This document shows positions 1 through 64,000 of a DNA stretch of 64,000 nucleotides, one piece after another. This DNA comes from Promethearchaeota archaeon (GTDB taxonomy: Archaea; Asgardarchaeota; Lokiarchaeia; Sigyniarchaeales; SOKP01). The notes under the pieces were generated by a model. The model saw only the letters and a list, made by a program, of their open reading frames with translations. It was not told the DNA's origin and ran no database searches. The translations under genes were made by a program, and so were the position numbers. Every line of letters begins with the position of its first letter. Within the stretch, counting starts at the first letter, position 1. The stretch is from the NCBI GenBank assembly GCA_048941385.1, contig JBHLNR010000003.1, forward strand, positions 333 through 64,332, written 5' to 3'.

Positions 1-610
1 TAATAGCTGCCATAATATACGTATTTTGCTTTACTTGTAAGACTAAAGATCTCATAAATCGAATATTATATGGTATATAAAGAAGGCCATACACTAAAAG
101 AGTAATATATAAATCACGACCGATTAATGGAGCAATAATTATTACAACAATTAACATTGGTATTGAATACATAACGTCACAGAAACGCATCATTAAAGAA
201 TCTACCCAACCTCCAAAATAGGCTGATATTGTTCCTAAAATGACGCCTCCCCCAATAGATATTAATACAGGGAAAGCTGCAGTCTGTATTGTAGTCCTGG
301 CACCCCATATTAATCTTGCAAGTAGGTCATATCCATATTTTGTTGTACCCAAGGGATGTTCTGGGGATGGTGGGGCAAATGCTTCCTCAGCAGGATAGTT
401 TGGTGGTGTTATTTCCTCTATTGTATATTCAGTAATCCAAGGAGCGTATATAGCTAATACTGTGATGAATAAAATCATAAAAATACCTGTAATAGTCAAA
501 GGTGTAAGAAGACGTCGAAACAACCTCCTTCTTGATTTTGTTTTATCGATTTCATACTCTATGGTTGTAAATTGGGGATCTCGTTTACCTGGAACTAGGT
601 AAAATTTCAA
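1..610 (-). CDS. ABC di/oligopeptide transporter permease, DppC/OppC-like (C-terminus cut by window edge; start uncertain)
   Basis: Manual minus-strand translation gives ...SRRRLFRRLLTPLTITGIFMILFITVLAIYAPWITEY...EHPLGTTKYGYDLLARLIWGARTTIQTAAFPVLISIGGGVILGTISAYFGGWVDSLMMRFCDVMYSIPMLIVVIII... This is the typical OppC N-terminal TM helix, the G-D-lsR motif and the permease core. The frame is open from 700; the first canonical start is TTG at 610. It lies directly downstream of the DppB-like gene. Confidence 0.8.
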   Translation of the reverse strand, partial: MKFYLVPGKRDPQFTTIEYEIDKTKSRRRLFRRLLTPLTITGIFMILFITVLAIYAPWITEYTIEEITPPNYPAEEAFAPPSPEHPLGTTKYGYDLLARLIWGARTTIQTAAFPVLISIGGGVILGTISAYFGGWVDSLMMRFCDVMYSIPMLIVVIIIAPLIGRDLYITLLVYGLLYIPYNIRFMRSLVLQVKQNTYIMAAI

Positions 611-708
611 GTACCTAATTACCTTTTCCCCGAATGTCGGTTTAACTTCATATTTCTCTAATTCTTTAAAATATATTTCTGTTATGAGAATCCTCTCTCC
701 TTAAATTT

Positions 709-1773
709 CTAAGTATAAATGATTCTTGGATCTATTATCGTATACATTACATCAGCAATTAGATTTCCAGAAATGATAATTATAGCTGAAAATACAAGAA
801 ATCCGTTTATAAGTAAGTAATCCGCGGCAAATACTGCACTAACAAAATAATATCCAAATCCTAGATAATCAAAAGTTCTTTCTATAAAAAGCGATCCAAG
901 CAGTGAAGCTGCTATTCCACCTATAATCAGATTACTAGTTGGGATTAAAGCATTACGAAGTGCATGCTTATTGATAACATTTTTTTCCAGAACACCCTTG
1001 GCACGAGCTGTTCTAATATAATCTTGATCCAACACATCTAACATACTCGATCGCGTCTGCCTGGTGATACCTGCTAAAGAAGTTATAGACATAGCAATCG
1101 TGGGAAGAATTAAATGAATTAAAGTATCCATTAAATATAATTGATCATTATTTATTATGCTGTCAATTAGCCGAAATCCCGTGTAATATTCACCCTCCAA
1201 ACGTAAACCTGGTGTATTTGCATATATAATCTCAAAATCAAATTCACCATAAGTAAAATCAACTAATGTCTTACCAATAAAAAATTGTAGAACATTAGCA
1301 ACAAAAAAAATTGGAAATCCCCCTCCTAAAATAGCAAAAAATCGAATGATTGTATCTTTTGATTTATCCTTATTTGATGCGGATATAACACCCAATTTGA
1401 CTGCTATAATAGGAACGATGATCATAGGAATGATCATCAATTCAATAGTTTTAGGAATAATACTCACAATAAATTCTAATACAGGTTCATCGGGGTCAAT
1501 GATATAGGAGGTACCCCAATTACCTGAAGCAAAATTCTTTAGATAAATAAACAATTGAACATAAATGGGTAGATCATACCCCATTCTTTTTTTTTCCACA
1601 TCGATAAGTCTTTGGAGTTCTTCTCTATCCAAGTGAAATCCTACTTTTCGGATAACAGGTAATATGTCCATAAGGCGAGATAAGAAAAAAGTAATGATCA
1701 GAACAGTAAGTAGAATTGGAATCATTACCAAAATTCGTTTAAAAATATATTTTACCATATTTGTACGTGGCAT
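709..1773 (-). CDS. ABC di/oligopeptide transporter permease, DppB/OppB-like
   Basis: 354-aa polytopic membrane ORF. It has the EAA-loop signature IRTARAKGVLEKNVINKHALRNALIPT and the N-terminal KYIFKRILVMIPILL typical of DppB/OppB. An alternative start is at M6 (1758). Confidence 0.85.
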   Translation of the reverse strand: MPRTNMVKYIFKRILVMIPILLTVLIITFFLSRLMDILPVIRKVGFHLDREELQRLIDVEKKRMGYDLPIYVQLFIYLKNFASGNWGTSYIIDPDEPVLEFIVSIIPKTIELMIIPMIIVPIIAVKLGVISASNKDKSKDTIIRFFAILGGGFPIFFVANVLQFFIGKTLVDFTYGEFDFEIIYANTPGLRLEGEYYTGFRLIDSIINNDQLYLMDTLIHLILPTIAMSITSLAGITRQTRSSMLDVLDQDYIRTARAKGVLEKNVINKHALRNALIPTSNLIIGGIAASLLGSLFIERTFDYLGFGYYFVSAVFAADYLLINGFLVFSAIIIISGNLIADVMYTIIDPRIIYT

Positions 1774-1957
1774 TATAACATATCTCTTTCTATGGGATTT
1801 TGGCTTCTAAGAATTAAGATCATAGCTATTTGATATAATTTATAAAATCTAAGTAAGTTTTAAATAGTATTGTGTCATAACCTTTTATAACTTTACTATA
1901 CAAAATTTTAGTTATCAAAAAATAAGGAATTAAAAACAATTTTGGAGAAAATTGTCC

Positions 1958-4192
1958 ATGCAAAAGAATTTTAAGACCTTTATTTTAATTCTTGTACTGA
2001 GTAGCGTAATTACACCTTCTTTACTTGTGGCAGCAAATCCAGTTCCCTCTCAAGATGAAGAAATTCATTTTAGGATGTCTGTCGCAACAACCGCGCTTGA
2101 TTGGGACCCCGCTTCTTTTAATCCAAGTACAGCTGATACTTACCGGTATGCCTGCTTGGAGAATATGGTTACAATGAGAGCAGGGTGGGATGGTTATGAT
2201 CTTAATATGTTGATTCCAGTGCTTGCAACCAGTTGGGATGTCGAACCTTGGCCTTCAGAAATGAATCAAGCACCCATTCCATTTGTAAATAGTGGAGGAG
2301 TTAAGGCAATCAATTGGACATTACGGGAAAATGTCACCTTCCATGACGGCTCAATCTGGAATGCAACAGTAGCCAAATGGAATTATGATAGGATATTTAT
2401 AATAACCGGCAATTTAACTGGGAGAGGTGACACACAAATGAGAGATGATTATTGGATAAATGTGAATGAACTAGAGCCATTTTTTACAGATTCTTGGAAT
2501 CATTCATGGGGTATAGGGCGAGTTGGTGAATACAATGGTATGGTTGCTCCTGGACCCGCTAATTCCTCTAATCCATTATGGGAATGTATTCCTCTTGTAA
2601 ACAATACACAAGTAATAGATCCTGGCGACCCTATCACTGGCGGAGGAATCCTTAGGGTCGAATTTAACGACTGGAGCACTTTTTGGGTTTATGATTTGTC
2701 TCACGTTAACCCTGGAGCATATAACTTGATAATATCAATGGAAACTTATAAGGATGATTATACTGATCAATCATTTCATGGGTATGACCCTATCGGTGGT
2801 GTGCATCCTTTGATTGGTACTGGCCCTTATAAGTTTGTACATCACACACCAACAGGTCCTTCCAGTGGAGGGCAACTTGTAAAAAATGAGAATTATTGGA
2901 ATCGAACTGCTTTAGAAGCAGATGGCTGGTTTGGTGTTGATGTAGTAGATTTTGTAGTATTCCCCGATGATGGACGAGATGAGCGTAACGCGGCTTTTTA
3001 TACTGGAAGTTTAGATTATGCTGTTGATATTGCTGGTTGGGAGCTAGATTATGATACTGTGACAACAGATCCTGATTTTACATATGCAGGAAGTGATGTT
3101 GGTTACCAATATTTACGGTGTATCACAATGAATTGCATCAATGAAACATATTGGAAGGATGCATGGGATAATGGGATATGGTATTGGAATGGAACGGATT
3201 GGATAATGATTGAACCGCCTCACACAGTCCCCACTGATTATTTGGGTAATGGGGGCGTGGGTGGGATACCGAGATTACTTCGGAAAGCAATTTCATTCGC
3301 ATTCGATTATGATGGCTTTATACAGACTGCTTATGAGGGACGTGCATTCCGAGCAAACTGCTTTATTGGTGCAAACAGTACGTATGCCAATGAGGCTATA
3401 CCTATGCCTTACTTAAATCTCACAATAGCACGAGAAGCCATGCTTGCTCAATTCCCTACTGAGTGTGCTGCTAATGGACTAAACAGTGGCAATATAGATG
3501 ATGACGCTTTATGGCAATCTGTTGGAGATGGTAGTACTCCCATATTCAAACTTAACTTCTATTGGGATCTTATCCCTGATCATCTAGTTATGAAAAATTA
3601 CTTGGTCACAGCTCTTCGAAATATTGGATGCAGCTATTATCAAAATCACCCGAATGATAATTTACCATCCAATCAGTTTCTTAATACATGGCAAGCGTAC
3701 GCTGGAGGAACATTCCCCTATTTCATCTACAATGCATTTATTGGTGTAGATTGGACTCATTATGATAATTATATTGCTCATCCATTCTTATATGCTTACC
3801 ACAGAAATATTGGTGATTGGTCATTTGATATGGGTTGGAATGCTGCTCACATGTATCTTGATAATGTTACCTTCTGGATGGAAGAGTTCTATTATTCAAA
3901 TGCAACTCATCAACAAGAAATAATGGATAATGTAGCCATAACATTACAAACTTATGAATATCCATGGGTGTGGATATGCGAAACAATGTTTGGGGCAGCA
4001 TGGAGAGTAGAATGGGATATCGATATTGAGTTCTGGGATAGCATCTGGCCATATACACGTGTTAGGTACGTGGGTAAGGAAGAGGAACCTGTACCAATTC
4101 CAGGATACTCTACAGGAATTATCATGAGCCTTTTACTTGTATCAATGATTGGCACTATTTACGCAATAGCAAGAAAGAAGAAACTTACATAA
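1958..4192 (+). CDS. Extracellular solute-binding protein, family 5 (peptide/nickel ABC type), C-terminally membrane anchored
   Basis: N-terminal signal-like segment (FILILVLSSVITPSLLVAA). Family-5 SBP-like core (GTGPYKFV..., NENYWN). About 14 N-x-S/T sequons. C-terminal PIPGYSTG + 20-aa hydrophobic helix + RKKK. ATG at 1958 sits about 11 nt after a GGAG; the TTG at 1952 from the ORF track is less likely. Divergent from the permease genes. Confidence 0.75.
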   Translation: MQKNFKTFILILVLSSVITPSLLVAANPVPSQDEEIHFRMSVATTALDWDPASFNPSTADTYRYACLENMVTMRAGWDGYDLNMLIPVLATSWDVEPWPSEMNQAPIPFVNSGGVKAINWTLRENVTFHDGSIWNATVAKWNYDRIFIITGNLTGRGDTQMRDDYWINVNELEPFFTDSWNHSWGIGRVGEYNGMVAPGPANSSNPLWECIPLVNNTQVIDPGDPITGGGILRVEFNDWSTFWVYDLSHVNPGAYNLIISMETYKDDYTDQSFHGYDPIGGVHPLIGTGPYKFVHHTPTGPSSGGQLVKNENYWNRTALEADGWFGVDVVDFVVFPDDGRDERNAAFYTGSLDYAVDIAGWELDYDTVTTDPDFTYAGSDVGYQYLRCITMNCINETYWKDAWDNGIWYWNGTDWIMIEPPHTVPTDYLGNGGVGGIPRLLRKAISFAFDYDGFIQTAYEGRAFRANCFIGANSTYANEAIPMPYLNLTIAREAMLAQFPTECAANGLNSGNIDDDALWQSVGDGSTPIFKLNFYWDLIPDHLVMKNYLVTALRNIGCSYYQNHPNDNLPSNQFLNTWQAYAGGTFPYFIYNAFIGVDWTHYDNYIAHPFLYAYHRNIGDWSFDMGWNAAHMYLDNVTFWMEEFYYSNATHQQEIMDNVAITLQTYEYPWVWICETMFGAAWRVEWDIDIEFWDSIWPYTRVRYVGKEEEPVPIPGYSTGIIMSLLLVSMIGTIYAIARKKKLT

Positions 4193-4226
4193 ACAGTCAT
4201 AAAAAATAATTATTAAATTATTAATC

Positions 4227-4241
4227 TTTTTTCTTTTTTTT
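4227..4241 (+). terminator. Oligo-T tract downstream of the SBP gene (putative archaeal terminator)
   Basis: TTTTTTCTTTTTTTT about 35 nt after the stop codon. Archaeal RNAP terminates at oligo-T. Confidence 0.4.
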
Positions 4242-4461
4242 AAATCTTTGAATAAATTACTCTAACAGTTATAATTAGTTTTGTCATATTGAATCAGGGA
4301 CTAAGTTTTAGCCGATTATAATCTACAGTTTCACTCACATTGGCAATGTTGTTTAAAGGATCTACTACAATTTAACCGTTGGAAATAAAAATTATCGAAA
4401 AAAGTTAAATAAAACTGTTAAATACTTATCAATATATAGAATTTTTTATGAGGAGAAATTT

Positions 4462-5769
4462 ATGTCTAAAAAAGAAATAGCTTGGTACGAAAATGATATG
4501 CTTAAAGATAGTTACATTAAGGCTGGATCAAACGCTTTTAGAGGTTACCATGCACCTATTGTAAGTCCTAAAACGACTTTTATTGGCACTAATAGCTTAA
4601 ATGATTTTATAAATCACATTTCAGCTTATTTAACCAATGAGGAAAAACGGGTTTTGATAGTAGTTGATAAAGATCTACTTAAGTTGGGTGAAAGAGTAGC
4701 TAACAGGTTAAAACAACGTAATATTGATTCGAAATTTTATAGTAATGTACTTCCAGATGCGCCAAAATTTACAATACTTGAAGGTGCCCAGCTCTGTGAA
4801 GAATATGATCCAAAAGTAATCTTAGCTATAGGAGGTGGATCTGCAATGGATACTGCAAAACTAATTCTGCTATACTATGAACAACCTGGAATAAATATCA
4901 ACAACATGAGTGCTCCGTATTATGCGGGACTTAGGAAAAAGGCAAAGATTTTAGCAGCAATACCAACTACTTCTGGAACTGGTTCAGAAACAACATTTAT
5001 TGCTGTGGTGACAGACACTGATAGGGATCCGCCTAAGAAAACAGAAGTGGTATTATATGAATTCTGCCCAGATTTCGTTGTTCTCCATCCTGATTTTGTT
5101 AAGACTATGCCACCTTATTTAACCACTGGAACTGGTATGGATGCACTTGCTCACTCAATGGGTTCTTATATGCTAACAATGAGTACTCTATTTACAGATA
5201 TGCATAACTTAAAAGCTATCGAACTGATTTTAAAGTATTTACCTCGTTCTGTAAAGAGAGGGAGTGATATTGAAGCCAGAGAGAAAATGCAAATGGCTGC
5301 CTATATTGCTGGGATAGGATTTGGAAACATATCTGGGGGGATTGAACATTCTTTAGGACATTCATTTGGAGCATTATTCCATGTTCATCATGGGATATGT
5401 GTGGGTTTATTTTTATGCGCTTCAATTGCTTTTCAAGCAAAGGTAACCAATAGGTTTTTTGATCTTGCAAAGTTATTCGAGATTGAATTAAATAACCGAG
5501 ATAGAGAAGGGATTTTAAGAGATTTACTTATTAACTTAAGAGATTTCATGAGAAGGGTTAATTGTCCCTTATCAATTAAAGAATTAGATAATCCTAAAAT
5601 ATCAAAAGAAGAATATTTAGCAAATTTAGAACAAATGGTCGATTTTGCGTTTAATGACTATTGTACATTATCATCTACTCGAAGAATTAATCGTCCACAA
5701 TATAAAAAAATCTTCGAAATAGTCTACGATAACAAATTAGAAGATTTAATGAATTTATTTTATGATTAG
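4462..5769 (+). CDS. Iron-containing (group III) alcohol dehydrogenase
   Basis: GGGSAMDTAK nucleotide-binding motif and the metal-binding His cluster IEHSLGHSFGALFHVHHG. GAGGAG Shine-Dalgarno upstream. Confidence 0.85.
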   Translation: MSKKEIAWYENDMLKDSYIKAGSNAFRGYHAPIVSPKTTFIGTNSLNDFINHISAYLTNEEKRVLIVVDKDLLKLGERVANRLKQRNIDSKFYSNVLPDAPKFTILEGAQLCEEYDPKVILAIGGGSAMDTAKLILLYYEQPGININNMSAPYYAGLRKKAKILAAIPTTSGTGSETTFIAVVTDTDRDPPKKTEVVLYEFCPDFVVLHPDFVKTMPPYLTTGTGMDALAHSMGSYMLTMSTLFTDMHNLKAIELILKYLPRSVKRGSDIEAREKMQMAAYIAGIGFGNISGGIEHSLGHSFGALFHVHHGICVGLFLCASIAFQAKVTNRFFDLAKLFEIELNNRDREGILRDLLINLRDFMRRVNCPLSIKELDNPKISKEEYLANLEQMVDFAFNDYCTLSSTRRINRPQYKKIFEIVYDNKLEDLMNLFYD

Positions 5770-5781
5770 GAGGAATTAAAG

Positions 5782-7650
5782 ATGGATAAAATAAATGGGT
5801 ATAATGGTAAAGTAGCATATATCGATTTAAGTACTTCAAATGTAGATTTAAAAAACCTAGAACTTGAACTTATTGAAGAGTATTTAGGAGGTGCAGGACT
5901 TTCAGCTAAACTTACTTATGATTTACTAGATGATGATGCTTATCAAGTTCTAAAAAACGATCCCTTAGCTAGTGTAAATCCATTGATTTTTTCAACTGGT
6001 CCTCTAACTGGGACTGCTACACCGTCTAGTAGTAGATATTGCGTTACAGCGATTTCACCTCTTACAGGGATATGGGGGGAGGCAACTTCCGGAGGATTTC
6101 TCCCAATTGCTTTAAAAAGGTGTGGGTATGATGCTATTGTAATTACTGGTGAAAGTTCGACTCCTAAATTTATATACATCGACAATGGTAAAATAGAAAT
6201 TAAAGATGGAGATAATCTTTGGGGAAAAAATACTCGGGAAACAATTGAATCAATTAGAGAAAACCTTAATGATAATAAACTTAGGATTGCGTGTATCGGA
6301 AAAGCAGGTGAAAATTTAGTAAAATATGCAGGTATAATTAATGATGAGGGACGAGCAGCAGGTAGATGTGGGCTAGGGGCGTTAATGGGCAAGAAAAAAT
6401 TAAAAGCTCTAGCAATAAAAGGAAACCAGGTAATCGAATATGCTGATAAAGAAGGATTAAGAAACCAAGGAAGGATTTCTCAAGAAAATGTAATGATTCC
6501 TATCGTCTCAAATCTATTTTCTCACTATGGAACATTGCTTTACACTGACATGGGTATGGTTATAGGAGATGTACCCGCTAATTATTTTACTAACACTGAG
6601 TTTATCGCAGAGGATTTAACAGGAAGGGCATTAAAGGAGCAATATGTAGTACTAAAATATGCCTGTTCGGGATGTGTTATTGGTTGTGGGAGAACTACGC
6701 TCTTAGAAATCGACGGGAAAGAGATAGAAGTTGATGGTCCTGAATATGAGACAACAGCCGCTTTCGGACCGCTATGTGGTATCTTTCATTTTAAACCTAT
6801 TCTTGAAGCAAACCATAAATGTAATCTCGCAGGAGTAGATACAATTTCTAGTGGAGTATCAATCGCTTTTCTCATCTATTTGGTTGAGAATAATATTGCC
6901 AAAAATGAAATCGAGAAATATCTAAATGAAATTAGTATTGAAAAAATTCGATGGGGAAACGAAGAAATTGTCTTAAAATTATTAGATCTATTAATCAATA
7001 GAAAAGGAATAGGAGATTTATTAGCTGAAGGGACAAGAATAATGGCTAAAAAGCTAGGGGTTGATCCGGGACTAGCTGCCCATGTAAAAGGCTTAGAAAT
7101 ACCTATGCATGATCCCCGCGCATATTTAGGACAGGCTCTAACTTACATGACGGGTTGTACAGGGGCTAACCACAATAAGGGAGACTTTTATAACATCGAT
7201 GGTGATGCTGCATCTTATGCAAAAATCAGGAAAAAAGATCGATTTACAGTTGATAAAAGGGAAAAAGCCGTAATTGCTTATCAAGATTTAACTAATATTT
7301 ATGATTCAGCAGTGATTTGCAATTTTACACATCTTAATGATGGCGTCTTAGCAAGATTACTAAAATTATCTACTGGAATTCAATCATTTGGAAGTAGTGG
7401 TACTCTATTCAAAATAGGAGAACGCGCTTCAAACCTTAAAAGACTAATTTCATGTAAACTTGGTTGTAAACGAGAGGATGACTACTTACCAAAAATTACT
7501 TCAACCGCTTTAAAGACTGGAGGTTCAGCTGGGATTGCTGTGAATTTAGAGGAAAACTTAAAAGTATATTATGAAAAGCGGGGTTGGGTGTGGGAGACAG
7601 GTTTTCCATCTGAAAAAAAACTGAGGGAGCTCAATATAATAAAATCTTAA
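5782..7650 (+). CDS. aor: Aldehyde:ferredoxin oxidoreductase (tungstopterin AOR family)
   Basis: 622 aa. N-terminal GKVAYIDLS pattern, [4Fe-4S] ligand motif CSGCVIGCG, and EYETTAAFG and DTIS motifs typical of the AOR family. AGGAGG 7 nt upstream, 12 nt after the ADH stop. Confidence 0.9.
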   Translation: MDKINGYNGKVAYIDLSTSNVDLKNLELELIEEYLGGAGLSAKLTYDLLDDDAYQVLKNDPLASVNPLIFSTGPLTGTATPSSSRYCVTAISPLTGIWGEATSGGFLPIALKRCGYDAIVITGESSTPKFIYIDNGKIEIKDGDNLWGKNTRETIESIRENLNDNKLRIACIGKAGENLVKYAGIINDEGRAAGRCGLGALMGKKKLKALAIKGNQVIEYADKEGLRNQGRISQENVMIPIVSNLFSHYGTLLYTDMGMVIGDVPANYFTNTEFIAEDLTGRALKEQYVVLKYACSGCVIGCGRTTLLEIDGKEIEVDGPEYETTAAFGPLCGIFHFKPILEANHKCNLAGVDTISSGVSIAFLIYLVENNIAKNEIEKYLNEISIEKIRWGNEEIVLKLLDLLINRKGIGDLLAEGTRIMAKKLGVDPGLAAHVKGLEIPMHDPRAYLGQALTYMTGCTGANHNKGDFYNIDGDAASYAKIRKKDRFTVDKREKAVIAYQDLTNIYDSAVICNFTHLNDGVLARLLKLSTGIQSFGSSGTLFKIGERASNLKRLISCKLGCKREDDYLPKITSTALKTGGSAGIAVNLEENLKVYYEKRGWVWETGFPSEKKLRELNIIKS

Positions 7651-7786
7651 AAATAAATTCTTACTAATTTATTTTCTTTTTACATTTCTTATTTTTACTT
7701 TAAATTAAAATAGCTTTTAGTTTAAAGTTAAATATGAATAAAATTTCTAATTTAGTAGAAAATATTATAACTAAATCGATCTTATT

Positions 7787-8236
7787 TTGAAAGAACTCTA
7801 TGAATTAGGCATTGTTTTCAGGGGATTTGTACTCGTAAATCATACTTTTAAAGAATTGCCCGTACAAAAAGAACATGGAGTTACTAAAGATCTTAGAGGT
7901 GCGTTTATTTCAGCAATAAACGCTTTCACTGAAACTGCATTTAATAAAAGTTCATTAGAATATTTAGAATCTGGAAATATCTTATTTATTTTTAAGATTG
8001 CTTTAATACAATCTGAGGATAACAATGTCAAAGAATCATTAATTCTATACGGATTAGTAGATAAATCAAAAAAGAAATCAGATAAACTTGTAAATAAATT
8101 CTTCGAAAGAGTGAATCCTATTCTACAATTATTTATTCAAAAATTCAATGGAGCTAATTTTTCAGAGCTGAATCAGTTTGAAGATTTTGAAGAAAAGGTA
8201 GTAGATTTCCTAACTAAAAAACCACAGGAATATTAA
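7787..8236 (+). CDS. Hypothetical protein, longin/roadblock-like alpha-beta fold (by pattern)
   Basis: 149 aa, TTG start. The order is two N-terminal beta-like hydrophobic runs (IVFRGFVLVNHTF), helix LRGAFISAINAFTETAF, strands ILFIFKIALI / LILYGLV, then C-terminal helices. The F-SAI--F helix is shared with the N-terminus of ORF 54692..55450. Confidence 0.5.
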   Translation: MKELYELGIVFRGFVLVNHTFKELPVQKEHGVTKDLRGAFISAINAFTETAFNKSSLEYLESGNILFIFKIALIQSEDNNVKESLILYGLVDKSKKKSDKLVNKFFERVNPILQLFIQKFNGANFSELNQFEDFEEKVVDFLTKKPQEY

Positions 8237-9879
8237 TCTACAAGGTTCCAACCTTTTGGTTTTGCTCGAGAGTATTGTATTTTACCTTGTTCCTTTAATA
8301 TATTTATTTCATTTTCAATCTGGCTAACTGAAAATCCTTTTGCTTTTATATCATTTACAAATTCCGCTTTAGTTGGAACAAGTCCTTTTACTTTCAGGTA
8401 TTCAATAATTTCATTGTTTAATGACCCAGTAGTACTTGTTTTTTGTACGGGAGCTTCCTCTTTTTGAGGTGCTGATAGCACCACACTTAATTTCTCTTTA
8501 TCAGATTTAGAAGGTTCTTCTAATATCATATGCTTTACAGCAACCTTAGACTCCTCTACAGGTGCTTCTTCTATTTTTTCCTCCTTTTCCACCTCTTCTA
8601 GAATCCATACGGGATACATTATTTTTTCATAAACTACGGATTTCTGAGTCTTTAATAATGTTAAATCTTCTAAGATCTCATCTTCAGTATAATTTAATTT
8701 TCTTAATTCACTATCTAAATCTTTCAAGTATCCTTTATTTAACATAATCTCGAAAATGTGCTCTCTTATATTAGTTGGAATTTCTTTAATATTAGCGATT
8801 TCATTAATTACAGACTGCTGTTCAGCAGAATCAACTACTTCTAATTTCTCTTGCTCAGGGATTTCTAATGGTTGTTTAACACCCCATTCAAAATCACTCA
8901 TAATTCTAATTGTGCGATCATATCCACCAAAAATAATATTTTTCTTTTCCTGATCTACTCTATAACAAATATGCTTAATTGAAGTTGATACTTTCGTCTT
9001 CCATTTTAACTCAAAATCAGAAGCACCTATGGTGGGGTTATGAAATACTTTTAAAGACCCATCTGCGCAACCAGCAACGATCTCCTTTGCATTATCACCA
9101 TCAATGTCTTCTACTAACAATGCTAAAGGACGACTCTCCTCAATTTGTATATCTTTAATTGATTCTCCGGTACTATCAAGGACCTTTATAACAGAATCGT
9201 CAGTACTTATTAAGATTTCATTGAAACCATCATTCGTTACATCACCAATCTTAATGTCATTAATTTGAGCATTGAAATTTTTCTGCCAAATAATGTCAGG
9301 AAGCTCGTCTTTAAATCTAATTAACTGAACAATTCCACTCTTAGTTCCAACTATTAACCCATAAATTGGAAGCTTTTCGTTAGGTAACTTCAATGCTCCT
9401 AATGTGCAAGCTGTTACCCAAGAGTCATAATAAAAAATAAAGTCTGGTTCCTTTGAGTTAAGACTCTCAAATATCTTAATGGTTTTGTCTTCACTACCAA
9501 ATATTAAATCTATATTCCCATTACGTGTAAGATCTCCCGCAATGCAACAATTTACACGCTTAGGAGATTTATATCGCATTATTCCAACTAATTTTTTCTT
9601 ATCCGGACTTAATTTTAAAACCATGAAACTTCCATCTCCAGCGCCGACTAAAACTTCATCACATCCATCCCCATCTAGATCAATTGGATAACTACATCGA
9701 CACCAACCATCAAAAACTCTATCATCGATTATATTCATACTTTCATCCATTAAATAAAGAGTTTTATCGTGCCCACCGAATACTAAGAAGTTAATATCTT
9801 GACATTTTAAAACTGAGCATGTTAAAACTGCTTCCGGGCATTCGAACATATAAATAAGCTGAAAACGCTTTCGAATCAT
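8233..9879 (-). CDS. Cytoplasmic 7-bladed FG-GAP-like beta-propeller protein with two C-terminal winged-helix-like domains
   Basis: Seven blade-like repeats in aa 1-335. Four carry D-x-[DN]-x-[DN]-G...E[IV]L[VI]...DG-x-[IV]K[VI]F (DLDGDGCDEVLVGAGDGSFMVL, GDLTRNGNIDLIFGSEDKTIKIF, GDVTNDGFNEILISTDDSVIKVL, EDIDGDNAKEIVAGCADGSLKVF). No signal peptide. Two short helical wHTH-like modules (aa ~360-425 and ~485-548) are separated by an E/K-rich linker. Confidence 0.6.
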   Translation of the reverse strand: MIRKRFQLIYMFECPEAVLTCSVLKCQDINFLVFGGHDKTLYLMDESMNIIDDRVFDGWCRCSYPIDLDGDGCDEVLVGAGDGSFMVLKLSPDKKKLVGIMRYKSPKRVNCCIAGDLTRNGNIDLIFGSEDKTIKIFESLNSKEPDFIFYYDSWVTACTLGALKLPNEKLPIYGLIVGTKSGIVQLIRFKDELPDIIWQKNFNAQINDIKIGDVTNDGFNEILISTDDSVIKVLDSTGESIKDIQIEESRPLALLVEDIDGDNAKEIVAGCADGSLKVFHNPTIGASDFELKWKTKVSTSIKHICYRVDQEKKNIIFGGYDRTIRIMSDFEWGVKQPLEIPEQEKLEVVDSAEQQSVINEIANIKEIPTNIREHIFEIMLNKGYLKDLDSELRKLNYTEDEILEDLTLLKTQKSVVYEKIMYPVWILEEVEKEEKIEEAPVEESKVAVKHMILEEPSKSDKEKLSVVLSAPQKEEAPVQKTSTTGSLNNEIIEYLKVKGLVPTKAEFVNDIKAKGFSVSQIENEINILKEQGKIQYSRAKPKGWNLVD

Positions 9880-10029
9880 GATCTCACAAGAAACCTTTAG
9901 ATTATAGAAATTTTTACAATATCTATAATAAATTTTTCTGTTTATTCATTTAATAATTATCTCAAGGACTATTAAACTGTTAGTCTAAAATAGAAATAGA
10001 AAAAAAAATAAAAAAGAAAATTTATGATT

Positions 10030-12174
10030 TCATAATGCTAATTGCGCATCGGATGGACTATATTCACCTGTACCAGTTATCTCATAAGTAATCTCTAATT
10101 TGTCTCCCACTTCTAATTCTTCAATCTCCCATTTTAAGGTATCTTGACCTACTTCATCCGTAACCTTAGGTTTAATTGAATAGGTTCCATATTCAAATGA
10201 ATCAGGAACTTTATCAAGAAGTACAAGATTATAGAGTTTTGATTCACCGATATTTTCAAGAGTTAAGATAATTCTATAATTGCCAAGGTCTCCAATTGGA
10301 ACAACTTCTTTACTCGTACGGAATTTCCTCCTGATGTGAAGTGCTTCAATTACCGGAACTTCTGGTCTGAATTCTAACTCTCGACTTACAGGATATGTGT
10401 TGGCATGATAAATAATTTCCGATTCAAATGTAGAACCTCGAACAGGATTAATACAGTGAATAGGATATTGGAATTCTAAGGTTGAATCTGGTTTAAACAT
10501 TCCTGTGCTAGTGTCTTTAAGATCTTTAAGGGAAATGGTAAAAACATCCATTTCAAAGCTAATTGCATCCCCTGAAAGTTCTACTTCATCCCCATCCCAA
10601 ATTAATGTAATCTCATCTACTTTAGGAGGTTGGTATTCATCAGTAAAACTCTGTTGAATAACAGTAATTTCATTTAATGGAGCTGAACCGTTATTTGCCA
10701 TTTTAAGGGTTGCAATAACATCTTGAGCTTTATACGTTGGAGTTTCAACCTTGTTATAAGCCATATCTCCTGTGATACTAGCGATTTCTAGTATAACGTC
10801 TGAGATCGAGACTGCGACAGTAACATGATATTGATAATCAGGAACAACTCGAAATTCAAGTTTCTTTCTAAATGTTGGATAATCTTCACTTTCATATTGC
10901 CATTTAACTGAATGCCACTGAGCTCCTGATGGTAACATAGGGACATCATTTGGATCAATATCAACAAATTTAGTACTCTCATCATCTGGACTATAAACAT
11001 CGGCATTGAAAAGTTGAATTATAAATTCAGAAGAATTATCAAAGATTAATTTATTATCCCAAATATTCGGTTCTTCATCTCGTTCAAGGGTATCTATAAA
11101 GAATTTGTTTCGAGTATATGCATCAAATTTTTTAATAGCTAATCCCTCCGCAAACGATGAAGTCGCCTTATAGGTAACATCAATTGTTCCAGTTCTTCTC
11201 CTAGCGATGTCATTTACAGTGATATTACAGGTAAATTTGAGTAAAACAGTATATTCCGGCCTTAATCTGTCAATTTTCCAAATTATTTTATCTCCTTCGA
11301 TTTCAGCATGTCCTTCTGACGTGTCACGAATAATTGGATTTGTAAAATCATCTGGTATTGTCTTAATAACTTCTATATCAGAAACAGGCTTATCAAACTC
11401 ATTTCTTAATGCAATTGCAAATGTTATAGTGTTTTCTCTGTCAATAGAGATTCCAAATGTTTCTAAGTTTGATAATACAGCGGTTCCACCATCTTCCCAA
11501 ACTTCTCCTTCATCATCATCTTCTTCCTCTTCTTCGTCATCCTCAGCTTCAGGGGGAATTGTTGGAGCAACTTTTTTGCTAACTTTACTTGTTTTATCTT
11601 TAAGTTTTAAGAGTTCTCTTTCAATGTCATTGATATTTAAAAAATCATCAGCTTCAGGAAGGGTACTTATAAATTCTTTTACCAGAAACAGATTTTGTAC
11701 ATCTTTTTTAAGTTCAAATTCTTTTGTTTCAACATTATCTGGATATTCTGTACCTAGTTCTCTTATTGATATATCACTTGATTTTAAATTAGTGCTACCA
11801 ATATTATCTAATGCCAAGTCAATATCCCAGAGACGATCAGAAGAACTTGGGTTCTCGATACTAATTTTTCCACCAAAACTAAAAGATTCAACATTCGCGT
11901 CATGGTCTTGTTTGACTTCCACATCCTCAATGATCTTTACAAGTGCTAATAATCCTTCCCGATTTCCATCTTTTAATAAAATACTTCCTTCAAGCTCTCC
12001 TGTATCCTCATCATATGTTTCAATAACAGGTGTTGCTGTATCTCTATCGACTAGCTTTACTTTTCCCTCATCCATATCCGTTCTTTTTAATGCTTCTGCT
12101 ACTAATTCTTCTCCAGCTTCATCTTCATCAAAGCCCATCCTCGTTGGTTTTTTTTTCTTATCTTTTTTTGCCAT
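10030..12174 (-). CDS. Large cytoplasmic protein with repeated CARDB/DUF11-like beta-sandwich modules and a poly-acidic linker
   Basis: 714 aa, no signal peptide (MAKKDKKKKPTRMGFDEDE). Acidic run EAEDDEEEEEDDDEGE. At least four segments with the pattern N-x-G/F...[IV]-x-[IV]-x-x-x-[IL]P-D-x-F ... W-x-I ... L-x-[IF]-x-Y/C (e.g. LENIGESKLYNLVLLDKVPDSFEY...LKWEIEELEVGDKLEITYEI). Confidence 0.5.
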   Translation of the reverse strand: MAKKDKKKKPTRMGFDEDEAGEELVAEALKRTDMDEGKVKLVDRDTATPVIETYDEDTGELEGSILLKDGNREGLLALVKIIEDVEVKQDHDANVESFSFGGKISIENPSSSDRLWDIDLALDNIGSTNLKSSDISIRELGTEYPDNVETKEFELKKDVQNLFLVKEFISTLPEADDFLNINDIERELLKLKDKTSKVSKKVAPTIPPEAEDDEEEEEDDDEGEVWEDGGTAVLSNLETFGISIDRENTITFAIALRNEFDKPVSDIEVIKTIPDDFTNPIIRDTSEGHAEIEGDKIIWKIDRLRPEYTVLLKFTCNITVNDIARRRTGTIDVTYKATSSFAEGLAIKKFDAYTRNKFFIDTLERDEEPNIWDNKLIFDNSSEFIIQLFNADVYSPDDESTKFVDIDPNDVPMLPSGAQWHSVKWQYESEDYPTFRKKLEFRVVPDYQYHVTVAVSISDVILEIASITGDMAYNKVETPTYKAQDVIATLKMANNGSAPLNEITVIQQSFTDEYQPPKVDEITLIWDGDEVELSGDAISFEMDVFTISLKDLKDTSTGMFKPDSTLEFQYPIHCINPVRGSTFESEIIYHANTYPVSRELEFRPEVPVIEALHIRRKFRTSKEVVPIGDLGNYRIILTLENIGESKLYNLVLLDKVPDSFEYGTYSIKPKVTDEVGQDTLKWEIEELEVGDKLEITYEITGTGEYSPSDAQLAL

Positions 12175-12454
12175 TATTCTTTACCAGTTTTTTTTATTTA
12201 GATTGAAATTTTATTTAACAGTTAATAAAAGTTTACCCGATAAAATAAAATCTACTACACTCTTTAAAAAATTTTTCATACTAAAGTAGTAGATTATAAG
12301 TAGAACCACAAGAAGTGTTCTTTTTATTGAGACTTGAAATATTTTTTACCATTTTAATATGAATTCTTAGTAATAAAATCAGAATCAATATCTTTATTAC
12401 CACATAATGAATTATGATTTCTAGAAATTTTTACTACAAAGTAAGCATAAATAA

Positions 12455-13894
12455 CTAAATTTGTAGTAAAACTATAACTATATCGTTTACATTACATCCG
12501 GTTGGACCTGTAATAATCTCAGATTTAGTTAATTTAAAAAAACTATTTGAATCGTTATTTTCAAGATATTTCATTATGTTAATTTTGTCTTTATTAATTT
12601 GATTTAAAATATAATTATCTACTAAAGCACCCATAGCTTGACTATTTCCTTCAATACCATCAAGGTTAGCCCCTAAGATTAAAAACTCATGAGGAAACTC
12701 TCGATCTTTTATATAATTTGAAAAGCTTAAGAGCATTTCTTGATTTCTACCCCCAACACCATTTCCTTTGATTTTTACAGTTAACTCACCTGTACCTATT
12801 AATGCAAGATTGCTGGAGTTATTTTTTTCTGGATTTTTTAATTTCTCAAGAATTGTTTTATACAATATTTTTCCAAAATCTACAGATTCACCTGTAATTT
12901 CATTAGAAAAAGAGATTGTATTGAAACCTTTTGTTTCCAAGAATGAAACAACTCTTTCTACTGCATTTTTTACACTTCCTAATAAATAATTATGAACATT
13001 GTTAAAACATCTATCTCCAGATTTGGGAGTTTCTAGTCTTTTCTTTTTCATTCCATCCCTTACATGGTTTCTAATGGATATAGGGAGTTGTTCATAAAGG
13101 TTATATTTTTCTAAAACTGCAAGGGTATCTTGAAAAGTACTACTATCCGGTACAGTTGGTCCAGAGGCTATAGAATCCAAATTATCTCCCACAACGTCAG
13201 ATATAATTAGAGAAACTAATTTTGCTCCACTGGATGTCCATAATGTCTTCGCAATATTCCCACCTTTTATAACAGATAAATGTTTTCGAATGATATTGAT
13301 TTCGTGTATAGAAGCCCCTGATGCTAAGAGAAGAGAATTTAGTTTTTGTAAATCTTCTAAACTTATTCCTTTTTTAGGTAAAGGTAATAGAGCAGATCCA
13401 CCTCCAGACAGCAGAAATATAATTAAATCCTCCCTTTTTGATTCTTTTATGATTTTTAGCATTTCTTTTGCTCCATCAAATCCACTCTGGTCTGGAATTG
13501 GATGGGAAGCATAATTAAATTTAATAATACTTTTTTTCAGCATTTCAGGGTTTATTGAATCCTTCGGAATGTTGACAAAACCATCATATTCAACGTTCTT
13601 TTTTTTGGTTAATATCTTTTCTAGTGAAAGGGCCATTTCAGCAGTAGCTTTCCCTCCTCCAATAATATAAAGCCTTCTAAAATTATTAAGATCATAATCA
13701 TCGTTCTGAATTGTTAATATATTATTCTGAATTCTAATAGAAGAATTAATTAAATTTTGAGGTTTAACTGCATCAATTGCTCTTTCAAGGGTTTCGAGTG
13801 CAATTTTTCTTAAATATAATTGACTTATTTCCAGATTTTCATTAAGTAGTTCATTTAAATTTTGAATATGGATAGGAGATACACCTTGGTTCAA
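12455..13894 (-). CDS. Glycerate 2-kinase / hydroxypyruvate-reductase-like (DUF4147 + MOFRL family)
   Basis: 479 aa with GGGKATAEMA, LLSGGGSALL and C-terminal GTGELTV...GGRNQE...TGPTGCNVNDI motifs characteristic of MOFRL-family glycerate kinases. Confidence 0.75.
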   Translation of the reverse strand: MNQGVSPIHIQNLNELLNENLEISQLYLRKIALETLERAIDAVKPQNLINSSIRIQNNILTIQNDDYDLNNFRRLYIIGGGKATAEMALSLEKILTKKKNVEYDGFVNIPKDSINPEMLKKSIIKFNYASHPIPDQSGFDGAKEMLKIIKESKREDLIIFLLSGGGSALLPLPKKGISLEDLQKLNSLLLASGASIHEINIIRKHLSVIKGGNIAKTLWTSSGAKLVSLIISDVVGDNLDSIASGPTVPDSSTFQDTLAVLEKYNLYEQLPISIRNHVRDGMKKKRLETPKSGDRCFNNVHNYLLGSVKNAVERVVSFLETKGFNTISFSNEITGESVDFGKILYKTILEKLKNPEKNNSSNLALIGTGELTVKIKGNGVGGRNQEMLLSFSNYIKDREFPHEFLILGANLDGIEGNSQAMGALVDNYILNQINKDKINIMKYLENNDSNSFFKLTKSEIITGPTGCNVNDIVIVLLQI

Positions 13895-13993
13895 ATTATT
13901 TGTATTTTATAACTTTTTGTGATCAAATTTATTACTTAATGTATTATTTACAATTTAAACAGCTAATAATAATAATTTGATTATGAGGGAAAA

Positions 13994-15475
13994 ATGTCTG
14001 ATCTTATTTATGATATAGCGATTATTGGGGCAGGTCCAGGAGGTTATCATGCAGCAATAAGAGCAGCTCAATATGGTGCTAAAGTTGCTGTAATTGAAAA
14101 AGACAAACTCGGAGGGACTTGTTTGAACCGTGGTTGTATCCCCACCAAAGCTTTATATGCTTCTGTTCAAGCTATAGAGAAATTGAAGGATTTTGAGGAT
14201 CTTGGTATAGAAATAACAGAGTTCAAACTAAATTTTAAAAAAGCTGTAGAAAGAAAGAACCGTATAGTTACAGAATTAGTTAATGGAATAGATACTTTAG
14301 AGAAAGCTTGGAAAAATGATTTATACTTTGGACACGGTAAAATTGTTGGAGGTAATGTAGAAACTGGTTTTAAAATCTCAATTCAAGATGGAAAAGACAC
14401 TACTATTAAAGCAAAGAGAGTTATCCTAGCCACAGGGTCTTCTCCGGCATTAATTCCTTCCTTTAACATAGACCATGAAAAAATTTTAACTAGTAACGAT
14501 ATTTTAGATCCTAATTTCACTACAGTGCCAGGTAGATTGCTAATCATTGGTGCGGGTGTAATCGGATGTGAATTTGCTAATATTTTTGCATCCTTCGGTA
14601 GTAAAGTTACGATGTTAGAGTACCTTGCTTCACCTATAGCTACTGAAGAACCTATGATAGTAAAAGAATTGATTAAGAAGTTCAATGAACTAGATATTGA
14701 AATAATAACATCTCAAAACGTTCTTTCAGTACAAAATACAGGATCAGGTGTTAAGGTGATAACATGTTCTGCTTCTGTTCCAAGAGATGAAATTGAAGAA
14801 GCAGAGAAGTTTAGTTTTGAAGGAGATATATGCTTAGTTTCAATCGGAAGAGAAAAAGAATCAAAAAATCTCGGATTAGAAGAAATGGGAGTTAAAACAG
14901 ATAGGGGGGCTATAAGATGCAATGGCAACACATTAGAGACTTCTGTTGAAGGAGTCTATGCCATAGGTGATGTAACTGGAGGTTTGATGTTAGCTCATGT
15001 TGCTTATCATGAAGCAGATGTAGCAGTTGCTAATGCATTAGCTAGCATTGGAAATTTCCCTGTAAAAAAAACCAGTACTGATTATAGAGTTGTTCCTGCA
15101 ACTATTTTTACTACACCAAATATTGGATCTGTGGGAATAAGGAGGAAAGCAGCAAAGGATCATGGTATAGATGTATTAATGGGACAATTTCCTTATAGAT
15201 CTTCAGGAAAGGCAAAATGTATGAGTGAAGAAGAAGGGTTTTTAATGACAATTGCAGAAAAGGAAACATTTAAGCTTATAGGTGCTTCATGTATAGGCAT
15301 TGAAGCTTCTGAATTAATTGCAGAACTTGCACTCGCTATTAAACATGGACTGACTGTCCATGATGTTGCGGAGACAATTCATAGTCATCCCACCATCTCC
15401 GAGATGGTACTTGAAGGAAGTGAAGCCGTAATTGGAAAAGCTATTCATAAAAAAGGAAGACCTATTCATGAATAA
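13994..15475 (+). CDS. lpd: Dihydrolipoamide dehydrogenase
   Basis: FAD motif IIGAGPGGY, redox-active disulfide GGTCLNRGCIPTK, NAD motif IIGAGVIGCE, and C-terminal HSHPTISE interface motif. Confidence 0.9.
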   Translation: MSDLIYDIAIIGAGPGGYHAAIRAAQYGAKVAVIEKDKLGGTCLNRGCIPTKALYASVQAIEKLKDFEDLGIEITEFKLNFKKAVERKNRIVTELVNGIDTLEKAWKNDLYFGHGKIVGGNVETGFKISIQDGKDTTIKAKRVILATGSSPALIPSFNIDHEKILTSNDILDPNFTTVPGRLLIIGAGVIGCEFANIFASFGSKVTMLEYLASPIATEEPMIVKELIKKFNELDIEIITSQNVLSVQNTGSGVKVITCSASVPRDEIEEAEKFSFEGDICLVSIGREKESKNLGLEEMGVKTDRGAIRCNGNTLETSVEGVYAIGDVTGGLMLAHVAYHEADVAVANALASIGNFPVKKTSTDYRVVPATIFTTPNIGSVGIRRKAAKDHGIDVLMGQFPYRSSGKAKCMSEEEGFLMTIAEKETFKLIGASCIGIEASELIAELALAIKHGLTVHDVAETIHSHPTISEMVLEGSEAVIGKAIHKKGRPIHE

Positions 15476-15540
15476 ATACCCTATTAGTTTTGATTTTCTG
15501 TAATTTTGTAGTTTTAACGAAATAAAAATGTTAGTAATTT

Positions 15541-15557
15541 AATTCTTGTTTTTAAGG
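15541..15557 (+). repeat. Direct repeat R1 (AATTCTTGTTTTTAAGG)
   Basis: Identical 17-mer recurs at 16543..16559. A near copy is at 16689..16705. Confidence 0.8.
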
Positions 15558-15635
15558 TTAATGGCGTTAATCATACTCAAATACAAATATATTTATGTGC
15601 TTTTAATAACATTTATTATTGGCGAGAATAATAAA

Positions 15636-16472
15636 ATGGTTGAGATGAGAAAAATTGTTGATAAATCACTAATGATGGTCTTTTTGTTAGAGAAATGCAA
15701 TTTTTCATGTATACATTGTGTGCGAGTAGATGAACCCATGCCTATTGGTTATAAATTATCTTTTGAGCAACTTAAGTTATGTTTATCAGATTGTCATACA
15801 TTAGAAACAATAGAATGGGTTCACTTTTCAGGTGGTGAACCAACTTTATGGACGGATGAAAAATTAGATTTGGCAGATCTTTTGATCGAGATTTCAAAAG
15901 CTGGTTTCGAACCTGGTTTTACAACAAATGGTAGTTATTTCATTGATTACATAAAATGTCATGAGCTTTTTCAAAAATATTTTAATAATGCAAATAAACG
16001 TTTACGCCTTTATATCAGCATTGACACGTTTCACCAAAATTTTAATGTTCAAAAAGGAAGAGCAAAAAGCCTTGATAATGTTATTAAATACAAATTAACT
16101 CTCCCATCCAAGAAAAGAGAATTGTTTAATATTATTGTGATAACCACAATTTCTAAAGATCCACAGTCATTGCTTCCGAAGAAAATGATTAAGCATTATC
16201 AATCCTTAGGATTAGAATTCCTTTTTCTTCCATTAAGAGCTGTAGGTAAAGGAAAATCATTGAGTTATTTATGTCCTAATCTTGAAAGTAATAAACAAGA
16301 AGAACTGGGAGCCTATTATCCTTTTCATCAAAAAAAAGAAAGAAAGGAACGATTTGTAACGATAAATCTTGTTCTTATTGATAATGGCTACTATTTTCAT
16401 AATCCTTGGCGTAAAATTGGGAGCCTTGGACACATACCATTAAGAGTTATTGATATGTATAAATTGAATTAA
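15636..16472 (+). CDS. Small radical SAM protein
   Basis: CNFSCIHC (CxxxCxxC) about 20 aa from the ATG at 15636, and the FSGGEPTLW SAM-binding motif. The TTG-started N-terminal extension in the ORF track (from 15546) covers repeat R1 and is probably not translated. Confidence 0.75.
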   Translation: MVEMRKIVDKSLMMVFLLEKCNFSCIHCVRVDEPMPIGYKLSFEQLKLCLSDCHTLETIEWVHFSGGEPTLWTDEKLDLADLLIEISKAGFEPGFTTNGSYFIDYIKCHELFQKYFNNANKRLRLYISIDTFHQNFNVQKGRAKSLDNVIKYKLTLPSKKRELFNIIVITTISKDPQSLLPKKMIKHYQSLGLEFLFLPLRAVGKGKSLSYLCPNLESNKQEELGAYYPFHQKKERKERFVTINLVLIDNGYYFHNPWRKIGSLGHIPLRVIDMYKLN

Positions 16473-16542
16473 TACTCTTAGATTTTTTATGTATAAATAA
16501 CCTACTAGTTTAGTTTTACTATTGTTCGATACACTCTTAATA

Positions 16543-16559
16543 AATTCTTGTTTTTAAGG
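16543..16559 (+). repeat. Direct repeat R2 (AATTCTTGTTTTTAAGG)
   Basis: Identical to R1. The preceding ~55 nt also resemble the spacer after the lpd stop (AAATACCCTATTAGTTT vs AAATAACCTACTAGTTT). Confidence 0.8.
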
Positions 16560-16568
16560 ATGTTTTAA

Positions 16569-16657
16569 ACTGTCCATGATGTTGCGGAGACAATTCTAGT
16601 AGTGAAGCATCGATTGGTAAAGCTATTCATAAAAAAGGTAGACCTATTCACGATTGA
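16569..16657 (+). pseudogene. Decayed duplicate of the 3' end of lpd
   Basis: 16569..16596 is 28/28 identical to lpd 15353..15380. After a ~30-nt deletion and frameshift it continues as AGTGAAGCATCGATTGGTAAAGCTATTCATAAAAAAGGTAGACCTATTCACGATTGA (SEASIGKAIHKKGRPIHD*). The lpd end reads SEAVIGKAIHKKGRPIHE*. Confidence 0.85.
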
Positions 16658-16688
16658 ATGTTATAGGTATTGTTCACTATCATCTTAA

Positions 16689-16705
16689 AATTTCTTGTTT
16701 TTAAA
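16689..16705 (+). repeat. Direct repeat R3 (AATTTCTTGTTTTTAAA, degenerate copy)
   Basis: R2 and R3 plus the following ~10 nt align (ATTCTTGTTTTTAAGGATGTTTTAAA vs TTTCTTGTTTTTAAATATGTTTTTAAA). R3 lies about 90 nt upstream of the next gene's ATG, so it may also be a promoter element. Confidence 0.6.
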
Positions 16706-16796
16706 TATGTTTTTAAATATCTTATTTTACTAATTATTTGCCTTCCTTAATCATAATTTTATGGTTTGTTATTGATCAATAATAAGTTTGCATAGG

Positions 16797-18146
16797 ATGC
16801 TTCGTCAAGTATATGTACTTAAAGAAAATGATGTAATTTATAAACGAGCATATGGAAATGCTCTGAGTAATTCTGAAGTTGAAGATCTGAGTTTTAGGAT
16901 TTTAAAAGAGGTAAAAACAAGCCTTGGGAGAACTTCAGGACATTTTGATTTCATTAAGTATAGAATAGCATATGAAGTTGAGGTTGAAATCAACTTAATT
17001 TTTCTATTTATTACAGGATTGATGGATGATTATTATCGATTGATCAAGCCCCAATTGTTTAACTTTAAGGACCAATTTATAAATCGTCTAGGAGATGATT
17101 TAAAAGGAAAAGACATAAGGAATATAAGTTTTACTGGTATTAACGTAATGCTCGACGAGATGCATAGAAATTTAAAACCAAAAATAGCTGTTGTAGGATT
17201 TGCTGGAGTGGGTAAAACTACTATAAAAAAATTAATAAAAATGGATGAGATTCCTCTTCAACATGTTCCCACTATTACAGGTGAAATCGCTACAATAAAA
17301 ATAGGGAGGCTTTTATTTCGTTTATTTGATTTTGCGGGTCAAGAACAATTTAAATTCCTTTGGAAGGGATTTATAAAGGAAAGTGACGCTGTACTTGTTG
17401 TTACTGATTCTACAATGAAAAATGTTGAAAAAAGCAAATTTTTTATAAACCTCATTAATGAAGAAGTTCCTCATGCACGAGCTGCTTTTATAGCTAATAA
17501 ACAAGACTTAAACAAAGCGATGAGTCCAGAAGAAATAGAAAAAATAACGGGTTTAAAAACATATCCCATGGTTGCAAACCATAAAGAAAACCGGAACAAA
17601 ATGATTCGAGTTATCGCAGATGTGCTGGATATGAGTACCGAAAATTCACCATTACTAGAAGAATTGTTTAATACTACAGATTTATCAGCCGATACCTTAG
17701 TTATACCTGAAGACACTAAAATTATTGAAGAAACACCAATAATAGGAGAAAATGAAGTTCCTCTAAATACCATTCGGTTAGAAAAGATAGAAACTACTAG
17801 CAATGCGAGAGATAAGATTGATCAAGTTATATCAAGTAATATTGAAATTAAACCGATTATGTTTAAAAGTGGGCTTTCAAGCGACGATATCAAATCTCCA
17901 ATTGAAAATGCTTTAGTCCCATCCGATCTATTTGAAGAACTTATTAATGGAAACTCATATACACTAAATGAAAAGCTGAGTATTATTTTTACAGTAATCA
18001 ATTGTGCTTTTCTTACTAAAACTAATCCTGAGGAATACCCCAAATTTGGAAGTTTTTTGAGAAATTTTAAGATGGATGTTTTTAATTCTAAACAATTAAG
18101 GACTATCCGAAAATTCTATTCAAAAATCATTAAACAAGTGACATAG
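16797..18146 (+). CDS. Longin-like N-terminal domain fused to an Arf/Rab-like small GTPase with a C-terminal extension
   Basis: GTPase motifs G1 GFAGVGKTT, G3 DFAGQE, G4 NKQD. The preceding ~125 aa (VYVLKENDVIYKRAYG...IAYEVEVEINLIFLFITG) have a longin/roadblock-like strand-helix pattern. ATG at 16797 is preferred over TTG at 16788. Confidence 0.7.
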   Translation: MLRQVYVLKENDVIYKRAYGNALSNSEVEDLSFRILKEVKTSLGRTSGHFDFIKYRIAYEVEVEINLIFLFITGLMDDYYRLIKPQLFNFKDQFINRLGDDLKGKDIRNISFTGINVMLDEMHRNLKPKIAVVGFAGVGKTTIKKLIKMDEIPLQHVPTITGEIATIKIGRLLFRLFDFAGQEQFKFLWKGFIKESDAVLVVTDSTMKNVEKSKFFINLINEEVPHARAAFIANKQDLNKAMSPEEIEKITGLKTYPMVANHKENRNKMIRVIADVLDMSTENSPLLEELFNTTDLSADTLVIPEDTKIIEETPIIGENEVPLNTIRLEKIETTSNARDKIDQVISSNIEIKPIMFKSGLSSDDIKSPIENALVPSDLFEELINGNSYTLNEKLSIIFTVINCAFLTKTNPEEYPKFGSFLRNFKMDVFNSKQLRTIRKFYSKIIKQVT

Positions 18147-18170
18147 TAGATAAAGAAAAACTTTAAAGAA

Positions 18171-20261
18171 TTATCGATTAATATATTCTACTTTAAAAGA
18201 ATTTAATTTCCCATCTTTGATTTCAACAATTCTAAATGCTCCAGCTGTTTCTGGATTTTTATATCCACCTAGCCCTAAAGCAGGAGTTTGAACTATGAAG
18301 GGTCTATTTTTTTCAATACTCTCATAATCTGTGTAGAGTTCAGAATATATATCATAATAAACTGCTGCAGGATTCTCAATTTTTTTTAAACTGAAAGGAG
18401 GTGAATCATACACTCTAGTTTTTATCTCTGGATCCTCCAATCGAAACTCCCGCAATGTATGTGTATGCCCAGAAAGTGTAAGAGTGCAATAATCCTTACA
18501 GAATTTAACAAGTTTTTCCCAATTTGAAGAAATTGTTCCATATTTTACGTTAAACATTTTGTCTAATCTTGCATCGGAACTTGATTGTCCTAATTTTCTG
18601 AGAACGGATTCTTTGAAGTCATCGATTTTTTCTTTAATAAAACGCCCCCCTTTTTTTTCAAAAAGTTTAATACTAATTCTTTTTTCTCCAGTATTTATCG
18701 GAGGACCATGCAAAAACAAAAAGACATTGGAATTTTCTTGTATTTTATTGTTTATAATATTTTCCAGATAGTTTATCTGCCTACCAGCGATTCCTGTTAC
18801 TGAGGGATGTCCTGTGAGTAAATCTCTAATGTTTTTAAAAGAATCAGATCCTGTGTTTAAGAAAATAAAATTATTATTTCCCAGTGTTAAAGAATAGTTA
18901 AAGGAAGGATTTATTTCTGATAAATATCCTTTTAATGCCATCGTAGATTTAACTAATGCTGTAATTGGAGAAGCAGAAAAAAGTTCATTCAATGCAATAG
19001 CTTCAGCAGCGTTCAATCCTATTTTTGTATACATTTCACCCCAAGTTAGATCATAATGATATGGTCGATAATCATGATTTCCAACTGTTGTAAAAATAGG
19101 ACATAATAATTCTTCGGCTTTAATTGCTCCTTTATGATGTTTTTGATATTTTGAGTTGAGAAGTATGTCTTTAAAGATTTTCCAATTACTCTCTTCATAT
19201 TTAAATTCATTTAATTTGCGAACTTTTTTTGCTAATCTACTCAATACGGTATAATCGACGAGATCACCTGTGAGAACGATAAAATCAACCTCATTTCTAA
19301 ATACTCTTCTATTTATGATTTTAATAAATTTTCTAAACTGATTATTCGGATTTACGAGACGTTTTCTTAAAGGAATTTTCATATCTGTTATTGTTTTATC
19401 TCGATTGTCTTTTTTTTTGAGTTTTAGTTTCTTCACAACTGTATCGAAGAAATCATCTACACTTCTCTTAACCGATGATTCAGTCCATTTTTTAACGATA
19501 CTATAAATTCTGTCGTTTCTTTCTGCTAAATGCAGATCAGTGGCATGAATAAATGTAAAATTCTTCCAATCTCTTTTAGAAATAACAATTGAGTGAAAAT
19601 TGATTCTGCCTTGTGAGGAAATTATGTCGAACATTACAAAAGTTCGTTCTTTTAGAAAATTCTTCACTTCCTTGCTGATTGCAAATTTAACAGATACCAG
19701 ATAAAAATTAGTGAGATTACCAAAAATGCTATACTTTAATAAATAATCCTGTGGAGCTAATTTATCTAAATAGGAAACACTGGAAATCGGAATTGTGGAG
19801 ATTTCTTTGATATCAATAACAGAAAGTAAAAGAGCGTTCCCTCTATAGGGATGTACTTTTAACTTCTTGAACTTGTAGTCAACATCATCTGACTTGAAAT
19901 CAATTTCATCCCTTGCTATTTCACGCTCTATAATTTTTTGCTTTCTTTTTCTAATTTTTTTTTTATGTCTTCTTACCCAAAAACCTTCTGCTTTTTCTGA
20001 GATTTTCTTTTTTAACTCATAAATATCTCTATATTTCCACTGATAATCTAAAACCGGAGCTAGTTTTATATTCCTATCAACTTTTTTTCTGAATTCCTTA
20101 GGATCCAGTACATCACTTATAATAAGAATCTCTGTCTGAAATTCCTTTTTTTTCAATTTGCGATCTATATTTAAAAATATAGGACGCCCTAAATTAGGGT
20201 TAACAATTATTGATTCATATGGTTTTTCTTCTTTACTTACGTGCAATTTTTTGAAAAACAA
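18171..20261 (-). CDS. Calcineurin-like metallophosphoesterase with a ~230-aa Lys-rich N-terminal domain of unknown function
   Basis: MPE motifs HATDLHL, LTGDLVDY, GNHDY, LHGPP, SGHTHT in the C-terminal two thirds. The N-terminal region contains RRHKKKIRKRKQK. Confidence 0.75.
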   Translation of the reverse strand: MFFKKLHVSKEEKPYESIIVNPNLGRPIFLNIDRKLKKKEFQTEILIISDVLDPKEFRKKVDRNIKLAPVLDYQWKYRDIYELKKKISEKAEGFWVRRHKKKIRKRKQKIIEREIARDEIDFKSDDVDYKFKKLKVHPYRGNALLLSVIDIKEISTIPISSVSYLDKLAPQDYLLKYSIFGNLTNFYLVSVKFAISKEVKNFLKERTFVMFDIISSQGRINFHSIVISKRDWKNFTFIHATDLHLAERNDRIYSIVKKWTESSVKRSVDDFFDTVVKKLKLKKKDNRDKTITDMKIPLRKRLVNPNNQFRKFIKIINRRVFRNEVDFIVLTGDLVDYTVLSRLAKKVRKLNEFKYEESNWKIFKDILLNSKYQKHHKGAIKAEELLCPIFTTVGNHDYRPYHYDLTWGEMYTKIGLNAAEAIALNELFSASPITALVKSTMALKGYLSEINPSFNYSLTLGNNNFIFLNTGSDSFKNIRDLLTGHPSVTGIAGRQINYLENIINNKIQENSNVFLFLHGPPINTGEKRISIKLFEKKGGRFIKEKIDDFKESVLRKLGQSSSDARLDKMFNVKYGTISSNWEKLVKFCKDYCTLTLSGHTHTLREFRLEDPEIKTRVYDSPPFSLKKIENPAAVYYDIYSELYTDYESIEKNRPFIVQTPALGLGGYKNPETAGAFRIVEIKDGKLNSFKVEYINR

Positions 20262-20358
20262 TGATTTTTCTGTATATAAATAACTAAATAATTGTTATTT
20301 AAAAGTATAGTACTCTAGGGTTAATTTTAAAGAACTAAAGGTTTATACATACTTTTGA

Positions 20359-20625
20359 CTAGCCTAAATTCGCGAGATTTACAAAAATTACATTATCTCC
20401 ACGTACAACAATGGAGCCTAAGTCTTCATGCTCTTCTCTTATGTTACCTTCTTCATCCTGATACTCAAAAATTTGACTAGTTTCTTCAAGGAAGAGATTT
20501 AAGTGTTCGTCAAAACCACCAAGGCGCCCTCTGAACAAACGATTACGCTTCACTTTTATTAAAATTATTTGATTAATGGAATCTTTCAAATAATCAATGG
20601 GTCTATTTGATGATCTTCTTTCCAT
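20359..20625 (-). CDS. Sm-like (LSm) RNA-binding protein
   Basis: Sm1-like LIKVKRNRLFRGRLGGFDEHLNLFLEE and Sm2-like LGSIVVRGDNVIFV. Start taken at the internal ATG (MERRSS...), because the 38-aa upstream extension in the ORF track is low-complexity AT-rich sequence. Confidence 0.8.
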   Translation of the reverse strand: MERRSSNRPIDYLKDSINQIILIKVKRNRLFRGRLGGFDEHLNLFLEETSQIFEYQDEEGNIREEHEDLGSIVVRGDNVIFVNLANLG

Positions 20626-20749
20626 CTTTAAAAAACTCAAAAAACAATTCGTATTAAAAAAAATTTTTATAATTGTAATTATAACCTTATTAATTAAAAC
20701 CTTTTGATTATTTTTATAATTGCATACATTAAAACTCACATTAATTTCT

Positions 20750-20914
20750 ATGATAAAATTGTCTAACGAGGAAGGGAGTGAACCGGAAAAAGTAAAATGT
20801 TGTGTTATGAACTGTCAAGTAGAAACTCCTATTGAGAAAGCAATCAAAATTGGTGATAACTATTTTTGTCCAATCTGCGGTGTAGCTTATTATAGAAGAA
20901 ATCTTAACTTATAG
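20750..20914 (+). CDS. Small zinc-ribbon protein (hypothetical)
   Basis: 54 aa with CC-x3-C ... C-x2-C (KCCVMNCQ...FCPICG). Divergent from the LSm gene. Coding status not certain. Confidence 0.35.
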   Translation: MIKLSNEEGSEPEKVKCCVMNCQVETPIEKAIKIGDNYFCPICGVAYYRRNLNL

Positions 20915-20923
20915 GTAATTTTT

Positions 20924-21028
20924 AGGCCCGTGGCCTAGTCTGGATAGGGCGGCAGCCTCCTAAGCTGAAGATCATAGGCTTCTGTAACCTAAGATCAGAA
21001 ATCGGGGGTTCAATTCCCCTCGGGCCTG
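20924..21028 (+). tRNA. tRNA-Arg (anticodon CCU) with a ~30-nt intervening sequence 3' of the anticodon stem
   Basis: Acceptor AGGCCCG (20924-30) / CGGGCCT (21021-27). D arm GCCT-AGTCTGGATA-GGGC. Anticodon arm GCAGC-CTCCTAA-GCTG with CCT at 20959-61. T arm GGGGG-TTCAATT-CCCCT. Discriminator G; no encoded CCA. About 30 extra nt (approx. 20968-20998) lie between the anticodon stem and the variable loop. Confidence 0.85.
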
Positions 21029-21172
21029 CTCTTAAATTATTGTTTAGGTTTTTATCTTAGTTTTGTTTAATTTTGCACGATAGGATCCTATGTACATAAC
21101 GCGCTCGGCTTCTAAATAGATAATATATAAATAATTATTAATCATAAACATTAACTGCCAAATAATATAGAG

Positions 21173-22912
21173 GTGAAAAATTTGCCAAAAAGAATATTAA
21201 GAGTTAATATGACTAATTTAGAAGCTAAATTTGAAGATTTACCAGCAGATTACGCAGGACTAGGCGGTCGTGGTATGACATCAACTATTGTTTCCAAAGA
21301 AGTTCCTCCCACCTGTCATCCTTTAGGAGTTCATAATAAGATTGTATTCGCTCCAGGGATTGTAACAGGCACGAGAGCCCCAACATCTGGTCGTATATCA
21401 GTTGGAGGAAAGTCCCCCTTAACTGGAGGAATTAAAGAAGCTAATGCGGGAACTCCTTTTGCACAGAAACTAGCAAGATTACGGATCGGAGCTCTAATAG
21501 TAGAAGGAAAACATAAAGGAGACGATTACTTTCTTCTTCAAGTTACTAATGACAGTGCTGAATTGGTAAATGCTAATAAATGGGCAGGTAAAGGTCTCTA
21601 TAGTACATATAAAGAACTCTTTAAAGAATTTGGGGATAAAGTTGGGATTTGTGGTGTTGGAATAGCCGCAGAGGTTCTTGGAGTAATGTCTGGAGTTTGT
21701 TTCAATGATCCTGAAGGGTTGCCTAGTAGATATTCTGGAAGAGGTGGGCTTGGTGCTGTAATGGCATCTAAAGGATTAAAATTTATAATCGTAGATGAAA
21801 CTGATGCTCCAGGTGTTGAAATTGTGAATGATGAATTATTTTCTCAGGGGATTAAAAAATTGAGAGAAGCACTCGGGGAACATCCTGTTACTCAACCAAA
21901 AGGAGGGCTTAATTCATATGGGACAAGTGTCTTGGTAAATATTATAAATGAAGCAGGTGGATTACCCCAAAGAAACTTTTCTAGTGGTCAGGATGAACAA
22001 GCGGAAAAAATTTCTGGTGAAGTTAAAGCTGAGGAAATCCAAAAAAGAGGTGGCGTCCGACCTCACTTCTGTAGTCCTGGGTGCATAATACAATGCTCAG
22101 AGGTATGGACTAAACCTGGCGGTAAAGATCCAGTTGGAGTTTTAGAATATGAATCAGTATGGGCTTTAGGGGCAAATTGTGGAATTTATAACTTAGACGA
22201 TGTTGGTGAGTTAAATCGAGCATGTAATGATTTAGGAGTTGATACTATTGAAGCAGGTGATACACTTGCAGTTGCTATGGAAGGAGGATTAGCGAAATTT
22301 GGAGATGGTAAAGGTGCTCTAAAACTCATGGATGAAATTCGTAAGAAAACACCAACAGGTCGAATTTTAGCTCAGGGAACTGAGATTACCGGTAAAGTTT
22401 TGGGTGTTACCAGAATTCCCACAGTTAAGGGTCAAGGATTACCTGCTTATGACCCACGTGCTATCAAGGGTATAGGAGTCACTTATGCTACTACTCCTAT
22501 GGGAGCAGACCATACAGCGGGTTATGCTATCGCTCCTGAAATTATGGGCGTCGGTGGTCAAGCAGATCCTCGGGATCCTAAGAAAGCAGAGATCTCTAGA
22601 AACCTACAGATAGCTACAGCGGCATTGGATGCAACAGGTTATTGTCTATTCGTTGCATTTGCAATTTTAGATATTCCTTCAGGATTAGAAGGTATAGTTG
22701 AATCTTTGAACGGAGTATTAGGAGTAAACCTTACTGTGGATGACGTCCCTGTGATAGGAAAACAAATCTTAGATGCTGAATTAGAATTCAATAAAAAAGC
22801 GGGATTTACTGCAATTGATGATAGACTACCTGAGTTCTTTATGGAAGAAAAGCTTGAGCCCTCAGGAGAAGTTTTTAATGTAACAGACGATGAATTAGAC
22901 AGTGTGTTTTAG
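21173..22912 (+). CDS. Aldehyde:ferredoxin oxidoreductase family protein (second paralog)
   Basis: 579 aa. N-terminal RILRVNMTNLEAKFEDLP, plus EYESVWALGANCG, DTIEAG and GADHTAGY motifs of the AOR family. GTG start at 21173 (the conserved RILRVN lies upstream of the first ATG). Confidence 0.85.
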   Translation: MKNLPKRILRVNMTNLEAKFEDLPADYAGLGGRGMTSTIVSKEVPPTCHPLGVHNKIVFAPGIVTGTRAPTSGRISVGGKSPLTGGIKEANAGTPFAQKLARLRIGALIVEGKHKGDDYFLLQVTNDSAELVNANKWAGKGLYSTYKELFKEFGDKVGICGVGIAAEVLGVMSGVCFNDPEGLPSRYSGRGGLGAVMASKGLKFIIVDETDAPGVEIVNDELFSQGIKKLREALGEHPVTQPKGGLNSYGTSVLVNIINEAGGLPQRNFSSGQDEQAEKISGEVKAEEIQKRGGVRPHFCSPGCIIQCSEVWTKPGGKDPVGVLEYESVWALGANCGIYNLDDVGELNRACNDLGVDTIEAGDTLAVAMEGGLAKFGDGKGALKLMDEIRKKTPTGRILAQGTEITGKVLGVTRIPTVKGQGLPAYDPRAIKGIGVTYATTPMGADHTAGYAIAPEIMGVGGQADPRDPKKAEISRNLQIATAALDATGYCLFVAFAILDIPSGLEGIVESLNGVLGVNLTVDDVPVIGKQILDAELEFNKKAGFTAIDDRLPEFFMEEKLEPSGEVFNVTDDELDSVF

Positions 22913-22931
22913 ATAATTATAATCTAAGAAT

Positions 22932-23216
22932 ATGCCAATTCGAATAAAATTTTTCGGGGATTTAAGGAAAAAAGTACAACCAGATATCATGGGAAGTCTC
23001 CCATTAAAGTTTACTATTGAACCTAATGATATCGAAAGAGTTTCTGATATTTTGGAAAGATATAATATTAAGGAGCATGAAATTATCCACATTTTCGTGA
23101 ATGGAAGATATTCGGGACTTACAAAGAAAGTAGAAGATGGAGATATCATAGCAATATTCCCAATTAACATGTCTGTTTTATATAAATGGTATTTTAATAG
23201 AGAGGAAGATGAATAA
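22932..23216 (+). CDS. MoaD/ThiS-like beta-grasp protein lacking a C-terminal Gly-Gly (has a 17-aa tail)
   Basis: 94 aa. IRIKFFGDLRK...VNGRY...DGDIIAIFP matches the MoaD/ThiS pattern, but the sequence continues INMSVLYKWYFNREEDE instead of ending in GG. Starts 20 nt after the AOR stop. Confidence 0.6.
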   Translation: MPIRIKFFGDLRKKVQPDIMGSLPLKFTIEPNDIERVSDILERYNIKEHEIIHIFVNGRYSGLTKKVEDGDIIAIFPINMSVLYKWYFNREEDE

Positions 23217-23454
23217 CAATAATATTGAGGTTACAGTTAAATTTTTTGCTATGTTACGAGAATATGGCCCAGCAAAAGAGACAATTGTAATTCCTAAGGA
23301 CAGTAAAGTTGAACTATTGTTTAAGAAATATCAGATCCCCAGGGAAGTATGGCAGACAGTCATTATCGTAAATGGCAGGCCACATAATAATCTTGAAACA
23401 GTACTTAAAAATGGAGATATAATATCGATTTTCCCACCTATAGGTGGTGGTTGA
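23209..23454 (+). CDS. MoaD/ThiS/SAMP-like beta-grasp protein ending in Gly-Gly-Gly
   Basis: 81 aa. VKFFAMLREY...VNGRP...NGDIISIFPPIGGG*. Overlaps the preceding gene by 8 nt. Confidence 0.7.
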   Translation: MNNNNIEVTVKFFAMLREYGPAKETIVIPKDSKVELLFKKYQIPREVWQTVIIVNGRPHNNLETVLKNGDIISIFPPIGGG

Positions 23455-23475
23455 ATAAATTTATATTTATCTTAA

Positions 23476-23498
23476 TTTTTTTTATTATTTTTTTTTTT
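23476..23498 (+). terminator. Oligo-T tracts after the AOR/beta-grasp operon
   Basis: TTTTTTTTATTATTTTTTTTTTT about 20 nt after the stop. Confidence 0.4.
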
Positions 23499-23763
23499 AT
23501 AAAATATAAATGTTTTATTGTACAAATATTGATTTTCGATCATTTATGATATGGAGAAGTTAAGGCAATTAAGCATCTTCATGCAATAAAATTCAAATAG
23601 TATATAAATAGGGAGTTTTATTATTTATGCATTCTAGAATCATGAATGATTATGTTTAGATTATAGAATATTAAATATAACCTAAAAAAGAGATTTTAAT
23701 ACTATTTAATAAAGTATAATTTCTTTGATCGAATGTTCTAAAAATCAAAAATGAATTTTAATT

Positions 23764-26700
23764 ATGACTGCTTCAAAAGAAAAATTGACATCTGGGACAT
23801 TAGAAGAAAGATACAAATTAATATTAGAAAGTCAAAATGATCTCGTTTATATAATCAATCAGAAATTAGAGATTGAATATTGCAATGAACCAGTTTTTAA
23901 ACGAGTTTTAGGGTATACAGAAGAAGATTTAAAGAGAAATAAAATTCTATTTGCAATCCATCCCGAGGACAAAAAAGAAGCCCTTCAAGCTATAAAGGAA
24001 GGAATAAAAAAGAAAGAAGGTGTTGCAACGTTACGTCTAAGAGATAAAAAGGGGGAATACCATTTTCATGAGTTTACGGGAAAATTGTTTACTGATTATG
24101 ATGGAACACAAAAGGCTTTGATTATTGCAAAAGACATTTCTTCACACATTAAATCTGAGATAGGATTAAAAGAATCGGAAGAATTGTATCGCTTAATTTC
24201 AGAAAATTCTAATGATTTGATTAGAATTTTTGATAAGAATTCAACATATCGATATGTTAATGAAGCGACACATCTTAAGCAACTTGGCTATACCCGGGAT
24301 GAATTAATCGGTATGCCTGCAAAAAATATACTTCATCCTGACGAAGAAGATGAATATAATAAAGATTACGAAATTTTAATATCAACAGGAGAAATGAGAA
24401 GAGAAGCAAGAGTGTTGCATAAAGATGGACATTGGGTATGGTTTGATATTTGGGGAAAAGTGATTGATAATACAGAAGAGAATTGGAGAGGTATAATCAT
24501 ATCAAGAAATATTGATGAAAGGAAGAAGGCAGAAGAAAAATTTAAGAAGTTCTTTAAAGGTAGTCCAATTCCAACTTATGCATGGCAAAAAGTCGGGGAA
24601 GATTTTATATTGATTGATTATAATGATGCTGCTGTAAAAATTACCCAGAGTGGTGTTGAGAAATTCATAGGTGTTAAAGCTTCTGAAATGTATAGAACCC
24701 GATCCGAACTTTTAGAAGATATAATGAGATGTTTTGAGGAAAAAGTAGATATCGAGCATGAAATGAAATATATAATGGAAATATCCAAACAAGAAAAAGA
24801 TTTACTTGTAAAATATGTCTTTTTACCTCCAGATTTGGTTTTAGTTCAGACTGAAGATATTACTGACCGGAAAATTGCTGAAGAAAAAATAAAAGAATCA
24901 GAAGAAAAATACAGAACTCTTTCAGAACAATCCTTCCTAGGCATAGCAATTTTACAGGATGATTTTATTCGATATGTAAATAAACAACTTGCTTCTACGT
25001 TTGGATATTCAATTGAAGAAATAATGGCTTGGGGTCAAGGTGGTTTTCTCAATGTAATATATCCTGAGGATAGAATCATGGTTGCTGAACAAGCAACAAA
25101 GAAACAACAAGGAGACTCAGATATTATCAACCAATATCAATTTAGAGGGATAAGGAAAAATGGGGATATCATTTGGTTAGAGGTATTTTCAAAAACTATT
25201 ACTTATAGGGGAAAACCAGCAGATTTTGTTACAATTCATGATATAACCGACGAGAAAATAACTGAACAGAAGATCAAAGAATCTGAAGAAAAATACCGCA
25301 ATTTATTTAACAATGCTCCATTTGCGATAGTCCTTTTCACTATTGAGGGAATCATCTTAGATTGTAATGACAGTACTCAGAAAATCACAGGATATTCTAA
25401 AGATGAGCTTATTGGCCATAATTTTAAAAACTTTAATTTCTATGTTGATCCAACTTCTGCAAATTTAGAAGAAAGAACTGCAAAGACTAGTGCAGGTAAA
25501 ATACCTGAAGTTAGAGAAATTCAATTGTATAAAAAAGAGGGGACTCAATTTTGGGCTAGAACACATATAGAATTTATCTATTTGAGAGGAGAAACTTATA
25601 TTCAAGCAATCCTGCATGATGTTACAGAACAAAAAGAATCAACCATTAGACTTAATGAATCAGAAAGCCGTCTCCAAGAAAGAGTAAACGAGTTAAATTT
25701 TTTGTACGGAATTTCTGAGATAATAGAAAGTCAGAATTTATCATTAGAAGATCTCATAAATGAAGTTGTCATTTTAATCCCTACAGCAATGCAATTTCCA
25801 GATAGAGCGAGGGTTCAAATAAAATTTGATCGACAGGAATTTAAATCTCATGATTTTAGAGCAACTAGGTGGAAATTGGTAAATCATATTACTATTAATG
25901 AGAAACCATTAGATATAGAAATATTCTATTTAGAAGATAAACCATTCCTTCCAGAAGAAGAAAATTTAATTATTGAACTTGGAAAAAGATTAAAAAACTT
26001 CCTTGAAAAGAAGGAATCAGAACAGGAGAGAAGGATTGCTCAAGAAGAGCTGAAGGAATCCTATGAAAAGCTGAAAGAACTTGAAAAAATTATTAATAAT
26101 AGTCCTGGTATAGGGATTCTGTGGAAAAATTCAGAAGGATGGCCTGTGGAATTTGTTTCTGATAATGTAAACCAATGGGGATACACTCCACAAGAATTTT
26201 ATTCTGGAAACGTGATTTATGCTGAAATAATTCATCCTGATGATTTGGAAAGAGTTACGGAAGAAGTGGGTTATTATAGTAATGAAGATATAAATGAATT
26301 CGTTCAAGAATACAGAATCATAACTAAATCGGGCGAAGTAAAATGGTTAGATGACAGAACCTGGATTCGAAGAGATTCAAATGGAAATATTACTCATTTT
26401 CAAGGAGTTGCATTTGATATTACTGATCGGAAAATTGCTGAAGAAGCTTTAAAAGAGTCAGAAAAAAAATTTAAAGAAGCCTATGACCAAGCAAGCTTTT
26501 ATAAAGACCTTTTTACACATGATATTAATAATATCCTTCAAGTTGTAAATTCTTCAGCTGAACTCATTTCTTACCAATTAGGTAGTTCTGAGAAGTCGAA
26601 AGATATCTCGAATATTGCGAATATTATTAAAAAACAAGTAGATCGCGGATCTAAACTAGTTTCTAATGTTAGAACCCTATCTATAATTGAAGATGAGCAA

Positions 26701-27180
26701 TTTTCAACTAAATCTTTAGAGATCTCGAGATACTTAGAGAATTCAATTGATTTTATAGAGAAAACATATGAAGATAGAAATGTAAAAATTACGGTTGATG
26801 GTTTAAATGGAAAATATGAAATTCTTGGGAATGAGCTCATACAAGACGTTTTTGAAAATATATTAATTAATAGTATAAAATACAATGAAAATCCTAATGT
26901 AGAAATTGCGATACGATTATCAAAAATCAAAATAGATGATAAAACTAATTTCAAAATTGAGTTTAGTGATAATGGTATTGGAGTTCCTGATGATAGAAAA
27001 ACAGCGATTTTCTTAAGTGGAAATCGAGAATTTAAGGGTAGGAAAGGAATGGGATTAGGGCTTTCATTGGTGAGTAAGATTTTGAACCTATTTAATGGAA
27101 AGATCTGGGTTGAGGATAAAATTAAAGGTGATTACACTCAAGGGAGCAATTTTATATTAGTTTTACCTGAAGCTAAATAG
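23764..27180 (+). CDS. Cytoplasmic multi-PAS / GAF-like sensor histidine kinase
   Basis: 1138 aa, no TM segments. At least five PAS-like modules are separated by the recurring linker DITDRKIAEE(K/A)IKESEEKYR. H-box FTHDINNILQV. ATPase N/G boxes NSIKYN, DNGIGVP, GMGLGLSLV. No response regulator in the window. Confidence 0.85.
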   Translation: MTASKEKLTSGTLEERYKLILESQNDLVYIINQKLEIEYCNEPVFKRVLGYTEEDLKRNKILFAIHPEDKKEALQAIKEGIKKKEGVATLRLRDKKGEYHFHEFTGKLFTDYDGTQKALIIAKDISSHIKSEIGLKESEELYRLISENSNDLIRIFDKNSTYRYVNEATHLKQLGYTRDELIGMPAKNILHPDEEDEYNKDYEILISTGEMRREARVLHKDGHWVWFDIWGKVIDNTEENWRGIIISRNIDERKKAEEKFKKFFKGSPIPTYAWQKVGEDFILIDYNDAAVKITQSGVEKFIGVKASEMYRTRSELLEDIMRCFEEKVDIEHEMKYIMEISKQEKDLLVKYVFLPPDLVLVQTEDITDRKIAEEKIKESEEKYRTLSEQSFLGIAILQDDFIRYVNKQLASTFGYSIEEIMAWGQGGFLNVIYPEDRIMVAEQATKKQQGDSDIINQYQFRGIRKNGDIIWLEVFSKTITYRGKPADFVTIHDITDEKITEQKIKESEEKYRNLFNNAPFAIVLFTIEGIILDCNDSTQKITGYSKDELIGHNFKNFNFYVDPTSANLEERTAKTSAGKIPEVREIQLYKKEGTQFWARTHIEFIYLRGETYIQAILHDVTEQKESTIRLNESESRLQERVNELNFLYGISEIIESQNLSLEDLINEVVILIPTAMQFPDRARVQIKFDRQEFKSHDFRATRWKLVNHITINEKPLDIEIFYLEDKPFLPEEENLIIELGKRLKNFLEKKESEQERRIAQEELKESYEKLKELEKIINNSPGIGILWKNSEGWPVEFVSDNVNQWGYTPQEFYSGNVIYAEIIHPDDLERVTEEVGYYSNEDINEFVQEYRIITKSGEVKWLDDRTWIRRDSNGNITHFQGVAFDITDRKIAEEALKESEKKFKEAYDQASFYKDLFTHDINNILQVVNSSAELISYQLGSSEKSKDISNIANIIKKQVDRGSKLVSNVRTLSIIEDEQFSTKSLEISRYLENSIDFIEKTYEDRNVKITVDGLNGKYEILGNELIQDVFENILINSIKYNENPNVEIAIRLSKIKIDDKTNFKIEFSDNGIGVPDDRKTAIFLSGNREFKGRKGMGLGLSLVSKILNLFNGKIWVEDKIKGDYTQGSNFILVLPEAK

Positions 27181-27181
27181 C

Positions 27182-27763
27182 TTAAATATTATTTTTTTCC
27201 ATCCATTCATCTTTAAAAATAGCAAACTGATGCATATCAACATATTCACCATCTACAAAAAGTTCCTCTCTCAACACAGTTTCTTCTTTGAATCCAAGCT
27301 TTTCTGCTACGCGAAGTGATCTTCTGTTTGGATTATAAACACCTGCACAGATCTTATGGAAATTTAGCTCAGTAAATCCATATTTTATTAATAAATTCGC
27401 AGCCTCACCAACTAAGCCTTTTCCCCAATCCTCTGGTTCTCCGATAACTGCAGAGATGAATGCGTTCCTGTTTATCCAATTAATCAAAAAGAACCCTATT
27501 GTACCTATTGGGCGTTTATCTGCTTTATGATAAATTACAAAAAATATGACCTCTCTTGTACCTCGTTCTGACGGAGGTTCAAACCAGCTTTTTATCTGCT
27601 CCGGTATCATAGGCATGTCGTGTCGAGCTAAATGTCTTACTCTTGGATCATTATTCCACTTACAATATAAATTAACCCATTTAGAACTTTGAGCAACTAG
27701 ATCAATCCTCTCTCCCTCAATAAAAGGGAAAACACCATCTTCTTTGTCTTCTTTATCAATCAA
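27182..27763 (-). CDS. GNAT N-acetyltransferase, RimJ/RimL-like (paralog 1 of 4)
   Basis: 193 aa. Pattern FPFIEGE-IDL...W-NDPRV...IG-IGF--INW-NRNA...GEPE-WGKG...A---L--YGF-ELN-HKI. Confidence 0.8.
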   Translation of the reverse strand: MIDKEDKEDGVFPFIEGERIDLVAQSSKWVNLYCKWNNDPRVRHLARHDMPMIPEQIKSWFEPPSERGTREVIFFVIYHKADKRPIGTIGFFLINWINRNAFISAVIGEPEDWGKGLVGEAANLLIKYGFTELNFHKICAGVYNPNRRSLRVAEKLGFKEETVLREELFVDGEYVDMHQFAIFKDEWMEKNNI

Positions 27764-28350
27764 TCAATATCACCTTTTATCTTCTCTTTTTCAGTTTTCA
27801 TCCACTCTTTTCTAAGAATTGCAAACTTATGAATATCAAAATACTTTCCGTCGATGTAGATATGTTCCTTTTGGACACCCTCCTTTTTCAACCCTAATTT
27901 TGCAGCAACTCTAAGAGATCGTTGATTTGGATTATGAATAGAGGCATTGATTTTGTGGAAATTCAATTCAGTAAATCCATATTTTATCATTAATTCTGCA
28001 GCTTCTACAGCTATACCTTTTCCCCAATATTCTGGTTCTCCTATCTCTGTAAATATATTGGCATTTCGATTCACCCAATTAATGCGATTAAAACCAATAC
28101 TTCCAATAGGGCGTTGATCCCTTTTATGAAATATTATAAATATAATGAAATCTCTTATTCCTCTTGGGGGATTTTCGAACCATTTATTTACCTCCTCAGG
28201 GATAATAGGAAATTCATGCCTTGCATATTGACGAACTCTGGGATCGTTCTGCCATTTCGCATATAAATCTGCCCATTTAGAATTTTGAGCAACCAAATCT
28301 ATTGTTTCTCCTTGAATAAAAGGAAAAACAGATTCCTCTTTATCATTCAT
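27760..28350 (-). CDS. GNAT N-acetyltransferase, RimJ/RimL-like (paralog 2 of 4)
   Basis: 196 aa, roughly 60% identical by eye to paralog 1. 4-nt overlap with it. Confidence 0.8.
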   Translation of the reverse strand: MNDKEESVFPFIQGETIDLVAQNSKWADLYAKWQNDPRVRQYARHEFPIIPEEVNKWFENPPRGIRDFIIFIIFHKRDQRPIGSIGFNRINWVNRNANIFTEIGEPEYWGKGIAVEAAELMIKYGFTELNFHKINASIHNPNQRSLRVAAKLGLKKEGVQKEHIYIDGKYFDIHKFAILRKEWMKTEKEKIKGDID

Positions 28351-28365
28351 TCTCTACCACCACAT

Positions 28366-28959
28366 TTATTGATTATTTTTCTTTCTATTAATCCAATCTT
28401 CCTTTAATAAGCGGAAGGTTTTATTATCTAGATACTTTCCATCCACATAGATTGACTCCTTTTCAATACCCTCTAAAGTAAATCCAATCTTTTCAGCAAC
28501 AGACCATGAAGCAATATTATCAATTATTACACCCCCATGAAGCTTATTCAGATTTAATTCTCTGAAAGCATAATTAACTAATAATACAGTCGCTTCTGTA
28601 GCAATATTCTTTCCCCAATAATCTTTCTCTCCAATCCAAATATATGCATTCGCCCATCCATTTACCCAATCTATATGTCCTAATCCTATTCTTCCAATAG
28701 GCTTTTTATCTTTTTTATGCCATATTTCAAAAGAAACATGTTCCTTAAACTCAATTTGTGGGGTATCATATCTTTCTTTTTGTTCATCTAGGGTTCTTGG
28801 AATTACATTTCGGGAATATTTTCTAACAATGGGATCATTTTTCCATTTAGCATATAATTCTGCATGCTTTGAGTTTAATGCGCAAAGATCCAAGTTCTCT
28901 CCTTGAATAAATGGAAAGTGATCAATTATCTGTTTTTTATCATTATCTTGTTCTTCCAT
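28366..28959 (-). CDS. GNAT N-acetyltransferase, RimJ/RimL-like (paralog 3 of 4)
   Basis: 197 aa. Same architecture but more divergent (HIDWVNGWANAYIWIGEKDYWGKNIATEA). Confidence 0.8.
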   Translation of the reverse strand: MEEQDNDKKQIIDHFPFIQGENLDLCALNSKHAELYAKWKNDPIVRKYSRNVIPRTLDEQKERYDTPQIEFKEHVSFEIWHKKDKKPIGRIGLGHIDWVNGWANAYIWIGEKDYWGKNIATEATVLLVNYAFRELNLNKLHGGVIIDNIASWSVAEKIGFTLEGIEKESIYVDGKYLDNKTFRLLKEDWINRKKNNQ

Positions 28960-28961
28960 TA

Positions 28962-29537
28962 TTACTGATCACCTTGAAGACTTAGCCATTCTCTTTTTAA
29001 AATTGAATATTTTAGAGCATCTATATACTTTCCATCAATATATATCTCTTTTTTTAAGGTTAATTCATGCTTAAAACCATTTTTTTCAACTACTTTAACT
29101 GAGGATACATTTGGAGTAAAAACTGTCGCATTTATTTTATTAAAGTTCAGTTCATTAAATCCGTATTCTACAACTAGTTTTGCAGCTTCTGTAGCAAATC
29201 CTTTACCCCAGTATTCGGGTTCTCCAATTAAATAGAACAGAAATGCATTTCTATCAAGCCAACGAATATCAATAAAACCCGCATATCCTATGGGTTTTTC
29301 ATCTGCTTTATGCCATATTTCAAGAAAGATCTCAGATTTCATAGTTTCTTGTTTAGGTTCAAACCATTTTTTTACCTCTTCTATAATTTGAGGGAATTCA
29401 TATCTTGCATACTTTCGAATTCTTGGATTATTCATCCACCTAGTATACAGATTAATATGCTCTGTATTAGGGGGACAGAGATTAATATCTTTTCCCTCAA
29501 TAAATGGAATACTTTTCTTACCTTTGTCTTCTTCCAT
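28962..29537 (-). CDS. GNAT N-acetyltransferase, RimJ/RimL-like (paralog 4 of 4)
   Basis: 191 aa. Same architecture (IDIRWLDRNAFLFYLIGEPEYWGKGFATEA). 2 nt from paralog 3. Confidence 0.8.
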   Translation of the reverse strand: MEEDKGKKSIPFIEGKDINLCPPNTEHINLYTRWMNNPRIRKYARYEFPQIIEEVKKWFEPKQETMKSEIFLEIWHKADEKPIGYAGFIDIRWLDRNAFLFYLIGEPEYWGKGFATEAAKLVVEYGFNELNFNKINATVFTPNVSSVKVVEKNGFKHELTLKKEIYIDGKYIDALKYSILKREWLSLQGDQ

Positions 29538-29694
29538 GTTTACTTTCTTTTAACTTTCTGTAGTTATTAAATTAATATGCTGTTTCTTAAATCTTTATTG
29601 ATTTCTTTATCCCAATGATTTAAAGGTCTTCACTGATATAATTTATAGAAGATTAGATCAAGAAAAAAGTATACTTAAAAAATACAGAAATAGA

Positions 29695-29744
29695 TTTACA
29701 AAAAAAAGAAAAAAAATTTTTATAAAATTGTTTCACAAAACAAT
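29695..29744 (-). terminator. Hairpin plus long oligo-T tract immediately after the histone gene
   Basis: On the minus strand, TTGTTT-TGTG-AAACAA directly follows the stop, then TTTTATAAAAATTTTTTTTCTTTTTTTT. Confidence 0.5.
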
Positions 29745-29957
29745 TTAGACTATTTTCATTGCCAAGTCCATATCTTCAAGAGTTAATTTCTTTCGACCAG
29801 CGTGTCGGGTCATTTCGAGTGCTTTATTTGTCATACCCTTAGCTAATTTTTCTAAATAATCAATTAGAGCATCAACAGCATCTCGAGCAACCATTTCAGC
29901 ACCATTATCTTTCATTAACTTTCGAACTGGACTCCAAGCAAAGACTTTCTTTGCCAT
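29745..29957 (-). CDS. Archaeal histone (HMf-type histone fold, no tail)
   Basis: 70 aa. AWSPVRKLMKDNGAEMVARDAVDALIDYLEKLAKGMTNKALEMTRHAGRKKLTLEDMDLAMK matches the three-helix histone fold with the conserved RxGRKT-like loop. Confidence 0.85.
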   Translation of the reverse strand: MAKKVFAWSPVRKLMKDNGAEMVARDAVDALIDYLEKLAKGMTNKALEMTRHAGRKKLTLEDMDLAMKIV

Positions 29958-30260
29958 ATTCTTATTCCTCCACTATATAATTTTTAATATACGTATTGTT
30001 AAAATTTTACTTAAAACTTCTTTAAGTTATAATACTTATTTCAAATATATAAAGATTACGGTAGATAATCGATAGAGTATGTTTGGGTTAATAATTTCAT
30101 CCGATCGACAAAATAGCGATGTCCTAGAAGAACGTCGGGAGATATAGTTCTGAGCTCACAGATCCAAGATTTTTCTTAATTATCAAAAAAAAAGCAGTTA
30201 TAGAGATGTATGATTAAAATGTATATGAACCCTAATGAAAATAAAATGAGGTTTATTAAA

Positions 30261-30830
30261 TTATAAATTTAAGCGCATAACATAGAAATTCTTAAATTTT
30301 TTATAAACTACAAATCCTTCAGACTCATACATCGATACTGGTCCACGATAACTATGTGCATCTGATAGATCACCTACTCTCGGGTATGATTCAATAATGT
30401 CGTATCCTTCATTTTTATAATGAGTAATTGCATGATTTAGGAGCTTTCGAGCTATACCTTGCTTTCTATGTGTATGACCAATTAAAAAACAAACAATTCC
30501 CGCAATCTGTTTCCCTTCAGAATCTGCTATATCGTATTCATAAAGCTCTTTAGCAAAATTTTCTCTTGAATTTATATTACACCACCCAATAGGTCTATCT
30601 TCTAAATAAGCTAGAAATCCATGCATTACTCCTGAGATGATCAAATTGATTGAAGCATCACGATTATCTTCTTTTGTTTGATTTCCCCAGTTCTTATTAC
30701 TTCCAGCAAAATGATAATATCGACAATAACATCCTGACCAATCAGGATTGTCAGCAAAACCAACATTTTCAAAGAAAAAAATCCAATCATCAAGCAGATC
30801 CGAACTTAAGGATTTTATAATTAGTGCCAT
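30261..30830 (-). CDS. GNAT family acetyltransferase (different subfamily)
   Basis: 189 aa with the acetyl-CoA motif HRKQGIARKLL and the typical GNAT beta4-alpha3 spacing. Confidence 0.7.
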   Translation of the reverse strand: MALIIKSLSSDLLDDWIFFFENVGFADNPDWSGCYCRYYHFAGSNKNWGNQTKEDNRDASINLIISGVMHGFLAYLEDRPIGWCNINSRENFAKELYEYDIADSEGKQIAGIVCFLIGHTHRKQGIARKLLNHAITHYKNEGYDIIESYPRVGDLSDAHSYRGPVSMYESEGFVVYKKFKNFYVMRLNL

Positions 30831-30929
30831 TTATTTATTAACCTCTTCTAATTTTATTTTTATTTGATTGAATTCTAATTTAAACTCTAAGATAAGAAAT
30901 CTTATTTATTTAATTATTTAAGGAAATAG

Positions 30930-31403
30930 TTAAGAACTATTTTTATTTTTTTTTAAGCTTAAAATTATAGCAGGAAAGATACAGAAGAAAAAAAGCAAAA
31001 GACATAATGTTAAGAACCCATTTCGTGCAAATTCTCCTAAGCCACCGCCAAACTCTGTTATTGAATAATAAACAATGTTTCCTATAATTAACCAAATCAC
31101 TAAAGGTGTGCTAATTACAAATAATATGTAAGCATAAGACCTGGGTTGTCTTAATTTTTTATTACTGAGTTTTATGTTATGACTTGGTTTTTCCTGTAAT
31201 ACAGTAGAATATATGAAAGGAAAAAATAAGAGATTAGCCATAATATAACAAATAAAGAAGACACCAGCATTCGCCGCGCTTTCAAAGATATCATACATTA
31301 CATGATACCCGTTAAAAGTGATAACCACATATGGGAGAATGAAACCTATAATTGATATATAACATATGGCAAATATCAATAAACTTTTCGTTTTTTGCAT
31401 CAA
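30930..31403 (-). CDS. Hypothetical integral membrane protein
   Basis: 157 aa with four hydrophobic helices. No recognisable motif. Confidence 0.5.
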   Translation of the reverse strand: MMQKTKSLLIFAICYISIIGFILPYVVITFNGYHVMYDIFESAANAGVFFICYIMANLLFFPFIYSTVLQEKPSHNIKLSNKKLRQPRSYAYILFVISTPLVIWLIIGNIVYYSITEFGGGLGEFARNGFLTLCLLLFFFCIFPAIILSLKKNKNSS

Positions 31404-31553
31404 TTTTTAGTATTAATGATCCTTTATTTTCCTTTTTATTTCACAATTCTACAAGCTTACTAATTAGAATCTATAATTTGATGAAGCGAACATGAGTTTT
31501 TAAAAATCATCAGAAATTACCTTAATTATATATAATATAAAAGGTTAAAGTTT

Positions 31554-32621
31554 TTGAAAAAAATCATTTCTTATTGTGGCGGAGATGGTGTTGGACCAGA
31601 AGTAGTGAATGAGGGTCTTAATATATTAAAGGTTATTATGAATTATTCTGATTTCGAGTTTGAGTTTCAGGAAGCTCCTGCTGGGGGCAATGTCTATAAG
31701 AAATTTGGAGAAAGTTTACCCGAACAATCATTTGGAATTATAAAAAATTCTGATGCTTTGTTGTTTGGGGCGGTAGGATTACCAGATCTACCTCCAGGAG
31801 TGGGTGAGGTAGCAGTATTACAGATACGACAACGATTAGATCTATTCGTAAATTTAAGACCAATCAAACTCTATGAATCTTTAAAAGATAGATGCCCTTT
31901 AAAAGATGAATTCATCGGGAAAGGTATAGACATCGCATTTGTGAGAGAGAACACAGAAGGACTCTACGCAAATAAAGGAGCAGTTTTAAAAGATGATATT
32001 GCTGAGAATTTAATGGTAGTCACAAGAAAAGGTTGTGAGAGAATTATAAACTACGCTTTTGAGTATGCAAAACGAAGGGGTCATTCAAAAGTCACTTCTG
32101 TAGACAAAGCAAATCTATTAAGTCCTAGTAAATTATGGAGACGGATTTTCCATGAGATTGGTGATACATATCCAGATATCGAAAAAGAAGATATTTATAT
32201 TGATGCCTACTGTCAGTGGTTAATAAGAAAACCAGATTCTTTTCAAACTGTTGTAACTGGGAACATGTTCGGTGATATTATCAGCGATGAGGGTGCATTT
32301 CTTATAGGAAGTTTAGGAATGGCATCAAGTGGTAATATGTATCCTGGAAAAACATCAATGTATGAACCTATTCATGGTTCCGCTCCAGATATCGCAGGAA
32401 AAGGCATTGCAAATCCAATTGGAGCAATTCTGAGTGTTAAATTGATGATGCAAGAATCGTTTCAATCTCTTGATATTGCAGACTTAATTGAATCTTCAGT
32501 AGAAGAAGCACTTAAGGAAGGTCGAACAATCGATATAGAAAATCCTAAAATTAAAACTCTCACCACAAAGGAAATGGGAAATTTGATATCAGAAAAGCTG
32601 AGTAAGAAATTAAAATCGTGA
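31554..32621 (+). CDS. Isocitrate/isopropylmalate dehydrogenase family protein (3-isopropylmalate, tartrate or D-malate dehydrogenase-like)
   Basis: 355 aa. GDGVGPEV, VRENTEGLY, DKANLL, NMFGDIISDE and HGSAPDIAGKGIANP motifs. TTG start. Confidence 0.8.
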   Translation: MKKIISYCGGDGVGPEVVNEGLNILKVIMNYSDFEFEFQEAPAGGNVYKKFGESLPEQSFGIIKNSDALLFGAVGLPDLPPGVGEVAVLQIRQRLDLFVNLRPIKLYESLKDRCPLKDEFIGKGIDIAFVRENTEGLYANKGAVLKDDIAENLMVVTRKGCERIINYAFEYAKRRGHSKVTSVDKANLLSPSKLWRRIFHEIGDTYPDIEKEDIYIDAYCQWLIRKPDSFQTVVTGNMFGDIISDEGAFLIGSLGMASSGNMYPGKTSMYEPIHGSAPDIAGKGIANPIGAILSVKLMMQESFQSLDIADLIESSVEEALKEGRTIDIENPKIKTLTTKEMGNLISEKLSKKLKS

Positions 32622-32632
32622 AATTCTAATTC

Positions 32633-34192
32633 CTAATACTTGTCGTCAATGCTAGAAAGCATTGATTTCAACTGATCAAATATATCAATCCGAAAATCAT
32701 CCCCTATTCTGAAAAAAAGTAAGTCAACTGCTTTTTTATCAAGATAATCATCAACGTTTAATTCTCCAATAATCTGTGACCAACTAGTACTTTCCAATGC
32801 TCTAATTCCAATCAAAATAACACCATTATCTTTAATATTATTGATTATTTTTATTATAATCTCCTTCCATTCAGTTTCAACGCGCTCCTTATCTCTGGCA
32901 TCAAAAATGCAAAACACACCATCAGAACTAGAAATATCATCAGCGGCAGAATATAAATGTTGTTTTAGTATCAATCCATTTGAATATTGGAAGACTTGTT
33001 CGTCATCATAATCTCTTACCGTTGCACTTTCTCCTAATTGTTTAATTTTAACAAATGTTTGTAGTCCTGGACTCCACGTATTATTCTTTGTAATAAATGA
33101 AAGAGTAAGAACTATTTTTTTATTTAAGATGGATAATATTTTTTCATATAGCATGTCACTCCTTCTACTATCTTCAATTTCTTTACTTTTCATTACGTAG
33201 TGATATGAGATCAAGTTAAAAGCATCCTCTATATTCTCTCCCGTCAAAGCACTTGTTTCAATATAAGATAATTTGGTTTTTTCATTTTCTGATATTTTAT
33301 TTGCTAATTTCACACCTTCTTGATAAAATATTTGACGTTCATCGCTTAGATCTGACTTATTACCAACCAAAACAATAGGCAGTTCCTCATCAGTAGTGAA
33401 CTCTTTTAATTCTTCATACCATTCTGTTATTTTTTCAAATGATTCCCGTTTAGTCAAATCGAAAACAATGAAAGCCGCCTGTGTTCCAGTGTAATATGAC
33501 TTCCTAAAACGACGAAAATATTTCTGAGCCCCCAGGTCATATAAGGTGACCCCAATTTCATTTCCAAAAAATTCAAATGTATGTGTCAAAACATTCAGTC
33601 CAATTGTTGCTCTATAATCGTGCGAAAACTTTTTTTCAACAAATCTACGGATAATTGACGTTTTTCCTACCTCATGATTTCCAATAATTACGAATTTAAA
33701 ACGGTATTCTCCCCTTGTCGTCATCTCCATTTGATAAAGTTGATTTTTTAACCTTTGAACATTCTCGGCTTCGTATTCAAAATTAGGGACTGAAACTTGA
33801 ATTAGATCGCCTTCTTCAGCAGTTAAAATCTGAGCCGTTTTTTCAGCTAAAAATAAACCATAAGGTGATAGCTTCTCGATTGAGGCCATGCTATCTAAAA
33901 CTAGGCTTAATATTCGTTCCTCATCAACTGATATAAACAAAAGGCGATGTTCTTCTGTGTCAAAACTTGCATTTCCGAATTTCTTGAAAGCGAATTCATT
34001 ACGCATACGCTGTAAAACAGGATTGACAATAGAAGTTAAAACAGATACTAATTCAATATCAACATCTTTTCTCTTTTCACCTGCAATGATTAATCCTTCA
34101 CTATCTGAGACAATTACAGCTTCAACTTCTTGATTTATCTTGAGAAATTTAGTAAAGAAATCAATAAATAACTTGTTTTTACGTACAACCAA
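32633..34192 (-). CDS. Roadblock/LC7 domain - Ras-superfamily GTPase - C-terminal degenerate domain fusion (paralog A)
   Basis: 519 aa. Roadblock-like N-terminus (VEAVIVSDSEGLIIAGEKR...VSVLTSIVNP...LLFISVD). GTPase G1 GNHEVGKTS, G3 DLGAQ, G4 GNKSDL, G5 ETSALTG. About 170-aa C-terminal domain. Confidence 0.8.
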   Translation of the reverse strand: MVVRKNKLFIDFFTKFLKINQEVEAVIVSDSEGLIIAGEKRKDVDIELVSVLTSIVNPVLQRMRNEFAFKKFGNASFDTEEHRLLFISVDEERILSLVLDSMASIEKLSPYGLFLAEKTAQILTAEEGDLIQVSVPNFEYEAENVQRLKNQLYQMEMTTRGEYRFKFVIIGNHEVGKTSIIRRFVEKKFSHDYRATIGLNVLTHTFEFFGNEIGVTLYDLGAQKYFRRFRKSYYTGTQAAFIVFDLTKRESFEKITEWYEELKEFTTDEELPIVLVGNKSDLSDERQIFYQEGVKLANKISENEKTKLSYIETSALTGENIEDAFNLISYHYVMKSKEIEDSRRSDMLYEKILSILNKKIVLTLSFITKNNTWSPGLQTFVKIKQLGESATVRDYDDEQVFQYSNGLILKQHLYSAADDISSSDGVFCIFDARDKERVETEWKEIIIKIINNIKDNGVILIGIRALESTSWSQIIGELNVDDYLDKKAVDLLFFRIGDDFRIDIFDQLKSMLSSIDDKY

Positions 34193-34267
34193 AGATACTC
34201 TCCAGTTTATTTTATCTTCAATATGATAATTTTGCTTATTATTCTTTATTATAACTATAAGATTTTT

Positions 34268-35854
34268 TTAAAGATATTTAATTGTGTTAAGCATTACTTT
34301 AAGTTGATCATAAATTTCCAACCTATATTCTATTCCAATTTTGAAAAACAACAAAGATATCATTTTTTGTTCCAGTAACTCATTTACATCAAATTCTTCC
34401 ATTATTCGGGACCAGTTTGTTTTTTCACTTACTCTTATGCCTATTAAAACTACTTTATTCTCCTCTAGATCGTTGATAATCTTTACTACAACATCCTTCC
34501 ACTCAGGCTCTATATGATCTTCATAACGGGCGTCAAAGATGCAAAACACACCATCAGATTTGGATACATCAAAATTTTTATAAAGGAAATTTTTAATCAT
34601 TACACCATTAGAAAACTTGTATATTTTCTCATTATACTCATCTTTTATCTTCTCTAGTTTGTACTCACAATTAATATCTGAGAGAATTTGTAATCCTGGA
34701 CTCCAGAATTCGTTTTCTGATATAACAGTTAATGTTAACAGGTTTTCTAAATTTACGCCTTGTTTCATTCTTTTTTCTAATATTAAGTTTTGCTCCTCTA
34801 ATAGATCGAGTTTTAATCTATCCTCTTCTTCTTGCTTACTTTGAGATATATAATGATATGCTATTAATGTAAAGGCGTCTTCTACGTTTTCTCCAGTTAA
34901 CGCACTGGTTTCGATGTAGGAAGCTTTAATATTCAAGTTTTTAGAAAGCTCGCTAACTAAATCCACACCCTCCTGGTAAGTAATTGCTCTTTGATCCCGT
35001 AAATCTAATTTGTTTCCGATGATAATGAGAGGAATTTTTCTTTGATCAATAAATTTTTCTAATTCCCCATACCAGTTCATTACATTATCAAATGATTGTT
35101 TTTTAGTTATCTCAAATACAAGAAACGCAGCCTGTGCACCTAGGTAATATGTTTGACGGAATCTTGCAAAGAATGATTGAGCACCTATATCCCACAGACT
35201 ATAGGCAACTTTATTCCCATAAAACTCTATATTATGACTTAAAATATTTAATCCTATTGTTGCGCGATAATCATGGGAAAACTTATTCTCCACAAATCTT
35301 CTCACTAAGGATGTTTTCCCCACTTCATGATCTCCAATAATAACAAACTTGAATCGATAAGTACCCCCTTGGTCTAATCTCATTTGATATATTTGATTTT
35401 TAACCCTTTCCTCGGTAACAGAAGCATCAGTTTCATATTCAAAATGAGGAATCGTCATCTGTATGTTGTCACCTTCCTCTGCATTAAGTATCTGAACCGC
35501 TTTTTCTGCTAGGAGATATGCATAAGGCGAAGCTCTATCAACAGAGGCCATATTATTTAGAACAACACTTAACGTTCTTTTTTCATCCAGGGAGATAAAT
35601 AAAAGGCGATAAAATTCTGTATCAAAACTGGCAGTTCCAAACTCTCTGAAAGCGAATTCATCACGGATCCTTTCTAAAATAGGATTGATAATTGAAGTTA
35701 AAACTGATACTATTTCCATATCAATATCTTTTCTTTTTTCACCAGCTATGACTAATCCCATCTGATCACTTACAATGACAGCTTCTACATCCTTATTAAT
35801 TTCCAAGAAAAGGTTAAATATTTTTGTAAAAAGTTCATTTCTATTTATTGACAA
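34268..35854 (-). CDS. Roadblock/LC7 domain - Ras-superfamily GTPase - C-terminal degenerate domain fusion (paralog B)
   Basis: 528 aa, collinear with paralog A (roughly 55-60% identity by eye). G1 GDHEVGKTS, G3 DIGAQ, G4 GNKLDL, G5 ETSALTG. Confidence 0.8.
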   Translation of the reverse strand: MSINRNELFTKIFNLFLEINKDVEAVIVSDQMGLVIAGEKRKDIDMEIVSVLTSIINPILERIRDEFAFREFGTASFDTEFYRLLFISLDEKRTLSVVLNNMASVDRASPYAYLLAEKAVQILNAEEGDNIQMTIPHFEYETDASVTEERVKNQIYQMRLDQGGTYRFKFVIIGDHEVGKTSLVRRFVENKFSHDYRATIGLNILSHNIEFYGNKVAYSLWDIGAQSFFARFRQTYYLGAQAAFLVFEITKKQSFDNVMNWYGELEKFIDQRKIPLIIIGNKLDLRDQRAITYQEGVDLVSELSKNLNIKASYIETSALTGENVEDAFTLIAYHYISQSKQEEEDRLKLDLLEEQNLILEKRMKQGVNLENLLTLTVISENEFWSPGLQILSDINCEYKLEKIKDEYNEKIYKFSNGVMIKNFLYKNFDVSKSDGVFCIFDARYEDHIEPEWKDVVVKIINDLEENKVVLIGIRVSEKTNWSRIMEEFDVNELLEQKMISLLFFKIGIEYRLEIYDQLKVMLNTIKYL

Positions 35855-36048
35855 TAATTATTCTACCAACGGTCTATTTTTTAGGTGAAAATTGCATTCT
35901 TAACAATATAGTAACATAAGATCTATATAACTATTTTTCAAAGTTTTGCTAAAAAGATACTATTAAAAGTCTTTAGTCTATAATTTTAATATATAAAGCC
36001 ATTTGGATACTAGGGATAATTAAAAAAAAGGCTCACAACTGAATCGTT

Positions 36049-36633
36049 ATGCCTTCCTGCATAGTTTGTCATTTAGAAGTAGATGAGGTAAGCCATTCTT
36101 ATTTTGAATGCGATAATGGTCATCCGATTCATTTTCATTGTTTAGCAGATTGGTTATTACACTCAAAAAACTGTCCTTTATGTAGTGATACTTATCCAGA
36201 GAGTGTTTTAGCCAAATTTAAGGATTTTCTGGATGAGAAAAATAAAGAGCAACAAGATGCAAAGAATAAAGAGTTGTATGAAGAATCTAAAAAAAAGATG
36301 GAAAAGGTTGCTGATAGAATAATCTTCCTTAAATATATTGAGGTTATTGAAACTTTAATTGACGATAAAAAGTATTCTGAAGCCATAGATTTACTCATGG
36401 AATCTTACGACGATAGAACTTCTGATGAAAAAAACTTAAGAATTCTTTTTTTATTAGGAATGGTTAATTACTTAAGGGGGCGATATGATTTGGCAATCAA
36501 TTTCTTATTTAAATTAGTTAAACTAAAATTTGATTACCCCGATGGGTTTCTTTTTCTTGGAAAATCTTATGAAGCACTCGGGATGAAAGATAAAGCAGAT
36601 TGGGCATATCAAAGAATAAAAAATAAAGATTAA
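36049..36633 (+). CDS. RING-H2 zinc finger protein with C-terminal TPR repeats (putative E3 ligase-like)
   Basis: C4-x2-C7-x13-C21-x3-H25-x2-H28-x2-C31-x10-C42-x2-C45, with IHFHCLADWLLHSKNCPLC. This is the full RING-H2 spacing, including the Trp after C6. The C-terminus has TPR-like helices (AIDLLMESY..., LGMVNYLRGRYDLAINFLFKLV, LGKSYEALGMKDKADWAYQR). Confidence 0.8.
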   Translation: MPSCIVCHLEVDEVSHSYFECDNGHPIHFHCLADWLLHSKNCPLCSDTYPESVLAKFKDFLDEKNKEQQDAKNKELYEESKKKMEKVADRIIFLKYIEVIETLIDDKKYSEAIDLLMESYDDRTSDEKNLRILFLLGMVNYLRGRYDLAINFLFKLVKLKFDYPDGFLFLGKSYEALGMKDKADWAYQRIKNKD

Positions 36634-37463
36634 TCTTCTTTTACTGATACTAAATCAAGATCTATATTAACATAAAAATCTTGAGAATGATTAGTAGGAC
36701 CATAACCTTTCCCTATATTCAATTTTTCAGCCTTAATAATTGCTGCTGTCAAATATGCCTTTGCAATATGAACCGCTTTTTTAATTTTATGATCTTTAGC
36801 TAATTCTGCCGCAATAGCAGAAGCGAAAGTGCATCCTGTCCCATGAGTATTTTTAGATTCAATACGAGCTGCATGGAATTCAGTGAATATTTTACCATCA
36901 TAAAGAATATCAATTGCATTACCCTTATCAGGAAGATGTCCTCCCTTAATAACGACATTTTTTGCTCCTAAAGAATGGATTTTTTTTGCTGCCTCACGAG
37001 CGTCTATAAGATTTTTTATTTCCATGTCTGTAATTACTTGAGCCTCATAATGGTTTGGGGTTATCACACATGCCAACGGGATTAATTCCAATATAAGAGC
37101 TTTACTTGCCTTAGGTTTTAATAGATGATCTCCACCTTTAGCAACCATTACTGGATCGATAACTAAAAACTCAACACTATATTTACGAGCACGATCAGCA
37201 ACAATTTTAATAATTTCCTCATTTGCAAGCATTCCGGTTTTCCAAGCATCAGCTCCTATATCAGACATAACTGAATCAATTTGTTTTCCGACAAAATTAG
37301 GATCAATCTCGTATATTCCTTGAACTCCAGTAGTGTTTTGAGCAGTTAGAGCAGTTATAGCACTCATTCCAAATACTCCCAGAGCAGAGAAAGTTTTTAA
37401 ATCTGCCTGAATCCCTGCACCTCCACCAGAATCAGATCCAGCAATAGTTAATACTTTTTTCAT
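36630..37463 (-). CDS. thiD: Hydroxymethylpyrimidine/phosphomethylpyrimidine kinase
   Basis: MKKVLTIAGSDSGGGAGIQADLKTF...TALTAQNT...GTGCTFASAIAA are ThiD signatures. Start taken at the internal ATG 37463; the 30-aa upstream extension is not conserved-looking. Confidence 0.9.
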   Translation of the reverse strand: MKKVLTIAGSDSGGGAGIQADLKTFSALGVFGMSAITALTAQNTTGVQGIYEIDPNFVGKQIDSVMSDIGADAWKTGMLANEEIIKIVADRARKYSVEFLVIDPVMVAKGGDHLLKPKASKALILELIPLACVITPNHYEAQVITDMEIKNLIDAREAAKKIHSLGAKNVVIKGGHLPDKGNAIDILYDGKIFTEFHAARIESKNTHGTGCTFASAIAAELAKDHKIKKAVHIAKAYLTAAIIKAEKLNIGKGYGPTNHSQDFYVNIDLDLVSVKED

Positions 37464-37553
37464 TGTCCTTAGTATTTTATACCTTAATTTTATAAAAAAT
37501 TTCTTATAATGTGATTGAAATAAAGGAAATTCTGAATAAAAAAAAGATTTCAT

Positions 37554-38873
37554 CTATAAAGTAGAATTTTTTCTGCTTTCAAGAGTGTCTTTCAACAGTT
37601 TTATCGCGCAAAATTCACCACACATGCTACACACTTCATCATCACCTTCAGCACATCCATTACGGTAATGGATCTCTCTTGCTAATTCAGGATCAATTGC
37701 TTGATTAATCATACCTTCCCAGTTAAGTTCTTTTCTGGCGATATCCATTTTATAATCCCAGTGTGAAACTCGTTTTCCATAGCGTGCGATGTTAACGGCG
37801 TGGGCAGCAATTTTAGAGGAAATGACACCTCTCTTAACATCATCCTTTGTAGGTAAGCCCAAATGTTCAGAAGGAGTAACATAACATAAATAATCTGCTC
37901 CAGCTAAACCAGCAAGTACTCCTCCAATAGCACCTACAATATCATCATATCCTGGGGCAATATCTGTAACAAGTGGGCCTAATACATAAAATGGTGCTTC
38001 ATCGCATAGTGATTTCTGCATTTTAATATTACGTTCAATTTCATTTGCAGGAATATGTCCTGGTCCTTCAACCATGACTTGGACATCTGCAGCCCAAGTT
38101 CGCTTTACTAATTTAGAAATTTCGAGTAATTCTTGAACCTGGGCAAAATCTGTAGAATCAAATATACTTCCTGGTCGCATTCCATCTCCAAGAGAAAGAG
38201 TGAAGTCATATTCTTTAGCCATCTCGAGCAGATAGTCATATCTTCTGTTAAACGGGTTCTCTTCATTATTTTCTAAAATCCATGATGCTAGGAATGTTCC
38301 ACCTCGAGAAACAACACCCATTAATCTTGGATGTTCAATCAGAAATTTAACTATTTCTTGTGTTACTCCTACATGAATAGTAAAGAAATCAACCCCTTCC
38401 TTAGCCTGTTCTTCCACTACATTAAACATGTCATCTTCATCCATGTGGATAATAGCTCCTTTTTTCTCAAGAGCCCTTAGTGCCGTCTGATAAATTGGAA
38501 CCGTTCCTATCGGTATTTTGACATTATCGAGAATTTTTTTACGAATTGTAATTACATCTGTTTCGGTAATACCAGTGCTTAAATCCATTACGGTATCTGC
38601 CCCAAATCGAGCAGCAATTTTTGCTTTTTCCACTTCTTCATCGATATTGCAATGGGTTTTTGATGAACCGACATTCGCATTTATTTTAACTAATAACCCT
38701 CTTCCAATACCTATAGGTGTCTCTAAATCTCGTCGATTTGATTTAGGAATTACAATTCTGCCACTTTCTATGCCTTGCCTTATGAATTCTACATCTACTT
38801 GTTCATTTTTTGCGACAATCTCCATTTCTTTTGTAATCCGCCCATTCCTCGCAGTTCTCATCAAGCTTGACAA
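37554..38873 (-). CDS. thiC: Phosphomethylpyrimidine synthase
   Basis: 439 aa. VNANVGSS, DTVMDLSTG, VSRGG, VMVEGPGH and the C-terminal cluster motif CSMCGEFCAIK. Confidence 0.9.
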   Translation of the reverse strand: MSSLMRTARNGRITKEMEIVAKNEQVDVEFIRQGIESGRIVIPKSNRRDLETPIGIGRGLLVKINANVGSSKTHCNIDEEVEKAKIAARFGADTVMDLSTGITETDVITIRKKILDNVKIPIGTVPIYQTALRALEKKGAIIHMDEDDMFNVVEEQAKEGVDFFTIHVGVTQEIVKFLIEHPRLMGVVSRGGTFLASWILENNEENPFNRRYDYLLEMAKEYDFTLSLGDGMRPGSIFDSTDFAQVQELLEISKLVKRTWAADVQVMVEGPGHIPANEIERNIKMQKSLCDEAPFYVLGPLVTDIAPGYDDIVGAIGGVLAGLAGADYLCYVTPSEHLGLPTKDDVKRGVISSKIAAHAVNIARYGKRVSHWDYKMDIARKELNWEGMINQAIDPELAREIHYRNGCAEGDDEVCSMCGEFCAIKLLKDTLESRKNSTL

Positions 38874-39084
38874 ATTTCTATACCTTCACTTCATATAGTT
38901 AATTTAATTTGGGAAGTTATTCCACTAAGAAAAAATAATTCTATTCAAATTATATTCTTTTGTCTTTTTAATTAAAAACAAAATAAATCATAGAGAAGAT
39001 TAATTAAAGAATTCATCAATGGAATCTTTAGATAAAATTTTAGAAAAAAAAAAATAAAATTTAATTTGTTAGATTACAAGTTTT

Positions 39085-39408
39085 TTATCCCGGAAGAGTA
39101 TAATCACTTCCTTCTAAGCCTTCTGCTAATGTACTCCAGAGTCTGATTTCATATTCAAATCCTTTTATATTTTGGAAAGGTGCCAATCTGTTTCCAGCCC
39201 ATTTCCAAGCTTCTTCTAATTTACCTTCTTTTACTTCCATGACACTTATAACCTCTACTCCATTTTTATTAGTATTAGAGGCAACAGGTATTGTTTCTTT
39301 ACCGAGGGATCTATCAAAAGGAAATTCTTTTAAGACTTCGAGGTATCTTTCGATAACTTCAGTATTTATATCCGTGGGATACCAAGCTTGTACAAGAATA
39401 TATGGCAT
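39085..39408 (-). CDS. Small conserved hypothetical protein (paralog of 39550..39876)
   Basis: 107 aa. AGGAGG SD. Shares [QS]-x-WYP...YLE-[LM]K-FP-DR--GK...V-EGK-[EK]EA with its neighbour. Confidence 0.6.
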   Translation of the reverse strand: MPYILVQAWYPTDINTEVIERYLEVLKEFPFDRSLGKETIPVASNTNKNGVEVISVMEVKEGKLEEAWKWAGNRLAPFQNIKGFEYEIRLWSTLAEGLEGSDYTLPG

Positions 39409-39549
39409 AAATTGATTTCCTCCTTTAATTTATTTAATTAAACCAATTAGATTTCTTTGTAGTGTAGTGTTAATTTTCTTTATATATAAAATTTTACATT
39501 TTTATCAAAAATAAAAAAAGCTATTTAAAATTAAAAGAAGAATTGTATA

Positions 39550-39876
39550 TTATTCTGGAGCTTTGAGTCCCACAAATGGCATTGCTTCAGTTAAGTCATA
39601 ATATGTATCTATTGACATTCTCATACCCTCGATTGCATTACCCAGAATAAGCATTCTATTCACTGCGAGATCCATAGCTTCTTTGAACTTCCCTTCATTT
39701 ACAGAATAGACAGCAATCCCATGAATGCCATCTTTTTCGATTTTTACACCAGATCTTAATATTGGTTTACCTATTGTTCTATCATCTGGGAATTTTTTCA
39801 TTGCCTCAAGGTATGCTTTACCCGCATTCTCTGCTTGAGTAGGGGGATACCAAGTTTGACTTATGAGTAAAACCAT
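39550..39876 (-). CDS. Small conserved hypothetical protein (paralog of 39085..39408)
   Basis: 108 aa from ATG 39876. The GAGGTG containing the ORF-track GTG start is more plausibly the SD. Confidence 0.6.
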   Translation of the reverse strand: MVLLISQTWYPPTQAENAGKAYLEAMKKFPDDRTIGKPILRSGVKIEKDGIHGIAVYSVNEGKFKEAMDLAVNRMLILGNAIEGMRMSIDTYYDLTEAMPFVGLKAPE

Positions 39877-40015
39877 ATAATTCACCTCATTTAGGTTATT
39901 TAAATTTATATAATTTGGATTTCTAAAATTAGAAACAAGAGTAAATGAATTTGATTTTATTTAAGTTTTTACATTTCTGTAATCAAATAACCATATTATT
40001 TAGAAAGATTGATGC

Positions 40016-41428
40016 TTATCGATTATCATGTATATTCTGAAATTCTCTAAAAGTACATATGTTGTCCAATGCCTTAGCGGCAAGTTCAACTGATTCGAAT
40101 ACAGGGATTTTCATTTTAAACAATTCTCGCTTAAAGTGAACTTTATTTGCATAATCACTTGTATCATCCACAATCTTATATGCAATGCATATAAGTGGCT
40201 TTTTCATGTCGTTATAAGCCCGTTTAATTGTTTCGAGAAAAATGTGGTTAAAATCATACGTTTTAATAAAAATTACAGCCGAGATGTTAGGATCAGAATC
40301 TAAGGTTATTAGTGTCCTGTAAAATGTTTCGGGATCTCCCATACTTCCACCTAAATCAAGAGGATTTCGAAAGATTGTATTGACATCTGGCACAAATTCT
40401 CTGAATTTCGCTACTGTTCCAGGGGAAAGCTTCGGAACTTTTAAGTTATGCCTTTCAAATATGTCAGTTGTTTCAATCGAAGCACCGCCTCCACCTGTAG
40501 TAATTCCCATGTTTCTGTCCATTGGCATACTACTGATATGTTGGAAGGTCATTGCTAAGTTAATCAATTCATTGGAGTCCTTTACCATTAAAGCTCCCGT
40601 TTGCTTCGCAACTGCTTCCCATATCTTTACTGATCCTGCTAGACCTCCAGTATGAGATATAATTGTTTCTCTTGTTGCCTCACCACTTCCTACTTTCCAC
40701 AGAATGACCGGTTTACCTTTTTGTGACAACTCGCTCACCACTTTTATGAATTTCCTACCGATTTCTTGGCTTTTAATATTTTCAACATAAAGTGCAATAA
40801 TATTTGTCTCATCGTCTTCTAAGAAATATTCTAAAAAATCTACAAAATTCAAATCAATCTGATTACCAATTGAGAGTATTTTACTTGGATATGTGCCATA
40901 TATGGATTGCCCTTTTGCAGAGATATAAACAGCTAATCCTCCAGATTGAAAAATTCCGCCAAAATTACCGTATTCATCAGTGAGGAGGCCACCTGAAAAG
41001 GAAATTTTATTCTTTGGGACGAATATTCCCATACAATTTGGACCAATTACTCGGATGTTATATTTTTTTACTACTTCAAGAACTTCTTCTTCCAAATATC
41101 GATTTCCAACTTCTGAGAACCCTGAAGCAAAAATAGTTGCAAATGGTACTCCTCTCCTCCCGCACTCTTCCAAAACGGTAGGACAAATCCTTGCCGGAAC
41201 TGCAACTATGACATAATCAAGAGGTTTATCCTCAGGGATATCTAAGACTGAACCATAGACATGAAGACCGGCTATGGTGGTTCCCTTTATACTTGGATTA
41301 AATAGATAAATTGGTTTCTCATAGCCAATATGTTGTAAACAATCAATAAAATACCTACCAGAACGTTTTTCATTTGCACCAATAATTCCAATACTTCTTG
41401 GATTGAATAGTTTTTCGAAATCAATCAT
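40016..41428 (-). CDS. acdA: Acetyl-CoA synthetase (ADP-forming) / NDP-forming acyl-CoA synthetase, alpha subunit
   Basis: 470 aa. N-terminal LFNPRSIGIIGA CoA-binding motif, RVIGPNCMGI, and the phospho-His loop ISHTGGLAGS. Confidence 0.8.
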   Translation of the reverse strand: MIDFEKLFNPRSIGIIGANEKRSGRYFIDCLQHIGYEKPIYLFNPSIKGTTIAGLHVYGSVLDIPEDKPLDYVIVAVPARICPTVLEECGRRGVPFATIFASGFSEVGNRYLEEEVLEVVKKYNIRVIGPNCMGIFVPKNKISFSGGLLTDEYGNFGGIFQSGGLAVYISAKGQSIYGTYPSKILSIGNQIDLNFVDFLEYFLEDDETNIIALYVENIKSQEIGRKFIKVVSELSQKGKPVILWKVGSGEATRETIISHTGGLAGSVKIWEAVAKQTGALMVKDSNELINLAMTFQHISSMPMDRNMGITTGGGGASIETTDIFERHNLKVPKLSPGTVAKFREFVPDVNTIFRNPLDLGGSMGDPETFYRTLITLDSDPNISAVIFIKTYDFNHIFLETIKRAYNDMKKPLICIAYKIVDDTSDYANKVHFKRELFKMKIPVFESVELAAKALDNICTFREFQNIHDNR

Positions 41429-41521
41429 TTTAAAATCAACGTAATTAATAAAAAGATAAAATACAATATCAAGTTACAATATTACTATTACTCTACTTGA
41501 AATAAATTATAATATTATAAT

Positions 41522-42007
41522 TTATTCAAAACCTATTTTTAATTGTTTTAGAAGTTTAATTAATGATGTTGTTAATTGATAATCTTTAAGTTGATTGAAA
41601 GGAACAAATTTGGCTTCAAGTGCATCGTCTTGAGCAGTAGGAGGATCATTTGTTCTACCATCAATTTGTTCTACGAAAAAATTAAGTAATACATAGTGAT
41701 ATTCGATTTTTCCATTCTCATCATACATAATTTTATCAATGATCCCTGCTAATTTTGTCACTTTCACCTTAAAACCTGTCTCTTCATAAGCTTCTCTCTC
41801 CGCTGCTCTTTCCACTTCTTCTCCCAAATCTAAATGTCCTCCAGGAATAGACCAATAACCCGCGTCAGGATCATATTTTCTTTTAACTAACAATAGATGA
41901 TTATCCCTAACAAGGAGGACTCCAACTCCTACATGTGGACGTATGGGATATTTTCTTGTATCAAAAGCAGAAAGTTGTTCTCTATCAACCATAAATTTAC
42001 ATTTCAA
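41522..42007 (-). CDS. NUDIX hydrolase
   Basis: Nudix box GGHLDLGEEVERAAEREAYEETG. The start may be the downstream ATG at 41992. Confidence 0.85.
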   Translation of the reverse strand: MKCKFMVDREQLSAFDTRKYPIRPHVGVGVLLVRDNHLLLVKRKYDPDAGYWSIPGGHLDLGEEVERAAEREAYEETGFKVKVTKLAGIIDKIMYDENGKIEYHYVLLNFFVEQIDGRTNDPPTAQDDALEAKFVPFNQLKDYQLTTSLIKLLKQLKIGFE

Positions 42008-42069
42008 ATTATATTTTAAGTATTAATAGCATTACCAAATTATAAAGATTAATTTTTTGATGGTATTCT

Positions 42070-42555
42070 ATGGTTCGCCCATGGTATTGGCCGAAAGAAG
42101 GACAGCCTCACAGAACGGAGCCTTTTACGTGGATAATTAAGGAAAAAATGGCTGTTTCGTGGTGGCCAGATCCTTACGTAATTGAAATTTATCGAAAAGA
42201 AGGTATTGATGCTATAATAAATTGTTCTGAATTTGATAACCGAGCTGATGTTCCAAAAGAATTTAAATATTACCATATAGAGATCCCAGATTATGGTACT
42301 CCAACTGAAGTCCAATTAAGGAATTTTTTTGAAATTACTAGTGAATTTAGCTCAAAAAATCATCCAATTGTAATACATTGTGTAGCAGGGTGTGGTAGAT
42401 CTGGTATAATGACCGTAGCTTGGGCGTCATATAACGGGTATATCCCCAATGGGATAGATCCAGTAAAATGGATCCGTAAATTAAGACCTTGCTGTTTAGA
42501 GACAAAAGAACAGATGCAATTAGCCCGAAATATAGCTAGAAAATATCAAAAATAA
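42070..42555 (+). CDS. Dual-specificity / protein-tyrosine phosphatase (CX5R)
   Basis: 161 aa. P-loop VIHCVAGCGRSG (HCx5RS) with upstream general-acid-like IPDYGTP. Confidence 0.8.
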   Translation: MVRPWYWPKEGQPHRTEPFTWIIKEKMAVSWWPDPYVIEIYRKEGIDAIINCSEFDNRADVPKEFKYYHIEIPDYGTPTEVQLRNFFEITSEFSSKNHPIVIHCVAGCGRSGIMTVAWASYNGYIPNGIDPVKWIRKLRPCCLETKEQMQLARNIARKYQK

Positions 42556-42639
42556 CTAAATGTAAAGTATTTAATATCGAAATTTATATAATTATTAAAA
42601 AGGAAAATTTTTTCATTGCTAAACTACTCTAAAGAATAG

Positions 42640-43815
42640 ATGTCTATGCAAAAATCAGACTATGTCTACATGATCGCTGACAATATAATGGTTTATCAGA
42701 TTACTCTTCCTGAAGATCTTCAAGGAAATAAGTTGCAGGCGCATCTCAATAATTTTGATGAAGACTTCCTTAAAATCATCGCAGGATTCGACAAAAATTT
42801 TTTGGAACATTTCTTGATCATCTCAAAGGGAAATAATCAACAAGAACTCGCCGGCACTCTTAAGAAAATGGAAAAAATCTCTTTTATGATCGGCCCTACT
42901 GGGAATTTAAATTATCTAGCCTCTAATCAGATACAATATATTCTCACAAAACTCGGATCCTTAAAATTAAACGAGATTAAGGAAAGAAGAATTAGTGAAA
43001 TTGCTGATGAACAATTAGAAAAAGAATTTGGATCTTCCTACAGCACATCATCAGCATTAGAAAATCAACTCGCTAGTGCTGCTTTTTATCTTCAACAAAT
43101 TGGATATTCTCCTCAAGAGATACAAGAAAAATTTAATGAGGTTAGACAGGATCCCTCTAAAGTTGATACGTTATTTACACTACCACCCAAGGAAATTATA
43201 AGTATGCCTCCAGAAATACAGCAGCAGAGCAGACCCCCAGTAAGAAGTCAACCAAGTATAAGCACACCTCAACAACACCAAACCGTCGAAAGAAGTCCCG
43301 CGACTGAAAATGCTATAGAGCAACATATCCAAGCAATTCATCATGAAATAACGGGAGAAAGGGCTAAGAAAGTGGAGGAAATCATCCAGTTAATTAAAGC
43401 ACATGTCAGAGAAAATATGAACGAGAGATATGAGAGAGTCTTTAGGCAGATCCATCCAGACAGGCTTAATAAAGCACTCAAAATGCTCCAATCTACTAAG
43501 AGAAAATCAAAAAGACTAAATTTATACTTAGAATGGTTCTTTTGTTCACATTTATTATCTAATATTGAAGTAAAAGTGGAACATTGGCAAACAAGTAGTG
43601 CAGCCAGTCATGGAACTACAGGTGTTTATACTGCAGGGATCAATTTTTCGCGATATGATAACATTGTACGAGATTTTCCTGATACAAAATTGACAAAGGT
43701 TATTAATATATCAAGGAAAATCCTGCAAAATCCAACTAAAAAAGCAATTCAGAAGCTAGGACAAGACCTAATAGCTGAGACTGGATTTGATGAGCATCTT
43801 TACTTTACTGATTAA
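42640..43815 (+). CDS. Hypothetical protein with a central P/Q/S-rich linker
   Basis: 391 aa with no recognised catalytic motif. Low-complexity PPEIQQQSRPPVRSQPSISTPQQHQ lies between two structured halves. Confidence 0.5.
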   Translation: MSMQKSDYVYMIADNIMVYQITLPEDLQGNKLQAHLNNFDEDFLKIIAGFDKNFLEHFLIISKGNNQQELAGTLKKMEKISFMIGPTGNLNYLASNQIQYILTKLGSLKLNEIKERRISEIADEQLEKEFGSSYSTSSALENQLASAAFYLQQIGYSPQEIQEKFNEVRQDPSKVDTLFTLPPKEIISMPPEIQQQSRPPVRSQPSISTPQQHQTVERSPATENAIEQHIQAIHHEITGERAKKVEEIIQLIKAHVRENMNERYERVFRQIHPDRLNKALKMLQSTKRKSKRLNLYLEWFFCSHLLSNIEVKVEHWQTSSAASHGTTGVYTAGINFSRYDNIVRDFPDTKLTKVINISRKILQNPTKKAIQKLGQDLIAETGFDEHLYFTD

Positions 43816-43826
43816 ATAATTTTTAT

Positions 43827-44285
43827 CTAAACCTCACCAAAGTAGGAATATAAGACAAAAATCACTAAAGTTATAACAGAGATAAAAAAAATCCACATAC
43901 TAAATAACGCATAAAATTCATAAAAAAGATTGGTAGTTAAAATCGGTTCTTTTAATATTATAATAATTATCAGAGAAGAAAGAGCAGCAATTATTACTTG
44001 AGTTAGCAAGGCTTTCAATATCTTAGTTCTATCTTCAATTTTCTTATCCTCTATGACATCTCTTATATTTATATAAATAGAGAGTGTGGGAAAAAACATT
44101 AAAGCATAAGGAATAAAAGAAAGCAGATTCGAGAAGTAGATTGTCCAAATAAAATCAATATTTTGATCAACTATACCTGTTATTAGTGATATAAGACCAG
44201 AAATAACTAAGATTGCCCAAATAAACAACAGAATAGGAACGGCAATGTGTTGCACGTATTCTTTTGAAGAAACATCGAGATCCAT
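43827..44285 (-). CDS. Hypothetical integral membrane protein
   Basis: 152 aa with four hydrophobic helices. Confidence 0.5.
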   Translation of the reverse strand: MDLDVSSKEYVQHIAVPILLFIWAILVISGLISLITGIVDQNIDFIWTIYFSNLLSFIPYALMFFPTLSIYINIRDVIEDKKIEDRTKILKALLTQVIIAALSSLIIIIILKEPILTTNLFYEFYALFSMWIFFISVITLVIFVLYSYFGEV

Positions 44286-44340
44286 CGTCTAACTAGAATG
44301 AAAAAATATTACTATAAATAGATATCGTTTTATGTAATAC

Positions 44341-45954
44341 TCAGCTAGTTGACTTTTTATAAACGGTTTCTCCGCGTATTATTGTTTCAATAACTTGGAG
44401 GTTCTTAATTTCTTCTTTAGGGGTATCAAGAGGATTTTTATCTAATACTACAAAGTCAGCTAATTTTCCAACTTCAATAGACCCTTTAATCTCTTCCTCG
44501 AAAGCAGCATAAGCAGCATTTATCGTATAGGTTTTCAAAGCTTCTTCAATTGAGATACATTGTTCAGGAACAAATCCGTTTCGATCAACCAAGGCGTGCA
44601 ATCCCATAATCACATTAGGTTCTTCAACAGGACAATCTGATCCAGAAATCAAAACGATCCCTGCATCGATTATAGACTTCATAGGATATGTATACTTACA
44701 GCGCTCTTTCCCGATTCTCTTTTCTAACCACGTATATTCGGAGTTTATAAAAGGTGGTTGGCAAGATGCTATTATCCCCAATTTCTTCATATCGCGTAAA
44801 ACATCCTCAGTTAGCATTGAAGCATGTTCGATTCGATGACGGTGATCTTTCCTTGGAAATTCTGTGAGAAGTCTTTTATATAAGTTAACACAGATCCTAT
44901 TTCCTTTATCTCCAATAACATGAATTGCAATTTGAAATCCATTGTTGTGTGCCACTTTCATTTTTTCATACATTTCCTCTTCGTCAACAACACAAAATCC
45001 ACATGAATTTGGAGCATCGTTAAATGGTTCCCACATACAAGCCGTTTTTGCTCCAAAAGTTCCATCAAGGAACAACTTTAAGGTACCTATCTTGAATTTA
45101 CTATCTATTTTTCCCCCATCTAAAGGAGGAGTTTTTATTCTTACCAGTTTTTCGGGATTATCTATAGAAACAAATGCATACCAGTTTTGAAGTATATTAT
45201 CTTGAACTGTTTTGTAAACTTGTATCCTGTCTTCATTCAGTTGACCATGAATAGAAGTTATCCCATTTTCTGCAAAAATTCTAAAAGCCTTATCTGCAAA
45301 TTCTCGTAAGACGGTAGATTCTGGAATCAAATATTTCTCAATTTTTGAAAATAACATTTCCATTGCATTTTCAGAGAGAACTCCTGTCAGCTCACCTTTA
45401 TTATTTTTTCTAATTTCACCGCCCTCAGGAGATAATGTATTTGAATCAATTTCACTTAACTCTAAAGCTTTTGAGTTTGCAATTCCGATATGTCCATCAT
45501 ATCTAACGATAAAGACAGGATTATTAGGGCAAGCTTCGTCTAGATCCCATCGCGTAGGTAATCTTGGGATATCAAATTCCTCTTCTTTCAACTTTAATCC
45601 TAGTAGAAGTTCTCCTTTGTTCCTTTTCTCAGACGCTGCTCGCAGTAATTGTTGTAATTCTTTTAAGCTTTTAACAATAGAAAGATCTAAATTCAGTAAT
45701 AAGAATATAAAAGAAATTGGATGCATATGAGAGTCAATAAATCCAGGAAGAAGCGTTTTCCCTTGTAGATCAATCATTCTGTAATTATCTCCCATTAGAT
45801 TTTTTACTTCTTCTAGCTTTCCTATTGATATAATTTTTTCACCAGCAATCCCTATAGCTTCTACAATAGATTGGCTGGAATTTATGGTGATAATTGATCC
45901 CCCATGAAAAATCTTTCTTTCAAATTGTTCTAAGCTCATGAAAAATAATCTCAC
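44341..45954 (-). CDS. Amidohydrolase family (Amidohydro_3 / YtcJ-like metal-dependent hydrolase)
   Basis: LLPGFIDSHMHP metal-binding motif, internal HVIGD and HRIEHAS, and SGSDCPVE near the C-terminus. Confidence 0.8.
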   Translation of the reverse strand: MRLFFMSLEQFERKIFHGGSIITINSSQSIVEAIGIAGEKIISIGKLEEVKNLMGDNYRMIDLQGKTLLPGFIDSHMHPISFIFLLLNLDLSIVKSLKELQQLLRAASEKRNKGELLLGLKLKEEEFDIPRLPTRWDLDEACPNNPVFIVRYDGHIGIANSKALELSEIDSNTLSPEGGEIRKNNKGELTGVLSENAMEMLFSKIEKYLIPESTVLREFADKAFRIFAENGITSIHGQLNEDRIQVYKTVQDNILQNWYAFVSIDNPEKLVRIKTPPLDGGKIDSKFKIGTLKLFLDGTFGAKTACMWEPFNDAPNSCGFCVVDEEEMYEKMKVAHNNGFQIAIHVIGDKGNRICVNLYKRLLTEFPRKDHRHRIEHASMLTEDVLRDMKKLGIIASCQPPFINSEYTWLEKRIGKERCKYTYPMKSIIDAGIVLISGSDCPVEEPNVIMGLHALVDRNGFVPEQCISIEEALKTYTINAAYAAFEEEIKGSIEVGKLADFVVLDKNPLDTPKEEIKNLQVIETIIRGETVYKKSTS

Positions 45955-46050
45955 TTCTCTTTTGGGAATTTTAGTTAATCAATTAAATCTATAGCAAGGA
46001 TTAATAACATTAATAAAAAAAAAAGAGTATTATTTTTAAGATTAATGTAG

Positions 46051-46419
46051 TTAATAAATTATTATATTCCCAAAAATCATTAATAATGCTAGTGCGATAA
46101 TAGTAATACTGGTTGTAAAAACCATTCCTCTTCTAATACTATCTGAAAGTGTTCCATCAGCCATAGCGCCCCAAAATGAGGAAAAACAAAACATTACAAA
46201 ACCTAATTGTATAAATAACATTGAAAGAGATGAAAGTGTATTTATAAAATAGATGAAGAATTCACTCTCCTCTGGAGACTGAGGATCTGCAAAGGTCATA
46301 AATAAAGATCTTACTGTAATTAAAACAATTCCCGCACCCATAATAATTATAGCGACAAGAAAAAACTTCATATAAGATTTACTTAAAATTGAACCACGAC
46401 CTGACTCCATTGATTTCAC
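46051..46419 (-). CDS. Hypothetical integral membrane protein
   Basis: 122 aa with three to four hydrophobic helices. Confidence 0.45.
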   Translation of the reverse strand: MKSMESGRGSILSKSYMKFFLVAIIIMGAGIVLITVRSLFMTFADPQSPEESEFFIYFINTLSSLSMLFIQLGFVMFCFSSFWGAMADGTLSDSIRRGMVFTTSITIIALALLMIFGNIIIY

Positions 46420-46482
46420 CTTTATTTTTAGAAGAACACATATGTTTGTGTTAAAGAAGATGTTTTATCTTTTTATTTAAAG

Positions 46483-47061
46483 TTATCCTTTTCTTAGTTT
46501 TAATTGTATTTTCTTCCTCTCTGCGTACTGATTACAATTAGCTTTTAGAATCTTTGATCTTGCTTTCAGGTTATTTAATTCTATTCCTTCACGCTTTATT
46601 TGCTCGTTACTATTTTTTAATGCAAGTTCTAAATTCTCTATAGGGAGTAGGGCCGCAGCAAGACAGAAAAAACTTTTTGATCTACCTTCATTAAAGTTTT
46701 CTAACATAGTTTGAAGAAATTTTATTCTTTTTTCTTGTTGCTCCATAAATTCTTCTATTCCACCATTCTTTATTGAATGTAAGTTAGTAAGAGAAACTTG
46801 ATGACAAATAAAGGAATCAGCTTTATCCCAATCTTTTAGTTTTTCACAGGGAAACTCATTACATTCAGCGCAGGTTTCAAACTTATTTTTTTTAACACAA
46901 CAAGTTATTATTGAACATGATGGATGTCTGGTAAAGAACTCTGGACCACAACAGCCTGGGCATCTAGAAGGTCCTTTTGTGTAGTATGTGGGGCATAAAC
47001 CACAATCTAAACCACAACAAGCGATTGTAGGATAAGTTTTCTCAGGATATTTTCCCTGCAT
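46483..47061 (-). CDS. Cys-rich DUF3795-like protein
   Basis: IACCGLDCGLCPTY...CPGCCG...CSIITCC...CAECNEFPC pattern typical of DUF3795. Confidence 0.65.
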   Translation of the reverse strand: MQGKYPEKTYPTIACCGLDCGLCPTYYTKGPSRCPGCCGPEFFTRHPSCSIITCCVKKNKFETCAECNEFPCEKLKDWDKADSFICHQVSLTNLHSIKNGGIEEFMEQQEKRIKFLQTMLENFNEGRSKSFFCLAAALLPIENLELALKNSNEQIKREGIELNNLKARSKILKANCNQYAERKKIQLKLRKG

Positions 47062-47183
47062 ACCTCTTATGAATTCTCTTTGATTAAGATATTTATAATT
47101 AGATTTTAATAAATAAAAGGTTTATAAGAAAAGTATTATAATTATGAAATAATTCTAAGGATTAGACTACAGGAGATATCAAT

Positions 47184-49526
47184 ATGAAGCCATCTGTTTT
47201 GAAAAAATTGAATTTAATTATTGAAGAAGCCAACGCGTTAAAAGATAAAAACAAATTTCAAAAGGCAATAGGCAAATTTGAACATGCTCTAAATTTCATT
47301 AATATAAAGGTTGATGAGCCTAGTGATAAGAAGATGGAGATTGCAAATATAAGAAATGCAATAAACCAGACTTATTCAGTTGAGATCAATAATATTATCC
47401 AAGAATCAATTCGTCTGACATCTCAAAGGGAATATGACCCTGCTAGAATCAATTTTCAAAATGCCTTAAAAATTTGTGAGAAAATTGATGATGAGGATCT
47501 TAAGGAAGTAGAAAAGCGAGAAATAAAGGAGCTTATTCGGGAAATTGATATACAAAAATTATTAATTAAGGGAATAAAATTAAGGGAAGAAAGGAAGTTT
47601 GATGAATCAATAAATGTATTTAAAGAGGCAATGGCTATTGCTGAGAGTTTTCAAGATTCAGATGGAAAAAAAGATAATATTGCCAAAATTAATGAAGAAA
47701 TTAAAAGAACTTATGAAAATCAATTTAGATATATATTGCATCAAGGGACAGAATTAAAACAATCCGGTCGATTTGAAGAAGCAATCAAATTATTAGAGCA
47801 AGCAAAGAATTATATTGATGTATATTTCCCTTCGGATACTAAAAAAACCGAAGTTGTCAACCTTAAAAATTTATCAAATGAAATCTATTCTAATCAGATT
47901 AAACCGATTGTAGAAAAAGGTAATGATTTATTAGAGCAAGGATCAACTGAGAAAGGCGTTGCTGAATTAAAAAATGCATTAACCATTGCTGAAAAAATGT
48001 ATGATTCAGATTTGAAAAAGCTTGAGATAAGTATTATCGCAGAATTGATAAATCCGATCTACACAAAACGTATTAATCCTATTTTAGATGAAGGTATTAT
48101 AATTACTAAAAAAGACAATTTTAGTGAATCAAATTCGATGATAAATCAAGCTATTGATATATTTGAAAGTGCATTGGATATTGCAAAAACAATGATAGAC
48201 TCTGAAAGAAAGAATATAGAAATAAAGAAAATTACCGATCTAATCAATAAAGCCTGTTTACCAGGAATAAACACAATAAAAGATAAATCCATACAATTAA
48301 TTGGACAACAGAAATACGAAGAAGCAATTAATGAGGTTTATATTGCTTTAAGTCTTGCAAAGCGAATGACGTATCCAGAAGAAGAAAATCTAGAACTTGA
48401 AGAACTAAAAAACTTAATTAATAAAATCTACTCCGTTGAAATAAAAAAGATTATCAATCAAGGAAAAGAACTAGCCGAAGAAAATGAGTTTGAGAAAGCT
48501 ATTGAAGTTTTTAATGAAGCTCTGAACCAAACAAATAAGATGTATCTAACTCAAGAAATGGAAAAACAAGTGAATAATATTAAAAGTCTTATTTATGACG
48601 CTGAAGTGGGACTTCTCATCGGAGAGGGAAAACTAACAGAAGAACAGAAAGCAAAAGAAAAAGAAATTGAGAAACTAAGAAAAAGGTTGGAATATGCTAA
48701 GTCTATAGAGGATGATATACGAAGAGTCGAAGAAATGAACAAAATCAAAAAACTGATTGATAATATTCATTCTGAAGAAATTAAGTTACTGATAGAGCAA
48801 GGCAATCAACTCGCAGGTAAGAAAGCATTTGAAGAAGCTTTTAACTTTTATGAGAAAGCTTTAAAAGTTAATGATATGATGGAAGAACCAGATGTTAAAA
48901 ATAAAGATTTAATCAAGGAGAGTTACAAAAGAGAGCTTATCAATAAAGCTAAAATTGAGATTGAAAATAAGCAGTATGATGTAGCAATCGAAAATGGAAG
49001 AAAAACCGTTGAACTAGATGAAAAATTTGTAGATGGATATTATTACATCAGTCTTGCTTATATTCATAAGAAGAAATTTGATGCTGCAATAGAAAATCTT
49101 CAAAAAGCATTAATCTATGATAAAAATCACATTCAATCTTGGAATCTCACTGGATTAGCATATGAAGCTAAAAAAGATTATGATAGCGCGTTAGAATATC
49201 TTAATAAGGCAATAGAAATTGATCCTAATTATTCCCCAGGATGGTATAATATTGGAAATATATATAAGCAGATAAAGGATTATGAAAGGGCTATTGAGAA
49301 TTACTCAAGAGCAACTGAATTGAATCCTGATTATGCTAAGGCATGGTTTTTTATGGGAACTACATATTTCGACAAAAAAGACTACTATAATGCTATCATA
49401 AATCTAGAGAAAGCGATCAGCTTAGATCCTAATCTTGCTCAAGAAATAAATCCACTAATCAAGGATCTAAAAACTACTGTTAATAAACTTCAAGACGCTC
49501 TTGATTTGTCTTTTATTAATAGATAA
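47184..49526 (+). CDS. Alpha-solenoid protein: about eight ~62-aa helical repeats followed by canonical TPRs
   Basis: 780 aa. Recurrent unit [KR]-[FY]-[ED]EAI--[FL]--AL-IA--M-D-D-K--EI--[IL]--LI--IY---I--II--G--L. The C-terminal ~200 aa have classic TPR signatures (W-L-G-AY----YD-A--Y--KA-E-DPN). Confidence 0.8.
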   Translation: MKPSVLKKLNLIIEEANALKDKNKFQKAIGKFEHALNFINIKVDEPSDKKMEIANIRNAINQTYSVEINNIIQESIRLTSQREYDPARINFQNALKICEKIDDEDLKEVEKREIKELIREIDIQKLLIKGIKLREERKFDESINVFKEAMAIAESFQDSDGKKDNIAKINEEIKRTYENQFRYILHQGTELKQSGRFEEAIKLLEQAKNYIDVYFPSDTKKTEVVNLKNLSNEIYSNQIKPIVEKGNDLLEQGSTEKGVAELKNALTIAEKMYDSDLKKLEISIIAELINPIYTKRINPILDEGIIITKKDNFSESNSMINQAIDIFESALDIAKTMIDSERKNIEIKKITDLINKACLPGINTIKDKSIQLIGQQKYEEAINEVYIALSLAKRMTYPEEENLELEELKNLINKIYSVEIKKIINQGKELAEENEFEKAIEVFNEALNQTNKMYLTQEMEKQVNNIKSLIYDAEVGLLIGEGKLTEEQKAKEKEIEKLRKRLEYAKSIEDDIRRVEEMNKIKKLIDNIHSEEIKLLIEQGNQLAGKKAFEEAFNFYEKALKVNDMMEEPDVKNKDLIKESYKRELINKAKIEIENKQYDVAIENGRKTVELDEKFVDGYYYISLAYIHKKKFDAAIENLQKALIYDKNHIQSWNLTGLAYEAKKDYDSALEYLNKAIEIDPNYSPGWYNIGNIYKQIKDYERAIENYSRATELNPDYAKAWFFMGTTYFDKKDYYNAIINLEKAISLDPNLAQEINPLIKDLKTTVNKLQDALDLSFINR

Positions 49527-49564
49527 TAAATAAAAAAAGATTGATAATAGATTTTTTTAAAGAA

Positions 49565-50728
49565 CTATTTTTGCATTTGTTTTTCTTTTCTTAATTGTCT
49601 CTTCCTATCCCGCTCTAACAACACCTTCTTTCTATCCCATATTGTATTATATAAATCTGCTTCTGTTTCAGGAGGAATATACTCTTCTTCCTTTTTTTGG
49701 AGAGACAAAGCCTCTGAAGGGCACTTCACAACACAATTACCACACCCTATACAACGTTGCTTATTCACCTCTGATGTTTCATCTGTTATTTTAATTGCGT
49801 CCATTTGGCAAACATCTATGCAGGTTTCACATGTGGTACACAGATCTGAATCTACAACCGCAAAATAATTCGAGGTAACAAAATCAGCAGGATTAGGAAG
49901 CATTTTTATTCTCTGTAAACCTTCGCAACAACATGTACAACAAGAACATATAAAATCTGGTTTCTTAGCATTTCCCGGTTGAATAATCATCCCTTCTTCT
50001 TGATTCTTTCTCAAAATTTCTAAAGCTTGATCTCTGGATATCTCTTTCCCCCATCCTTCATCAAGGTACATTTGAGCGAAATCACCAATACCCATGCAAA
50101 CATCCATTCGTGCAGTGTTCTTACAGGGGTTTCCTATTAATTCCATACCTTGTCTACATACACAATTAATAGATACAAATGGTCCCTTAGCGTTTTCTAA
50201 TATTGTGCTCAGATCTTCATAATTAGCTATATTTAATGAAGGTGTAACACTTTCTTCAACAGGGACAACACGAAGCTGTCCAATTTGAGTACTTCCTGCT
50301 TCCATCATAAAACCTTCCATCATATATTGATGCAGATCTTTCACATAATCTTTTGTTAATCTATTTACCTGAAACTCAAACGTTCCAATCATAAACATTG
50401 CTAAGCTATAGAATCTATTGTTTCCTTCCCTTCTTGCCTGAATTGCTCCTTTTTTCACCATATTATCTAAATAACTCTTTAATTCCTCCTTTGTATATCC
50501 TAAACCCTTCATTCGTCCATAAATAGTATCTAATGAATCTAAATTATCATAGGAAAAAGTGAGGTGGGTTGCAATTTTCGCTTCTTCAGGAGTGAAAACA
50601 CGCTTTAATAACCGTAATTCTACCCCTGACTTTGTAGCAGGATAACCGACAGGTAACGTATGAAGAAGTTGCTGTAATTCTTTATAAACTTCAACTTGAG
50701 ATTCTGGGATTACATCTTGTTCTGACAT
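49565..50728 (-). CDS. 4Fe-4S dicluster domain-containing protein
   Basis: 387 aa. C-terminal CTTCETCIDVCQ...CIGCGNCVVKCP ferredoxin motifs plus an extra Cys cluster CSCCTCCCEG. Confidence 0.7.
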   Translation of the reverse strand: MSEQDVIPESQVEVYKELQQLLHTLPVGYPATKSGVELRLLKRVFTPEEAKIATHLTFSYDNLDSLDTIYGRMKGLGYTKEELKSYLDNMVKKGAIQARREGNNRFYSLAMFMIGTFEFQVNRLTKDYVKDLHQYMMEGFMMEAGSTQIGQLRVVPVEESVTPSLNIANYEDLSTILENAKGPFVSINCVCRQGMELIGNPCKNTARMDVCMGIGDFAQMYLDEGWGKEISRDQALEILRKNQEEGMIIQPGNAKKPDFICSCCTCCCEGLQRIKMLPNPADFVTSNYFAVVDSDLCTTCETCIDVCQMDAIKITDETSEVNKQRCIGCGNCVVKCPSEALSLQKKEEEYIPPETEADLYNTIWDRKKVLLERDRKRQLRKEKQMQK

Positions 50729-51346
50729 ATTGGATCAATAATAATTCATTTAGAATATTTATATAGTTTTTTAAGACATTTTCATTTTTTCTTTAAATAG
50801 ATCTAAATAATGTTCATTTCAAAAAACAATATTTATATTTGAGATAAAAATAGATTGAACAGAATTATAGATATTCAATAGATAGCTAGAATTTGTTCAC
50901 TTTCCTTCATGTTTTTATAATCCTCCATTTTGTCGTAAAGCAAATTCTACAAGTGGGAATTGAATGGGGTAAGTTTATAAAGTTTAACTACCTACTATAA
51001 TTAATAGAATCTAAATTTGAAAAAAATTTAGAATAAACTAAAATAATATAAACAAATACGGAAAAAACATATAAATAGGTGATGTCAAAAAGTTGAATAG
51101 ATTTCCTTGCGGAGTGAAACATAATTTCGATAATGGAGTTATTTTTACTGAAGATAGAAACAAATATGATTGGAATTGTACCAATTGTGAATTAAAAGAA
51201 CGTGTTGTAACTGGCAGAAAACTTAAAGATATTCGAATGAATAAGAAAGTTATGTGCCCATTATTAACATACGAGTAATTAGTTTTTTGAAAAATCTTCC
51301 TTATTTTACTTTTTCTACTACAAATTATATTTTTAATAATCCATAA

Positions 51347-52615
51347 TCAAATTAGCATAGCTCTAAAGAATTTTGGACTTAAGGCAATTTTTGAGAGCGC
51401 AGGGAGTTCAGCAAACCATTTTTCTCCTACATATCTATCATTGCTATTATTATGAGTAGATAAATCGTGATTAATATAAGCTTCATAAATATATTTTCTA
51501 CAGGTTTTATTTTCCTTTAGGAGTTTCGTGTATAACCGCCAAAGAGTCTTAACATAAGAACTCTCATTATAAATCAAGTATTCAAGGGCATTACCATTTC
51601 TAAAATATGGATATAAGATTCGTTTAACTTCTTTATCGTATTTTTGTAGTTCAGAACCACTAAAACTACTCCCGCTTTCAAATAATGGTTTTATTGTTTT
51701 AGAAGCTATATCCGCACATGCTACTCCTGGTAGTAATCCTTCATAAAAGTAAGCTGTTACTAATCCCGCAGCTTCTCCAAGAATAAGTATTCGATCATTT
51801 GAGAACTTTTTAATAGGGTGTTTAGAAATTTCGCCTACAACCGCATTAGATAAATTATAGGATAATCCAATAATGAACGGTTGGATAGGCTTATAATTCT
51901 TTAATATCCTTTCTAACTTTGATAAGATTTCTTCTTTAGATTGACCTTTTTCGCCTAAATATCCCGCCGCGATTCTTTCAATTCCTCTATTAAAGAAGAA
52001 GGGACCATTTCTACTTATTTTGGGATTTATATGAAAGGTATAATTCCATTTTAAATTTTCACTTATTTTACTCTCATTACCAAACAGATGGAGGTAAACG
52101 CCTGTATAAGAATCTGGGGTTTGAAAACCAAGAGAGCGTTGTAAATCGAAACCTCGTGAACCTGTTGCTAAAACCAATAGTTTAGTATTATAGGATTCAC
52201 CTTTAGCATTAATTAATTCTAAATGATCACTATGTCTAGTAATTTTTGAGATTTTTTCATTAGATTTAAAGGTTCCACCATTTTGTTCAACATTCTTTAA
52301 TAATTCTGCTATTAAGTTTTCTGTGTAACTAATATTTCCTAATGGAATTCCATAGTCTTCAGAATCAATTACTCCATTAAATTCATCACTCATATAATTT
52401 GAGGTGGTATGAACAGTTGGGAAGATTTTTCTATTTTCCCAATCAATTTCTTCTTCAATGAAAGGTTTGTTATGCTCAGGAAAGATATTTGTTCGAATTG
52501 GAATTTCTTTTTGATAATCCTGTGCTTCAATTAACAGAGTTTTAGCGTATTTTGAAGATTTAGATCCTAATGTTGCTCCTGAAACTCCGGCTCCAATGAT
52601 TATTATATCAAACAT
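51347..52615 (-). CDS. FAD-dependent oxidoreductase, geranylgeranyl-reductase-like
   Basis: N-terminal DIIIIGAGVSGA Rossmann motif, LVLATGS, and LILGEAAGLV near the C-terminal third. Confidence 0.65.
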   Translation of the reverse strand: MFDIIIIGAGVSGATLGSKSSKYAKTLLIEAQDYQKEIPIRTNIFPEHNKPFIEEEIDWENRKIFPTVHTTSNYMSDEFNGVIDSEDYGIPLGNISYTENLIAELLKNVEQNGGTFKSNEKISKITRHSDHLELINAKGESYNTKLLVLATGSRGFDLQRSLGFQTPDSYTGVYLHLFGNESKISENLKWNYTFHINPKISRNGPFFFNRGIERIAAGYLGEKGQSKEEILSKLERILKNYKPIQPFIIGLSYNLSNAVVGEISKHPIKKFSNDRILILGEAAGLVTAYFYEGLLPGVACADIASKTIKPLFESGSSFSGSELQKYDKEVKRILYPYFRNGNALEYLIYNESSYVKTLWRLYTKLLKENKTCRKYIYEAYINHDLSTHNNSNDRYVGEKWFAELPALSKIALSPKFFRAMLI

Positions 52616-52760
52616 AGCTAATGATTACGGTTCCTTGAATAGAATTAATTTTAAAAATATTTGCATAGTTTTTAATTTTTAGAAATCAAATTTTTAAGGC
52701 AAAAGTCGTTAATGTTAGTAGTTTTGATCAAACAATATAGTCAAAGAATAAAAAAAAATT

Positions 52761-53807
52761 TCATTTTTGTATTAACTTATATTTTAATTGATTAAGAACA
52801 TCTTCATTAAGATAAAGTAATTCCTTGTTACTAGTATACTTTCTAAGTATTAGTTCAAATTTATCAAGTTCATTAAGGTATTTTGTAACTGTGTTATGAT
52901 GCATTTTAAGTGCCTGAGAAATTTTATTTTTAGTACACCCACTCCTTATCTTAAGAAACTCAATAATTCTATTGCACTTTTCATGGGAAAGGGTGTAAAA
53001 CATAATATCCTTTTCTGTACTCAGAGTTGAATCAAAATAACCAATATGTCCATTAAAATTTATTTCTCGGATTAAACTGAACATCAGCAACATTGATAAA
53101 TGCCATTTAATAACAAAAGGGGATAGATTAAGCTTCTTAGCCAATGAATTCTTATAAATCCCTGGATTTTTCTTTATAAGGTTATACATTTGCCTTCTAT
53201 TTGTATTTAGTAAAACTGTCTTTCTTGTTAGCTTTGATCCTTCTTTAATTAGATTTTTTTTAATCAGAGAATCAATAATAGTTTTTATTCCGTTGTAATT
53301 TAGATTTCCATTTAACTTATTTCTTGATTTGATGAATAAAGCTACTTTCTCTTTATTAAAAACTCTATTGTAATTAATATATTCTTGGATCAATGTAAAA
53401 ATTTTAAATTCTTCCGCGGAGACATTTACTCCTTCTATTTCGAATACAGTACAATTCTCAGATATAAAACTGGGCGAAATATATTTAGAGAACAAAATAT
53501 ATTCAATAAAAATAATTGGGCCTGTTATGCATAATAAGTAGAAGATTTCTTCATTGCTTGGCAGTACATCTTCGAAAAATAGACTAATTTCTATAGATTG
53601 AGAAATATCTGTAGAATCAAGGCTAAGCAGTTCAATTGAGGCACCTAAGAAATACTGACTTGCGAAACAATAAAATTCAAGGTTAGATTCTTCAACGTTA
53701 TTTTTCTTGTCTTCTAATTTAGTAGAATCGATACAATATACAACAGAAATAATACTTATATTTATCAACAGTAGAATTACAAGATTATTTCTTAATCGCT
53801 TTCTCAT
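52761..53807 (-). CDS. Membrane-anchored protein with two winged-helix (ArsR-like) DNA-binding domains
   Basis: N-terminal TM helix (LVILLLINISIISVVY). wHTH-like RRQMYNLIKKNPGIYKNSLAKKLNLSPFVIKWHLSML and NRIIEFLKIRSGCTKNKISQALKMHHNTVTKYLNELDK. Confidence 0.6.
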   Translation of the reverse strand: MRKRLRNNLVILLLINISIISVVYCIDSTKLEDKKNNVEESNLEFYCFASQYFLGASIELLSLDSTDISQSIEISLFFEDVLPSNEEIFYLLCITGPIIFIEYILFSKYISPSFISENCTVFEIEGVNVSAEEFKIFTLIQEYINYNRVFNKEKVALFIKSRNKLNGNLNYNGIKTIIDSLIKKNLIKEGSKLTRKTVLLNTNRRQMYNLIKKNPGIYKNSLAKKLNLSPFVIKWHLSMLLMFSLIREINFNGHIGYFDSTLSTEKDIMFYTLSHEKCNRIIEFLKIRSGCTKNKISQALKMHHNTVTKYLNELDKFELILRKYTSNKELLYLNEDVLNQLKYKLIQK

Positions 53808-54150
53808 TTTTTCGTAATAAATTTGGATTTTCTTGTTAATTGTCTGGCTTCTATTATAAATCTATTTACATGTAAATTTTTTTGTCAAGAAATTAGATAA
53901 GGTCAATTTCTTGTTAAAATTATTGAACATTTTATTAATCTTTTAACTTATGCTATATAAAAATGCATCAATAAACGAATTGAACACTTAATTCTTGATT
54001 CATGTCTAATCTTAATTTCAGATTCTTTTTCTAACCATTAATAGTATATTATTCAGATTTAAGATTGGTGAATTTAAATAGAACGGACGAAAAGGATTAT
54101 TTAAAAGTTCCAAACCACGAGATAAATTACAGAAACTTCAGGCTAACGTA

Positions 54151-54681
54151 TTGCGCAAACAAAAAAAATCAACAAAAAGAAATGAAAATCCAGAAAATAT
54201 TGGTTCTGAAACCATTATAGAAAAAATTAAAAGGAACTTACCATGGATCTTTGGGAAAAAACTCAGAAAGCCGAAGATTAACTTCCCAAAAATCAAATAT
54301 CGGAGATTTTCTTTACCAACACCATCAAGATCATTAATCATTATCATAATTTTTTCTATTTTATTTCTACTCCAAACAGGAATCGTATATTTAATTGTTA
54401 GAGATCCCCCCTCAGCCGGTAGAGATGAATATGGAAATCCAATTTTTGTATGGGAAAGAGATATTCACGAGGCATTTGTAATTGAAAGCATAGTTGCCTC
54501 GATTCTTATTATTTTATTTTCTTTTGGATTTTTATTAGTGTTTCAGGCATCCAAATATATATATGATAAAAAAATAGCAGATTATTACTTATTTCTAGGA
54601 ATAATAATAATTCTATTAACCTTTGCTCTACTCCAATTCATGCTTTATGTTAAAGCACCAAGACTTATTGAAAAACCATAA
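54151..54681 (+). CDS. OST3/OST6 (TUSC3/MagT1)-like membrane protein, TM domain only
   Basis: 176 aa. GIVYLIVRDPPSAGRDEYGNPIFVWERDIHEAFVIESIVASILII aligns by eye with the eukaryotic OST3/TUSC3 core ([42 protein letters not shown]), followed by two more TM helices as in OST3. TTG start; no thioredoxin domain. Confidence 0.55.
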   Translation: MRKQKKSTKRNENPENIGSETIIEKIKRNLPWIFGKKLRKPKINFPKIKYRRFSLPTPSRSLIIIIIFSILFLLQTGIVYLIVRDPPSAGRDEYGNPIFVWERDIHEAFVIESIVASILIILFSFGFLLVFQASKYIYDKKIADYYLFLGIIIILLTFALLQFMLYVKAPRLIEKP

Positions 54682-54691
54682 AAAAACCGGT

Positions 54692-55450
54692 TTAAATGAT
54701 ATTTATAATTTTATTAGCAATTCGATCTAGATTTACTTCAGCCATCCCGAAAGGTACACTGCTTTCATAAAGCACTACTATTAATAAGGGGTCAAGTTTC
54801 CAGGGAATATCAATTATTTTGGAAACTATCTTTTGACCATTTTCTAATCGGGAATATGTTTCAGGGAGAACTATAGCTCCAACCATAAACCTAATTTCCA
54901 ACTCTTTTAATGAATTTACTAATATTTCATTAGGTAGTGAAGTGTAAATTATATTTCCTTTTGTTGAAAGAAGTGCAGCACCAACGATCTCGTTTTCATA
55001 CATTAATTCTTTAAAAACATTAATCACTTTCTTATAGAAGGTTTTGCTCATATAGATTTCTTCTTCCCCAGTAATGATCGTGTCCACTAATTCATCAAAC
55101 TGCGGTTCTTCAATTTGCTGGTAATCTTTTACTTCAGTTGTATCAGGAAAGAGTTCAAAAAATTCATCTGCTATTCTTGATAATCGCGAACTTACAAAAA
55201 TGATACTAGCACTTGAATCACATAAAATACTAAAAATAAAATCTTCTCGCACTGCGAAAACGAACCTTAACTCACTCATTTCAAGTATTTCAGGTGTTTT
55301 TTTTGAGATTATATTCTCTGAAAATGAAAATATTGCGGAGAAAAATGGTGTAATTAGATTCACTTCAATATTTTCAAAATCATTTGTAAAATTACGATTA
55401 TATATGCATACACCCGTTTTCTTCAGGATAAAAAGCGAGTGAATTTTCAT
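54692..55450 (-). CDS. Two-domain protein: N-terminal longin-like plus C-terminal Roadblock/LC7-like domain
   Basis: 252 aa. N-terminus HSLFILKKTGVCIYNRNF...LITPFFSAIFSFSENI...LRFVFAVREDFIFSIL. C-terminus IVGAALLSTKGNIIYTSLP...LLIVVLYESSVPFGMAEVNLDRIA (roadblock pattern). Confidence 0.55.
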   Translation of the reverse strand: MKIHSLFILKKTGVCIYNRNFTNDFENIEVNLITPFFSAIFSFSENIISKKTPEILEMSELRFVFAVREDFIFSILCDSSASIIFVSSRLSRIADEFFELFPDTTEVKDYQQIEEPQFDELVDTIITGEEEIYMSKTFYKKVINVFKELMYENEIVGAALLSTKGNIIYTSLPNEILVNSLKELEIRFMVGAIVLPETYSRLENGQKIVSKIIDIPWKLDPLLIVVLYESSVPFGMAEVNLDRIANKIINII

Positions 55451-55583
55451 GAGGCTGTCGCTATTAGTAAATACTCCTTTAAGTAAAATTAATGTATTGT
55501 AGTCATTTAAGTATTTTTGATTGACAAATTTAGTTAATTATCATCAATTCTTTTATATCACTTTTAACAATCTCTGAATTAAA

Positions 55584-56432
55584 TTAGATTTTGTCGATTT
55601 CCTTTTTGATTTCCTCCCAAGTTGCCATCCTATTAATGACAGGTCTTCCATTTATTTTAATTCCTCTCGAGATTCCAAATTTCTTAATTATTGTGCGATT
55701 ATCAGTGTTAATAAATCTAATAACTATTTTAGGATAATTCAATAACTCCTTTTTTATTGTATTAATCATGTACGTAGACCAGGGGCATTGGCTATTAAAG
55801 AACACCTCTAATCTTATTTTATCTTTCTCTAAATATTGATCTCTCTTCGGTAAAATGAAATGCGGTTTTAGGTTTGATCCAAGATCGAGATAAAGTAGAA
55901 CACGAGTTCCATCTCTATCAACTTCTTTAAATCCATATTTTTGGAAAAAACTAGAGGGCATATATCTAATTGAAGTTTCAAACCACTTGTCACCCTCATA
56001 AGCAATTACTGCGCCCCCTCCTATTTTTTTAGCTTTATCTATAAAATTATTTATCAGAGATTCCCCCACACCAGTGTTCCAAAAAGGTGGTAGTATCCAT
56101 ATACAGTTAATAAATAATGAATACTTTCCTTCAATTGGCTCAAGTGCTGATTCAATTGGTATATATTCAAGCAGTCCCATTGGTACATTATTATGAACAG
56201 CTAACTCGGAGTGTATCATTTTTCCAACCCATTTATAATGAATCGTTTCATTCTTTGGTTTCTCTACTGCCACTAGGATTTCAAGGTTTTTTTCAGCCAT
56301 TTTCTTAATCCAATTAAGTCGTTTATCCATACCTTCTCCCATGAGAGCTCTAGTTTGTTTATCCACACTTGGATCAAGACAAGTATGACTAATATAGTCT
56401 AATTCCTTGTCATTGATTACATGTATTTTCAA
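55584..56432 (-). CDS. GNAT acetyltransferase fused to a YoaP-like / thioredoxin-fold C-terminal domain
   Basis: 282 aa. GNAT core with NTGVGESLINNFIDKAKK. The C-terminal ~80 aa contain CPWS and a glutaredoxin-like strand order. Confidence 0.6.
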   Translation of the reverse strand: MKIHVINDKELDYISHTCLDPSVDKQTRALMGEGMDKRLNWIKKMAEKNLEILVAVEKPKNETIHYKWVGKMIHSELAVHNNVPMGLLEYIPIESALEPIEGKYSLFINCIWILPPFWNTGVGESLINNFIDKAKKIGGGAVIAYEGDKWFETSIRYMPSSFFQKYGFKEVDRDGTRVLLYLDLGSNLKPHFILPKRDQYLEKDKIRLEVFFNSQCPWSTYMINTIKKELLNYPKIVIRFINTDNRTIIKKFGISRGIKINGRPVINRMATWEEIKKEIDKI

Positions 56433-56683
56433 GAAATTTACACCTATTACAAAAAAGTCATATCATATTCTTAATCTATTATACTTTAAAATAATATCCC
56501 TCATGCAATTTTTAATCTCTAAAAGTTTAGCTTATGTATATTATATTTAAAATTCGTTCTCATGTTGAGAATTTTTGTTAATAATCCAGATATTTAAATA
56601 AAAATTTTTATTTCTTCTATTAAAGAAACTTAAGAAAGGTTAGTAACGGCTTTCAGTTATCAAAACTTAAATCAGAGTTAAAA

Positions 56684-57088
56684 ATGTCTGACAACGAATT
56701 AGAAAAAATACGACAAAGAAAAGCAGAAATGTTGATGAAACTCCAAGCTATGCCCAAAGCTATAATAAACATAAAAAGTGAAGGGGAACTATATAAATTA
56801 TCTGAAGAATTTAATGGTAAGATTATTATCATTGATTTTTGGGCCGCCTGGTGTTCACCCTGTAAGATGTTTGCTCCAATTTTCGAAAGAGTTCAACAAG
56901 AATATTCTGGAGACTTCATATTTGCTAAAATCAATGTTGATGAAAATCCTATGGTGGCACAGCGGTATGGTATTGCATCTATACCTACAACTTTATTCAT
57001 TAAGGGCGGTCAACCTTTACGAAAAATAGTTGGAGCAGTAAACTATGCTACATTAAAGCAAATGCTAGATAAGTTAAGATCTGATTAA
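56684..57088 (+). CDS. trxA: Thioredoxin
   Basis: 134 aa. IIDFWAAWCSPCKMFAPIF active site (CSPC variant of CGPC) and IPTTLFIKGG. Confidence 0.85.
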   Translation: MSDNELEKIRQRKAEMLMKLQAMPKAIINIKSEGELYKLSEEFNGKIIIIDFWAAWCSPCKMFAPIFERVQQEYSGDFIFAKINVDENPMVAQRYGIASIPTTLFIKGGQPLRKIVGAVNYATLKQMLDKLRSD

Positions 57089-57132
57089 CTTTTTTTTAAT
57101 TTCCTGCTTAAATTTTATTTCAATTAATCTTT

Positions 57133-57360
57133 TCACCAAGCAAAATGGTTTAAGATTGCTTCATAAGGACAAGCACCTTGACAAGCTCCACATTGTATAC
57201 ATTCTGCGATATCATCAGCAGAAACTTTTCCATCAATGATATCATAAACTTGGGCAGGGCACACTTCTACGCATTCTCCAGATCCCGCACAGAGATCCCA
57301 ATCAACCTCAACCCAATTACCATTAGAACTCCATTTTTTAATAGTAGCCATAAACATCAA
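57133..57360 (-). CDS. 2x[4Fe-4S] ferredoxin
   Basis: CAGSGECVEVCP and CIQCGACQGACP motifs in about 72 aa. The start is probably one of the ATGs at 57360-57349. Confidence 0.8.
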   Translation of the reverse strand: MMFMATIKKWSSNGNWVEVDWDLCAGSGECVEVCPAQVYDIIDGKVSADDIAECIQCGACQGACPYEAILNHFAW

Positions 57361-57451
57361 TTCATTTTTAGAAGTCTATAACGATATTTTTAAAGAGTAA
57401 TTAACTTTAAAAAATAATTATTATATCCTATAATTTTTAAGAGGAATTATA

Positions 57452-58579
57452 ATGGAATTAACTAATCTATTTAGTTCTGGAAAAATTGGAAGTGTTCAGA
57501 TTAAAAATCGAATTGTTAGATCAGCAACGTTCTCTCACATGGCTGAGAAATACGGTTATATCGGAGAAAGAGTTTTAAAAATGAATAAAGATTTAGCACA
57601 AGGAGGTACGGGTTTAATTATAACAGAAGCGACTGCTGTTGATCCCGGTGGTGCAGGTGGACCGTATCAAGTATGTTTGTTTGAAGATTCTCATGTGTCA
57701 GGACATAAAAAATTAACTGCAGTGATACATGATTGCGATGATACCAAGGTTGCAATCCAGATTCAACATTCAGGTCGTTTGGGTTATCATCCAAAATATC
57801 CTACGGTTGCCCCTTCCCCTATTCCATATAAAGAAACTGGAATTACTCCTAAAGAATTAACTACTGAAGAAGTAAAAGAATATATAGATAAATTTGTGAG
57901 TGCAGGTTTAAGAGCTTATGAATGTGAGTATGATATGGTACAATTGCATGCAGCACACGGATATCTCTTAAACAATTTTATATCACCCTTTACAAATGTC
58001 AGAGCTGACGAATATGGTGGAACTACAGAGAATCGAACCAAGGTTTTAAAGGAAATACATGATAAAATTCGAGATGAGGTTGGAAAAAAATTTCCTATTA
58101 CGATAAAGTTCCAGTCTCAAGACTTCATACCCAATAGTATTTCTGAAACTGAAGGAATTAAAATTGCTAAAATTCTTTCAAATATTGGTTTTGATGCAAT
58201 TGAACCCAGTGGGGGACAAAGAGAATCCCTATATTATGCGAAAAATACACTTCCTAGTAGATTAGTGAAAAAAGTCGAAGATGAGAATTATTTCTTACCT
58301 TTTGCTAAAAGAGTAAAATCTTTTATGAAGAACACCGCACTAATACTCGTTGGTGGAATTCGTAATCCTTTAACTGCGGAAAAGATTCTTCAAAAAGGAG
58401 ATGCTGATTTTATCTCACTTTGTAGACCGTTAATTTATGAACCTGATCTTCCCAACCGTTGGAAGAGTGGTGATTTAACCCCAGCAAAGTGTATTAGTTG
58501 TAACTCTTGTTTTGCTATCATGGAGAAAGGCCCTGTATATTGTGTAACTAAACATAATCTACAAAAGAGGAATAAATAA
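57452..58579 (+). CDS. Old Yellow Enzyme family NADH:flavin oxidoreductase
   Basis: 375 aa. NRIVRSAT, TGLIITEA, QIQHSGR and LHAAHGYLLNNFISP motifs. C-terminal Cys-rich tail CISCNSCF...C. Confidence 0.85.
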   Translation: MELTNLFSSGKIGSVQIKNRIVRSATFSHMAEKYGYIGERVLKMNKDLAQGGTGLIITEATAVDPGGAGGPYQVCLFEDSHVSGHKKLTAVIHDCDDTKVAIQIQHSGRLGYHPKYPTVAPSPIPYKETGITPKELTTEEVKEYIDKFVSAGLRAYECEYDMVQLHAAHGYLLNNFISPFTNVRADEYGGTTENRTKVLKEIHDKIRDEVGKKFPITIKFQSQDFIPNSISETEGIKIAKILSNIGFDAIEPSGGQRESLYYAKNTLPSRLVKKVEDENYFLPFAKRVKSFMKNTALILVGGIRNPLTAEKILQKGDADFISLCRPLIYEPDLPNRWKSGDLTPAKCISCNSCFAIMEKGPVYCVTKHNLQKRNK

Positions 58580-58623
58580 AATATAATTATGAAAAAATCT
58601 GAATCAATATAAGGTTATTAATA

Positions 58624-59535
58624 GTGGAAAAAAGTGCTTATTCAGACCATCTCTTTCAATTTCGGACTGTAGAGCGAAAAAAATTAGTTATATCTCTTAC
58701 AATTACCCTAAGTGTTATGGTTGTAGAAATTATTGGAGGTTTTATTACGAATAGCATAGCCCTTCTTAGTGATGCAGGTCATATGTTTACACATGCTTTT
58801 GCGATTGGTATTAGCTTATTAGCAATATTCATTGCAAGGAAACCCCCTTGTCATCATAAAACTTTTGGTTTGTATCGGGCAGAAGTTCTTGCAGCGTTTA
58901 TCAATGGTCTTTTTCTTTTCCCAATTGTTGGAGTGATAGTATTTGAGTCAATTGTCAGGTTTTTAAATCCCCAAGAGGTTGTTGGGTTTTATATGTTAAT
59001 AGTTGCGTTTATTGGATTAGCTGTTAATATTACGAGCATTTTGATACTTCAAGGTAGTCAAAACACTAGTTTAAACGTAAAAAGCGTATTTTATCATATG
59101 ATTGCTGATGCCGCGTCATCAATTGGAATTGTGATTGCTGCCTTCATCATAATGTCTACTGGATTTGTGATTCTTGATCCGATTGTAAGTTTAGGGATAT
59201 CTATGGTTATAATTTATTGGGCGTACGGAATATTAAAAGAGTCCACCCGCATATTACTGGAAATGGCACCGAAGGGAATGGATATTGATACTATTACAGA
59301 AGATTTAAAAGCCAACTTTCCAGAAATAAATGAAATCTATGATGTACATTTGTGGACTATTATTCCCGATATGCTCATTTATTCCGCGCATGTAAAAATA
59401 AACAATGAGTTGATTACAGTCGAACAAGAAGATTTTATAATGAAATTAAATAAATATTTGACACAAAAATATAAAATTATTGAATCAACTATCCAAATTA
59501 TGCCTGAAGATGCTTTAGAAGCTTGTAATCTTTAA
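58624..59535 (+). CDS. Cation diffusion facilitator (CzcD/ZitB-like) metal efflux protein
   Basis: 303 aa with six TM helices. LLSDAGHMFTH and HMIADAASSIGV metal-site motifs. C-terminal cytoplasmic domain with HLWT. GTG start. Confidence 0.85.
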   Translation: MEKSAYSDHLFQFRTVERKKLVISLTITLSVMVVEIIGGFITNSIALLSDAGHMFTHAFAIGISLLAIFIARKPPCHHKTFGLYRAEVLAAFINGLFLFPIVGVIVFESIVRFLNPQEVVGFYMLIVAFIGLAVNITSILILQGSQNTSLNVKSVFYHMIADAASSIGIVIAAFIIMSTGFVILDPIVSLGISMVIIYWAYGILKESTRILLEMAPKGMDIDTITEDLKANFPEINEIYDVHLWTIIPDMLIYSAHVKINNELITVEQEDFIMKLNKYLTQKYKIIESTIQIMPEDALEACNL

Positions 59536-59619
59536 AATTCTTGTATTTAAAATTATAAAATAAACATTTAAATAATATATCAACAAGAGATTATTAATAA
59601 AAATTCTATTCAGAGAAGG

Positions 59620-60063
59620 ATGAAAATGTCACCAGAAAATAAGATTGATCCATTTGCTGTCTTAATATTAGTATTAAGTATTCTTGGTCTAATTTTCATA
59701 ATACCTTTTGATTTTGCTGCTTTCTATCATACTGGTGTCAGTGAGAATAGGTATTCTTGTTTATCTTGTGAATATGCCACTGTAGGGGACCTAATTGCTC
59801 AAGTTTTCATGATAATTTTATTAATCATCCAAGTAGTGATCGCTCTAAATGAATTACTTCCGAATAGATTTATCAACATGGATTTAGATAAATATGGTTT
59901 AGGTTTAGCTGCTTTAACAATGCTCTTTGCGATTATAGGAATTGCCTCTTTTGGCGCGGCATACAGTGAATATGATTGGTGGCCTTTGGAAGGATTCTAT
60001 GGTGGAATTGTCGCTGGACTGCTTAATACTATATTATTTTACTTAAAATATAGAAATAAATAA
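59620..60063 (+). CDS. Hypothetical integral membrane protein
   Basis: 147 aa with four hydrophobic helices. Confidence 0.5.
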   Translation: MKMSPENKIDPFAVLILVLSILGLIFIIPFDFAAFYHTGVSENRYSCLSCEYATVGDLIAQVFMIILLIIQVVIALNELLPNRFINMDLDKYGLGLAALTMLFAIIGIASFGAAYSEYDWWPLEGFYGGIVAGLLNTILFYLKYRNK

Positions 60064-60154
60064 CTCTAACTCTTTTTTTTATTTTATTTCTTATATTAAA
60101 CAAACGTTGATATTTATCTTAGTTTAAAAAATAAAAAAAAAATACAATTAAAGA

Positions 60155-61849
60155 TTATTCCTCTTTGAAGGCTTGTTCTCTTAATTTTCTCCTAAAGACT
60201 TTACCGACAGCTGTACGTGGCAAAACGTTTAAGAATTCAACATTTCGAGGATACTTGTATCCTGCCATTTTATCTTTTGCCCAATCTATTATATCCTGTT
60301 CTGTAATTTTGTCCTTATATTCTGGTTTCAAAACAATATAAGCTTTTATTGTTTCACCAATATTTGGATCTGGTGCGGGAACAACCCCTACTTCTAATAC
60401 AGCTGGATGTTCATAAAGTTTATCTTCTACCTCTCGGGGCATTACTTTATATCCTTTATATTTTATCATATCTTTTGTTCGTCCTTCAATATAAAAATAC
60501 CCATCTTCATCCATTCTCGCAAGATCACCCGTTCTTAACCATCCGTTTACAATTGCTTCTTCTGTTGCCTTAGGATTTTTCCAGTATCCTTTCATTATTT
60601 GGGGACCTCTAATGAGCAATTCACCTATTTCCCCTATTGGGAGCTCCTCTAGTGTATCAGGATTTACAATAATAGAGTCAGTCTCGATAATTGGTACGCC
60701 TATACTCTCCGGTTTTATCTCTGGCATCCAGTCGGTAGCGGTATGTGTTATTGGTGATGCCTCTGTAAGTCCAAATCCTTGTCCGGGTTTTACTCCTGTC
60801 ACCGCTTCCCATTTTCTAGAAATTTCTAGAGGTAGTGCCGCTGATCCCCCTCCAGCAGTTTCAAGACTAGATAAATCTCGTTCGGTGAAATCAGGGTGAT
60901 TAACAATCATTTGGAACATAACAGGAACACCAACAAATCCTCTGACTTTATAATACTCAATAGCTTCTAGAATCTCACCCGGATTAAATGATTCGAACAT
61001 AACCAACATTGCTGCAATGTGCATACTAATAATAACAACTGTAAAACCAAAAGAATGACACATGGGGAGAACAGATAAACTCACTCCAACACCATAAAAA
61101 GGTTCCTCATCCTCTTCTGGTTCACCTCTCATTAAAGCTGCACATAGCACATCTGAAATAAAATTATTATGTGTTAACATTACTCCTTTGGGTAATCCTG
61201 TTGTACCACCTGTATACAGTAATGCTGCAAGGTCATTTACAGGATCAATATCCACATCTGGAGCTTTGGGTGGTTTATCCTCAATGAATTCTGTTAAAGT
61301 AATTGTTCCTTCCTTAGCTTCTTCAGTACCAATTAAAATTACATTTTTTAGTTCTACTAGCTTTCTAACTCGTTTTATTGTTCGATATTGATTCTTATGG
61401 ATAAAAATAGTATTAATATTTCCAGCATCTCGTACAATATGAGCTACATCTCCTTCCTTAAGAAGAGAATTGATAGGGACAACGGCAGCGCCTGTTTCCA
61501 TGATACCTAAAAGACAAAATAGGAATTCTGGACAATTACTTGACATTACTCCCACCGCATCACCTGTTGTAATACCTTCACTATATAATGCGTTAGCTAT
61601 TTTATCAGCTGTATAAAACAATTCTCTATATGTATACTTTTTATCTGTAGGTTTATAGTAAACACATACATTATTAAGATATTTTTCCGCTCCTTTTTTT
61701 ATAAATTCATGGACGGGTATCGGTTCGAATTTTATAGATTTTGGCACATTTTCAGGTCTGTATTTAAGCCAGGGTCGATTTGGATTTTGAAGGTAAGGTG
61801 ATTCGTTTTCATAATCATATATAGGTTCCCAATCTGAATAATCTTTCAT
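60155..61849 (-). CDS. AMP-dependent acyl-CoA synthetase / long-chain fatty acid-CoA ligase
   Basis: 564 aa. AMP-binding motif LLYTGGTTGLPKGVMLTH, plus GFGLTE, TGDLARMDEDGYFYIEGRTKD and GKV-RR. Confidence 0.9.
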   Translation of the reverse strand: MKDYSDWEPIYDYENESPYLQNPNRPWLKYRPENVPKSIKFEPIPVHEFIKKGAEKYLNNVCVYYKPTDKKYTYRELFYTADKIANALYSEGITTGDAVGVMSSNCPEFLFCLLGIMETGAAVVPINSLLKEGDVAHIVRDAGNINTIFIHKNQYRTIKRVRKLVELKNVILIGTEEAKEGTITLTEFIEDKPPKAPDVDIDPVNDLAALLYTGGTTGLPKGVMLTHNNFISDVLCAALMRGEPEEDEEPFYGVGVSLSVLPMCHSFGFTVVIISMHIAAMLVMFESFNPGEILEAIEYYKVRGFVGVPVMFQMIVNHPDFTERDLSSLETAGGGSAALPLEISRKWEAVTGVKPGQGFGLTEASPITHTATDWMPEIKPESIGVPIIETDSIIVNPDTLEELPIGEIGELLIRGPQIMKGYWKNPKATEEAIVNGWLRTGDLARMDEDGYFYIEGRTKDMIKYKGYKVMPREVEDKLYEHPAVLEVGVVPAPDPNIGETIKAYIVLKPEYKDKITEQDIIDWAKDKMAGYKYPRNVEFLNVLPRTAVGKVFRRKLREQAFKEE

Positions 61850-62052
61850 ACTATTTGCACCACTTCTTCCTCTTAGTTTCTTATTTGAGATTTTATTATA
61901 TAAAAAATTAATTCAATTTAGATATAAGAATTTTAATCTAAAAGTATAAAAGTTTTTTCATACGGATTTGGAAAATTTTATAAATACCATTTAAACTTTT
62001 TATGTTTGAGAAAATTACTCTTATATTAATATCATTAAGAGAAGGGATATGA

Positions 62053-62916
62053 ATGAAAGAATTCAAAAGCAAAGTAGCAGTAATCACAGGAGCTGGAAGT
62101 GGCATTGGTTTAGCATTAGCTGAACGTTGTGCAAAGGAAGGCATGAAAGTGGTGTTAGCAGATATTGATGAAAAATTCCTAAGAAGGGCTATGAGGAGGA
62201 TGAGAAGACTTAAAGCAGAGGCTATCTCAGTCTTGACTGACGTTTCACAGGTTAGTAATATTGAAGAGTTAGCAAAAAGGACACTTGAAACTTTCAGCGC
62301 AGTACACTTACTGATAAATAATGCTGGAATTGGAAATACCAAATATACATGGAATTACACATTAAAAGATTGGGAGTATCAATTGGGTGTGAATCTTTGG
62401 GGAGTAATTCATGGTGTGAGAATATTTACTCCAATTATGTTAAAACAAGATGAAGAATGCCATATTGTTAATGTTTCATCAATGGAAGGTTTGTTCTCTG
62501 GCTCAGGTCCGGGAGGTGCTATTTATGGGGTATCTAAACATGGAGTAATCTCTCTAAGTGAAACTTTAAGAACTGATTTAGATATGAAAAGAAGTAAAAT
62601 TAAGGTTTCAGTTGTTTGTCCAGGGTTTGTGAATACCAGAATTTTGTTCGGTGACACTCATCGCCCAGAAGAGTACCAGAATCTCCCAAGTGAGCAAATT
62701 GAGGATACAAGAGGAGAAGATTACATTTCTAAATTAGGAGTAAATGTAGAAGATGCATTAGAACAAACCAAGATAATATCACCTGAAGAAGCTGCACAAA
62801 AAATTTTTCAAGCTGTTAAACAGGATAAGTTTTACATCCTAACACACAAAGATGACCTTATGAAGAGGCTAGTAAAGGAAAGATTTGATGAGATTCTCGA
62901 GGAGTTTGAACATTAG
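62053..62916 (+). CDS. Short-chain dehydrogenase/reductase (SDR)
   Basis: VAVITGAGSGIGLALA cofactor motif, NNAG, and catalytic YGVSKHG. Confidence 0.85.
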   Translation: MKEFKSKVAVITGAGSGIGLALAERCAKEGMKVVLADIDEKFLRRAMRRMRRLKAEAISVLTDVSQVSNIEELAKRTLETFSAVHLLINNAGIGNTKYTWNYTLKDWEYQLGVNLWGVIHGVRIFTPIMLKQDEECHIVNVSSMEGLFSGSGPGGAIYGVSKHGVISLSETLRTDLDMKRSKIKVSVVCPGFVNTRILFGDTHRPEEYQNLPSEQIEDTRGEDYISKLGVNVEDALEQTKIISPEEAAQKIFQAVKQDKFYILTHKDDLMKRLVKERFDEILEEFEH

Positions 62917-63936
62917 CTATGGTTTTATTAACACTTTAACAGATTCATTGGTATCACATTGAGTCTCAAAAGCTTCTTTAGCTTTATCCAAGGGAAACTC
63001 ATGCGATATAATTTTTGAACGATCTAATTGTTTATTTTCAAGAAATTTTATACTTTTTTTCATTTCTAAAGGAGTAAATCCATATGATCCCTTAACTGTT
63101 ATTTCTTTACCAACCATAAAGAGTAAATCTAAATTTACACTTTCTTCGAATATCCCGTGGACTACAACTGTACCTGTATATTGTCGAGCTAGAAGTATTG
63201 CTTGTTGGAGAACTAAAGGAGCTTTTTGCTGTTTTATATAGCCTACACAGTCATAGACAATATCAACTTTAGGTATTGGGAATAATCCTTGTAGCAATTG
63301 GGGAGTGGGGCCAACGGTTTTAAAAATTTTTTGAAAAGCATTTTCTCTCTTAGCATTAATAATTACATCAGCACCCAACTTTTTAGCAACACTTAAACGA
63401 TTATCTGATAAATCTACTACAATAATATTATTCGGGGTAATATCGAGTATTTTTAAGCATTGGATTATACCCAGTCCTATTGCACCAGCCCCGTAAATTA
63501 CAATATTTGCCCCATTAAAGGGTTTACCCTTCATCATCGCATGATAAGAATTGGCTAATGGTTCAAGTGTCGCAGCTTCCTCATAAGTAACATTGGAAGG
63601 TAATTTATAAACATTGAGACCATAGGTAATAGGAACAGGAACATATTCAGCCATACCGCCAAAAGAAAGCGAAACAACTCTATCACCTACTCTATATCTT
63701 TTAATGTTCTTACCAACTTCTACAACTTCACCACTATATTCATGACCAGGGATTCCACCTTTTTTCAATGGTCTTACAAGAGTTTGGGTGAACAAATTCA
63801 GTTTATACATATGTAAATCTGAGCCACAAATCCCACAAGCTTTGACATTTATAAGAATTTCATTATCTTGAATTTTAGGTTTTTCTACTTCTTCTGTTCT
63901 AATATCTCGAGGGCCATAAAAGACTGCAGCTTTCAT
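62917..63936 (-). CDS. Zinc-dependent medium-chain alcohol/polyol dehydrogenase
   Basis: GICGSDLH, GHEYSGEVVEVG and GAGAIGLG motifs. Confidence 0.85.
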   Translation of the reverse strand: MKAAVFYGPRDIRTEEVEKPKIQDNEILINVKACGICGSDLHMYKLNLFTQTLVRPLKKGGIPGHEYSGEVVEVGKNIKRYRVGDRVVSLSFGGMAEYVPVPITYGLNVYKLPSNVTYEEAATLEPLANSYHAMMKGKPFNGANIVIYGAGAIGLGIIQCLKILDITPNNIIVVDLSDNRLSVAKKLGADVIINAKRENAFQKIFKTVGPTPQLLQGLFPIPKVDIVYDCVGYIKQQKAPLVLQQAILLARQYTGTVVVHGIFEESVNLDLLFMVGKEITVKGSYGFTPLEMKKSIKFLENKQLDRSKIISHEFPLDKAKEAFETQCDTNESVKVLIKP

Positions 63937-64000
63937 TTATATACACATTATTTTAGAAAGAAAGATATTTAGATTCATTTTGTTTCAATAAATATATATA

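Follow-up and report, generated by a model that had tools for sequence, protein, structure and literature searches.

Do three adjacent genes of a Lokiarchaeia-type Asgard archaeon, each encoding a fold that eukaryotes use in vesicle adaptors, encode the parts of one adaptor-like assembly, or are they merely lasting neighbors? The genes, here called a, b, and c, lie within the window, i.e., the whole stretch of 64,000 nucleotides that was analyzed.

Three conserved genes of cytoplasmic character

7787-8236, + strand: gene a, 149 aa, TTG start
8233-9879, - strand: gene b, 548 aa
9880..10029, - strand: c-b intergenic region, exactly 150 nt, with a T-rich run after the c stop codon and, ~45-55 nt before b begins, an AT-rich TATA-like sequence
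10030-12174, - strand: gene c, 714 aa

The layout described in a first-pass annotation is present in the sequence, i.e., the three open reading frames, the 150-nt gap, and the TTAA at 8233-8236 that is common to the stop codons of a and b. In most related loci, these two stop codons touch or overlap. A run of at least five Ts lies ≤70 nt from the c stop codon in 61/61 loci, suggesting separate transcripts for c and b, and the TATA-like motif recurs in just 20/61. The gap may hold a promoter for b and a terminator for c, which appears to have one of its own. Gene a is convergent, so that its co-transcription with b and c is impossible.

Identity to database clusters, among the matches listed, was 75–96% for a, 61–81% for b, and 65–92% for c, while the lowest identities among genome loci were 52%, 42%, and 56%, respectively (52–96% overall for a). 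Given this strong conservation, all three are real genes; purifying selection is strong, with a and c exceeding the neighboring glycerate kinase gene in conservation.

The proposed lack of signal peptides was borne out by a hydropathy scan, a crude test and not SignalP: no hydrophobic N-terminal h-region, signal peptide, or membrane segment was detected in a, b, or c, whose maximum 19-residue Kyte–Doolittle hydropathy was 1.2–1.6, with charged residues within those segments. By this measure, the three proteins are cytoplasmic in character.

Conserved linkage of the trio

12455..13894, - strand: MOFRL/DUF4147 glycerate kinase gene (gk), conserved upstream neighbor in 58/58 loci (Pfam annotation in related loci)
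16788..18146, + strand: 452-aa GTPase of the Arf family, extended N-terminally by a longin-like segment; a recurrent, not universal neighbor (PF00025, 76 bits at residues 122-262)

The trio was found together in >60 related genomes, and in the same order in a closed 3.3-Mb genome. In informative loci, linkage held for c in 63/63, for a in 63/65, and for gk in 58/58, and c-b-a persisted across genomes with b identities of 42–81%; the synteny of the trio is conserved. Past a, retention fell to 8/60 loci for AOR, 7/54 for ADH, and 0/47 for SBP. Beyond gk, lpd was kept in 33/56 loci, the next neighbor elsewhere being Metallophos or Arf. Homologs of the Arf GTPase, whose residues 1-115 look longin-like by eye only, lie immediately upstream of gk in 8/54 loci and also in locus L074.

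A mu-homology domain in c

12127..12174, - strand: residues 1-16, conserved polybasic N-terminal tail (MAKKDKKKKPTR...) (sequence; disordered in AF2)
11605..12027, - strand: residues 50-190, first beta domain and putative initial half of the mu-homology domain (MHD) (AF2 strands, Foldseek)
11437..11577, - strand: residues 200-246, disordered poly-acidic insertion (pLDDT 22-30; absent from paralogs)
11095..11436, - strand: residues 247-360, second half of the MHD, also scoring as DUF11 (PF00928 in orthologs, PDB profile)
10033..11082, - strand: residues 365-714, about three more beta-sandwich domains, the last ones DUF11/PKD-like (AF2; weak profile matches)

Protein c contains an MHD. Its homolog in the mu subunits of AP complexes is the C-terminal domain that binds cargo or partners. 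The Adap_comp_sub profile (PF00928, cut-off 31.6 bits) was matched above cut-off by several c orthologs and paralogs, residues ~245-357 of orthologs covering profile positions 123-240 with scores of up to 37.6 bits; the c of the window itself falls below this threshold. Searched against 177,635 PDB sequences, a profile of c orthologs and Asgard paralogs had AP-3 mu1 (1.1e-6) and AP-1 mu1 (0.009) as its sole matches. AP mu MHDs likewise made up 37 of the 50 best Foldseek matches of c, with TM-scores up to 0.69 (rmsd 3.8). The sequence matches span just half of the domain. Residues 50-190 would constitute the first half, as suggested by Foldseek alignments to whole mu2/mu1 MHDs over ~290-310 columns (TM 0.58-0.69) and by paralogs without the acidic loop, in which the first beta domain directly precedes the PF00928-matching segment.

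The first-pass annotation had described c as a chain of beta-sandwiches, and much of this description holds. The N-terminus is Lys-rich (K4, K7, and K8 are nearly invariant), the acidic tract is there, and DUF11 matches are present, as are weak ones to TIGR01451 (residues 623-666) and PKD_3 (665-705). In AF2, with models of moderate confidence (pLDDT 70.5 and 62.7, the latter for a), c is nearly all beta and disordered at residues 1-47 and 200-246. However, c is more than a DUF11 stack, with an MHD inside.

In profile and predicted fold, this MHD matches those of the AP mu subunits (AP-1/2/3 mu) and of other MHD proteins (delta-COP, stonins, and muniscins). The presence of longin a and MHD c in one block echoes mu-adaptin, which combines both in a single protein, although here the two come from separate genes that converge and have b in between. 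Unlike in AP mu subunits, an acidic stretch of ~47 residues is inserted into the MHD of c, and ~350 further residues, forming extra beta-sandwiches, come after the domain; the AP cargo-pocket residues resisted alignment to it. No adaptin-type alpha-solenoid gene was found in the neighborhood of the block, and a paralogous MHD gene had no a- or b-like neighbor in 52 loci.

A stand-alone longin and a propeller with repeated modules

7787..8236, + strand: a, stand-alone longin-domain protein (AF2 topology, Foldseek, conservation)
8845..9879, - strand: b residues 1-345, beta-propeller of FG-GAP type (ITFG2/BBS2/BBS7 class), made of seven blades and bearing four conserved DxDxDG loops (Pfam, PDB profile, motifs)
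8590..8784, - strand: b residues 366-430, first ~65-aa helical module, ending Y-E-K-x-x-Y-P-V-W (repeat alignment)
8236..8433, - strand: b residues 483-548, second module copy, ending Y-S-R-x-K-P-K-G-W, possibly a winged helix (repeat alignment, sub-threshold matches)

Sigma-adaptins have the longin fold, as do mu-adaptins in their N-terminal half. In its predicted structure, a is a longin domain, in agreement with the first reading: the AF2 topology ββαβββαα (pLDDT 62.7) has the longin order, and Foldseek matches to Npr2/NPRL2, Sec22b, LAMTOR, and Loki Roadblock-Longin were weak but consistent (E-values of 2e-3 to 1e-1, which do not separate longin subfamilies). Longin regulators and adaptor small chains (sigma-adaptin, Sec22b, NPRL2, LAMTOR/roadblock, and the Asgard Roadblock-Longin 8yqg) share this order of secondary structures; a differs from them in standing alone, in being unusually conserved, and in having no match in Pfam, longin families included, or among PDB sequences. 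Local sequence similarity to Asgard Clat_adaptor_s-like proteins is weak. Invariant positions comprise the F11-R12-G13-F14 hairpin, which places Arg12 in the b1-b2 hairpin, and D35-L-R-G-x-F. The GP motif that GAP-longins carry is absent from a (compared with PMC12290439).

For b, motifs, Pfam, and the PDB profile all confirmed the proposed propeller. Seven blade strands fit G-x-x-[DS]-[GK]-x-h-x-h-h (six by regular expression, plus STDDSVIKVL at 225-234), and the four DxDxDG-type loops are essentially invariant among 47 homologs. Pfam matches above threshold were Beta-prop_BBS7 (PF23743, 64.8 bits), BBS2_Mid (PF14783, 41.8), and FG-GAP_3 (PF13517, 38.8), with Itfg2 below its cut-off (25.9 vs 27); the best solved relative is ITFG2 (4.4e-9), then BBS7 (0.008) and BBS2 (0.05). 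Since the BBS/ITFG2 models give equal or higher scores for large STAND-NTPase proteins, a specific BBS kinship of b is not shown by these scores. Such large proteins with STAND/AAA NTPase domains are the next relatives of the propeller after archaeal propeller paralogs, which weakens the earlier premise that a cytoplasmic location is unusual for prokaryotic FG-GAP propellers. ITFG2 (KICSTOR) and BBS2/BBS7 (BBSome) are cytoplasmic scaffold subunits with seven-blade propellers and DxDxDG-type loops, and the resemblance of b to them is one of class, not of orthology: where BBS proteins have GAE, platform, and helical domains, b has repeated small helical modules.

The C-terminus had been read as tandem winged helices and likened to those of ESCRT-II-type subunits. 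Two copies of a ~65-aa module are indeed present, the first aligning with the second and with the tandem arrays of 3-5 copies that distant members of the family carry (1 to 5 copies among b relatives), but the module is only possibly a winged helix, the matches being sub-threshold: z-alpha (0.0024), TBPIP, and MCM_C in homologs, and MCM5_C (0.054) as the sole family match of this kind for the module of the window, with TFE (0.12) also seen. The first module had no significant family match, and no b-c or b-a gene fusion was found among distant b relatives. Overall, the anticipated fold classes, i.e., longin, propeller, and beta-sandwiches, were all obtained from Pfam and AF2.

Alternative explanations

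The linkage could have arisen if a, b, and c were functionally unrelated and the region (Metallophos ... lpd - gk - c - b - a) were syntenically stable in one Asgard order. Since gk, a metabolic gene, shows linkage equal to that of the trio, and lpd and Metallophos recur too, the region may simply be stable in this way; c and b are seemingly separate transcripts, a is convergent, and the paralogous MHD gene has other neighbors. Yet synteny is lost directly beyond a while c-b-a persists at 42% b identity, conservation extends to the way a and b meet tail to tail, and the fold classes of all three cooperate in eukaryotic adaptor or GTPase-regulator complexes, so that we regard mere proximity as somewhat less likely than a joint function. 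Ordinary secreted or cell-surface proteins, with an FG-GAP propeller and DUF11 adhesin-like sandwiches, are hardly credible: the FG-GAP and DUF11 Pfam matches and the integrin alpha legs in the Foldseek list of c point that way, but the latter reach TM-scores of just 0.14-0.22, none of the three has a signal peptide or membrane segment, b starts with an invariant propeller strand that includes acidic residues and has 11 Cys and helical C-terminal modules, and c opens with a polybasic tail and contains a long acidic disordered region.

Two further readings accept a common function of another kind. The block might be a GATOR1/KICSTOR-like small-GTPase regulatory module instead of a cargo adaptor, with a as GAP/GEF subunit or platform on a Rag- or Arf-like GTPase, b as scaffold, and c as accessory. 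ITFG2 of KICSTOR as the best solved relative of b, the top Foldseek matches of a (a SEA-complex chain, KICSTOR-GATOR1 and GATOR1 chains, and Loki Rag-like GTPase structures), its invariant Arg12, and the nearby Arf-family GTPase gene in a subset of genomes would all fit. We nevertheless consider this module improbable, as a lacks the motif defining GAP-type longins, its Foldseek E-values are weak and do not discriminate between longin subfamilies, the Itfg2 score is below cut-off, and these Pfam models also match unrelated propellers. No component of KICSTOR or GATOR1 is known to have an MHD. A role in chromatin or RNA biology rather than at membranes, with b binding nucleic acids through repeated winged helices and c as a chaperone-like partner, seems very improbable. 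The sub-threshold matches are to nucleic-acid-binding winged-helix families (z-alpha, MCM C-terminal, TBPIP, and TFE), module copy number varies as in multivalent binders, and c has polybasic and polyacidic tracts; but every winged-helix match is insignificant, neither MHDs nor longins are known to act on nucleic acids, and no DNA/RNA-processing genes are conserved near the block.

A tentative adaptor- or scaffold-like assembly

We tentatively propose, at somewhat less than an even chance, that a, b, and c work jointly as an adaptor- or scaffold-like assembly, soluble and peripherally bound to membranes, a common function that we infer from synteny only. The initial coat or scaffold reading retains its folds and has gained conserved synteny, and its coat/adaptor flavor is now stronger because c has an MHD; it is tempered by the equal linkage of gk, the putative c terminator, and the MHD paralog without such neighbors. 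In the proposed assembly, the three proteins would associate physically, bind membranes, and couple to a GTPase. The MHD of c would recognize peptides or partners and its basic tail would provide electrostatic attachment, while b would serve as a multivalent protein–protein platform. Protein a would contribute a longin surface; such surfaces in eukaryotes pair with longins and couple to small GTPases, and the longin-Arf GTPase often encoded nearby is a candidate partner.

The c family was already an Adap_comp_sub candidate in Eme et al. 2023 (Nature 618:992; PMC10307638, Suppl. 4.3.1, Table S3), an independent listing that speaks for the MHD and where the Asgard ‘Adap_comp_sub’ ESP candidates include clear c orthologs (e.g., Lokiarchaeales_Bin_204 WJIS01000289_3 and AMARA_7). 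That work treats domain presence only, with mu-C and sigma-like domains not clearly in the same protein, and gives no neighborhood analysis for either; motifs of the a and b families were absent from the portion of the table examined. As a conserved unit, glycerate kinase→c→b→←a appears to be undescribed, and given the linkage of the trio in >60 genomes, the idea of an archaeal forerunner of adaptor complexes can be put to the test.

A conserved gene block in Promethearchaeota

The three neighboring ORFs delineated in the first-pass annotation (a, b, and c) lie next to a glycerate kinase gene (gk) in the window, whose G+C content is ~31%:

7787–8236, + strand: gene a, longin-type protein, 149 aa, TTG start
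8233–9879, − strand: gene b, FG-GAP-type propeller protein, 548 aa
10030–12174, − strand: gene c, mu-homology/beta-sandwich protein, 714 aa
12455–13894, − strand: gk, MOFRL/DUF4147 glycerate kinase

All three ORFs are present in the sequence as annotated, as are the TTAA at 8233–8236 common to the stop codons of a and b and the 150-nt gap between c and b. An NCBI MAG with the label Candidatus Hermodarchaeota contains proteins identical to a, b, and c, and hundreds of other Asgard (Promethearchaeota) MAGs and metagenome contigs encode close full-length homologues; among the clusters listed, identities are 61–81% to b, 75–96% to a, and 65–92% to c. We therefore regard all three as genuine genes that are strongly constrained. 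The MAGs with 60–90% identical orthologues bear the NCBI labels Hermod-, Hod-, Thor-, Heimdall-, Loki-, and Promethearchaeota, and a and c are found at 81–83% identity in one MAG labelled Bathyarchaeota (NWF08_00365/00375). This points either to inconsistencies in taxonomy or to a contig that was mis-binned. A 360-aa Ser-rich ORF antisense to c (11207–12289, + strand) mirrors the acidic and Lys-rich coding sequence of c and is almost certainly spurious.

FG-GAP and DUF11 domains could also denote ordinary secreted or surface proteins. We dropped this reading, which is essentially excluded: consistent with the lack of signal peptides noted at first pass, a hydropathy scan (cruder than SignalP) revealed neither a signal-peptide-like h-region nor a transmembrane-like segment in any of the three proteins.

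Next, we evaluated the gene neighborhood across taxa. When one genome per GTDB species was scanned with a b profile, 68 loci were recovered from Promethearchaeota, plus a single weak match in Chloroflexi; neighbors were counted by tblastn wherever the flanking sequence was long enough.

Table. Neighbors of gene b across related loci (flanking genes named as in the window)
c, upstream of b: 63/63 loci
gk, upstream of c: 58/58 loci
a, downstream of b and convergent: 63/65 loci
AOR, beyond a in the window: 8/60 loci
ADH, beyond a in the window: 7/54 loci
SBP, beyond a in the window: 0/47 loci

The synteny of the trio, which the first-pass annotation had proposed to test, is thus conserved, while the flanks beyond a vary, and the block order (gk, c, and b co-directional, a convergent on b) was the same in a closed 3.3-Mb genome. 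The gk gene is tied to c-b-a as tightly as the trio is to one another, with no apparent functional reason. Of 61 loci, 32 have directly abutting b and a stop codons, and in most others the two are no more than ~13 nt apart. Between c and b, the spacer has a median length of 148 nt and always includes a run of at least five T after the c stop codon, a constancy suggesting that c and b are separate transcripts. The sole amply flanked locus without a downstream of b (JAGXNU010000035.1, ~5100–5900) carries in its place an unrelated ORF encoding a 272-aa Cys-rich protein.

A predicted mu-homology domain in protein c

Protein c had been described as a series of DUF11-like beta-sandwiches. This description holds, with a DUF11 Pfam match in 50/50 orthologues, but is incomplete, as both profile and structure comparisons also identify a mu-homology domain (MHD), i.e., the C-terminal domain of AP-complex mu subunits. 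The corresponding Pfam model (PF00928, Adap_comp_sub) matched 9/50 c orthologues at E < 0.01 and left the window c itself unmatched at E ≤ 1. When scanned individually, three of six orthologues exceeded the cut-off of 31.6 bits (32.4–34.5 bits), the score rose to 37.6 bits once the acidic loop was removed, and paralogues reached up to 39.5 bits. Only profile positions ~114–240 of 259 are covered, and the matches fall on the second MHD half (c residues ~247–360); even without the acidic loop, they did not extend into the model's first half.

We also built a profile on the MHD regions of c orthologues and Asgard paralogues. Run at E ≤ 10 against the full set of 177,635 distinct PDB sequences, it returned four matches and nothing else: three to AP-3 mu1 (1.1e-6 to 5.3e-6) and one to AP-1 mu1 (0.009). 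Narrow-profile searches of PDB sequences with c and with a gave no matches. By hhalign, the c and a family profiles, with an Neff of just ~1.6, aligned to AP2 mu (a sequence identical to PDB 2bp5_M) with an uninformative probability of <1%, and the broader MHD profile aligned with the start of the MHD over just 31 residues, without significance.

The AF2 model of c (pLDDT 70.5) starts with a basic, disordered N-terminus, followed by a beta domain (residues 50–190), an acidic loop that is likewise disordered (200–246), and further beta domains up to the C-terminus. Among the top 50 Foldseek matches of this model in the PDB, 37 were AP-2 mu2 and AP-1 mu1 C-terminal domains, with E values of 6e-9 to 1e-7, TM(target) scores of 0.58–0.69 (e.g., 1h6e_A, rmsd 3.8), and alignments ~290–310 columns long, while integrin-alpha legs gave only low-TM multi-domain alignments. 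The model thus predicts the elongated two-subdomain all-beta fold of an MHD. From the TM scores, the alignment lengths, and the existence of paralogues without an acidic loop, we infer that residues 50–190 make up the first MHD half and that the acidic tract was inserted into the domain. After the PF00928-matching segment, at residues 352–369, c also carries an invariant AYTRNKF...ERDEEP that resembles the conserved KYRRNELFLDVLE from the start of the mu2 MHD; this likeness may be due to chance or be the trace of a second, duplicated unit.

Table S3 of Eme et al. lists clear c orthologues under Adap_comp_sub; the portion of it considered here yielded no signature peptides of a or b. The papers searched describe neither this cluster nor any BBS/ITFG2-like protein from Asgard archaea. 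The c family is already flagged as an ESP candidate, and what appears new is its conserved placement beside a longin and a propeller of the BBS/ITFG2 class.

Protein a as a longin

For a, the longin/roadblock-like fold suggested at first pass was recovered by structure prediction. The AF2 model (pLDDT 62.7) contains strands at residues 6–11, 14–19, 57–62, 65–75, and 82–92 and helices at 37–50, 98–120, and 131–143, i.e., a five-stranded sheet in the longin order b-b-a-b-b-b-a-a. Foldseek matches were uniformly to longin/roadblock proteins, at a probability of ~1 and weak E values (2e-3 to 0.1), and included SEA, GATOR1, and KICSTOR-GATOR1 chains, Sec22b, LAMTOR, Lokiarchaeal Rag-like GTPases, and a Lokiarchaeal Roadblock-Longin protein. 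Neither a nor 31 homologues matched the curated Pfam longin families (Longin, Clat_adaptor_s, etc.), and a had no Pfam match of any kind, no NCBIfam match, and no PDB sequence match, even with a more diverse profile. The a family showed a weak local hhalign similarity (E 0.006–0.01, probability just 4–6%) to the Asgard candidates listed as Clat_adaptor_s-like by Eme et al.

GAP-type longins (FLCN, NPRL2, SMCR8) carry a GP motif before strand 2, beside the arginine finger (PMC12290439). The β1-β2 turn of a is an invariant F11-R12-G13-F14, and because the GP motif is absent, we rejected a GAP-type longin reading. Two adjacent ORFs elsewhere in the window are faintly similar to a, and a longin-like paralogue is possible: 54692–55450 (− strand, 252 aa; tblastn E 0.009, no Pfam match) and 55584–56432 (− strand, 282 aa; E 1.1, weak GNAT match).

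The propeller and C-terminal modules of protein b

Motif inspection of b confirmed its seven blade strands, along with four DxDxDG-type loops that are nearly invariant, and Pfam propeller models matched above threshold: Beta-prop_BBS7 (PF23743, 64.8 bits) and BBS2_Mid (PF14783, 41.8 bits), both with a cut-off of 27, Beta-prop_CGLA (48.0 bits), and FG-GAP_3 (38.8 bits). Itfg2 (PF15907) scored 25.9 bits, just under its cut-off of 27. Among solved structures, a 47-sequence b profile best matched KICSTOR ITFG2 (4.4e-9), followed by BBS7 (0.008) and BBS2 (0.05).

Searching 1.84 billion representative proteins with a profile recovered 2,406 relatives of b. The top ~10–15 clusters were full-length or near-full-length orthologues, and, among the relatives scanned, the second tier consisted of 430–850-aa propeller proteins that share this Pfam set but lack BBS-type C-terminal domains, and the third of 1,300–1,650-aa proteins combining two such propellers with STAND/AAA NTPase domains and matching the same Pfam models. 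These lower tiers rule out b as a specific BBS/ITFG2 orthologue. They also indicate that cytoplasmic FG-GAP-type propellers are not rare in prokaryotes, which weakens the first-pass view that FG-GAP domains are normally extracellular there. Unlike BBS proteins, b lacks BBS-type GAE/platform domains, and its C-terminus instead consists of two small helical modules.

These modules, which span the C-terminal third of b, are two divergent copies of a ~65-aa unit ending in Y-[SE]-[RK]-x-x-P-x-[GV]-W, and a repeat alignment identified them as homologous repeats. Three to five tandem copies occur in three distant family members, where they end in YSRxxPRGY and are separated by Pro/Lys-rich linkers; another distant relative has a 488-aa coiled-coil N-terminal extension. 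Matches to winged-helix families were all sub-threshold, namely to z-alpha (0.0024), MCM_C (0.013), TFE (0.12), and TBPIP, with no ESCRT-II family among them; besides such matches, a profile of the module returned only designed-repeat artefacts from PDB and Pfam.

A neighboring Arf-family GTPase

Three other genes were noticed elsewhere in the window:

16788–18146, + strand: Arf-family small GTPase, 452 aa (PF00025, 76 bits, residues 122–262)
23764–27180, + strand: multi-PAS histidine kinase, 1138 aa (at least five PAS domains and HATPase_c)
47184–49526, + strand: TPR protein, 780 aa, borderline TTC21/IFT139-type ARM-TPR (ARM_TT21_C 35.5 bits, cut-off 35)

The GTPase has a ~190-aa tail and a ~115-aa N-terminal extension that looks longin-like from its b-b-a-b-b pattern, as judged by eye. 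Across related loci, the next gene upstream of gk is lpd (33 loci), Metallophos (13), or an Arf-family GTPase (8); at least 8 of the 54 loci thus have a homologue of the window GTPase adjacent to the gk-c-b-a block. At one of the related loci (L074), the Arf GTPase gene immediately adjoins gk.

A candidate adaptor-like module

The fold assignments of a, b, and c are reasonably secure, the winged-helix modules excepted, and the best-supported reading, which we hold tentatively, is that the three proteins make up or serve a single cytoplasmic module resembling an adaptor or scaffold. The scaffold or coat-like module suggested at first pass is partly upheld, by the conserved trio and the MHD of c, but several observations do not help a joint function. 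Specifically, in 52 metagenome loci encoding a paralogous MHD protein, retrieved to ask whether the association predates the c orthologue group, the 8 kb around the gene held nothing resembling a or b, and the neighbors that this paralogue does conserve are unrelated. Likewise, b was not fused to a or c among its distant relatives, whose extensions are only a coiled coil or extra modules, no gene for an adaptin-type solenoid (Adaptin_N) was found within ~10 kb of the block in five genomes, and the tight linkage to gk is unexplained. Synteny without a common function is the main rival, somewhat unlikely in our estimate. Two lesser alternatives draw on other matches: a GATOR1/KICSTOR-like GTPase regulator, with which the GATOR1 and KICSTOR-GATOR1 matches of a and the ITFG2 match of b would be consistent, is improbable, and a nucleic-acid-linked role, to which the sub-threshold winged-helix matches of b could point, is very doubtful.

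A more specific version of the adaptor-like module, which we consider unlikely, is a proto-adaptor or coat with a split mu. Here, c would correspond to the mu C-terminal domain, a to the sigma/mu-N longin, and b to a propeller platform, and membrane recruitment would involve the basic tail of c and the neighboring longin-Arf GTPase. In AP, COPI-F, and TSET complexes, by contrast, the longin is fused to the MHD in mu-adaptin, whereas c has no longin domain and the longin is the separate gene a; these tetramers also have two adaptin solenoid subunits, for which no counterpart was seen near the block in the five genomes. Eme et al. report no protein that clearly joins mu C-terminal and sigma-like domains, and a 2025 study concluded that Asgard archaea have just sporadic coat parts. 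If true, the split-mu arrangement would represent a living archaeal relative of an AP/COPI/TSET-type or BBSome-type ancestor, with mu still divided over two genes.

Together, the genes for an MHD protein, a longin, and a BBS/ITFG2-class propeller make up a well-delimited unit of three that is highly conserved and often near a longin-Arf GTPase, and as such a concrete candidate assembly. To our knowledge, homologues of AP-subunit domains in Asgard genomes have so far been only scattered and unlinked, and the origin of vesicle adaptors and coats is an open problem in eukaryogenesis. If the proteins do not assemble, the block would be a warning that ESP domain matches and synteny over-predict machinery; if they do, adaptor-like complexes would pre-date eukaryotes, and mu-adaptin would have arisen by gene fusion.

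Follow-up and report, generated by a model that had tools for sequence, protein, structure and literature searches.

Stacked lpd 3' ends around a radical-SAM gene in a Loki-type Asgard archaeon: a probable outcome of integrase-free recombination in a conserved gene end

How did a small radical-SAM (rSAM) gene come to lie among repeated copies of the end of lpd in the genome of a Loki-type Asgard archaeon? We analyzed this genome (G000; the other G-numbers designate genomes of its relatives) over a window of 64,000 nucleotides, i.e., the whole stretch of DNA under study, to which all positions refer. The locus comprises an intact lpd gene, three lpd-end units (U1 to U3), the rSAM gene, and two conserved genes on the right-hand side, as follows.

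13994-15475, + strand: lpd (dihydrolipoyl dehydrogenase), intact, 493 aa (TIGR01350, 462 bits versus a cut-off of 408.8; Pfam Pyr_redox_2 and Pyr_redox_dim)
within 13994-15475, + strand: unit U1, the last ~120 nt of lpd, the end in use
15353-15385, + strand: segment A, lpd nt 1360-1392, which has a second copy at 16569-16600 (identity 28/28, or 32/33 with one indel)
15419-15477, + strand: segment B, resident copy, the last 19 lpd codons plus stop
15476-15540, + strand: spacer 1, a homologue of the spacer between lpd and the GTPase gene in G068, whose ~31-nt "beta" segment it lacks
15541-15557, + strand: R1, AATTCTTGTTTTTAAGG, a duplicate of the upstream portion of the predicted GTPase promoter region, 79 nt ahead of the rSAM ATG
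15611-16475, + strand: rSAM gene block (ORF 15636-16472, 278 aa), its DNA in common with orthologues elsewhere beginning 25-35 nt ahead of the ATG and ending at the stop
16481-16568, + strand: unit U2, comprising an lpd-tail-like 26-mer, a conserved beta segment, R2, and 9 TATA-like nt up to the A' junction
16569-16659, + strand: unit U3, coding part, a displaced 3' fragment of lpd in which 34 nt are missing between A' and B', frameshifted and lacking a start codon
16660-16721, + strand: unit U3, noncoding part, with a shortened spacer 3, R3, and tandem GTTTTTAAATAT TATA-like boxes
16797-18146, + strand: Arf-family GTPase gene, the ancestral 3' neighbor of lpd in this subclade
18171-20261, - strand: metallophosphoesterase gene, conserved, bounding the variable slot on the right

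The repeats are real and nonrandom. Segment A (15353-15380) and A' (16569-16596) are identical over 28 of 28 nucleotides, a 28-mer with an expected chance count of 0 and no further copy in the window or in the 3.97-Mb genome, and in the lpd tail B matches B' (16601-16659) at 50 of 59 positions. Gapped alignment of the lpd end with 16473-16720 scored 95 versus 16.5 ± 2.4 for shuffled sequences (maximum, 30), i.e., >30 standard deviations above them. R1 and R2 (16543-16559) agree at 17 of 17 positions and are the sole exact copies in the genome, which rules out R as a genome-wide repeat or the end of a miniature element. The interval from A' to B' is short of 34 nt net, matching a deletion of ~30 nt described in an earlier note made from the letters of the DNA, and this shifts the frame; B' translates as SEASIGKAIHKKGRPIHD followed by a stop, and the coding part of U3 is a pseudogene remnant. 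Past the rSAM stop codon, a 26-nt stretch (16486-16511, TTTATGTATAAATAACCTACTAGTTT) matches the lpd tail at 22 of 26 positions, a score equaled by 0 of 500 shuffles, although part of it can also be placed elsewhere in the spacer in a multiple alignment with the relatives. A MAFFT placement of the U2 start in mid-spacer was dropped for the lpd-tail alignment after the shuffle test. The repeated lpd end, spacer copy, R1/R2 pair, and frameshifted fragment that the earlier note had reported were thus all recovered at the same positions; its degenerate R3 is present too, as a weaker copy (14/17) at 16690-16706, one base away from the coordinates given there.

In a genome of 31% G+C, short AT-rich matches such as R3 can arise by chance (1.5 expected at ≤3 mismatches to R), and R3 taken by itself would be compatible with this; yet it occupies the place orthologous to that of R in G068 and G004. 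Similarity no better than that of AT-rich DNA in general is refuted for A, B, and R1/R2. A second public assembly, GCA_048886105.1, contains the same 8.8 kb at 99.89% identity with zero differences within 15353-16705, making an assembly artefact unlikely. Chance similarity or misassembly is, on these data, an extremely improbable account of the locus. A search for structured RNA in 15300-16900 found none, with one subthreshold match to a miRNA model (E = 0.089).

Comparison of the lpd loci of relatives, as expected if this were the insertion footprint initially proposed, revealed empty sites. A single lpd-spacer-R-GTPase unit is present in G068 and G004, the GTPase gene adjoins lpd in G004, G068, G035, G066, and G070, and in six further genomes (G002, G013, G015, G023, G010, and G067) lpd directly faces the phosphoesterase gene. 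The gap between lpd and the GTPase gene spans 1322 nt in G000 versus 59 to 209 nt in five relatives. The unexpanded loci in close relatives indicate that the rSAM gene and the two extra units are a species-specific insertion. No donor genome with an lpd-R-rSAM arrangement was found. Sliding identity of lpd against G068, G002, G004, and G067, used to look for a breakpoint, was uninformative, the last ~90 nt being conserved in all of them.

The relatives also clarify the nature of R. The noncoding part of U3 runs straight into the GTPase gene just as it does in them, and R3 lies within a promoter-like region conserved before that gene, suggesting that R1 and R2 are copies of promoter sequence, as the earlier note had considered. 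We therefore regard R as the upstream part of the conserved, putative GTPase promoter region, and R1 may now help transcribe the rSAM gene. The beta segment plus R2 of U2 is identical to G068 at 36 of 38 positions (counted by eye on the alignment).

The gene enclosed by the units encodes a protein matching the Radical SAM family (PF04055, 35.7 bits versus a cut-off of 29.5), with a CxxxCxxC cluster motif whose cysteines (C21, C25, and C28) are invariant in 40 homologues. In fold, the protein comes closest to the peptide epimerase EpeE (TM score, 0.58) and then to MoaA. An identity as viperin (pVip) was rejected: the NF038283 score was 44 bits against a cut-off of 180, and the PADLOC pVip match (46 bits) covered the N-terminal half alone. 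A foreign composition gave no signal (GC, 30.3%; GC3, 21.9%), the gene ranking at the 18th percentile of native genes in codon-usage distance. An orthologue turned up in just 2 of the 36 searched genomes of the genus, its context differing from case to case and lacking flanking repeats. Across related genomes the gene is found in five other contexts, none of the four inspected having direct repeats, and DNA homology among the copies extends over the ORF plus 25 to 45 nt upstream, ending at the stop. No conserved neighbors were seen in Zixibacteria, a Eubacterium-labelled record, or Promethearchaeota contigs. These observations speak against the discrete mobile element or cassette with att sites that had been envisaged, and against a cassette carrying its own flanking repeats.

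Displaced lpd ends are not peculiar to G000. Among the 54 genomes of the genus, six others carry lpd 3' fragments behind an intact lpd, 0.5 to 23.5 kb downstream (among them G003, with two orphan ends of 76 to 79 aa, and G024, G064, G030, and G012, with one each). The fragments start at different points of lpd (nt 1238, 1246, ~1250, 1274, 1294, 1307, and 1360, the last being that of G000), and the cargo differs and is unrelated among the islands (rSAM, wHTH, hexapeptide protein, Cas6/Csm6, and SIR2-TPR), in disagreement with a fixed attachment site. In G024 and G064, the fragment is of native type (89 to 91% identical to relatives) and the end in use is the aberrant one (about 79 to 81%); the fragment borders an 88-aa gene, which in G061, G034, G009, G016, and G076 comes immediately after lpd. 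Resident and displaced ends differ mostly by synonymous changes, with dN/dS values of 0.07 to 0.18 in seven comparisons, six of them over 57 to 81 codons and that of G000 (0.11) over just 18 codons, and without internal stops in the displaced fragments. Such values argue for divergence of the ends in a functional state and for transfer as what united them, which agrees with the replacement lpd end suggested earlier and disfavors its alternative of duplication followed by gene capture. Identity along the copies forms a mosaic in G012, G064, and G000, as expected from recombination.

Searches for an integrase bore out its reported absence: no recombinase domain was detected in the G000 insert or neighboring genes, and no integrase in any of the six related islands. 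The genome-wide search, made for tyrosine recombinases (PF00589), gave a single match, on another contig (C83). That the scar recurs in relatives without an integrase points to an ordinary, if instructive, footprint of gene gain rather than a new mobile element.

Taking these data together, we think that the stack of three lpd-end units probably arose by integrase-free recombination anchored in the conserved gene end, in at least two events. The ancestral state would have been that of G068 and G004, i.e., lpd, a ~105-nt spacer, a promoter region (R plus TATA box), and the GTPase gene. Incoming DNA from related Lokiarchaeia, consisting of an lpd 3' end and downstream sequence and, in the last event, the rSAM gene, would have recombined, by way of the conserved coding end, with the lpd already present, the junction at the far side of the incoming DNA being illegitimate; alternatively, a circularized fragment may have integrated by a single crossover. 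By either route lpd would remain whole, having gained a new end and displaced the former one downstream. U3 (16569-16721) would then be the native end, still on the GTPase promoter, U2 (16481-16568) an intermediate end-plus-spacer copy, and U1 the end now used.

The main competing explanation is that the locus was rearranged in situ, by tandem duplications of the lpd end, spacer, and promoter through template switching in replication or unequal exchange between copies of the genome, the rSAM gene being captured at a junction and the copies decaying later without any foreign lpd end. Several features favor it: A' holds G000-specific variants of A where G068 and G002 differ, R1 and R2 share a derived ending (...AAGG), the partial units form a patchwork whose junctions show short microhomology or none, much as template switching would leave, and the conserved last 60 to 90 nt of lpd leave B without donor signal. 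A decaying duplicate, however, is not what the displaced ends look like; the B/B' differences are mostly synonymous with the stop codon kept, and the frames of the six other displaced ends are open. Nor does it account well for G024 and G064, where the end in use is the foreign-like one and the fragment the native-like one, or for the very uneven divergence along the units, with 100% beside 60 to 85% identity. We consider an origin in situ unlikely.

A remnant of a site-specific integrative element, with A (or R) as the att core, a replacement lpd end, and an integrase lost or acting in trans, would fit the layout of the locus, in which a segment of 1216 bp lies between identical direct repeats of 28 nt in the manner of attL and attR, the copy after attL completing lpd and that after attR corresponding to a diverged original end. 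Against it stand the lack of an integrase in the segment, the window neighborhood, and the six related islands, the presence of just one tyrosine recombinase gene in the genome, and the six different starting positions of the displaced ends elsewhere and their unrelated cargo. In addition, the rSAM gene occurs in other contexts without such repeats, and A and R are found nowhere else in the genome. This makes an integrative element distinctly improbable.

Integrase-free recombination in the gene end, the reading we prefer, has its own difficulties. A/A' and R1/R2 are perfect matches, while adjoining parts of the same units are 60 to 85% alike; this requires a crossover in, or duplication of, recipient sequence at these points, later gene conversion, or constraint on R. 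Moreover, beta is missing from U1, and U3 is short of 34 coding nt and ~63 nt of spacer, so extra deletions must be assumed. Classical homology-facilitated illegitimate recombination usually deletes, rather than duplicates, recipient DNA.

The closest known parallel is provided by the Rhs, CDI, and T6SS effector-immunity loci, with sequential arrays of displaced 3' ends proposed to form via homology-facilitated illegitimate recombination (Kirchberger et al. 2017, PMC5361080; see also Jackson et al. 2009 and Poole et al. 2011, as cited in PMC5361080). In those arrays as at lpd, the conserved upstream part of the gene serves as recombination anchor without a recombinase, a new end arrives with cargo while old ends stack downstream as orphans, and relatives have shorter or empty arrays. 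An intact gene followed by same-strand orphan 3' ends with DNA in between was found in G000, G003, G012, G024, G030, and G064, along with functional divergence of the ends and an unexpanded locus in relatives. However, lpd is a housekeeping metabolic gene rather than a polymorphic toxin, the host is an Asgard archaeon, the cargo is miscellaneous, and spacer and promoter sequence are duplicated too. Instead of a new toxin domain with its cognate immunity gene, the lpd tail is the same and the cargo neither toxin nor immunity gene, so the locus works like a displacement array and not like a polymorphic-toxin locus.

Other known systems resemble the locus in part. Prophage e14 and phage 21 insert by means of an integrase into the 3' end of Escherichia coli icd and bring a replacement end. 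The lpd locus similarly has an identical short direct repeat at both borders and a gene kept whole by an element-borne end, with the diverged original end downstream, but it lacks an integrase, a fixed core position, and phage or plasmid genes, and its cargo is a single gene. Hence, of the features typical of such elements (e14/icd, or archaeal SSV/pNOB8 at tRNA genes), the border repeat is present, whereas a recombinase and a constant core position are absent. Campbell-type single-crossover insertion-duplication also leaves an insert flanked by direct copies of the homologous region, each possibly a donor/recipient chimera, which would fit the mosaic identity in G012, G064, and G000; it is known, however, mainly as a laboratory outcome with nonreplicating plasmids, and the lpd case would need natural circularization of a chromosomal fragment of a related species. 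Integron cassettes are likewise single promoter-poor ORFs added at a fixed point with older entries pushed back, but the lpd locus has no IntI, no attI/attC, and no repeat common to the rSAM copies elsewhere. With an integrase lacking and the rSAM copies of other contexts sharing no DNA outside the ORF, an integron cassette was rejected.

Two further cases were found in G000: an 844-aa gene lies between two copies of the end of an FtsX-type permease gene, a site that is empty in G004 and G026, and a 505-aa oxidoreductase gene lies between two copies of a histidine-kinase gene end. A large protein with an HNH motif and winged helix, patchy, multicopy, and often pseudogenized, is encoded beside lpd in six genomes. 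Conceivably, this protein serves an undescribed element as the nuclease that makes breaks at such sites; within 1.5 kb of its other copies, no displaced gene ends were found except in the lpd case. A general recombinase-free route by which Lokiarchaeia, perhaps archaea broadly, add accessory and defense genes behind conserved genes appears quite unlikely at present. If it did exist, the segment between two gene-end copies would loop out, giving a circle that contains cargo and one gene end and that would reenter any genome with the conserved gene by a single crossover, and housekeeping gene ends would be shared landing pads.

Asgard genomes are large and rich in acquired genes, yet descriptions of classical mobile elements from the Loki lineage are, to our knowledge, few. 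With the phenomenon known from bacterial polymorphic-toxin loci, the present case is of value because it adds new hosts and targets; the principle itself is not new. The lpd loci give a concrete view of single accessory genes and whole defense islands entering behind a conserved gene, whose end would be the homology anchor, with no integrase. Their stacked ends are dated scars that can be used to order events and find donors, and the scar is a practical marker of variable slots in fragmented metagenome-assembled genomes.

The lpd locus lies on contig C7 of a metagenome-assembled genome of 3.97 Mb and 31% G+C (G000), and all of the repeats that an earlier note had listed at the lpd 3' end and downstream of it (A/A', B/B', R1/R2, and R3) are present in the sequence. 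The small radical-SAM gene placed between them was likewise confirmed as an open reading frame, except that its ATG lies one base before the position implied in that note.

Features of the lpd locus in G000 (A and B, repeated stretches of the lpd 3' end; R, 17-nt motif; U, lpd-end units)
13994-15475, + strand, lpd (TIGR01350, 462 bits, above the cut-off)
15353-80 and 16569-96, A and A', 28/28 identical; extended to 16600, 32/33 with one indel
15419-77 and 16601-59, B and B', 50/59 identical
15541-57 and 16543-59, R1 and R2, 17/17 identical
15636-16472, + strand, radical-SAM gene, 278 aa (PF04055, 35.7 bits)
U1, the resident lpd end, i.e., the end in use
16481-16568, U2: last few lpd codons only, then spacer, conserved beta segment, and R2
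16569-16721, U3: A', 34-nt gap, B', shortened spacer, and R3
16690-706, R3, 14/17 matches
16797-18146, + strand, Arf-family GTPase gene
18171-20261, - strand, metallophosphoesterase gene

The resemblance between these stretches, which had been read as a degenerate triplication, exceeds chance, the lpd-end alignment scoring 95 against 16.5 +/- 2.4 for shuffles. Immediately behind the radical-SAM stop, a 26-mer agrees at 22/26 positions with the lpd tail and the beginning of spacer 1, a score reached by 0/500 shuffles; together with the listed repeats, this match therefore defines three lpd-end units. A whole-genome search of G000 found no further copies of A or R. Over 8.8 kb, another assembly (GCA_048886105.1) matches at 99.89% identity, with zero differences within the finding. 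Further along the window, 50 nt at 20924-20973 are 98 to 100% identical in the related genomes G067 and G068, against about 78% in the surroundings, and coincide with a tRNA-Arg gene.

In two relatives, G068 and G004, the order is lpd, a single spacer of ~105 nt, a single R, the GTPase gene, and the phosphoesterase gene. The GTPase orthologue adjoins lpd in G004, G068, G035, G066, and G070, with a gap of 59 to 209 nt compared to 1322 nt in G000; lpd faces the phosphoesterase gene directly in G002, G013, G015, G023, G010, and G067. The extra ~1.1 kb, i.e., the radical-SAM gene plus two units, is therefore particular to the species of G000. Alignment of the G068, G004, G035, and G066 spacers with U1-U3 identified beta-R and the next TTTAAATA box as the conserved intergenic part; beta plus R2 of U2 and G068 are identical at 36/38 positions (counted by eye on the alignment), with lpd itself only about 80% identical between the two genomes. 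On this conservation and the archaeal TATA consensus, R is the upstream portion of a probable GTPase promoter. In the region upstream of the GTPase gene (16690-16740 of the window, and the orthologous spacers in G035, G004, and G066), a short palindrome (TTCTTGCTTTTCAAGAA in G035) stands right before the TTTAAATA box, and a conserved ATCTTATTTTACTAA comes after the box; the arrangement is a possible regulator binding site. The G000 version of the palindrome is degenerate, and the TATA-like box there is tandemly duplicated. A single in-frame TAA lies close to the 5' end of the GTPase orthologue of G004 (contig C97, 20766-22112; ~4380-4390 of excised locus L059), which may reflect a pseudogene or a sequencing error.

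Cys residues C21, C25, and C28 are invariant among homologues of the 278-aa protein, which is a bona fide radical-SAM protein; its model (pLDDT 74.8) is nearest to the peptide epimerase EpeE (TM 0.58) and MoaA, and a viperin identity was rejected by score (44 bits versus 180). A search for orthologues (75 to 79% aa identity) turned them up in only 2 of 36 genomes of the genus, as well as in a few other Promethearchaeota assemblies. Their contexts all differ (beside hisS, behind a luciferase-like gene, or between TFIIB and PlsY-type genes), and DNA likeness is confined to the ORF and 25 to 45 nt upstream, ending at the stop codon. No flanking direct repeats surround the orthologues in the other contexts examined. 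Remoter homologues (53 to 67%) are dispersed across bacteria and archaea, and no conserved neighbours were found beside them. The gene's GC content and codon usage, which the earlier note proposed to compare with those of its neighbours, proved native-like. In G025 (contig C64, L026), the orthologue is flanked by two fragments, at 4995-5204 and 6426-6707: a 69-aa piece resembling by eye an FAD-linked oxidase C-terminus, and a 93-aa C-terminal histidyl-tRNA synthetase fragment, at whose position G028 has a full-length hisS. These may be additional displaced gene ends.

Searching 54 genus genomes with the last 78 lpd residues recovered short orphans, i.e., displaced lpd 3' fragments, behind lpd genes that are themselves intact; gene and orphan share strand and contig in each case.

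Orphans and their distance behind lpd
G003, two orphans, +0.5 and +2.0 kb
G024, +2.3 kb
G064, +4.5 kb
G030, +10.9 kb
G012, +23.5 kb

The DNA between lpd and orphan differs entirely from case to case, its cargo including a hexapeptide-repeat protein, a large HNH-like-motif protein, Cas6 and Csm6, a C39 peptidase, DUF285, SIR2-TPR, and a 78-aa protein that is winged-helix-like by eye and has no Pfam match. The orphans of G024 and G064 lie directly against an 88-aa gene that trails lpd immediately in five relatives, which proves that the intervening DNA is an insertion; in both genomes, the native-type end is the orphan and the odd end is the one in use. Defence-type genes lie in the G012 island (L101, 7442-9701; Cas6 and a Csm6-like CARF/HEPN protein) and the G030 island (L103, 2145-4988; a SIR2-TPR protein), and the lpd slot is therefore also a defence-gene hotspot.

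The large HNH-like proteins (630 to 1335 aa, without Pfam family) carry CxxC...HH...CxxCH motifs by eye, one with a weak MarR-type match at its C-terminus (L101:558-4169 in G012, L104:1691-3583 in G024, L105:1581-5588 in G064, G001:C352:1554-1769, G013:C42:36676-37629, and G023:C1:259940-260935). The gene lies directly or a few kilobases 3' of lpd in six genomes, is missing from 29/54 genus genomes, and reaches up to 6 copies in others, frequently with in-frame stops, a selfish-gene profile.

Whole-genome self-comparison of G000 revealed two further displaced ends. An FtsX-type permease 3' end is repeated 2.9 kb downstream at 79.5% identity (contig C66, 1436-1567 and 4337-4468; L110), with an 844-aa beta-propeller-repeat gene between the two ends and the empty site seen in G004 and G026. 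A PAS/GAF histidine-kinase 3' end is repeated 1.7 kb downstream at 87% (contig C285, 2325-2377 and 582-634; L111), enclosing a 505-aa pyridine-nucleotide-disulphide oxidoreductase gene.

The evidence at the lpd locus fits recombination anchored at a conserved gene end. This could proceed by homologous exchange on one side and an illegitimate join on the other, or by entry of a circularised donor fragment via a single crossover; by either route the gene would stay intact and its old end be displaced. An equivalent scheme has been put forward for Rhs/CDI/T6SS displacement arrays (PMC5361080), and the lpd locus operates like such a 3'-end displacement array. A polymorphic-toxin locus, an integron, and an integrase element were each tested on their defining features and rejected.

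Orphan and resident ends are 76 to 90% identical in a mosaic manner: ~90 identical nt on the 5' side followed by about 72% in G012, a 65-nt identical block mid-copy in G064, and 28 identical nt and then 85% in G000. dN/dS between resident and displaced ends is 0.07 to 0.18 in 7/7 comparisons, and none of the orphans contains an internal stop, which argues that the ends diverged separately in different lineages while functional and were joined later; we consider a history of purely local duplication followed by capture unlikely. What is not fully explained is why A/A' and R1/R2 are identical at every position beside only 60 to 85% elsewhere, why U1 lacks beta, and why U3 carries deletions; possible causes are a duplication of the recipient sequence lying between join and crossover, gene conversion in short patches, or a constraint acting on R. 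A degraded site-specific element is less probable still: orphan starts range over lpd nt 1238-1360, and there is therefore no common core; no integrase occurs in any of the DNA between lpd and the orphans of related genomes, and the single tyrosine recombinase gene of G000 is located elsewhere.

Under anchored recombination, at least two events would be needed in G000 because three units are present. U3 is the native end and, like the single unit of G068 and G004, adjoins the GTPase promoter; the radical-SAM gene would have arrived with, or entered, the unit now in use; we cannot order these steps with confidence. The displaced lpd end is a real and recurrent feature, and the stack in G000 is informative on gene gain in Asgard archaea, by a process of a known kind.

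Follow-up and report, generated by a model that had tools for sequence, protein, structure and literature searches.

Two neighbouring genes of a Promethearchaeota archaeon, here called A and B, encode sister proteins in which a roadblock domain is joined to a Rab-like GTPase whose catalytic motifs are unusual and to a GTPase-shaped domain without nucleotide-binding motifs. Because most related genomes keep the two genes next to each other, the two proteins are probably the subunits of one switch, and we lean, by a little more than even chances, towards ancient co-directional paralogues whose products pair via their roadblocks into a two-GTPase heterodimer. Asgard archaea possess dozens of small GTPases of unknown function, which are central to ideas on the origin of eukaryotic membrane signalling. 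The A/B family is a tractable target among them, since it is compact, strongly conserved and apparently Lokiarchaeia-specific, and combines a GTPase with a regulator fold and a predicted dead GTPase on one chain in a fixed gene pair. The features are collected in Table 1, where positions refer to the window, i.e. the whole stretch of 64,000 nucleotides that was analysed.

Table 1. Genes A and B, their parts and the neighbouring RING-TPR gene.
Feature	Position	Strand	Basis and remarks
Gene A (upstream paralogue)	34268..35854	minus	ORF, 528 aa, TTG start; roadblock, Rab-like G domain, connector helix, predicted pseudoGTPase domain
A roadblock/LC7 (MglB-type) domain, aa 1-123	35486..35854	minus	AF2 topology; Pfam in relatives; PDB profile match
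A linker, roadblock to G domain, aa 124-164	35363..35485	minus	Conserved in family alignments
A Rab-like G domain, aa 165-340	34835..35362	minus	Pfam Ras, E 1e-43; Thorarchaeota Rab, E 8e-35; Foldseek Rabs
A P-loop GDHEVGKT	35312..35335	minus	His at Ras position 12, Glu at Ras position 13; coordinates checked by translation
A switch II WDIGAQ	35177..35194	minus	Gly at Ras 59, Ala at Ras 60, Gln-61 kept
A connector, aa 341-371	34742..34834	minus	Helix a5 of the G domain prolonged as one ~44-residue helix (aa 321-364) into the last domain (AF2)
A predicted pseudoGTPase domain, aa 372-528	34271..34741	minus	AF2 model, Foldseek; loop after first strand, ENEFWSPG, at the place of the P-loop
A-B spacer	34193..34267	minus	75 nt
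Gene B (downstream paralogue)	32633..34192	minus	ORF, 519 aa, TTG start; same four-part layout as A
B roadblock domain, aa 1-123	33824..34192	minus	64% identical to that of A; Pfam Robl_LC7 E 0.066, aa 20-95
B Rab-like G domain, aa 162-337	33182..33709	minus	Pfam Ras, E 3e-43
B P-loop GNHEVGKT	33659-33682	minus	Coordinates checked by translation
B switch II YDLGAQ	33524-33541	minus	Coordinates checked by translation
B predicted pseudoGTPase domain, aa 360-519	32636..33115	minus	46% identical to that of A; member of alignment A3
RING-finger plus TPR protein	36049..36633	plus	194 aa; Pfam zf-RING_2 E 3e-6, 27.8 bits (cut-off 27.3), and TPR models

The initial annotation placed the two same-strand reading frames and their spacing correctly, both being on the minus strand, and its estimate of about 55-60% end-to-end identity agrees with BLASTP, in which 55% of 527 columns are identical and 79% positive (E = 0). 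Its three-part anatomy, namely a roadblock, a complete Rab-like G domain and a G-fold domain lacking nucleotide motifs, is also what Pfam, AF2 and Foldseek return. A GGAG motif lies 8 nt 5' of the start of gene B, and the two genes are probably co-transcribed. The genes share a reading frame, with one TAA and 25 sense codons between them. A read-through fusion was considered and rejected; since the frame relation is lost in a related locus (L002), we treat it as chance.

The N-terminal segment of A is predicted by AF2 as a helix (aa 5-19), two strands (23-30, 35-40), a helix (46-67), three strands (74-78, 82-88, 93-100) and a last helix (105-123). This order, a-b-b-a-b-b-b-a, is the one expected of the Roadblock/LC7 fold, a-b-b-a-b-b-b(-a), and is modelled with pLDDT mostly of 62-87 and with one block of ten residues (aa 61-70) at 44. 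The Pfam model Robl_LC7 (PF03259) matches A and B only weakly (13.2-13.4 bits, E about 0.07, gathering cut-off 23 bits), but at E <= 1 it recognises 21 of the 32 family members, the best of them at E 2.2e-6, and MAPKK1_Int matches six of the 32. The best match of the segment's profile in the PDB is the roadblock protein 7yh1; because this match is weak (E 0.095), the assignment leans on the Pfam matches across the family and on the predicted topology, which together uphold the roadblock proposed at the outset. In the linker that follows, modelled in A with low pLDDT (below 50) and a single helix at 144-156, residues Q132, P136, F138, K152, Q154 and Y156 do not vary in the smaller family alignments, and P136, F138, Q154 and Y156 do not vary in the 89-sequence alignment A4 either.

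The G domain is clearly Rab-like. Pfam Ras (PF00071) covers aa 166-330 of A and B with 147-149 bits (cut-off 21.6), the nearest solved relative by phmmer is the Thorarchaeota Rab 7ezb, followed by Rab14 and Rab11, and Foldseek places Rab8, Rab6, Rab11 and Rab5 on top for the domain of A (TMt 0.74-0.80, 32-36% identity). Both proteins have the G1 pattern GxxxxGK[ST], with G174, G179 and K180 invariant in the family alignment, and T199 of G2, N281-K282-x-D284 of G4 and E315-T316-S317-A318 of G5 are invariant across the family. The canonical DxxG of G3 is absent and is replaced by D-I/L-G-A-Q, in which Ala stands three positions after Asp and Gly one position earlier; in the alignment to 7ezb GDHEVGKT lies opposite GDGAVGKT, and wdiGAq opposite wdlAGq. 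The domain sits in the middle of a chain of ~520 aa, and the Rab-type C-terminal Cys prenylation motif is absent, A ending in NTIKYL and B in SIDDKY.

The His P-loop and D-x-G-A-Q are indeed common to both paralogues, as the sequences and the alignment to 7ezb confirm, but their reading as features of the family as such applies to its crown group and not to its base. Judged from the aligned sequences, the His/Glu P-loop and the Gly-to-Ala change in switch II are crown-group traits, while the basal single-copy members are canonical (P-loop GD[AE][GS]VGKT, switch II D-x-G-[GS]-Q). Canonical motifs are also found in some upstream copies: in one subclade the P-loop of the upstream paralogue is GDKAVGKS, GDSSVGKT or GDEAVGKS, and some pairs also have D-L-G-G-Q or D-V-A-G-Q. 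The upstream copy of about 17 pairs has returned to one of these P-loops, sometimes with DLGGQ, and the downstream copy always has the His P-loop and GAQ. Such one-directional asymmetry is what a division of labour between subunits would lead one to expect.

The C-terminal domain of A was modelled by AF2 with a pLDDT of 94.2 and a pTM of 0.90, in the order b1-a1-b2-b3-b3'-b4-a3-b5-a4-b6-a5. Its top Foldseek matches are Arf1, Rab3B and the Asgard Arf HodArfR1 (probability 1.00, E 7e-6 to 1e-4, TM 0.5-0.61). Of the top 50 matches about three quarters are small GTPases, and sequence identity to GTPases is ~10%. This is in accordance with the GTPase fold without nucleotide motifs that had been proposed from strand spacing: neither GxxxxGK[ST] nor DxxG nor NKxD occurs in aa 372-528 of A. 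A Pfam search with the domain gave no match, and among 1.84 billion representatives it has 46 relatives, all of them in the A/B family, the exhaustive HMMER search yielding no other architecture except one TPR fusion. An internal duplication leading from the G domain to the C-terminal domain was rejected as far as it would be visible in sequence, as hhalign finds no similarity between the two family profiles (probability below 1%). For this reason the pseudoGTPase assignment is based on predicted structure only.

The family appears to be confined to Promethearchaeota (Lokiarchaeia). Whether the arrangement seen in the window is general was answered by a survey of related genomes: upstream and downstream copies were present on the same strand and in fixed order in 64 of 72 informative genomes or loci, as 57 adjacent and seven separated pairs, and the spacer has a median of 118 nt in the 57 other adjacent pairs. 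An outgroup-rooted neighbour-joining tree, calculated without bootstrap and with short deep branches, gathers all upstream genes in one clade (UP) and all downstream genes in the other (DN). Gene A, whose orthologue in L001 is 95% identical, belongs to the former and gene B, with the 94% identical orthologue P0121, to the latter. One old duplication gave rise to the upstream and downstream lineages, which have kept their gene order ever since. In both paralogues the three globular domains show a column conservation of 0.78-0.86 within each clade, and the 12 clade-fixed differences between the two are all conservative, which indicates that neither paralogue is decaying. Pairwise distances of upstream and downstream copies correlate with r = 0.93; after allowing for ThiC the partial correlation is 0.82, compared with 0.58 and 0.54 with the RING neighbour. 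This RING-TPR gene lies directly upstream of the pair, in divergent orientation, in 76 of the 77 related loci whose flanks are long enough, and its product is by association only a candidate partner of A and B; it suggests a hypothesis linking archaeal GTPase signalling to ubiquitin-like modification.

The pair lies in a neighbourhood (ThiC, ThiD, RING-TPR, the pair and isopropylmalate/isocitrate dehydrogenase) that is syntenic as a whole across related genomes, so the adjacency of A and B could partly reflect slow rearrangement. It is therefore conceivable, although we hold it for unlikely, that A and B are independent homodimers or monomers, each with its own partners, which are neighbours only through tandem duplication in a slowly rearranging region. 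The flanks are conserved too (ThiD in 69 loci, ThiC in 55, RING-TPR in 76), eight informative loci have one copy, L051 and L065 among them with the downstream type only, the distant family members are single-copy, and L077 has a separate tandem pair of its own making. The single-copy loci and distant members also show that a partner is not obligatory for the fold. However, seven loci in which 0.8-4.8 kb were inserted between the paralogues still have the two genes in the same order and on the same strand; ThiD changes its orientation around the pair while that of the pair is constant; the paralogues covary more with each other than with their neighbours; and the motif asymmetry always runs in the same direction. 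Covariation of distances can, on the other hand, also come from shared constraints without contact.

A different possibility is that the G domains are not switches at all, and that His12, Glu13 and Ala60 lock one nucleotide state, as in GTPases of the Rnd/RhoH type, which would make the proteins scaffolds with the G and pseudoGTPase domains as binding surfaces. The changes are near-invariant in the crown group and affect Ras positions where mutants lose hydrolysis, G60A in Ras drastically impairing intrinsic GTPase activity and favouring the inactive state 1 (PMC4867591), and the same protein already holds one G fold without nucleotide-binding motifs. Nevertheless, the family shows no variation in Gln61, the switch I Thr, NKxD and ETSA, which would be unexpected had hydrolysis and switching been abandoned, and the canonical motifs of basal members and of some upstream copies indicate that the family as a whole can probably cycle; we regard permanently locked domains as improbable. 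Very improbable, in our opinion, is that the C-terminal domain is no degenerate GTPase but has an unrelated a/b fold of the flavodoxin-like or Rossmann-like type and binds a small ligand. Its lack of profile similarity to the protein's own G domain and its low identity to GTPases would fit such an origin, and flavodoxin, SsuE and FprA are found among its Foldseek matches (E 1.5e-4 to 4e-4, TM 0.44-0.49), but small GTPases are both the best and the most numerous of these matches. Moreover, helix 1 is followed by three consecutive strands with no helix between them, like the b2-b3 interswitch hairpin and unlike the strict b-a-b order of flavodoxins, and a short local likeness to the G domain can be seen by eye at b4, b5 and b6 (GVFCIFDAR and AAFLVFEIT, VVLIGIR and LIIIGNK). 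The domain is a predicted pseudoGTPase, a G fold in its model without P-loop, DxxG and NKxD.

Roadblock domains, which dimerise through strand b3 and helix a2, pair in MglB, in Ragulator and in the C-terminal domains of Rag/Gtr. From this habit, from the pairing of the genes, from distance covariation above that with the neighbours and from the published AlphaFold prediction for another Asgard operon pair (PMC10933270) we infer a heterodimer of A and B joined through the roadblock domains, which is the best-supported reading. Such a dimer would hold two G domains on one platform, and single-copy relatives would use the same protein as a homodimer. By analogy with Ras biochemistry, His12, Glu13 and Ala60 (Ras numbering) would slow both intrinsic GTP hydrolysis and the transition of switch II and exclude a classical arginine-finger GAP, so that switching would need the dimer partner or the fused domains. 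More speculatively, the pseudoGTPase domain may be a static surface for interactions, perhaps with the RING-TPR neighbour. The full-length model of A has a pTM of 0.51, and its pLDDT is low for helix a1 and switch I; this pTM and the low-confidence linker give no grounds for placing the roadblock against the G domain of its own chain, and the intramolecular regulation proposed in the initial annotation has no support.

If all these elements are combined, A and B could form an obligate heterodimeric two-GTPase switch in which the roadblock platform and the pseudoGTPase domains take the place of free-standing GAP and GEF proteins, the P-loop His and Glu act across the dimer interface as in dimerisation-activated GTPases, and the conserved divergent RING-TPR protein reads the output. 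We consider this combination a long shot; if true, it would be an archaeal GTPase-to-ubiquitin-type signalling module, with Rag-like logic independently invented on a Rab-like scaffold. Were the heterodimer alone real, the two-paralogue design of Rag/Gtr would have arisen more than once, also on a Rab-like scaffold. The family also offers natural variants at the Ras hot-spot positions 12, 13 and 60, for which its canonical relatives could be used as controls.

In pseudoGTPase domains such as pG1 and pG2 of p190RhoGAP, CENP-M and the dynein light intermediate chain, a G fold without nucleotide-binding motifs is an interaction module. The C-terminal domains of A and B are predicted to resemble them in being motif-less G folds, although they have no sequence relation to them, follow directly after an intact G domain and are archaeal. 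In the bacterial MglA/MglB system a Ras-like GTPase is governed by a roadblock-fold dimer, and the roadblock of A shares with MglB the long form with a C-terminal helix (AF2); however, MglA and MglB are separate proteins, whereas A and B each unite both folds in a single chain and come from a duplicated gene. The analogy to Rag/Gtr (RagA/B-RagC/D, Gtr1-Gtr2) drawn in the initial annotation stands for architecture: two paralogous chains, each with a G domain and a roadblock as the expected dimerisation surface, and in some lineages unequal nucleotide motifs of the two subunits. It does not extend further, as A and B have their domains in the opposite order, their G domain is of the Rab type with no match to Pfam Gtr1_RagA, and a predicted pseudoGTPase domain is added. 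The two designs are alike in logic and not through descent.

The closest systems are the roadblock- and longin-fused small GTPases of the same phylum, in which a roadblock is likewise combined with a Ras-superfamily G domain. In Prometheoarchaeum MKD1, 26 of the 74 sequences related to small GTPases also carry roadblock or longin domains (PMC10933270), in the architectures RG, GR, LGR and XGR (Tran et al. 2024, PMC10933270), so that forms with an N-terminal roadblock (RG) exist there. A code for RG with an extra domain was not found in the MKD1 list of that paper; its supplement is OCR-damaged (in its alignments yeast Ypt1 reads WDVGAQ), so absence from MKD1 is not established. In the literature we found no description of a roadblock-GTPase-pseudoGTPase form or of an Asgard pseudoGTPase. 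The MKD1 operon pair WP_147663117/WP_147663118, which AlphaFold predicts to form a heterodimer through the roadblock domains (PMC10933270), has the GR layout with a C-terminal roadblock, is Rag/Arf-like and consists of two domains, whereas A and B have an N-terminal roadblock, a Rab-like G domain and a third, motif-less G-fold domain. We rate the A/B family as a variant of the already known Asgard roadblock-fused GTPases.

Two minus-strand ORFs, gene A (the upstream paralogue) and gene B (the downstream one), have exactly the coordinates proposed for them in the initial annotation; they are co-directional, with a gap of 75 nt, in a window of ~32% G+C, and GGAG is found 8 nt 5' of the TTG start codon of B. 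Compared over their full length by BLASTP, A and B show 55% identity and 79% positives, and by domain the identity is 64% (roadblock), 61% (G domain), 46% (last domain) and 29% (connector helix). The two genes share one reading frame, with one TAA and 25 sense codons between them (34193-34270, minus). Programmed read-through from A into B was considered and rejected: the frame relation is not kept in L002, one of the related loci, and is probably due to chance.

Features of the window, with positions and strands
Feature	Position	Strand	Description
Gene A	34268-35854	minus	ORF, 528 aa, TTG start
Gene B	32633-34192	minus	ORF, 519 aa, TTG start
RING-finger + TPR protein gene	36049-36633	plus	194 aa; zf-RING_2 just above Pfam cut-off; divergent from A
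Four tandem GNAT acetyltransferase paralogues	27182-29537	minus	head to tail; Acetyltransf_3, 191-197 aa each
Fifth GNAT gene	30261-30830	minus	~700 nt beyond the four tandem copies
Sensor histidine kinase gene	23764-27180	plus	1138 aa; at least 5 PAS domains + C-terminal HATPase_c
tRNA match	20924-21028	plus	105 nt vs 71-position model

Homologue searches returned hundreds of proteins of 500-545 aa with a layout common to all, nearly all of them in MAGs that bear the label Promethearchaeota or Lokiarchaeota. Other Asgard labels (Hod-, Thor-, Hermod- and Odinarchaeota) occur on a few MAGs, yet their proteins are >75% identical to the Lokiarchaeia ones, so these labels are probably unreliable and the records mis-binned or mislabelled. 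The same probably holds for locus L043 (DATKTW010000108.1), deposited as 'Candidatus Nanopelagicaceae bacterium', and for the family protein P0286, deposited as 'Candidatus Bathyarchaeota archaeon'. Scanning a single genome for each species gave 206 relatives; 80 loci were retrieved. The initial annotation had raised the question whether orthologues always occur as adjacent pairs; among the 72 loci with enough flank the second paralogue lies directly downstream on the same strand in 57 (median gap 118 nt) and 0.8-4.8 kb further on, on the same strand, in seven, while eight loci hold a single copy. In an outgroup-rooted neighbour-joining tree, built without bootstrap and with short deep branches, the crown group forms two clades, one with every upstream gene and the other with every downstream gene, which indicates one old duplication with gene order fixed since. 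Both lineages are strongly conserved, and the 12 clade-fixed differences between them are all conservative. Pairwise distances in the upstream and downstream lineages are correlated (r = 0.93; partial correlation given ThiC 0.82; with the RING neighbour 0.58 and 0.54), which is no more than suggestive, since paralogues have constraints in common. The architecture, its conservation and the fixed pairing are established. In locus L042 (7757-10641) the paralogues are parted by a 3.25-kb same-strand insert, also present in L043 and L046, which encodes a stand-alone 180-aa Ras/Rab-like GTPase as well as a 377-aa and a 358-aa protein with no Pfam match.

The N-terminal domain is accepted as a roadblock domain on its predicted fold and on Pfam matches across the family. 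Residues 5-123 of the full-length model follow the order a-b-b-a-b-b-b-a, as in roadblock domains of the long MglB type. By themselves, the window proteins score 13 bits with Pfam Robl_LC7 against a cut-off of 23; among 32 diverse family members this model matches 21 (best E 2e-6) and the LAMTOR3/MP1 model six. The top PDB match of the family profile is a roadblock protein, 7yh1, at only E 0.095.

The middle domain is Rab-like and not Rag-like, since both A and B match Pfam Ras (E ~1e-43) and neither matches Gtr1_RagA, while the best solved relative is a Thorarchaeota Rab (7ezb, E 8e-35), followed by Rab14, Rab11 and Rab8. When the full-length AlphaFold model is superposed by its G domain on Rab8/6/11/5, the target-normalised TM values are 0.74-0.80, at 32-36% identity. 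In the alignment to 7ezb the P-loop GDHEVGKT pairs with GDGAVGKT and switch II wdiGAq with wdlAGq, so that A has, in Ras numbering, His12, Glu13, Gly59, Ala60 and Gln61. Among 89 aligned family members there is no variation in the switch I Thr, NKxD or ETSA, and a C-terminal cysteine is absent from A and B. The deviant motifs had been regarded as features of the family, and they are indeed present in both window copies; the claim does not extend to the whole family. All three domains are present in the distant single-copy members (P0259, P0260, P0283 and relatives), whose P-loop is GD[AE][GS]VGKT and whose switch II is D-x-G-[GS]-Q. In ~17 pairs within one subclade the P-loop of the upstream copy reads GDKAVGKS, GDSSVGKT or GDEAVGKS, sometimes with D-L-G-G-Q or D-V-A-G-Q in switch II, and the downstream copy always retains the His P-loop and G-A-Q. 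Judged from these sequences, the His/Glu P-loop and G-A-Q switch II are derived, not ancestral.

The C-terminal domain, modelled separately from a 32-sequence alignment (pLDDT 94.2, pTM 0.90), has a long helix followed by the elements b1-a1-b2-b3-b3'-b4-a3-b5-a4-b6-a5. Foldseek found 93 PDB matches at E <= 1e-3, led by Plasmodium Arf1 (E 7e-6, TM 0.59) with Rab3B and the Asgard Arf HodArfR1 also at the top (TM 0.58-0.61), and of the 50 best matches about three quarters are small GTPases; flavodoxin-like proteins also match, at E ~1.5e-4 and with lower TM. P-loop, DxxG and NKxD are all missing from the domain, and the loop after b1 reads ENEFWSPG, its Trp and Pro, and a nearby Gln, being invariant in the same alignment. 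A Pfam search gave no match, comparison by hhalign with the G domain of the family detected no similarity, and exhaustive HMMER against 1.84 billion representatives found the domain in only 46 proteins, all full-length members or fragments of the same family. The earlier reading as a GTPase fold whose motifs have been lost is thus supported at the level of fold, and undetectable at that of sequence. One member, P0242 (L083 1510-4194, ENA contig k141_377499), has 894 aa, with a coiled coil and ~7 TPR repeats after this domain; this fusion, seen on a single contig only, is possibly a link to the TPR neighbour gene.

Of 77 related loci with sufficient flank, 76 have the RING-TPR gene at the same place, single-copy loci included; it is absent beside the distant single-copy members, where the family members with canonical motifs have a conserved gene context different from that of the crown group. 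Conservation in the vicinity extends to ThiD and ThiC, and general synteny therefore accounts for part of it, although ThiD varies in orientation and the RING-TPR gene does not; its product is a candidate partner of A and B. In two loci, L081 (P0283) and L082 (P0260), a GluRS/GlnRS-type tRNA synthetase gene follows the family gene, and a gene for an Rce1-like (CPBP) membrane protease is found further downstream. In many of the related loci, homologues of the GNAT genes are found beyond the downstream end of the GTPase pair. The length of the tRNA match suggests an intron-containing archaeal tRNA gene.

A and B would most probably be co-transcribed and form a heterodimer through their roadblock domains, by analogy with MglB, Ragulator, Rag/Gtr and another, GR-type and Rag-like, operon pair of Prometheoarchaeum, for which AlphaFold predicts a heterodimer (PMC10933270). 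In H-Ras, the G60A substitution drastically impairs GTPase activity, and state 1 is the favoured form (PMC4867591); by extension from Ras, Ala60 together with bulky residues at 12/13 should make intrinsic hydrolysis slower and impede a GAP that uses an arginine finger. The full-length model (pTM 0.51; linker pLDDT <50) speaks neither for nor against a roadblock domain that regulates the G domain of the same chain. In this model the confidence is oddly low for helix a1 and switch I (A aa 181-204; 35243-35314, minus), with pLDDT <50, in contrast to the motif-less C-terminal domain (>90) and in a G domain otherwise ordinary and Rab-like, which may reflect low alignment diversity or a truly unusual P-loop region.

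Asgard genomes are known to encode small GTPases fused to roadblock or longin domains (PMC10933270; bioRxiv 10.1101/2020.10.19.343400), and one predicted heterodimeric operon pair is already known there (PMC10933270). Our literature searches found no description of the form combining roadblock, Rab-like G domain and pseudoGTPase, nor of its conserved pairing and RING-TPR neighbour. In their defining features A and B differ from Rag GTPases, from the MglA/MglB pair and from true Rabs.

Follow-up and report, generated by a model that had tools for sequence, protein, structure and literature searches.

A RING-H2/TPR protein of Loki-lineage Asgard archaea: a candidate E3-ligase-like adaptor encoded beside thiamine genes

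A complete ubiquitin machinery has been reported in Asgard archaea generally, and RING E3 ligases are already known from these organisms. The E1/E2/RING cascade of Caldiarchaeum works (PMC5654768), and that of a Helarchaeon works in vitro (bioRxiv 10.1101/2023.07.25.550441). In the RING E3 of Caldiarchaeum subterraneum, srfp, mutation demonstrated that the equivalents of an Ile and a Trp are needed, and the substitution R69A, at the counterpart of the linchpin position found right after the last ligand, impaired activity (PMC5654768). Both srfp and the Helarchaeial RING E3 are small proteins encoded within operons with ubiquitin, E1 and E2, the latter as part of an ESCRT/ubiquitin cluster (PMC5654768; bioRxiv 10.1101/2023.07.25.550441).

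The closest eukaryotic systems fall into two groups. The E3 ligases of the EL5/ATL, Arkadia/RNF165 (ARK2C), RNF24 and RNF38 kind contain RING-H2 domains, whereas CHIP/STUB1 is built from TPRs, a helical linker and a zinc-free U-box. Eukaryotic proteins such as rapsyn, TTC3 and LONRF also combine TPRs with a RING-H2 domain, differing in order, size and extra domains.

Here we analysed a 64-kb window, by which we mean the whole stretch of DNA under study, and focused on one gene whose product joins a RING-H2 domain to a long helix and a TPR module (Table 1). The open reading frame and C3H2C3 spacing proposed for this gene in the initial annotation were recovered exactly, with the ORF list, the DNA and the translation all agreeing on the same 194-residue product on the forward strand. 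The whole protein, modelled with AlphaFold2 (AF2) from the full alignment, reaches a mean pLDDT of 92.1. Judged from sequence conservation, the gene is real and strongly conserved in Loki-lineage Asgard archaea, and the assignment of RING-H2 and TPR domains to its product is close to certain.

Table 1. Positions of the RING-H2/TPR gene, its domains and the neighbouring features within the window
Feature	Position	Strand	Basis
Two ThiS/MoaD-like beta-grasp ORFs beside AOR	22932-23216 and 23209-23454		
519-aa paralogous Roadblock/Rab-like GTPase	32633..34192	-	Pfam Ras 3.4e-43, weak Robl_LC7
528-aa GTPase, divergent neighbour	34268..35854	-	Pfam Ras 1e-43; PDB Thorarchaeota Rab 7ezb 8.3e-35
Divergent intergenic region, 194 nt, AT-rich, with conserved blocks	35855..36048	.	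Sequence; 12-locus alignment
RING-H2/long helix/TPR protein gene	36049-36633	+	ORF, 194 aa, ATG start, TAA stop
RING-H2 domain, residues 1-50	36049..36198	+	Pfam, PDB profile matches, AF2/Foldseek, invariant ligands
Single long alpha-helix, residues 58-105	36220..36363	+	DSSP on AF2 model; composition
Three TPR motifs, about residues 93-191	36325..36621	+	phmmer, Foldseek, conservation
thiD (hydroxymethylpyrimidine/phosphomethylpyrimidine kinase), convergent	36630..37553	-	Pfam Phos_pyr_kin 1.3e-97
thiC (radical-SAM HMP-P synthase)	37554..38873	-	Pfam ThiC_Rad_SAM 7.8e-182
NUDIX hydrolase	41522..42007	-	Pfam NUDIX 2e-22

The ligands read from the translation are C4-x2-C7-x13-C21-x3-H25-x2-H28-x2-C31-x10-C42-x2-C45, within the residue context IHFHCLADWLLHSKNCPLC, also given as HPIHFHCLADWLLHSKNCPLC. 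Their order (C-C-C-H-H-C-C-C) and spacing fit the RING-H2 consensus C-x2-C-x(9-39)-C-x(1-3)-H-x(2-3)-H-x2-C-x(4-48)-C-x2-C and belong to the same spacing class as those of EL5/ATL, Arkadia/RNF165, RNF24 and RNF38. The spacing (13, 3, 2, 10) is identical in 118 of 120 close homologues, and in an alignment of 28 sequences reaching down to 27% identity, the eight ligands and P43 are the sole invariant columns of the N-terminal part. This conservation of spacing and ligands among homologues excludes a chance Cys/His pattern. The motifs H-x2-C-[LI]-x2-W-L and C-P-[LV]-C, invariant in the family, correspond to H-x2-C-[LIV]-x2-W-L and C-P-[LIV]-C of EL5/ATL, Arkadia/RNF165, RNF24 and RNF38.

Comparison with Pfam displays a marginal pass for zf-RING_2 (PF13639), at 27.8 bits where the gathering score is 27.3 (E 3.1e-6; 0.5 bit over), and most homologues carry a precomputed match to the same family. 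The zf-C3HC4_2, zf-RING_4 and zf-ANAPC11 families score more weakly, the zf-rbx1 profile that had been suggested as a check stays under its cut-off (22.6 vs 31), and PHD, FYVE and B-box families are absent from the Pfam matches. A profile made from the first 58 residues of 36 family members retrieved 31 PDB sequences at E<=0.01, all 31 of them RING proteins, with the RING-H2 E3s EL5 (2e-5), ARK2C/RNF165, RNF24 and Arkadia in the lead. In the residue alignments with EL5, RNF165, RNF24 and Arkadia, I5/V6, W35 and the C-P-L-C stretch lie opposite equivalent motifs.

Predicted structures can offer a second view of the same domain. In the full AF2 model, strands 18-20 and 26-28 and helix 29-36 form the beta-beta-alpha core of a RING. 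As the Foldseek search with the whole model returned TPR matches only, a RING-only alignment and model were built, and this model (pLDDT 85.6) again shows a RING core of beta-beta-alpha type. RING and U-box entries, several of them solved with UbcH5, account for almost all of its top 50 Foldseek matches in the PDB, the best being RNF165 with UbcH5b~Ub (TM(target) 0.76, rmsd 1.6 Å over 46 columns, E 2e-3). Such modest E-values fit the size of the domain, which spans only ~50 residues. The superposition of the AF2 model, which represents the chain without zinc or ligand geometry, on solved RINGs points to a cross-brace fold. Since zf-RING_2 passes its cut-off, the PDB profile search retrieved RINGs alone and Foldseek returned little besides RING and U-box entries, the early proposal of an EL5/ATL/Arkadia-type RING-H2 domain is borne out.

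Throughout the core family the putative E2-contact residues I5, W35, P43 and L44 do not vary, and position 6 is V or I. Across the wide family conservation is at least 90% for W35 and complete for P43; the conserved Trp after ligand 6, already pointed out in the initial annotation, is therefore a genuine family feature. Hydrophobic residues thus occupy all three parts of an E2-docking surface, with Ile/Val in loop 1, Trp in the helix after ligand 6 and Pro in loop 2. The RING-H2 class, the Ile/Trp pair at the predicted E2 interface and an Asgard or related host are common to this protein, srfp and the Helarchaeial RING E3 (PMC5654768; bioRxiv 10.1101/2023.07.25.550441).

The linchpin position tells a different story, as the Arg or Lys sought there in a competent RING E3 gives way to Ser (84) or Asn (28) in 112 of 118 relatives, the others having Thr (4) or Arg (2). 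The position varies among H, S, Y, N, A, G and R in distant homologues, and it is R in EL5 and Arkadia according to the PDB profile alignments. In many active RINGs an Arg or Lys at this point stabilises the closed E2~Ub, but the residue is not universal, Rbx1 having Asn. The Ser/Asn found here therefore weakens the claim of ligase function while remaining compatible with activity. Besides the Ser/Asn in place of Arg, the archaeal protein differs from the eukaryotic RING-H2 E3s in carrying its RING at the extreme N-terminus (M1-P2-S3-C4) rather than at the C-terminus, and in the fusion of the RING to a long helix plus TPRs. Compared to srfp, it gains a TPR module and is devoid of the R/K needed there.

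The long helix that follows the RING is highly charged, with E/K/D/Q/R making up 63% of residues 58-92. According to the AF2 model, its C-terminal end serves as the first TPR helix and is followed by five more helices, giving six helices and hence three TPRs. In the modelled structure the helix would act as a spacer, or possibly as a dimerising coiled coil. All Pfam TPR models score under their cut-offs on this protein (best TPR_12, 22.6 vs 30.1), and phmmer matches it to a consensus TPR (8.7e-6) and to MamA (1.2e-5). The whole-model Foldseek search places it on CTPR3 (TM(target) 0.84, rmsd 2.5 Å, probability 1.00), with the STUB1 TPR at rank 49. From phmmer and Foldseek together, the C-terminal half, earlier described as TPR-like, is recognised as a TPR domain, a fold defined by tandem 34-residue helix-turn-helix repeats in a right-handed superhelix. 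Conserved residues on the TPR side in the wide family are K158, P164, F167, K182, W185, A186 and R189. A Pfam match to MC7 (ABC-3C) with an E of 7e-4 lies on the charged helix below the cut-off and was treated as compositional. A PADLOC scan for anti-phage defence gave no match for the protein.

The combination of three TPRs, a long helical segment and an E2-docking domain of RING fold is likewise found in CHIP/STUB1. In contrast to CHIP/STUB1, the order of the modules is reversed, a zinc RING-H2 takes the place of the zinc-free U-box as E2-docking domain, and there is no evidence of the EEVD carboxylate clamp or of dimerisation. The likeness is thus an analogy of architecture alone and not one of whole-protein homology.

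A homology search yielded 263 homologues of the RING-TPR protein at E<=1e-3, and the best 120 of them are 186-205 aa long, mostly about 192-194. Named homologues all originate from Asgard MAGs, either Promethearchaeota, which NCBI taxonomy defines as the Loki-lineage phylum of the Asgard kingdom, or bearing the submitter labels Hod-, Hermod-, Thor- and Odinarchaeota; the closest, at 99% identity, is from a 'Hermodarchaeota' MAG (locus-tag prefix ACFE8B). Scanning one genome per GTDB species with a core-family alignment, a scan that reaches the core family only, we found 66 loci, all in Promethearchaeota-type MAGs. CP070831 and CP070805 are complete genomes with a member of the family. A profile search of 1.84 billion representatives extended this to a wider family, with 23 matches at E<=1e-30 and 58 at E<=1e-10. 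Its members keep the order of RING, helix and TPR. Usually they have an additional helix at the C-terminus (217-254 aa), and others carry a second RING or long extensions of low complexity (445-675 aa); every named one is a Promethearchaeota MAG protein. Among the best 150 matches from these representatives, no full-length eukaryotic or bacterial counterpart was seen. Distant matches of this search that cover the RING only are nearly all nameless metagenomic proteins.

Public annotation already flags the RING domain, under generic labels: 'RING finger domain-containing protein' or 'hypothetical protein' at NCBI, and 'TPR repeat protein' at JGI. Among the papers available to a literature search, none describes an Asgard RING+TPR family or its gene context, and the RING/helix/TPR family, together with its genomic association, is apparently undescribed.

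Upstream of the gene lies the divergent intergenic region, whose measured length agrees with the gap of about 190 nt reported for it earlier. In an alignment of 12 loci, the conserved blocks include a TATA-like ATTTTAATATATAA, which precedes the RING ATG by about 55 nt, and a ATTCTTAA-like block that occurs twice. These blocks may function as promoter elements. A scan of the region for sigma-70 promoters and terminators found no more sites than in shuffled sequence, and the sigma-70 model is inapplicable to archaea.

On the other side of this region, two GTPases follow each other on the reverse strand, with about 55% identity between them (tblastn). The 528-aa protein contains a Rab-like G domain at residues 165-341, preceded by an N-terminal region, and the ~190 C-terminal residues of the GTPases have no Pfam assignment. 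A weak, N-terminal Robl_LC7 match is confined to the 519-aa paralogue, and the Roadblock part of the 528-aa protein is assigned by homology to that paralogue only. Fusions of Roadblock with GTPases have been described for Asgard archaea (PMC10933270). The top Pfam families of the pair are Ras, Roc and Arf, and the nearest PDB relatives are a Thorarchaeota Rab (8.3e-35), Rab14, Rab11 and Ypt1. The pair had been called Rag-like; we dropped this identity, as Pfam lists no Gtr1_RagA match for either protein, the best PDB matches are Rabs and the Roadblock-like signal is N-terminal. By sequence, both are best described as Roadblock/Rab-like fusions, Rab/Ras-like rather than Rag-like. PADLOC gave no match for the 528-aa GTPase and a sub-threshold LeoA match only for its 519-aa paralogue.

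Comparison of loci reveals how deep the two sets of neighbours reach. Neighbours were counted in the 66 core loci by tblastn with the window's own proteins. An opposite-strand Roadblock/Rab-like GTPase lies within 1.5 kb upstream of the RING gene in all 59 core loci with enough upstream DNA, and the gap measures 102-247 bp in 57 of them. In contrast, none of nine distant homologue loci, with 27-39% identity to the window protein, has a GTPase neighbour. The whole block of IDH, GTPases, RING, thiD, thiC, NUDIX and tyrosine phosphatase (PTP) is syntenic in the core clade, which makes the adjacency weak as functional evidence. Of what the initial annotation had proposed, the divergent RING/GTPase arrangement stands in the core loci and is absent from the nine distant ones, while the regulatory link drawn from this proximity now comes down to a conserved divergent order within a single syntenic clade.

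The thiamine genes behave differently. In the window, the stop codons of thiD and the RING gene overlap by 4 bp, and thiD probably starts at an internal Met, giving a product of about 277 aa. A ThiD, ThiN or ThiD-ThiN fusion is found no more than 400 bp downstream of the RING gene in 49 of 52 core loci with enough downstream DNA. In 37 of these 49 the two genes are co-directional with a spacing of -16 to +69 bp, an operon-like arrangement, and in 12 the thiamine gene is convergent, as in the window; in one core locus (L024), a ThiDN ORF overlaps the RING-TPR stop by 26 bp. Thiamine genes also adjoin the RING-TPR gene in five of the nine distant loci (29-39% identity). In three of these (L071, L078 and L079), ThiW lies 18-60 bp downstream on the same strand, followed by ThiDN in L071 and L078, L079 ending earlier. 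The neighbours in L077 are ThiW, ThiN, ThiC and NUDIX, and those in L076 are a thiamine-type (ThiB-type) ABC transporter (TIGR01254) and a thiamine diphosphokinase (TIGR01378), both above cut-off, and NUDIX. The NUDIX gene, also near the cluster in L071, travels with the thiamine genes in core and distant loci. Three other distant homologues (L073, L074 and L080) have no thiamine gene beside them. Upstream neighbours of the distant homologues vary, with Lsm/Alba, a proteasome subunit (L078) and an MFS transporter among them. With Rfam gathering thresholds, neither the window nor any of six loci searched gave a TPP riboswitch. Thiamine genes are hence the most deeply conserved neighbours of the RING-TPR gene, a statement about proximity; being kept in five of nine distant loci against none of nine for the GTPases, this link is older and more robust.

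Within the 64-kb window, no ORF of at least 90 aa matches the ThiF/E1, UQ_con (E2), ubiquitin, UFM1 or JAB families of Pfam, in line with the earlier remark that the window holds no E1, E2 or ubiquitin gene. The beta-grasp genes mentioned alongside that remark are indeed present beside the AOR, and the second of them (23209-23454) ends in GGG. None of the 66 core loci has E1, E2 or ubiquitin beside the RING-TPR gene in the scan, which queried the window's own neighbours only. The family thus differs from srfp and the Helarchaeial RING E3 in never lying beside Ub/E1/E2 in the loci examined. Among the distant members, one (L075) is directly upstream of a same-strand 346-aa JAB/MPN protein, 54 bp downstream of it, with an intact E...HSHP...S..D JAMM motif, and that of L078 is directly downstream of its proteasome subunit gene. 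The JAMM protease in L075 and the proteasome subunit in L078 lend weak, independent support to a link with protein modification or degradation.

From the observed sequence pattern, conservation, profile membership, predicted folds and gene context, we propose how the protein might work. Residues 1-50 would fold as a cross-brace RING-H2 with two Zn ions, C4, C7, H28 and C31 forming site 1 and C21, H25, C42 and C45 forming site 2. An E2 would dock on I5/V6 and P43/L44, from the first and second loops respectively, and on W35 of the helix. The charged helix 58-105 would keep the RING apart from the three-repeat TPR module (93-191), which would grip a substrate or partner protein, with K158, F167, K182, W185 and R189 as its conserved residues. 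In this way, an Asgard E2~ubiquitin (or Ubl) conjugate would be placed beside a TPR-bound client, following the logic of CHIP/STUB1 with the order reversed. Candidate clients by gene context would be proteins of the thiamine cluster, the deepest link, and in the core clade the Roadblock/Rab-like GTPases; the context favours the former. The product can be best explained, with somewhat better than even confidence, as a soluble single-chain RING-type E3-ligase-like adaptor of Loki-lineage Asgard archaea. Our confidence in a ligase-type function is held at this modest level because the linchpin is missing and the E2 is only presumed.

The neighbours of the RING-TPR gene are mostly metabolic, and this was counted against the ligase reading.

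A different account of the N-terminal domain would make the Cys/His motif another treble-clef zinc module (PHD, FYVE, B-box or ZZ) or a degenerate RING that does not bind E2, the protein being a TPR scaffold. The missing linchpin R/K, the marginal Pfam score and the lack of ubiquitin machinery nearby all agree with this. However, the Pfam matches include no PHD, FYVE or B-box family, the PDB profile matches are all RINGs and the Foldseek matches almost all RING or U-box, and the H-x2-C-[LI]-x2-W-L and C-P-[LV]-C motifs are invariant. A conserved surface of I5, W35 and P43 would moreover be hard to account for without a docking partner, and we regard this account as very improbable. Gene context suggests another role, in which the protein functions with the thiamine (vitamin B1) cluster and is co-expressed with thiDN, thiN or thiW. 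It might be a RING/TPR regulator, a quality-control factor that, for instance, sends enzymes or transporters of thiamine to turnover, or a TPR scaffold with no catalytic part. This role overlaps with that of an E3 ligase, since thiamine proteins could be E3 clients. The downstream thiamine genes of 49 core loci, 37 on the same strand, hint at it, as do the differing kinds of thiamine genes in five distant loci and the change of upstream neighbours (Lsm/Alba, proteasome subunit, MFS transporter, GTPases) from locus to locus. Yet the evidence is one of proximity, and the adjacency could be synteny inherited around a stable thiamine island. The thiD of the window is convergent rather than co-transcribed, thiamine neighbours are missing from four of the nine distant loci, and the window and six loci yielded no TPP riboswitch. 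We know of no connection between RING proteins and thiamine in the literature. On balance, a thiamine-specific role deserves consideration but is rather unlikely.

The conserved divergent order in the core clade could also mean that the RING-TPR protein is dedicated to regulating the Roadblock-GTPase pair, for instance as an E3, and that their genes share a bidirectional promoter. In eukaryotes, RING E3s regulate Rag and Rab GTPases, and this was counted in favour of this option, together with the GTPase found upstream in 59 of 59 core loci, the narrow range of the gap in 57 and the conserved intergenic blocks. Since the region is syntenic throughout the clade, the adjacency is not independent evidence; in addition, none of the nine distant RING-helix-TPR homologues keeps the GTPase, and the GTPases are Rab-like, not Rag-like. 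Dedicated control of the GTPases is accordingly quite improbable, though less so than a non-RING or degenerate zinc module. A bolder proposal would join both contexts: throughout Loki-lineage Asgard archaea, the RING-H2/TPR E3-like protein could be an integral, co-transcribed part of the gene clusters for thiamine biosynthesis and salvage, coupling ubiquitin-type modification (or RING/TPR control) to B1 enzymes and transporters, and in one clade it would also be wired to Roadblock/Rab-like GTPases via the bidirectional promoter. We put this forward as speculation, unlikely as it stands, a little less so than dedicated GTPase control and a little more so than the simpler thiamine role.

Were the product no more than a TPR scaffold bearing a structural zinc finger, it would be an ordinary lineage-specific protein. 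As an E3-ligase-like adaptor, it would be of wider interest, as archaeal RING-type E3s are few and those studied are small RING proteins inside ubiquitin operons. The RING-TPR family is small in size, soluble and well conserved (66 species-level genomes), and carries its own candidate client-binding TPR module. Concrete, testable hypotheses about clients come from its conserved neighbours, which are thiamine genes across much of the family and, in one clade, also Roadblock/Rab-like GTPases. The family may thus be a tractable candidate for studying the origin of substrate-selective E3s before eukaryotes.

The RING-TPR gene is adjoined by a thiamine gene cluster at 49 of the 52 core loci (those of close homologues) and at five of the nine loci of distant homologues, with the window, the core locus L024 and the distant loci L071, L076, L077, L078 and L079 illustrating this adjacency. 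The content of the cluster varies between thiD/thiDN/thiN, thiC, thiW, or a thiB-type transporter with thiamine diphosphokinase, accompanied by a NUDIX gene. The RING-TPR and thiamine genes are frequently co-directional, with tiny gaps or overlaps.

Two distant homologues have neighbours of a protease or proteasome type. At L078, a proteasome subunit gene lies immediately upstream of the RING-TPR homologue on the same strand, with thiW and then thiDN coming after the homologue. At L075, a JAB/MPN gene with an intact JAMM motif (E...HSHP...S..D) is situated directly 3' of the RING-helix-TPR homologue on the same strand. Locus L001 (complete genome CP070831) encodes, ~7 kb downstream of its RING-TPR gene, a large protein that matches E3_UFM1_ligase, DDRGK and PCI; no counterpart of this protein was found within the window. 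In one close homologue, P0065 (193 aa), ligand 6 is replaced by Gly (KYGLAEW), so that this copy is degenerate or else its sequence contains an error.

Positions of the features discussed, in the window unless another locus is named
Feature	Locus	Position	Strand	Remark
548-aa beta-propeller protein	window	8233-9879	-	best Pfam matches BBS7 beta-propeller, BBS2 middle region
452-aa protein	window	16788-18146	+	Arf-like G domain (3e-21); ~120 unassigned residues N-terminal to it
tRNA match	window	20924-21028	+	105 nt vs 71-position model
AOR	window	21173-22912		upstream of two beta-grasp ORFs
Beta-grasp ORF 1	window	22932-23216	+	ThiS/Ub-Mut7C match
Beta-grasp ORF 2	window	23209-23454	+	81 aa; C-terminus ...PPIGGG
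Four GNAT (Acetyltransf_3) genes	window	27182-29537	-	191-197 aa; tandem paralogues
519-aa GTPase	window	32633-34192	-	Rab-like G domain
528-aa GTPase	window	34268-35854	-	Rab-like G domain
Thiamine cluster, two parts	window	36630-38873, 41522-42007		
OST3/OST6-family protein	window	54151-54681	+	E 2e-10
Thioredoxin-fold protein	window	56684-57088	+	near the preceding gene; weak OST3_OST6 match
E3_UFM1_ligase/DDRGK/PCI protein	L001	15425-16585	+	
RING-helix-TPR homologue	L075	8001-9524	+	507 aa
JAB/MPN protein	L075	9578-10618	+	starts 54 bp past the homologue
Proteasome subunit (PF00227)	L078	6237-6896	+	ends ~105 bp before the homologue
RING-TPR homologue	L078	7001-7714	+	

Elsewhere in the window, the two small beta-grasp ORFs after the AOR gene overlap each other, and the C-terminal end of the second resembles a MoaD/SAMP-type modifier or sulfur carrier. 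As the tRNA match is longer than its model, the tRNA gene probably contains an intron. The BBS7 match of the beta-propeller protein (1e-17) exceeds its cut-off, and OST3/OST6 is a eukaryotic-signature family. GNAT copies number four here, against one or two at related loci.

The 519- and 528-aa GTPases are tandem paralogues whose ~190 C-terminal residues matched no Pfam family; some related genomes have a single copy only. In the intergenic region between the divergently oriented 528-aa GTPase and RING-TPR genes (35855-36048), a ATTCTTAA-like block occurs twice, around 35896 and 35968, along with a TATA-like ATTTTAATATATAA. Both blocks and the TATA-like element are conserved across 12 loci. 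A shared regulator could bind at the repeated block.
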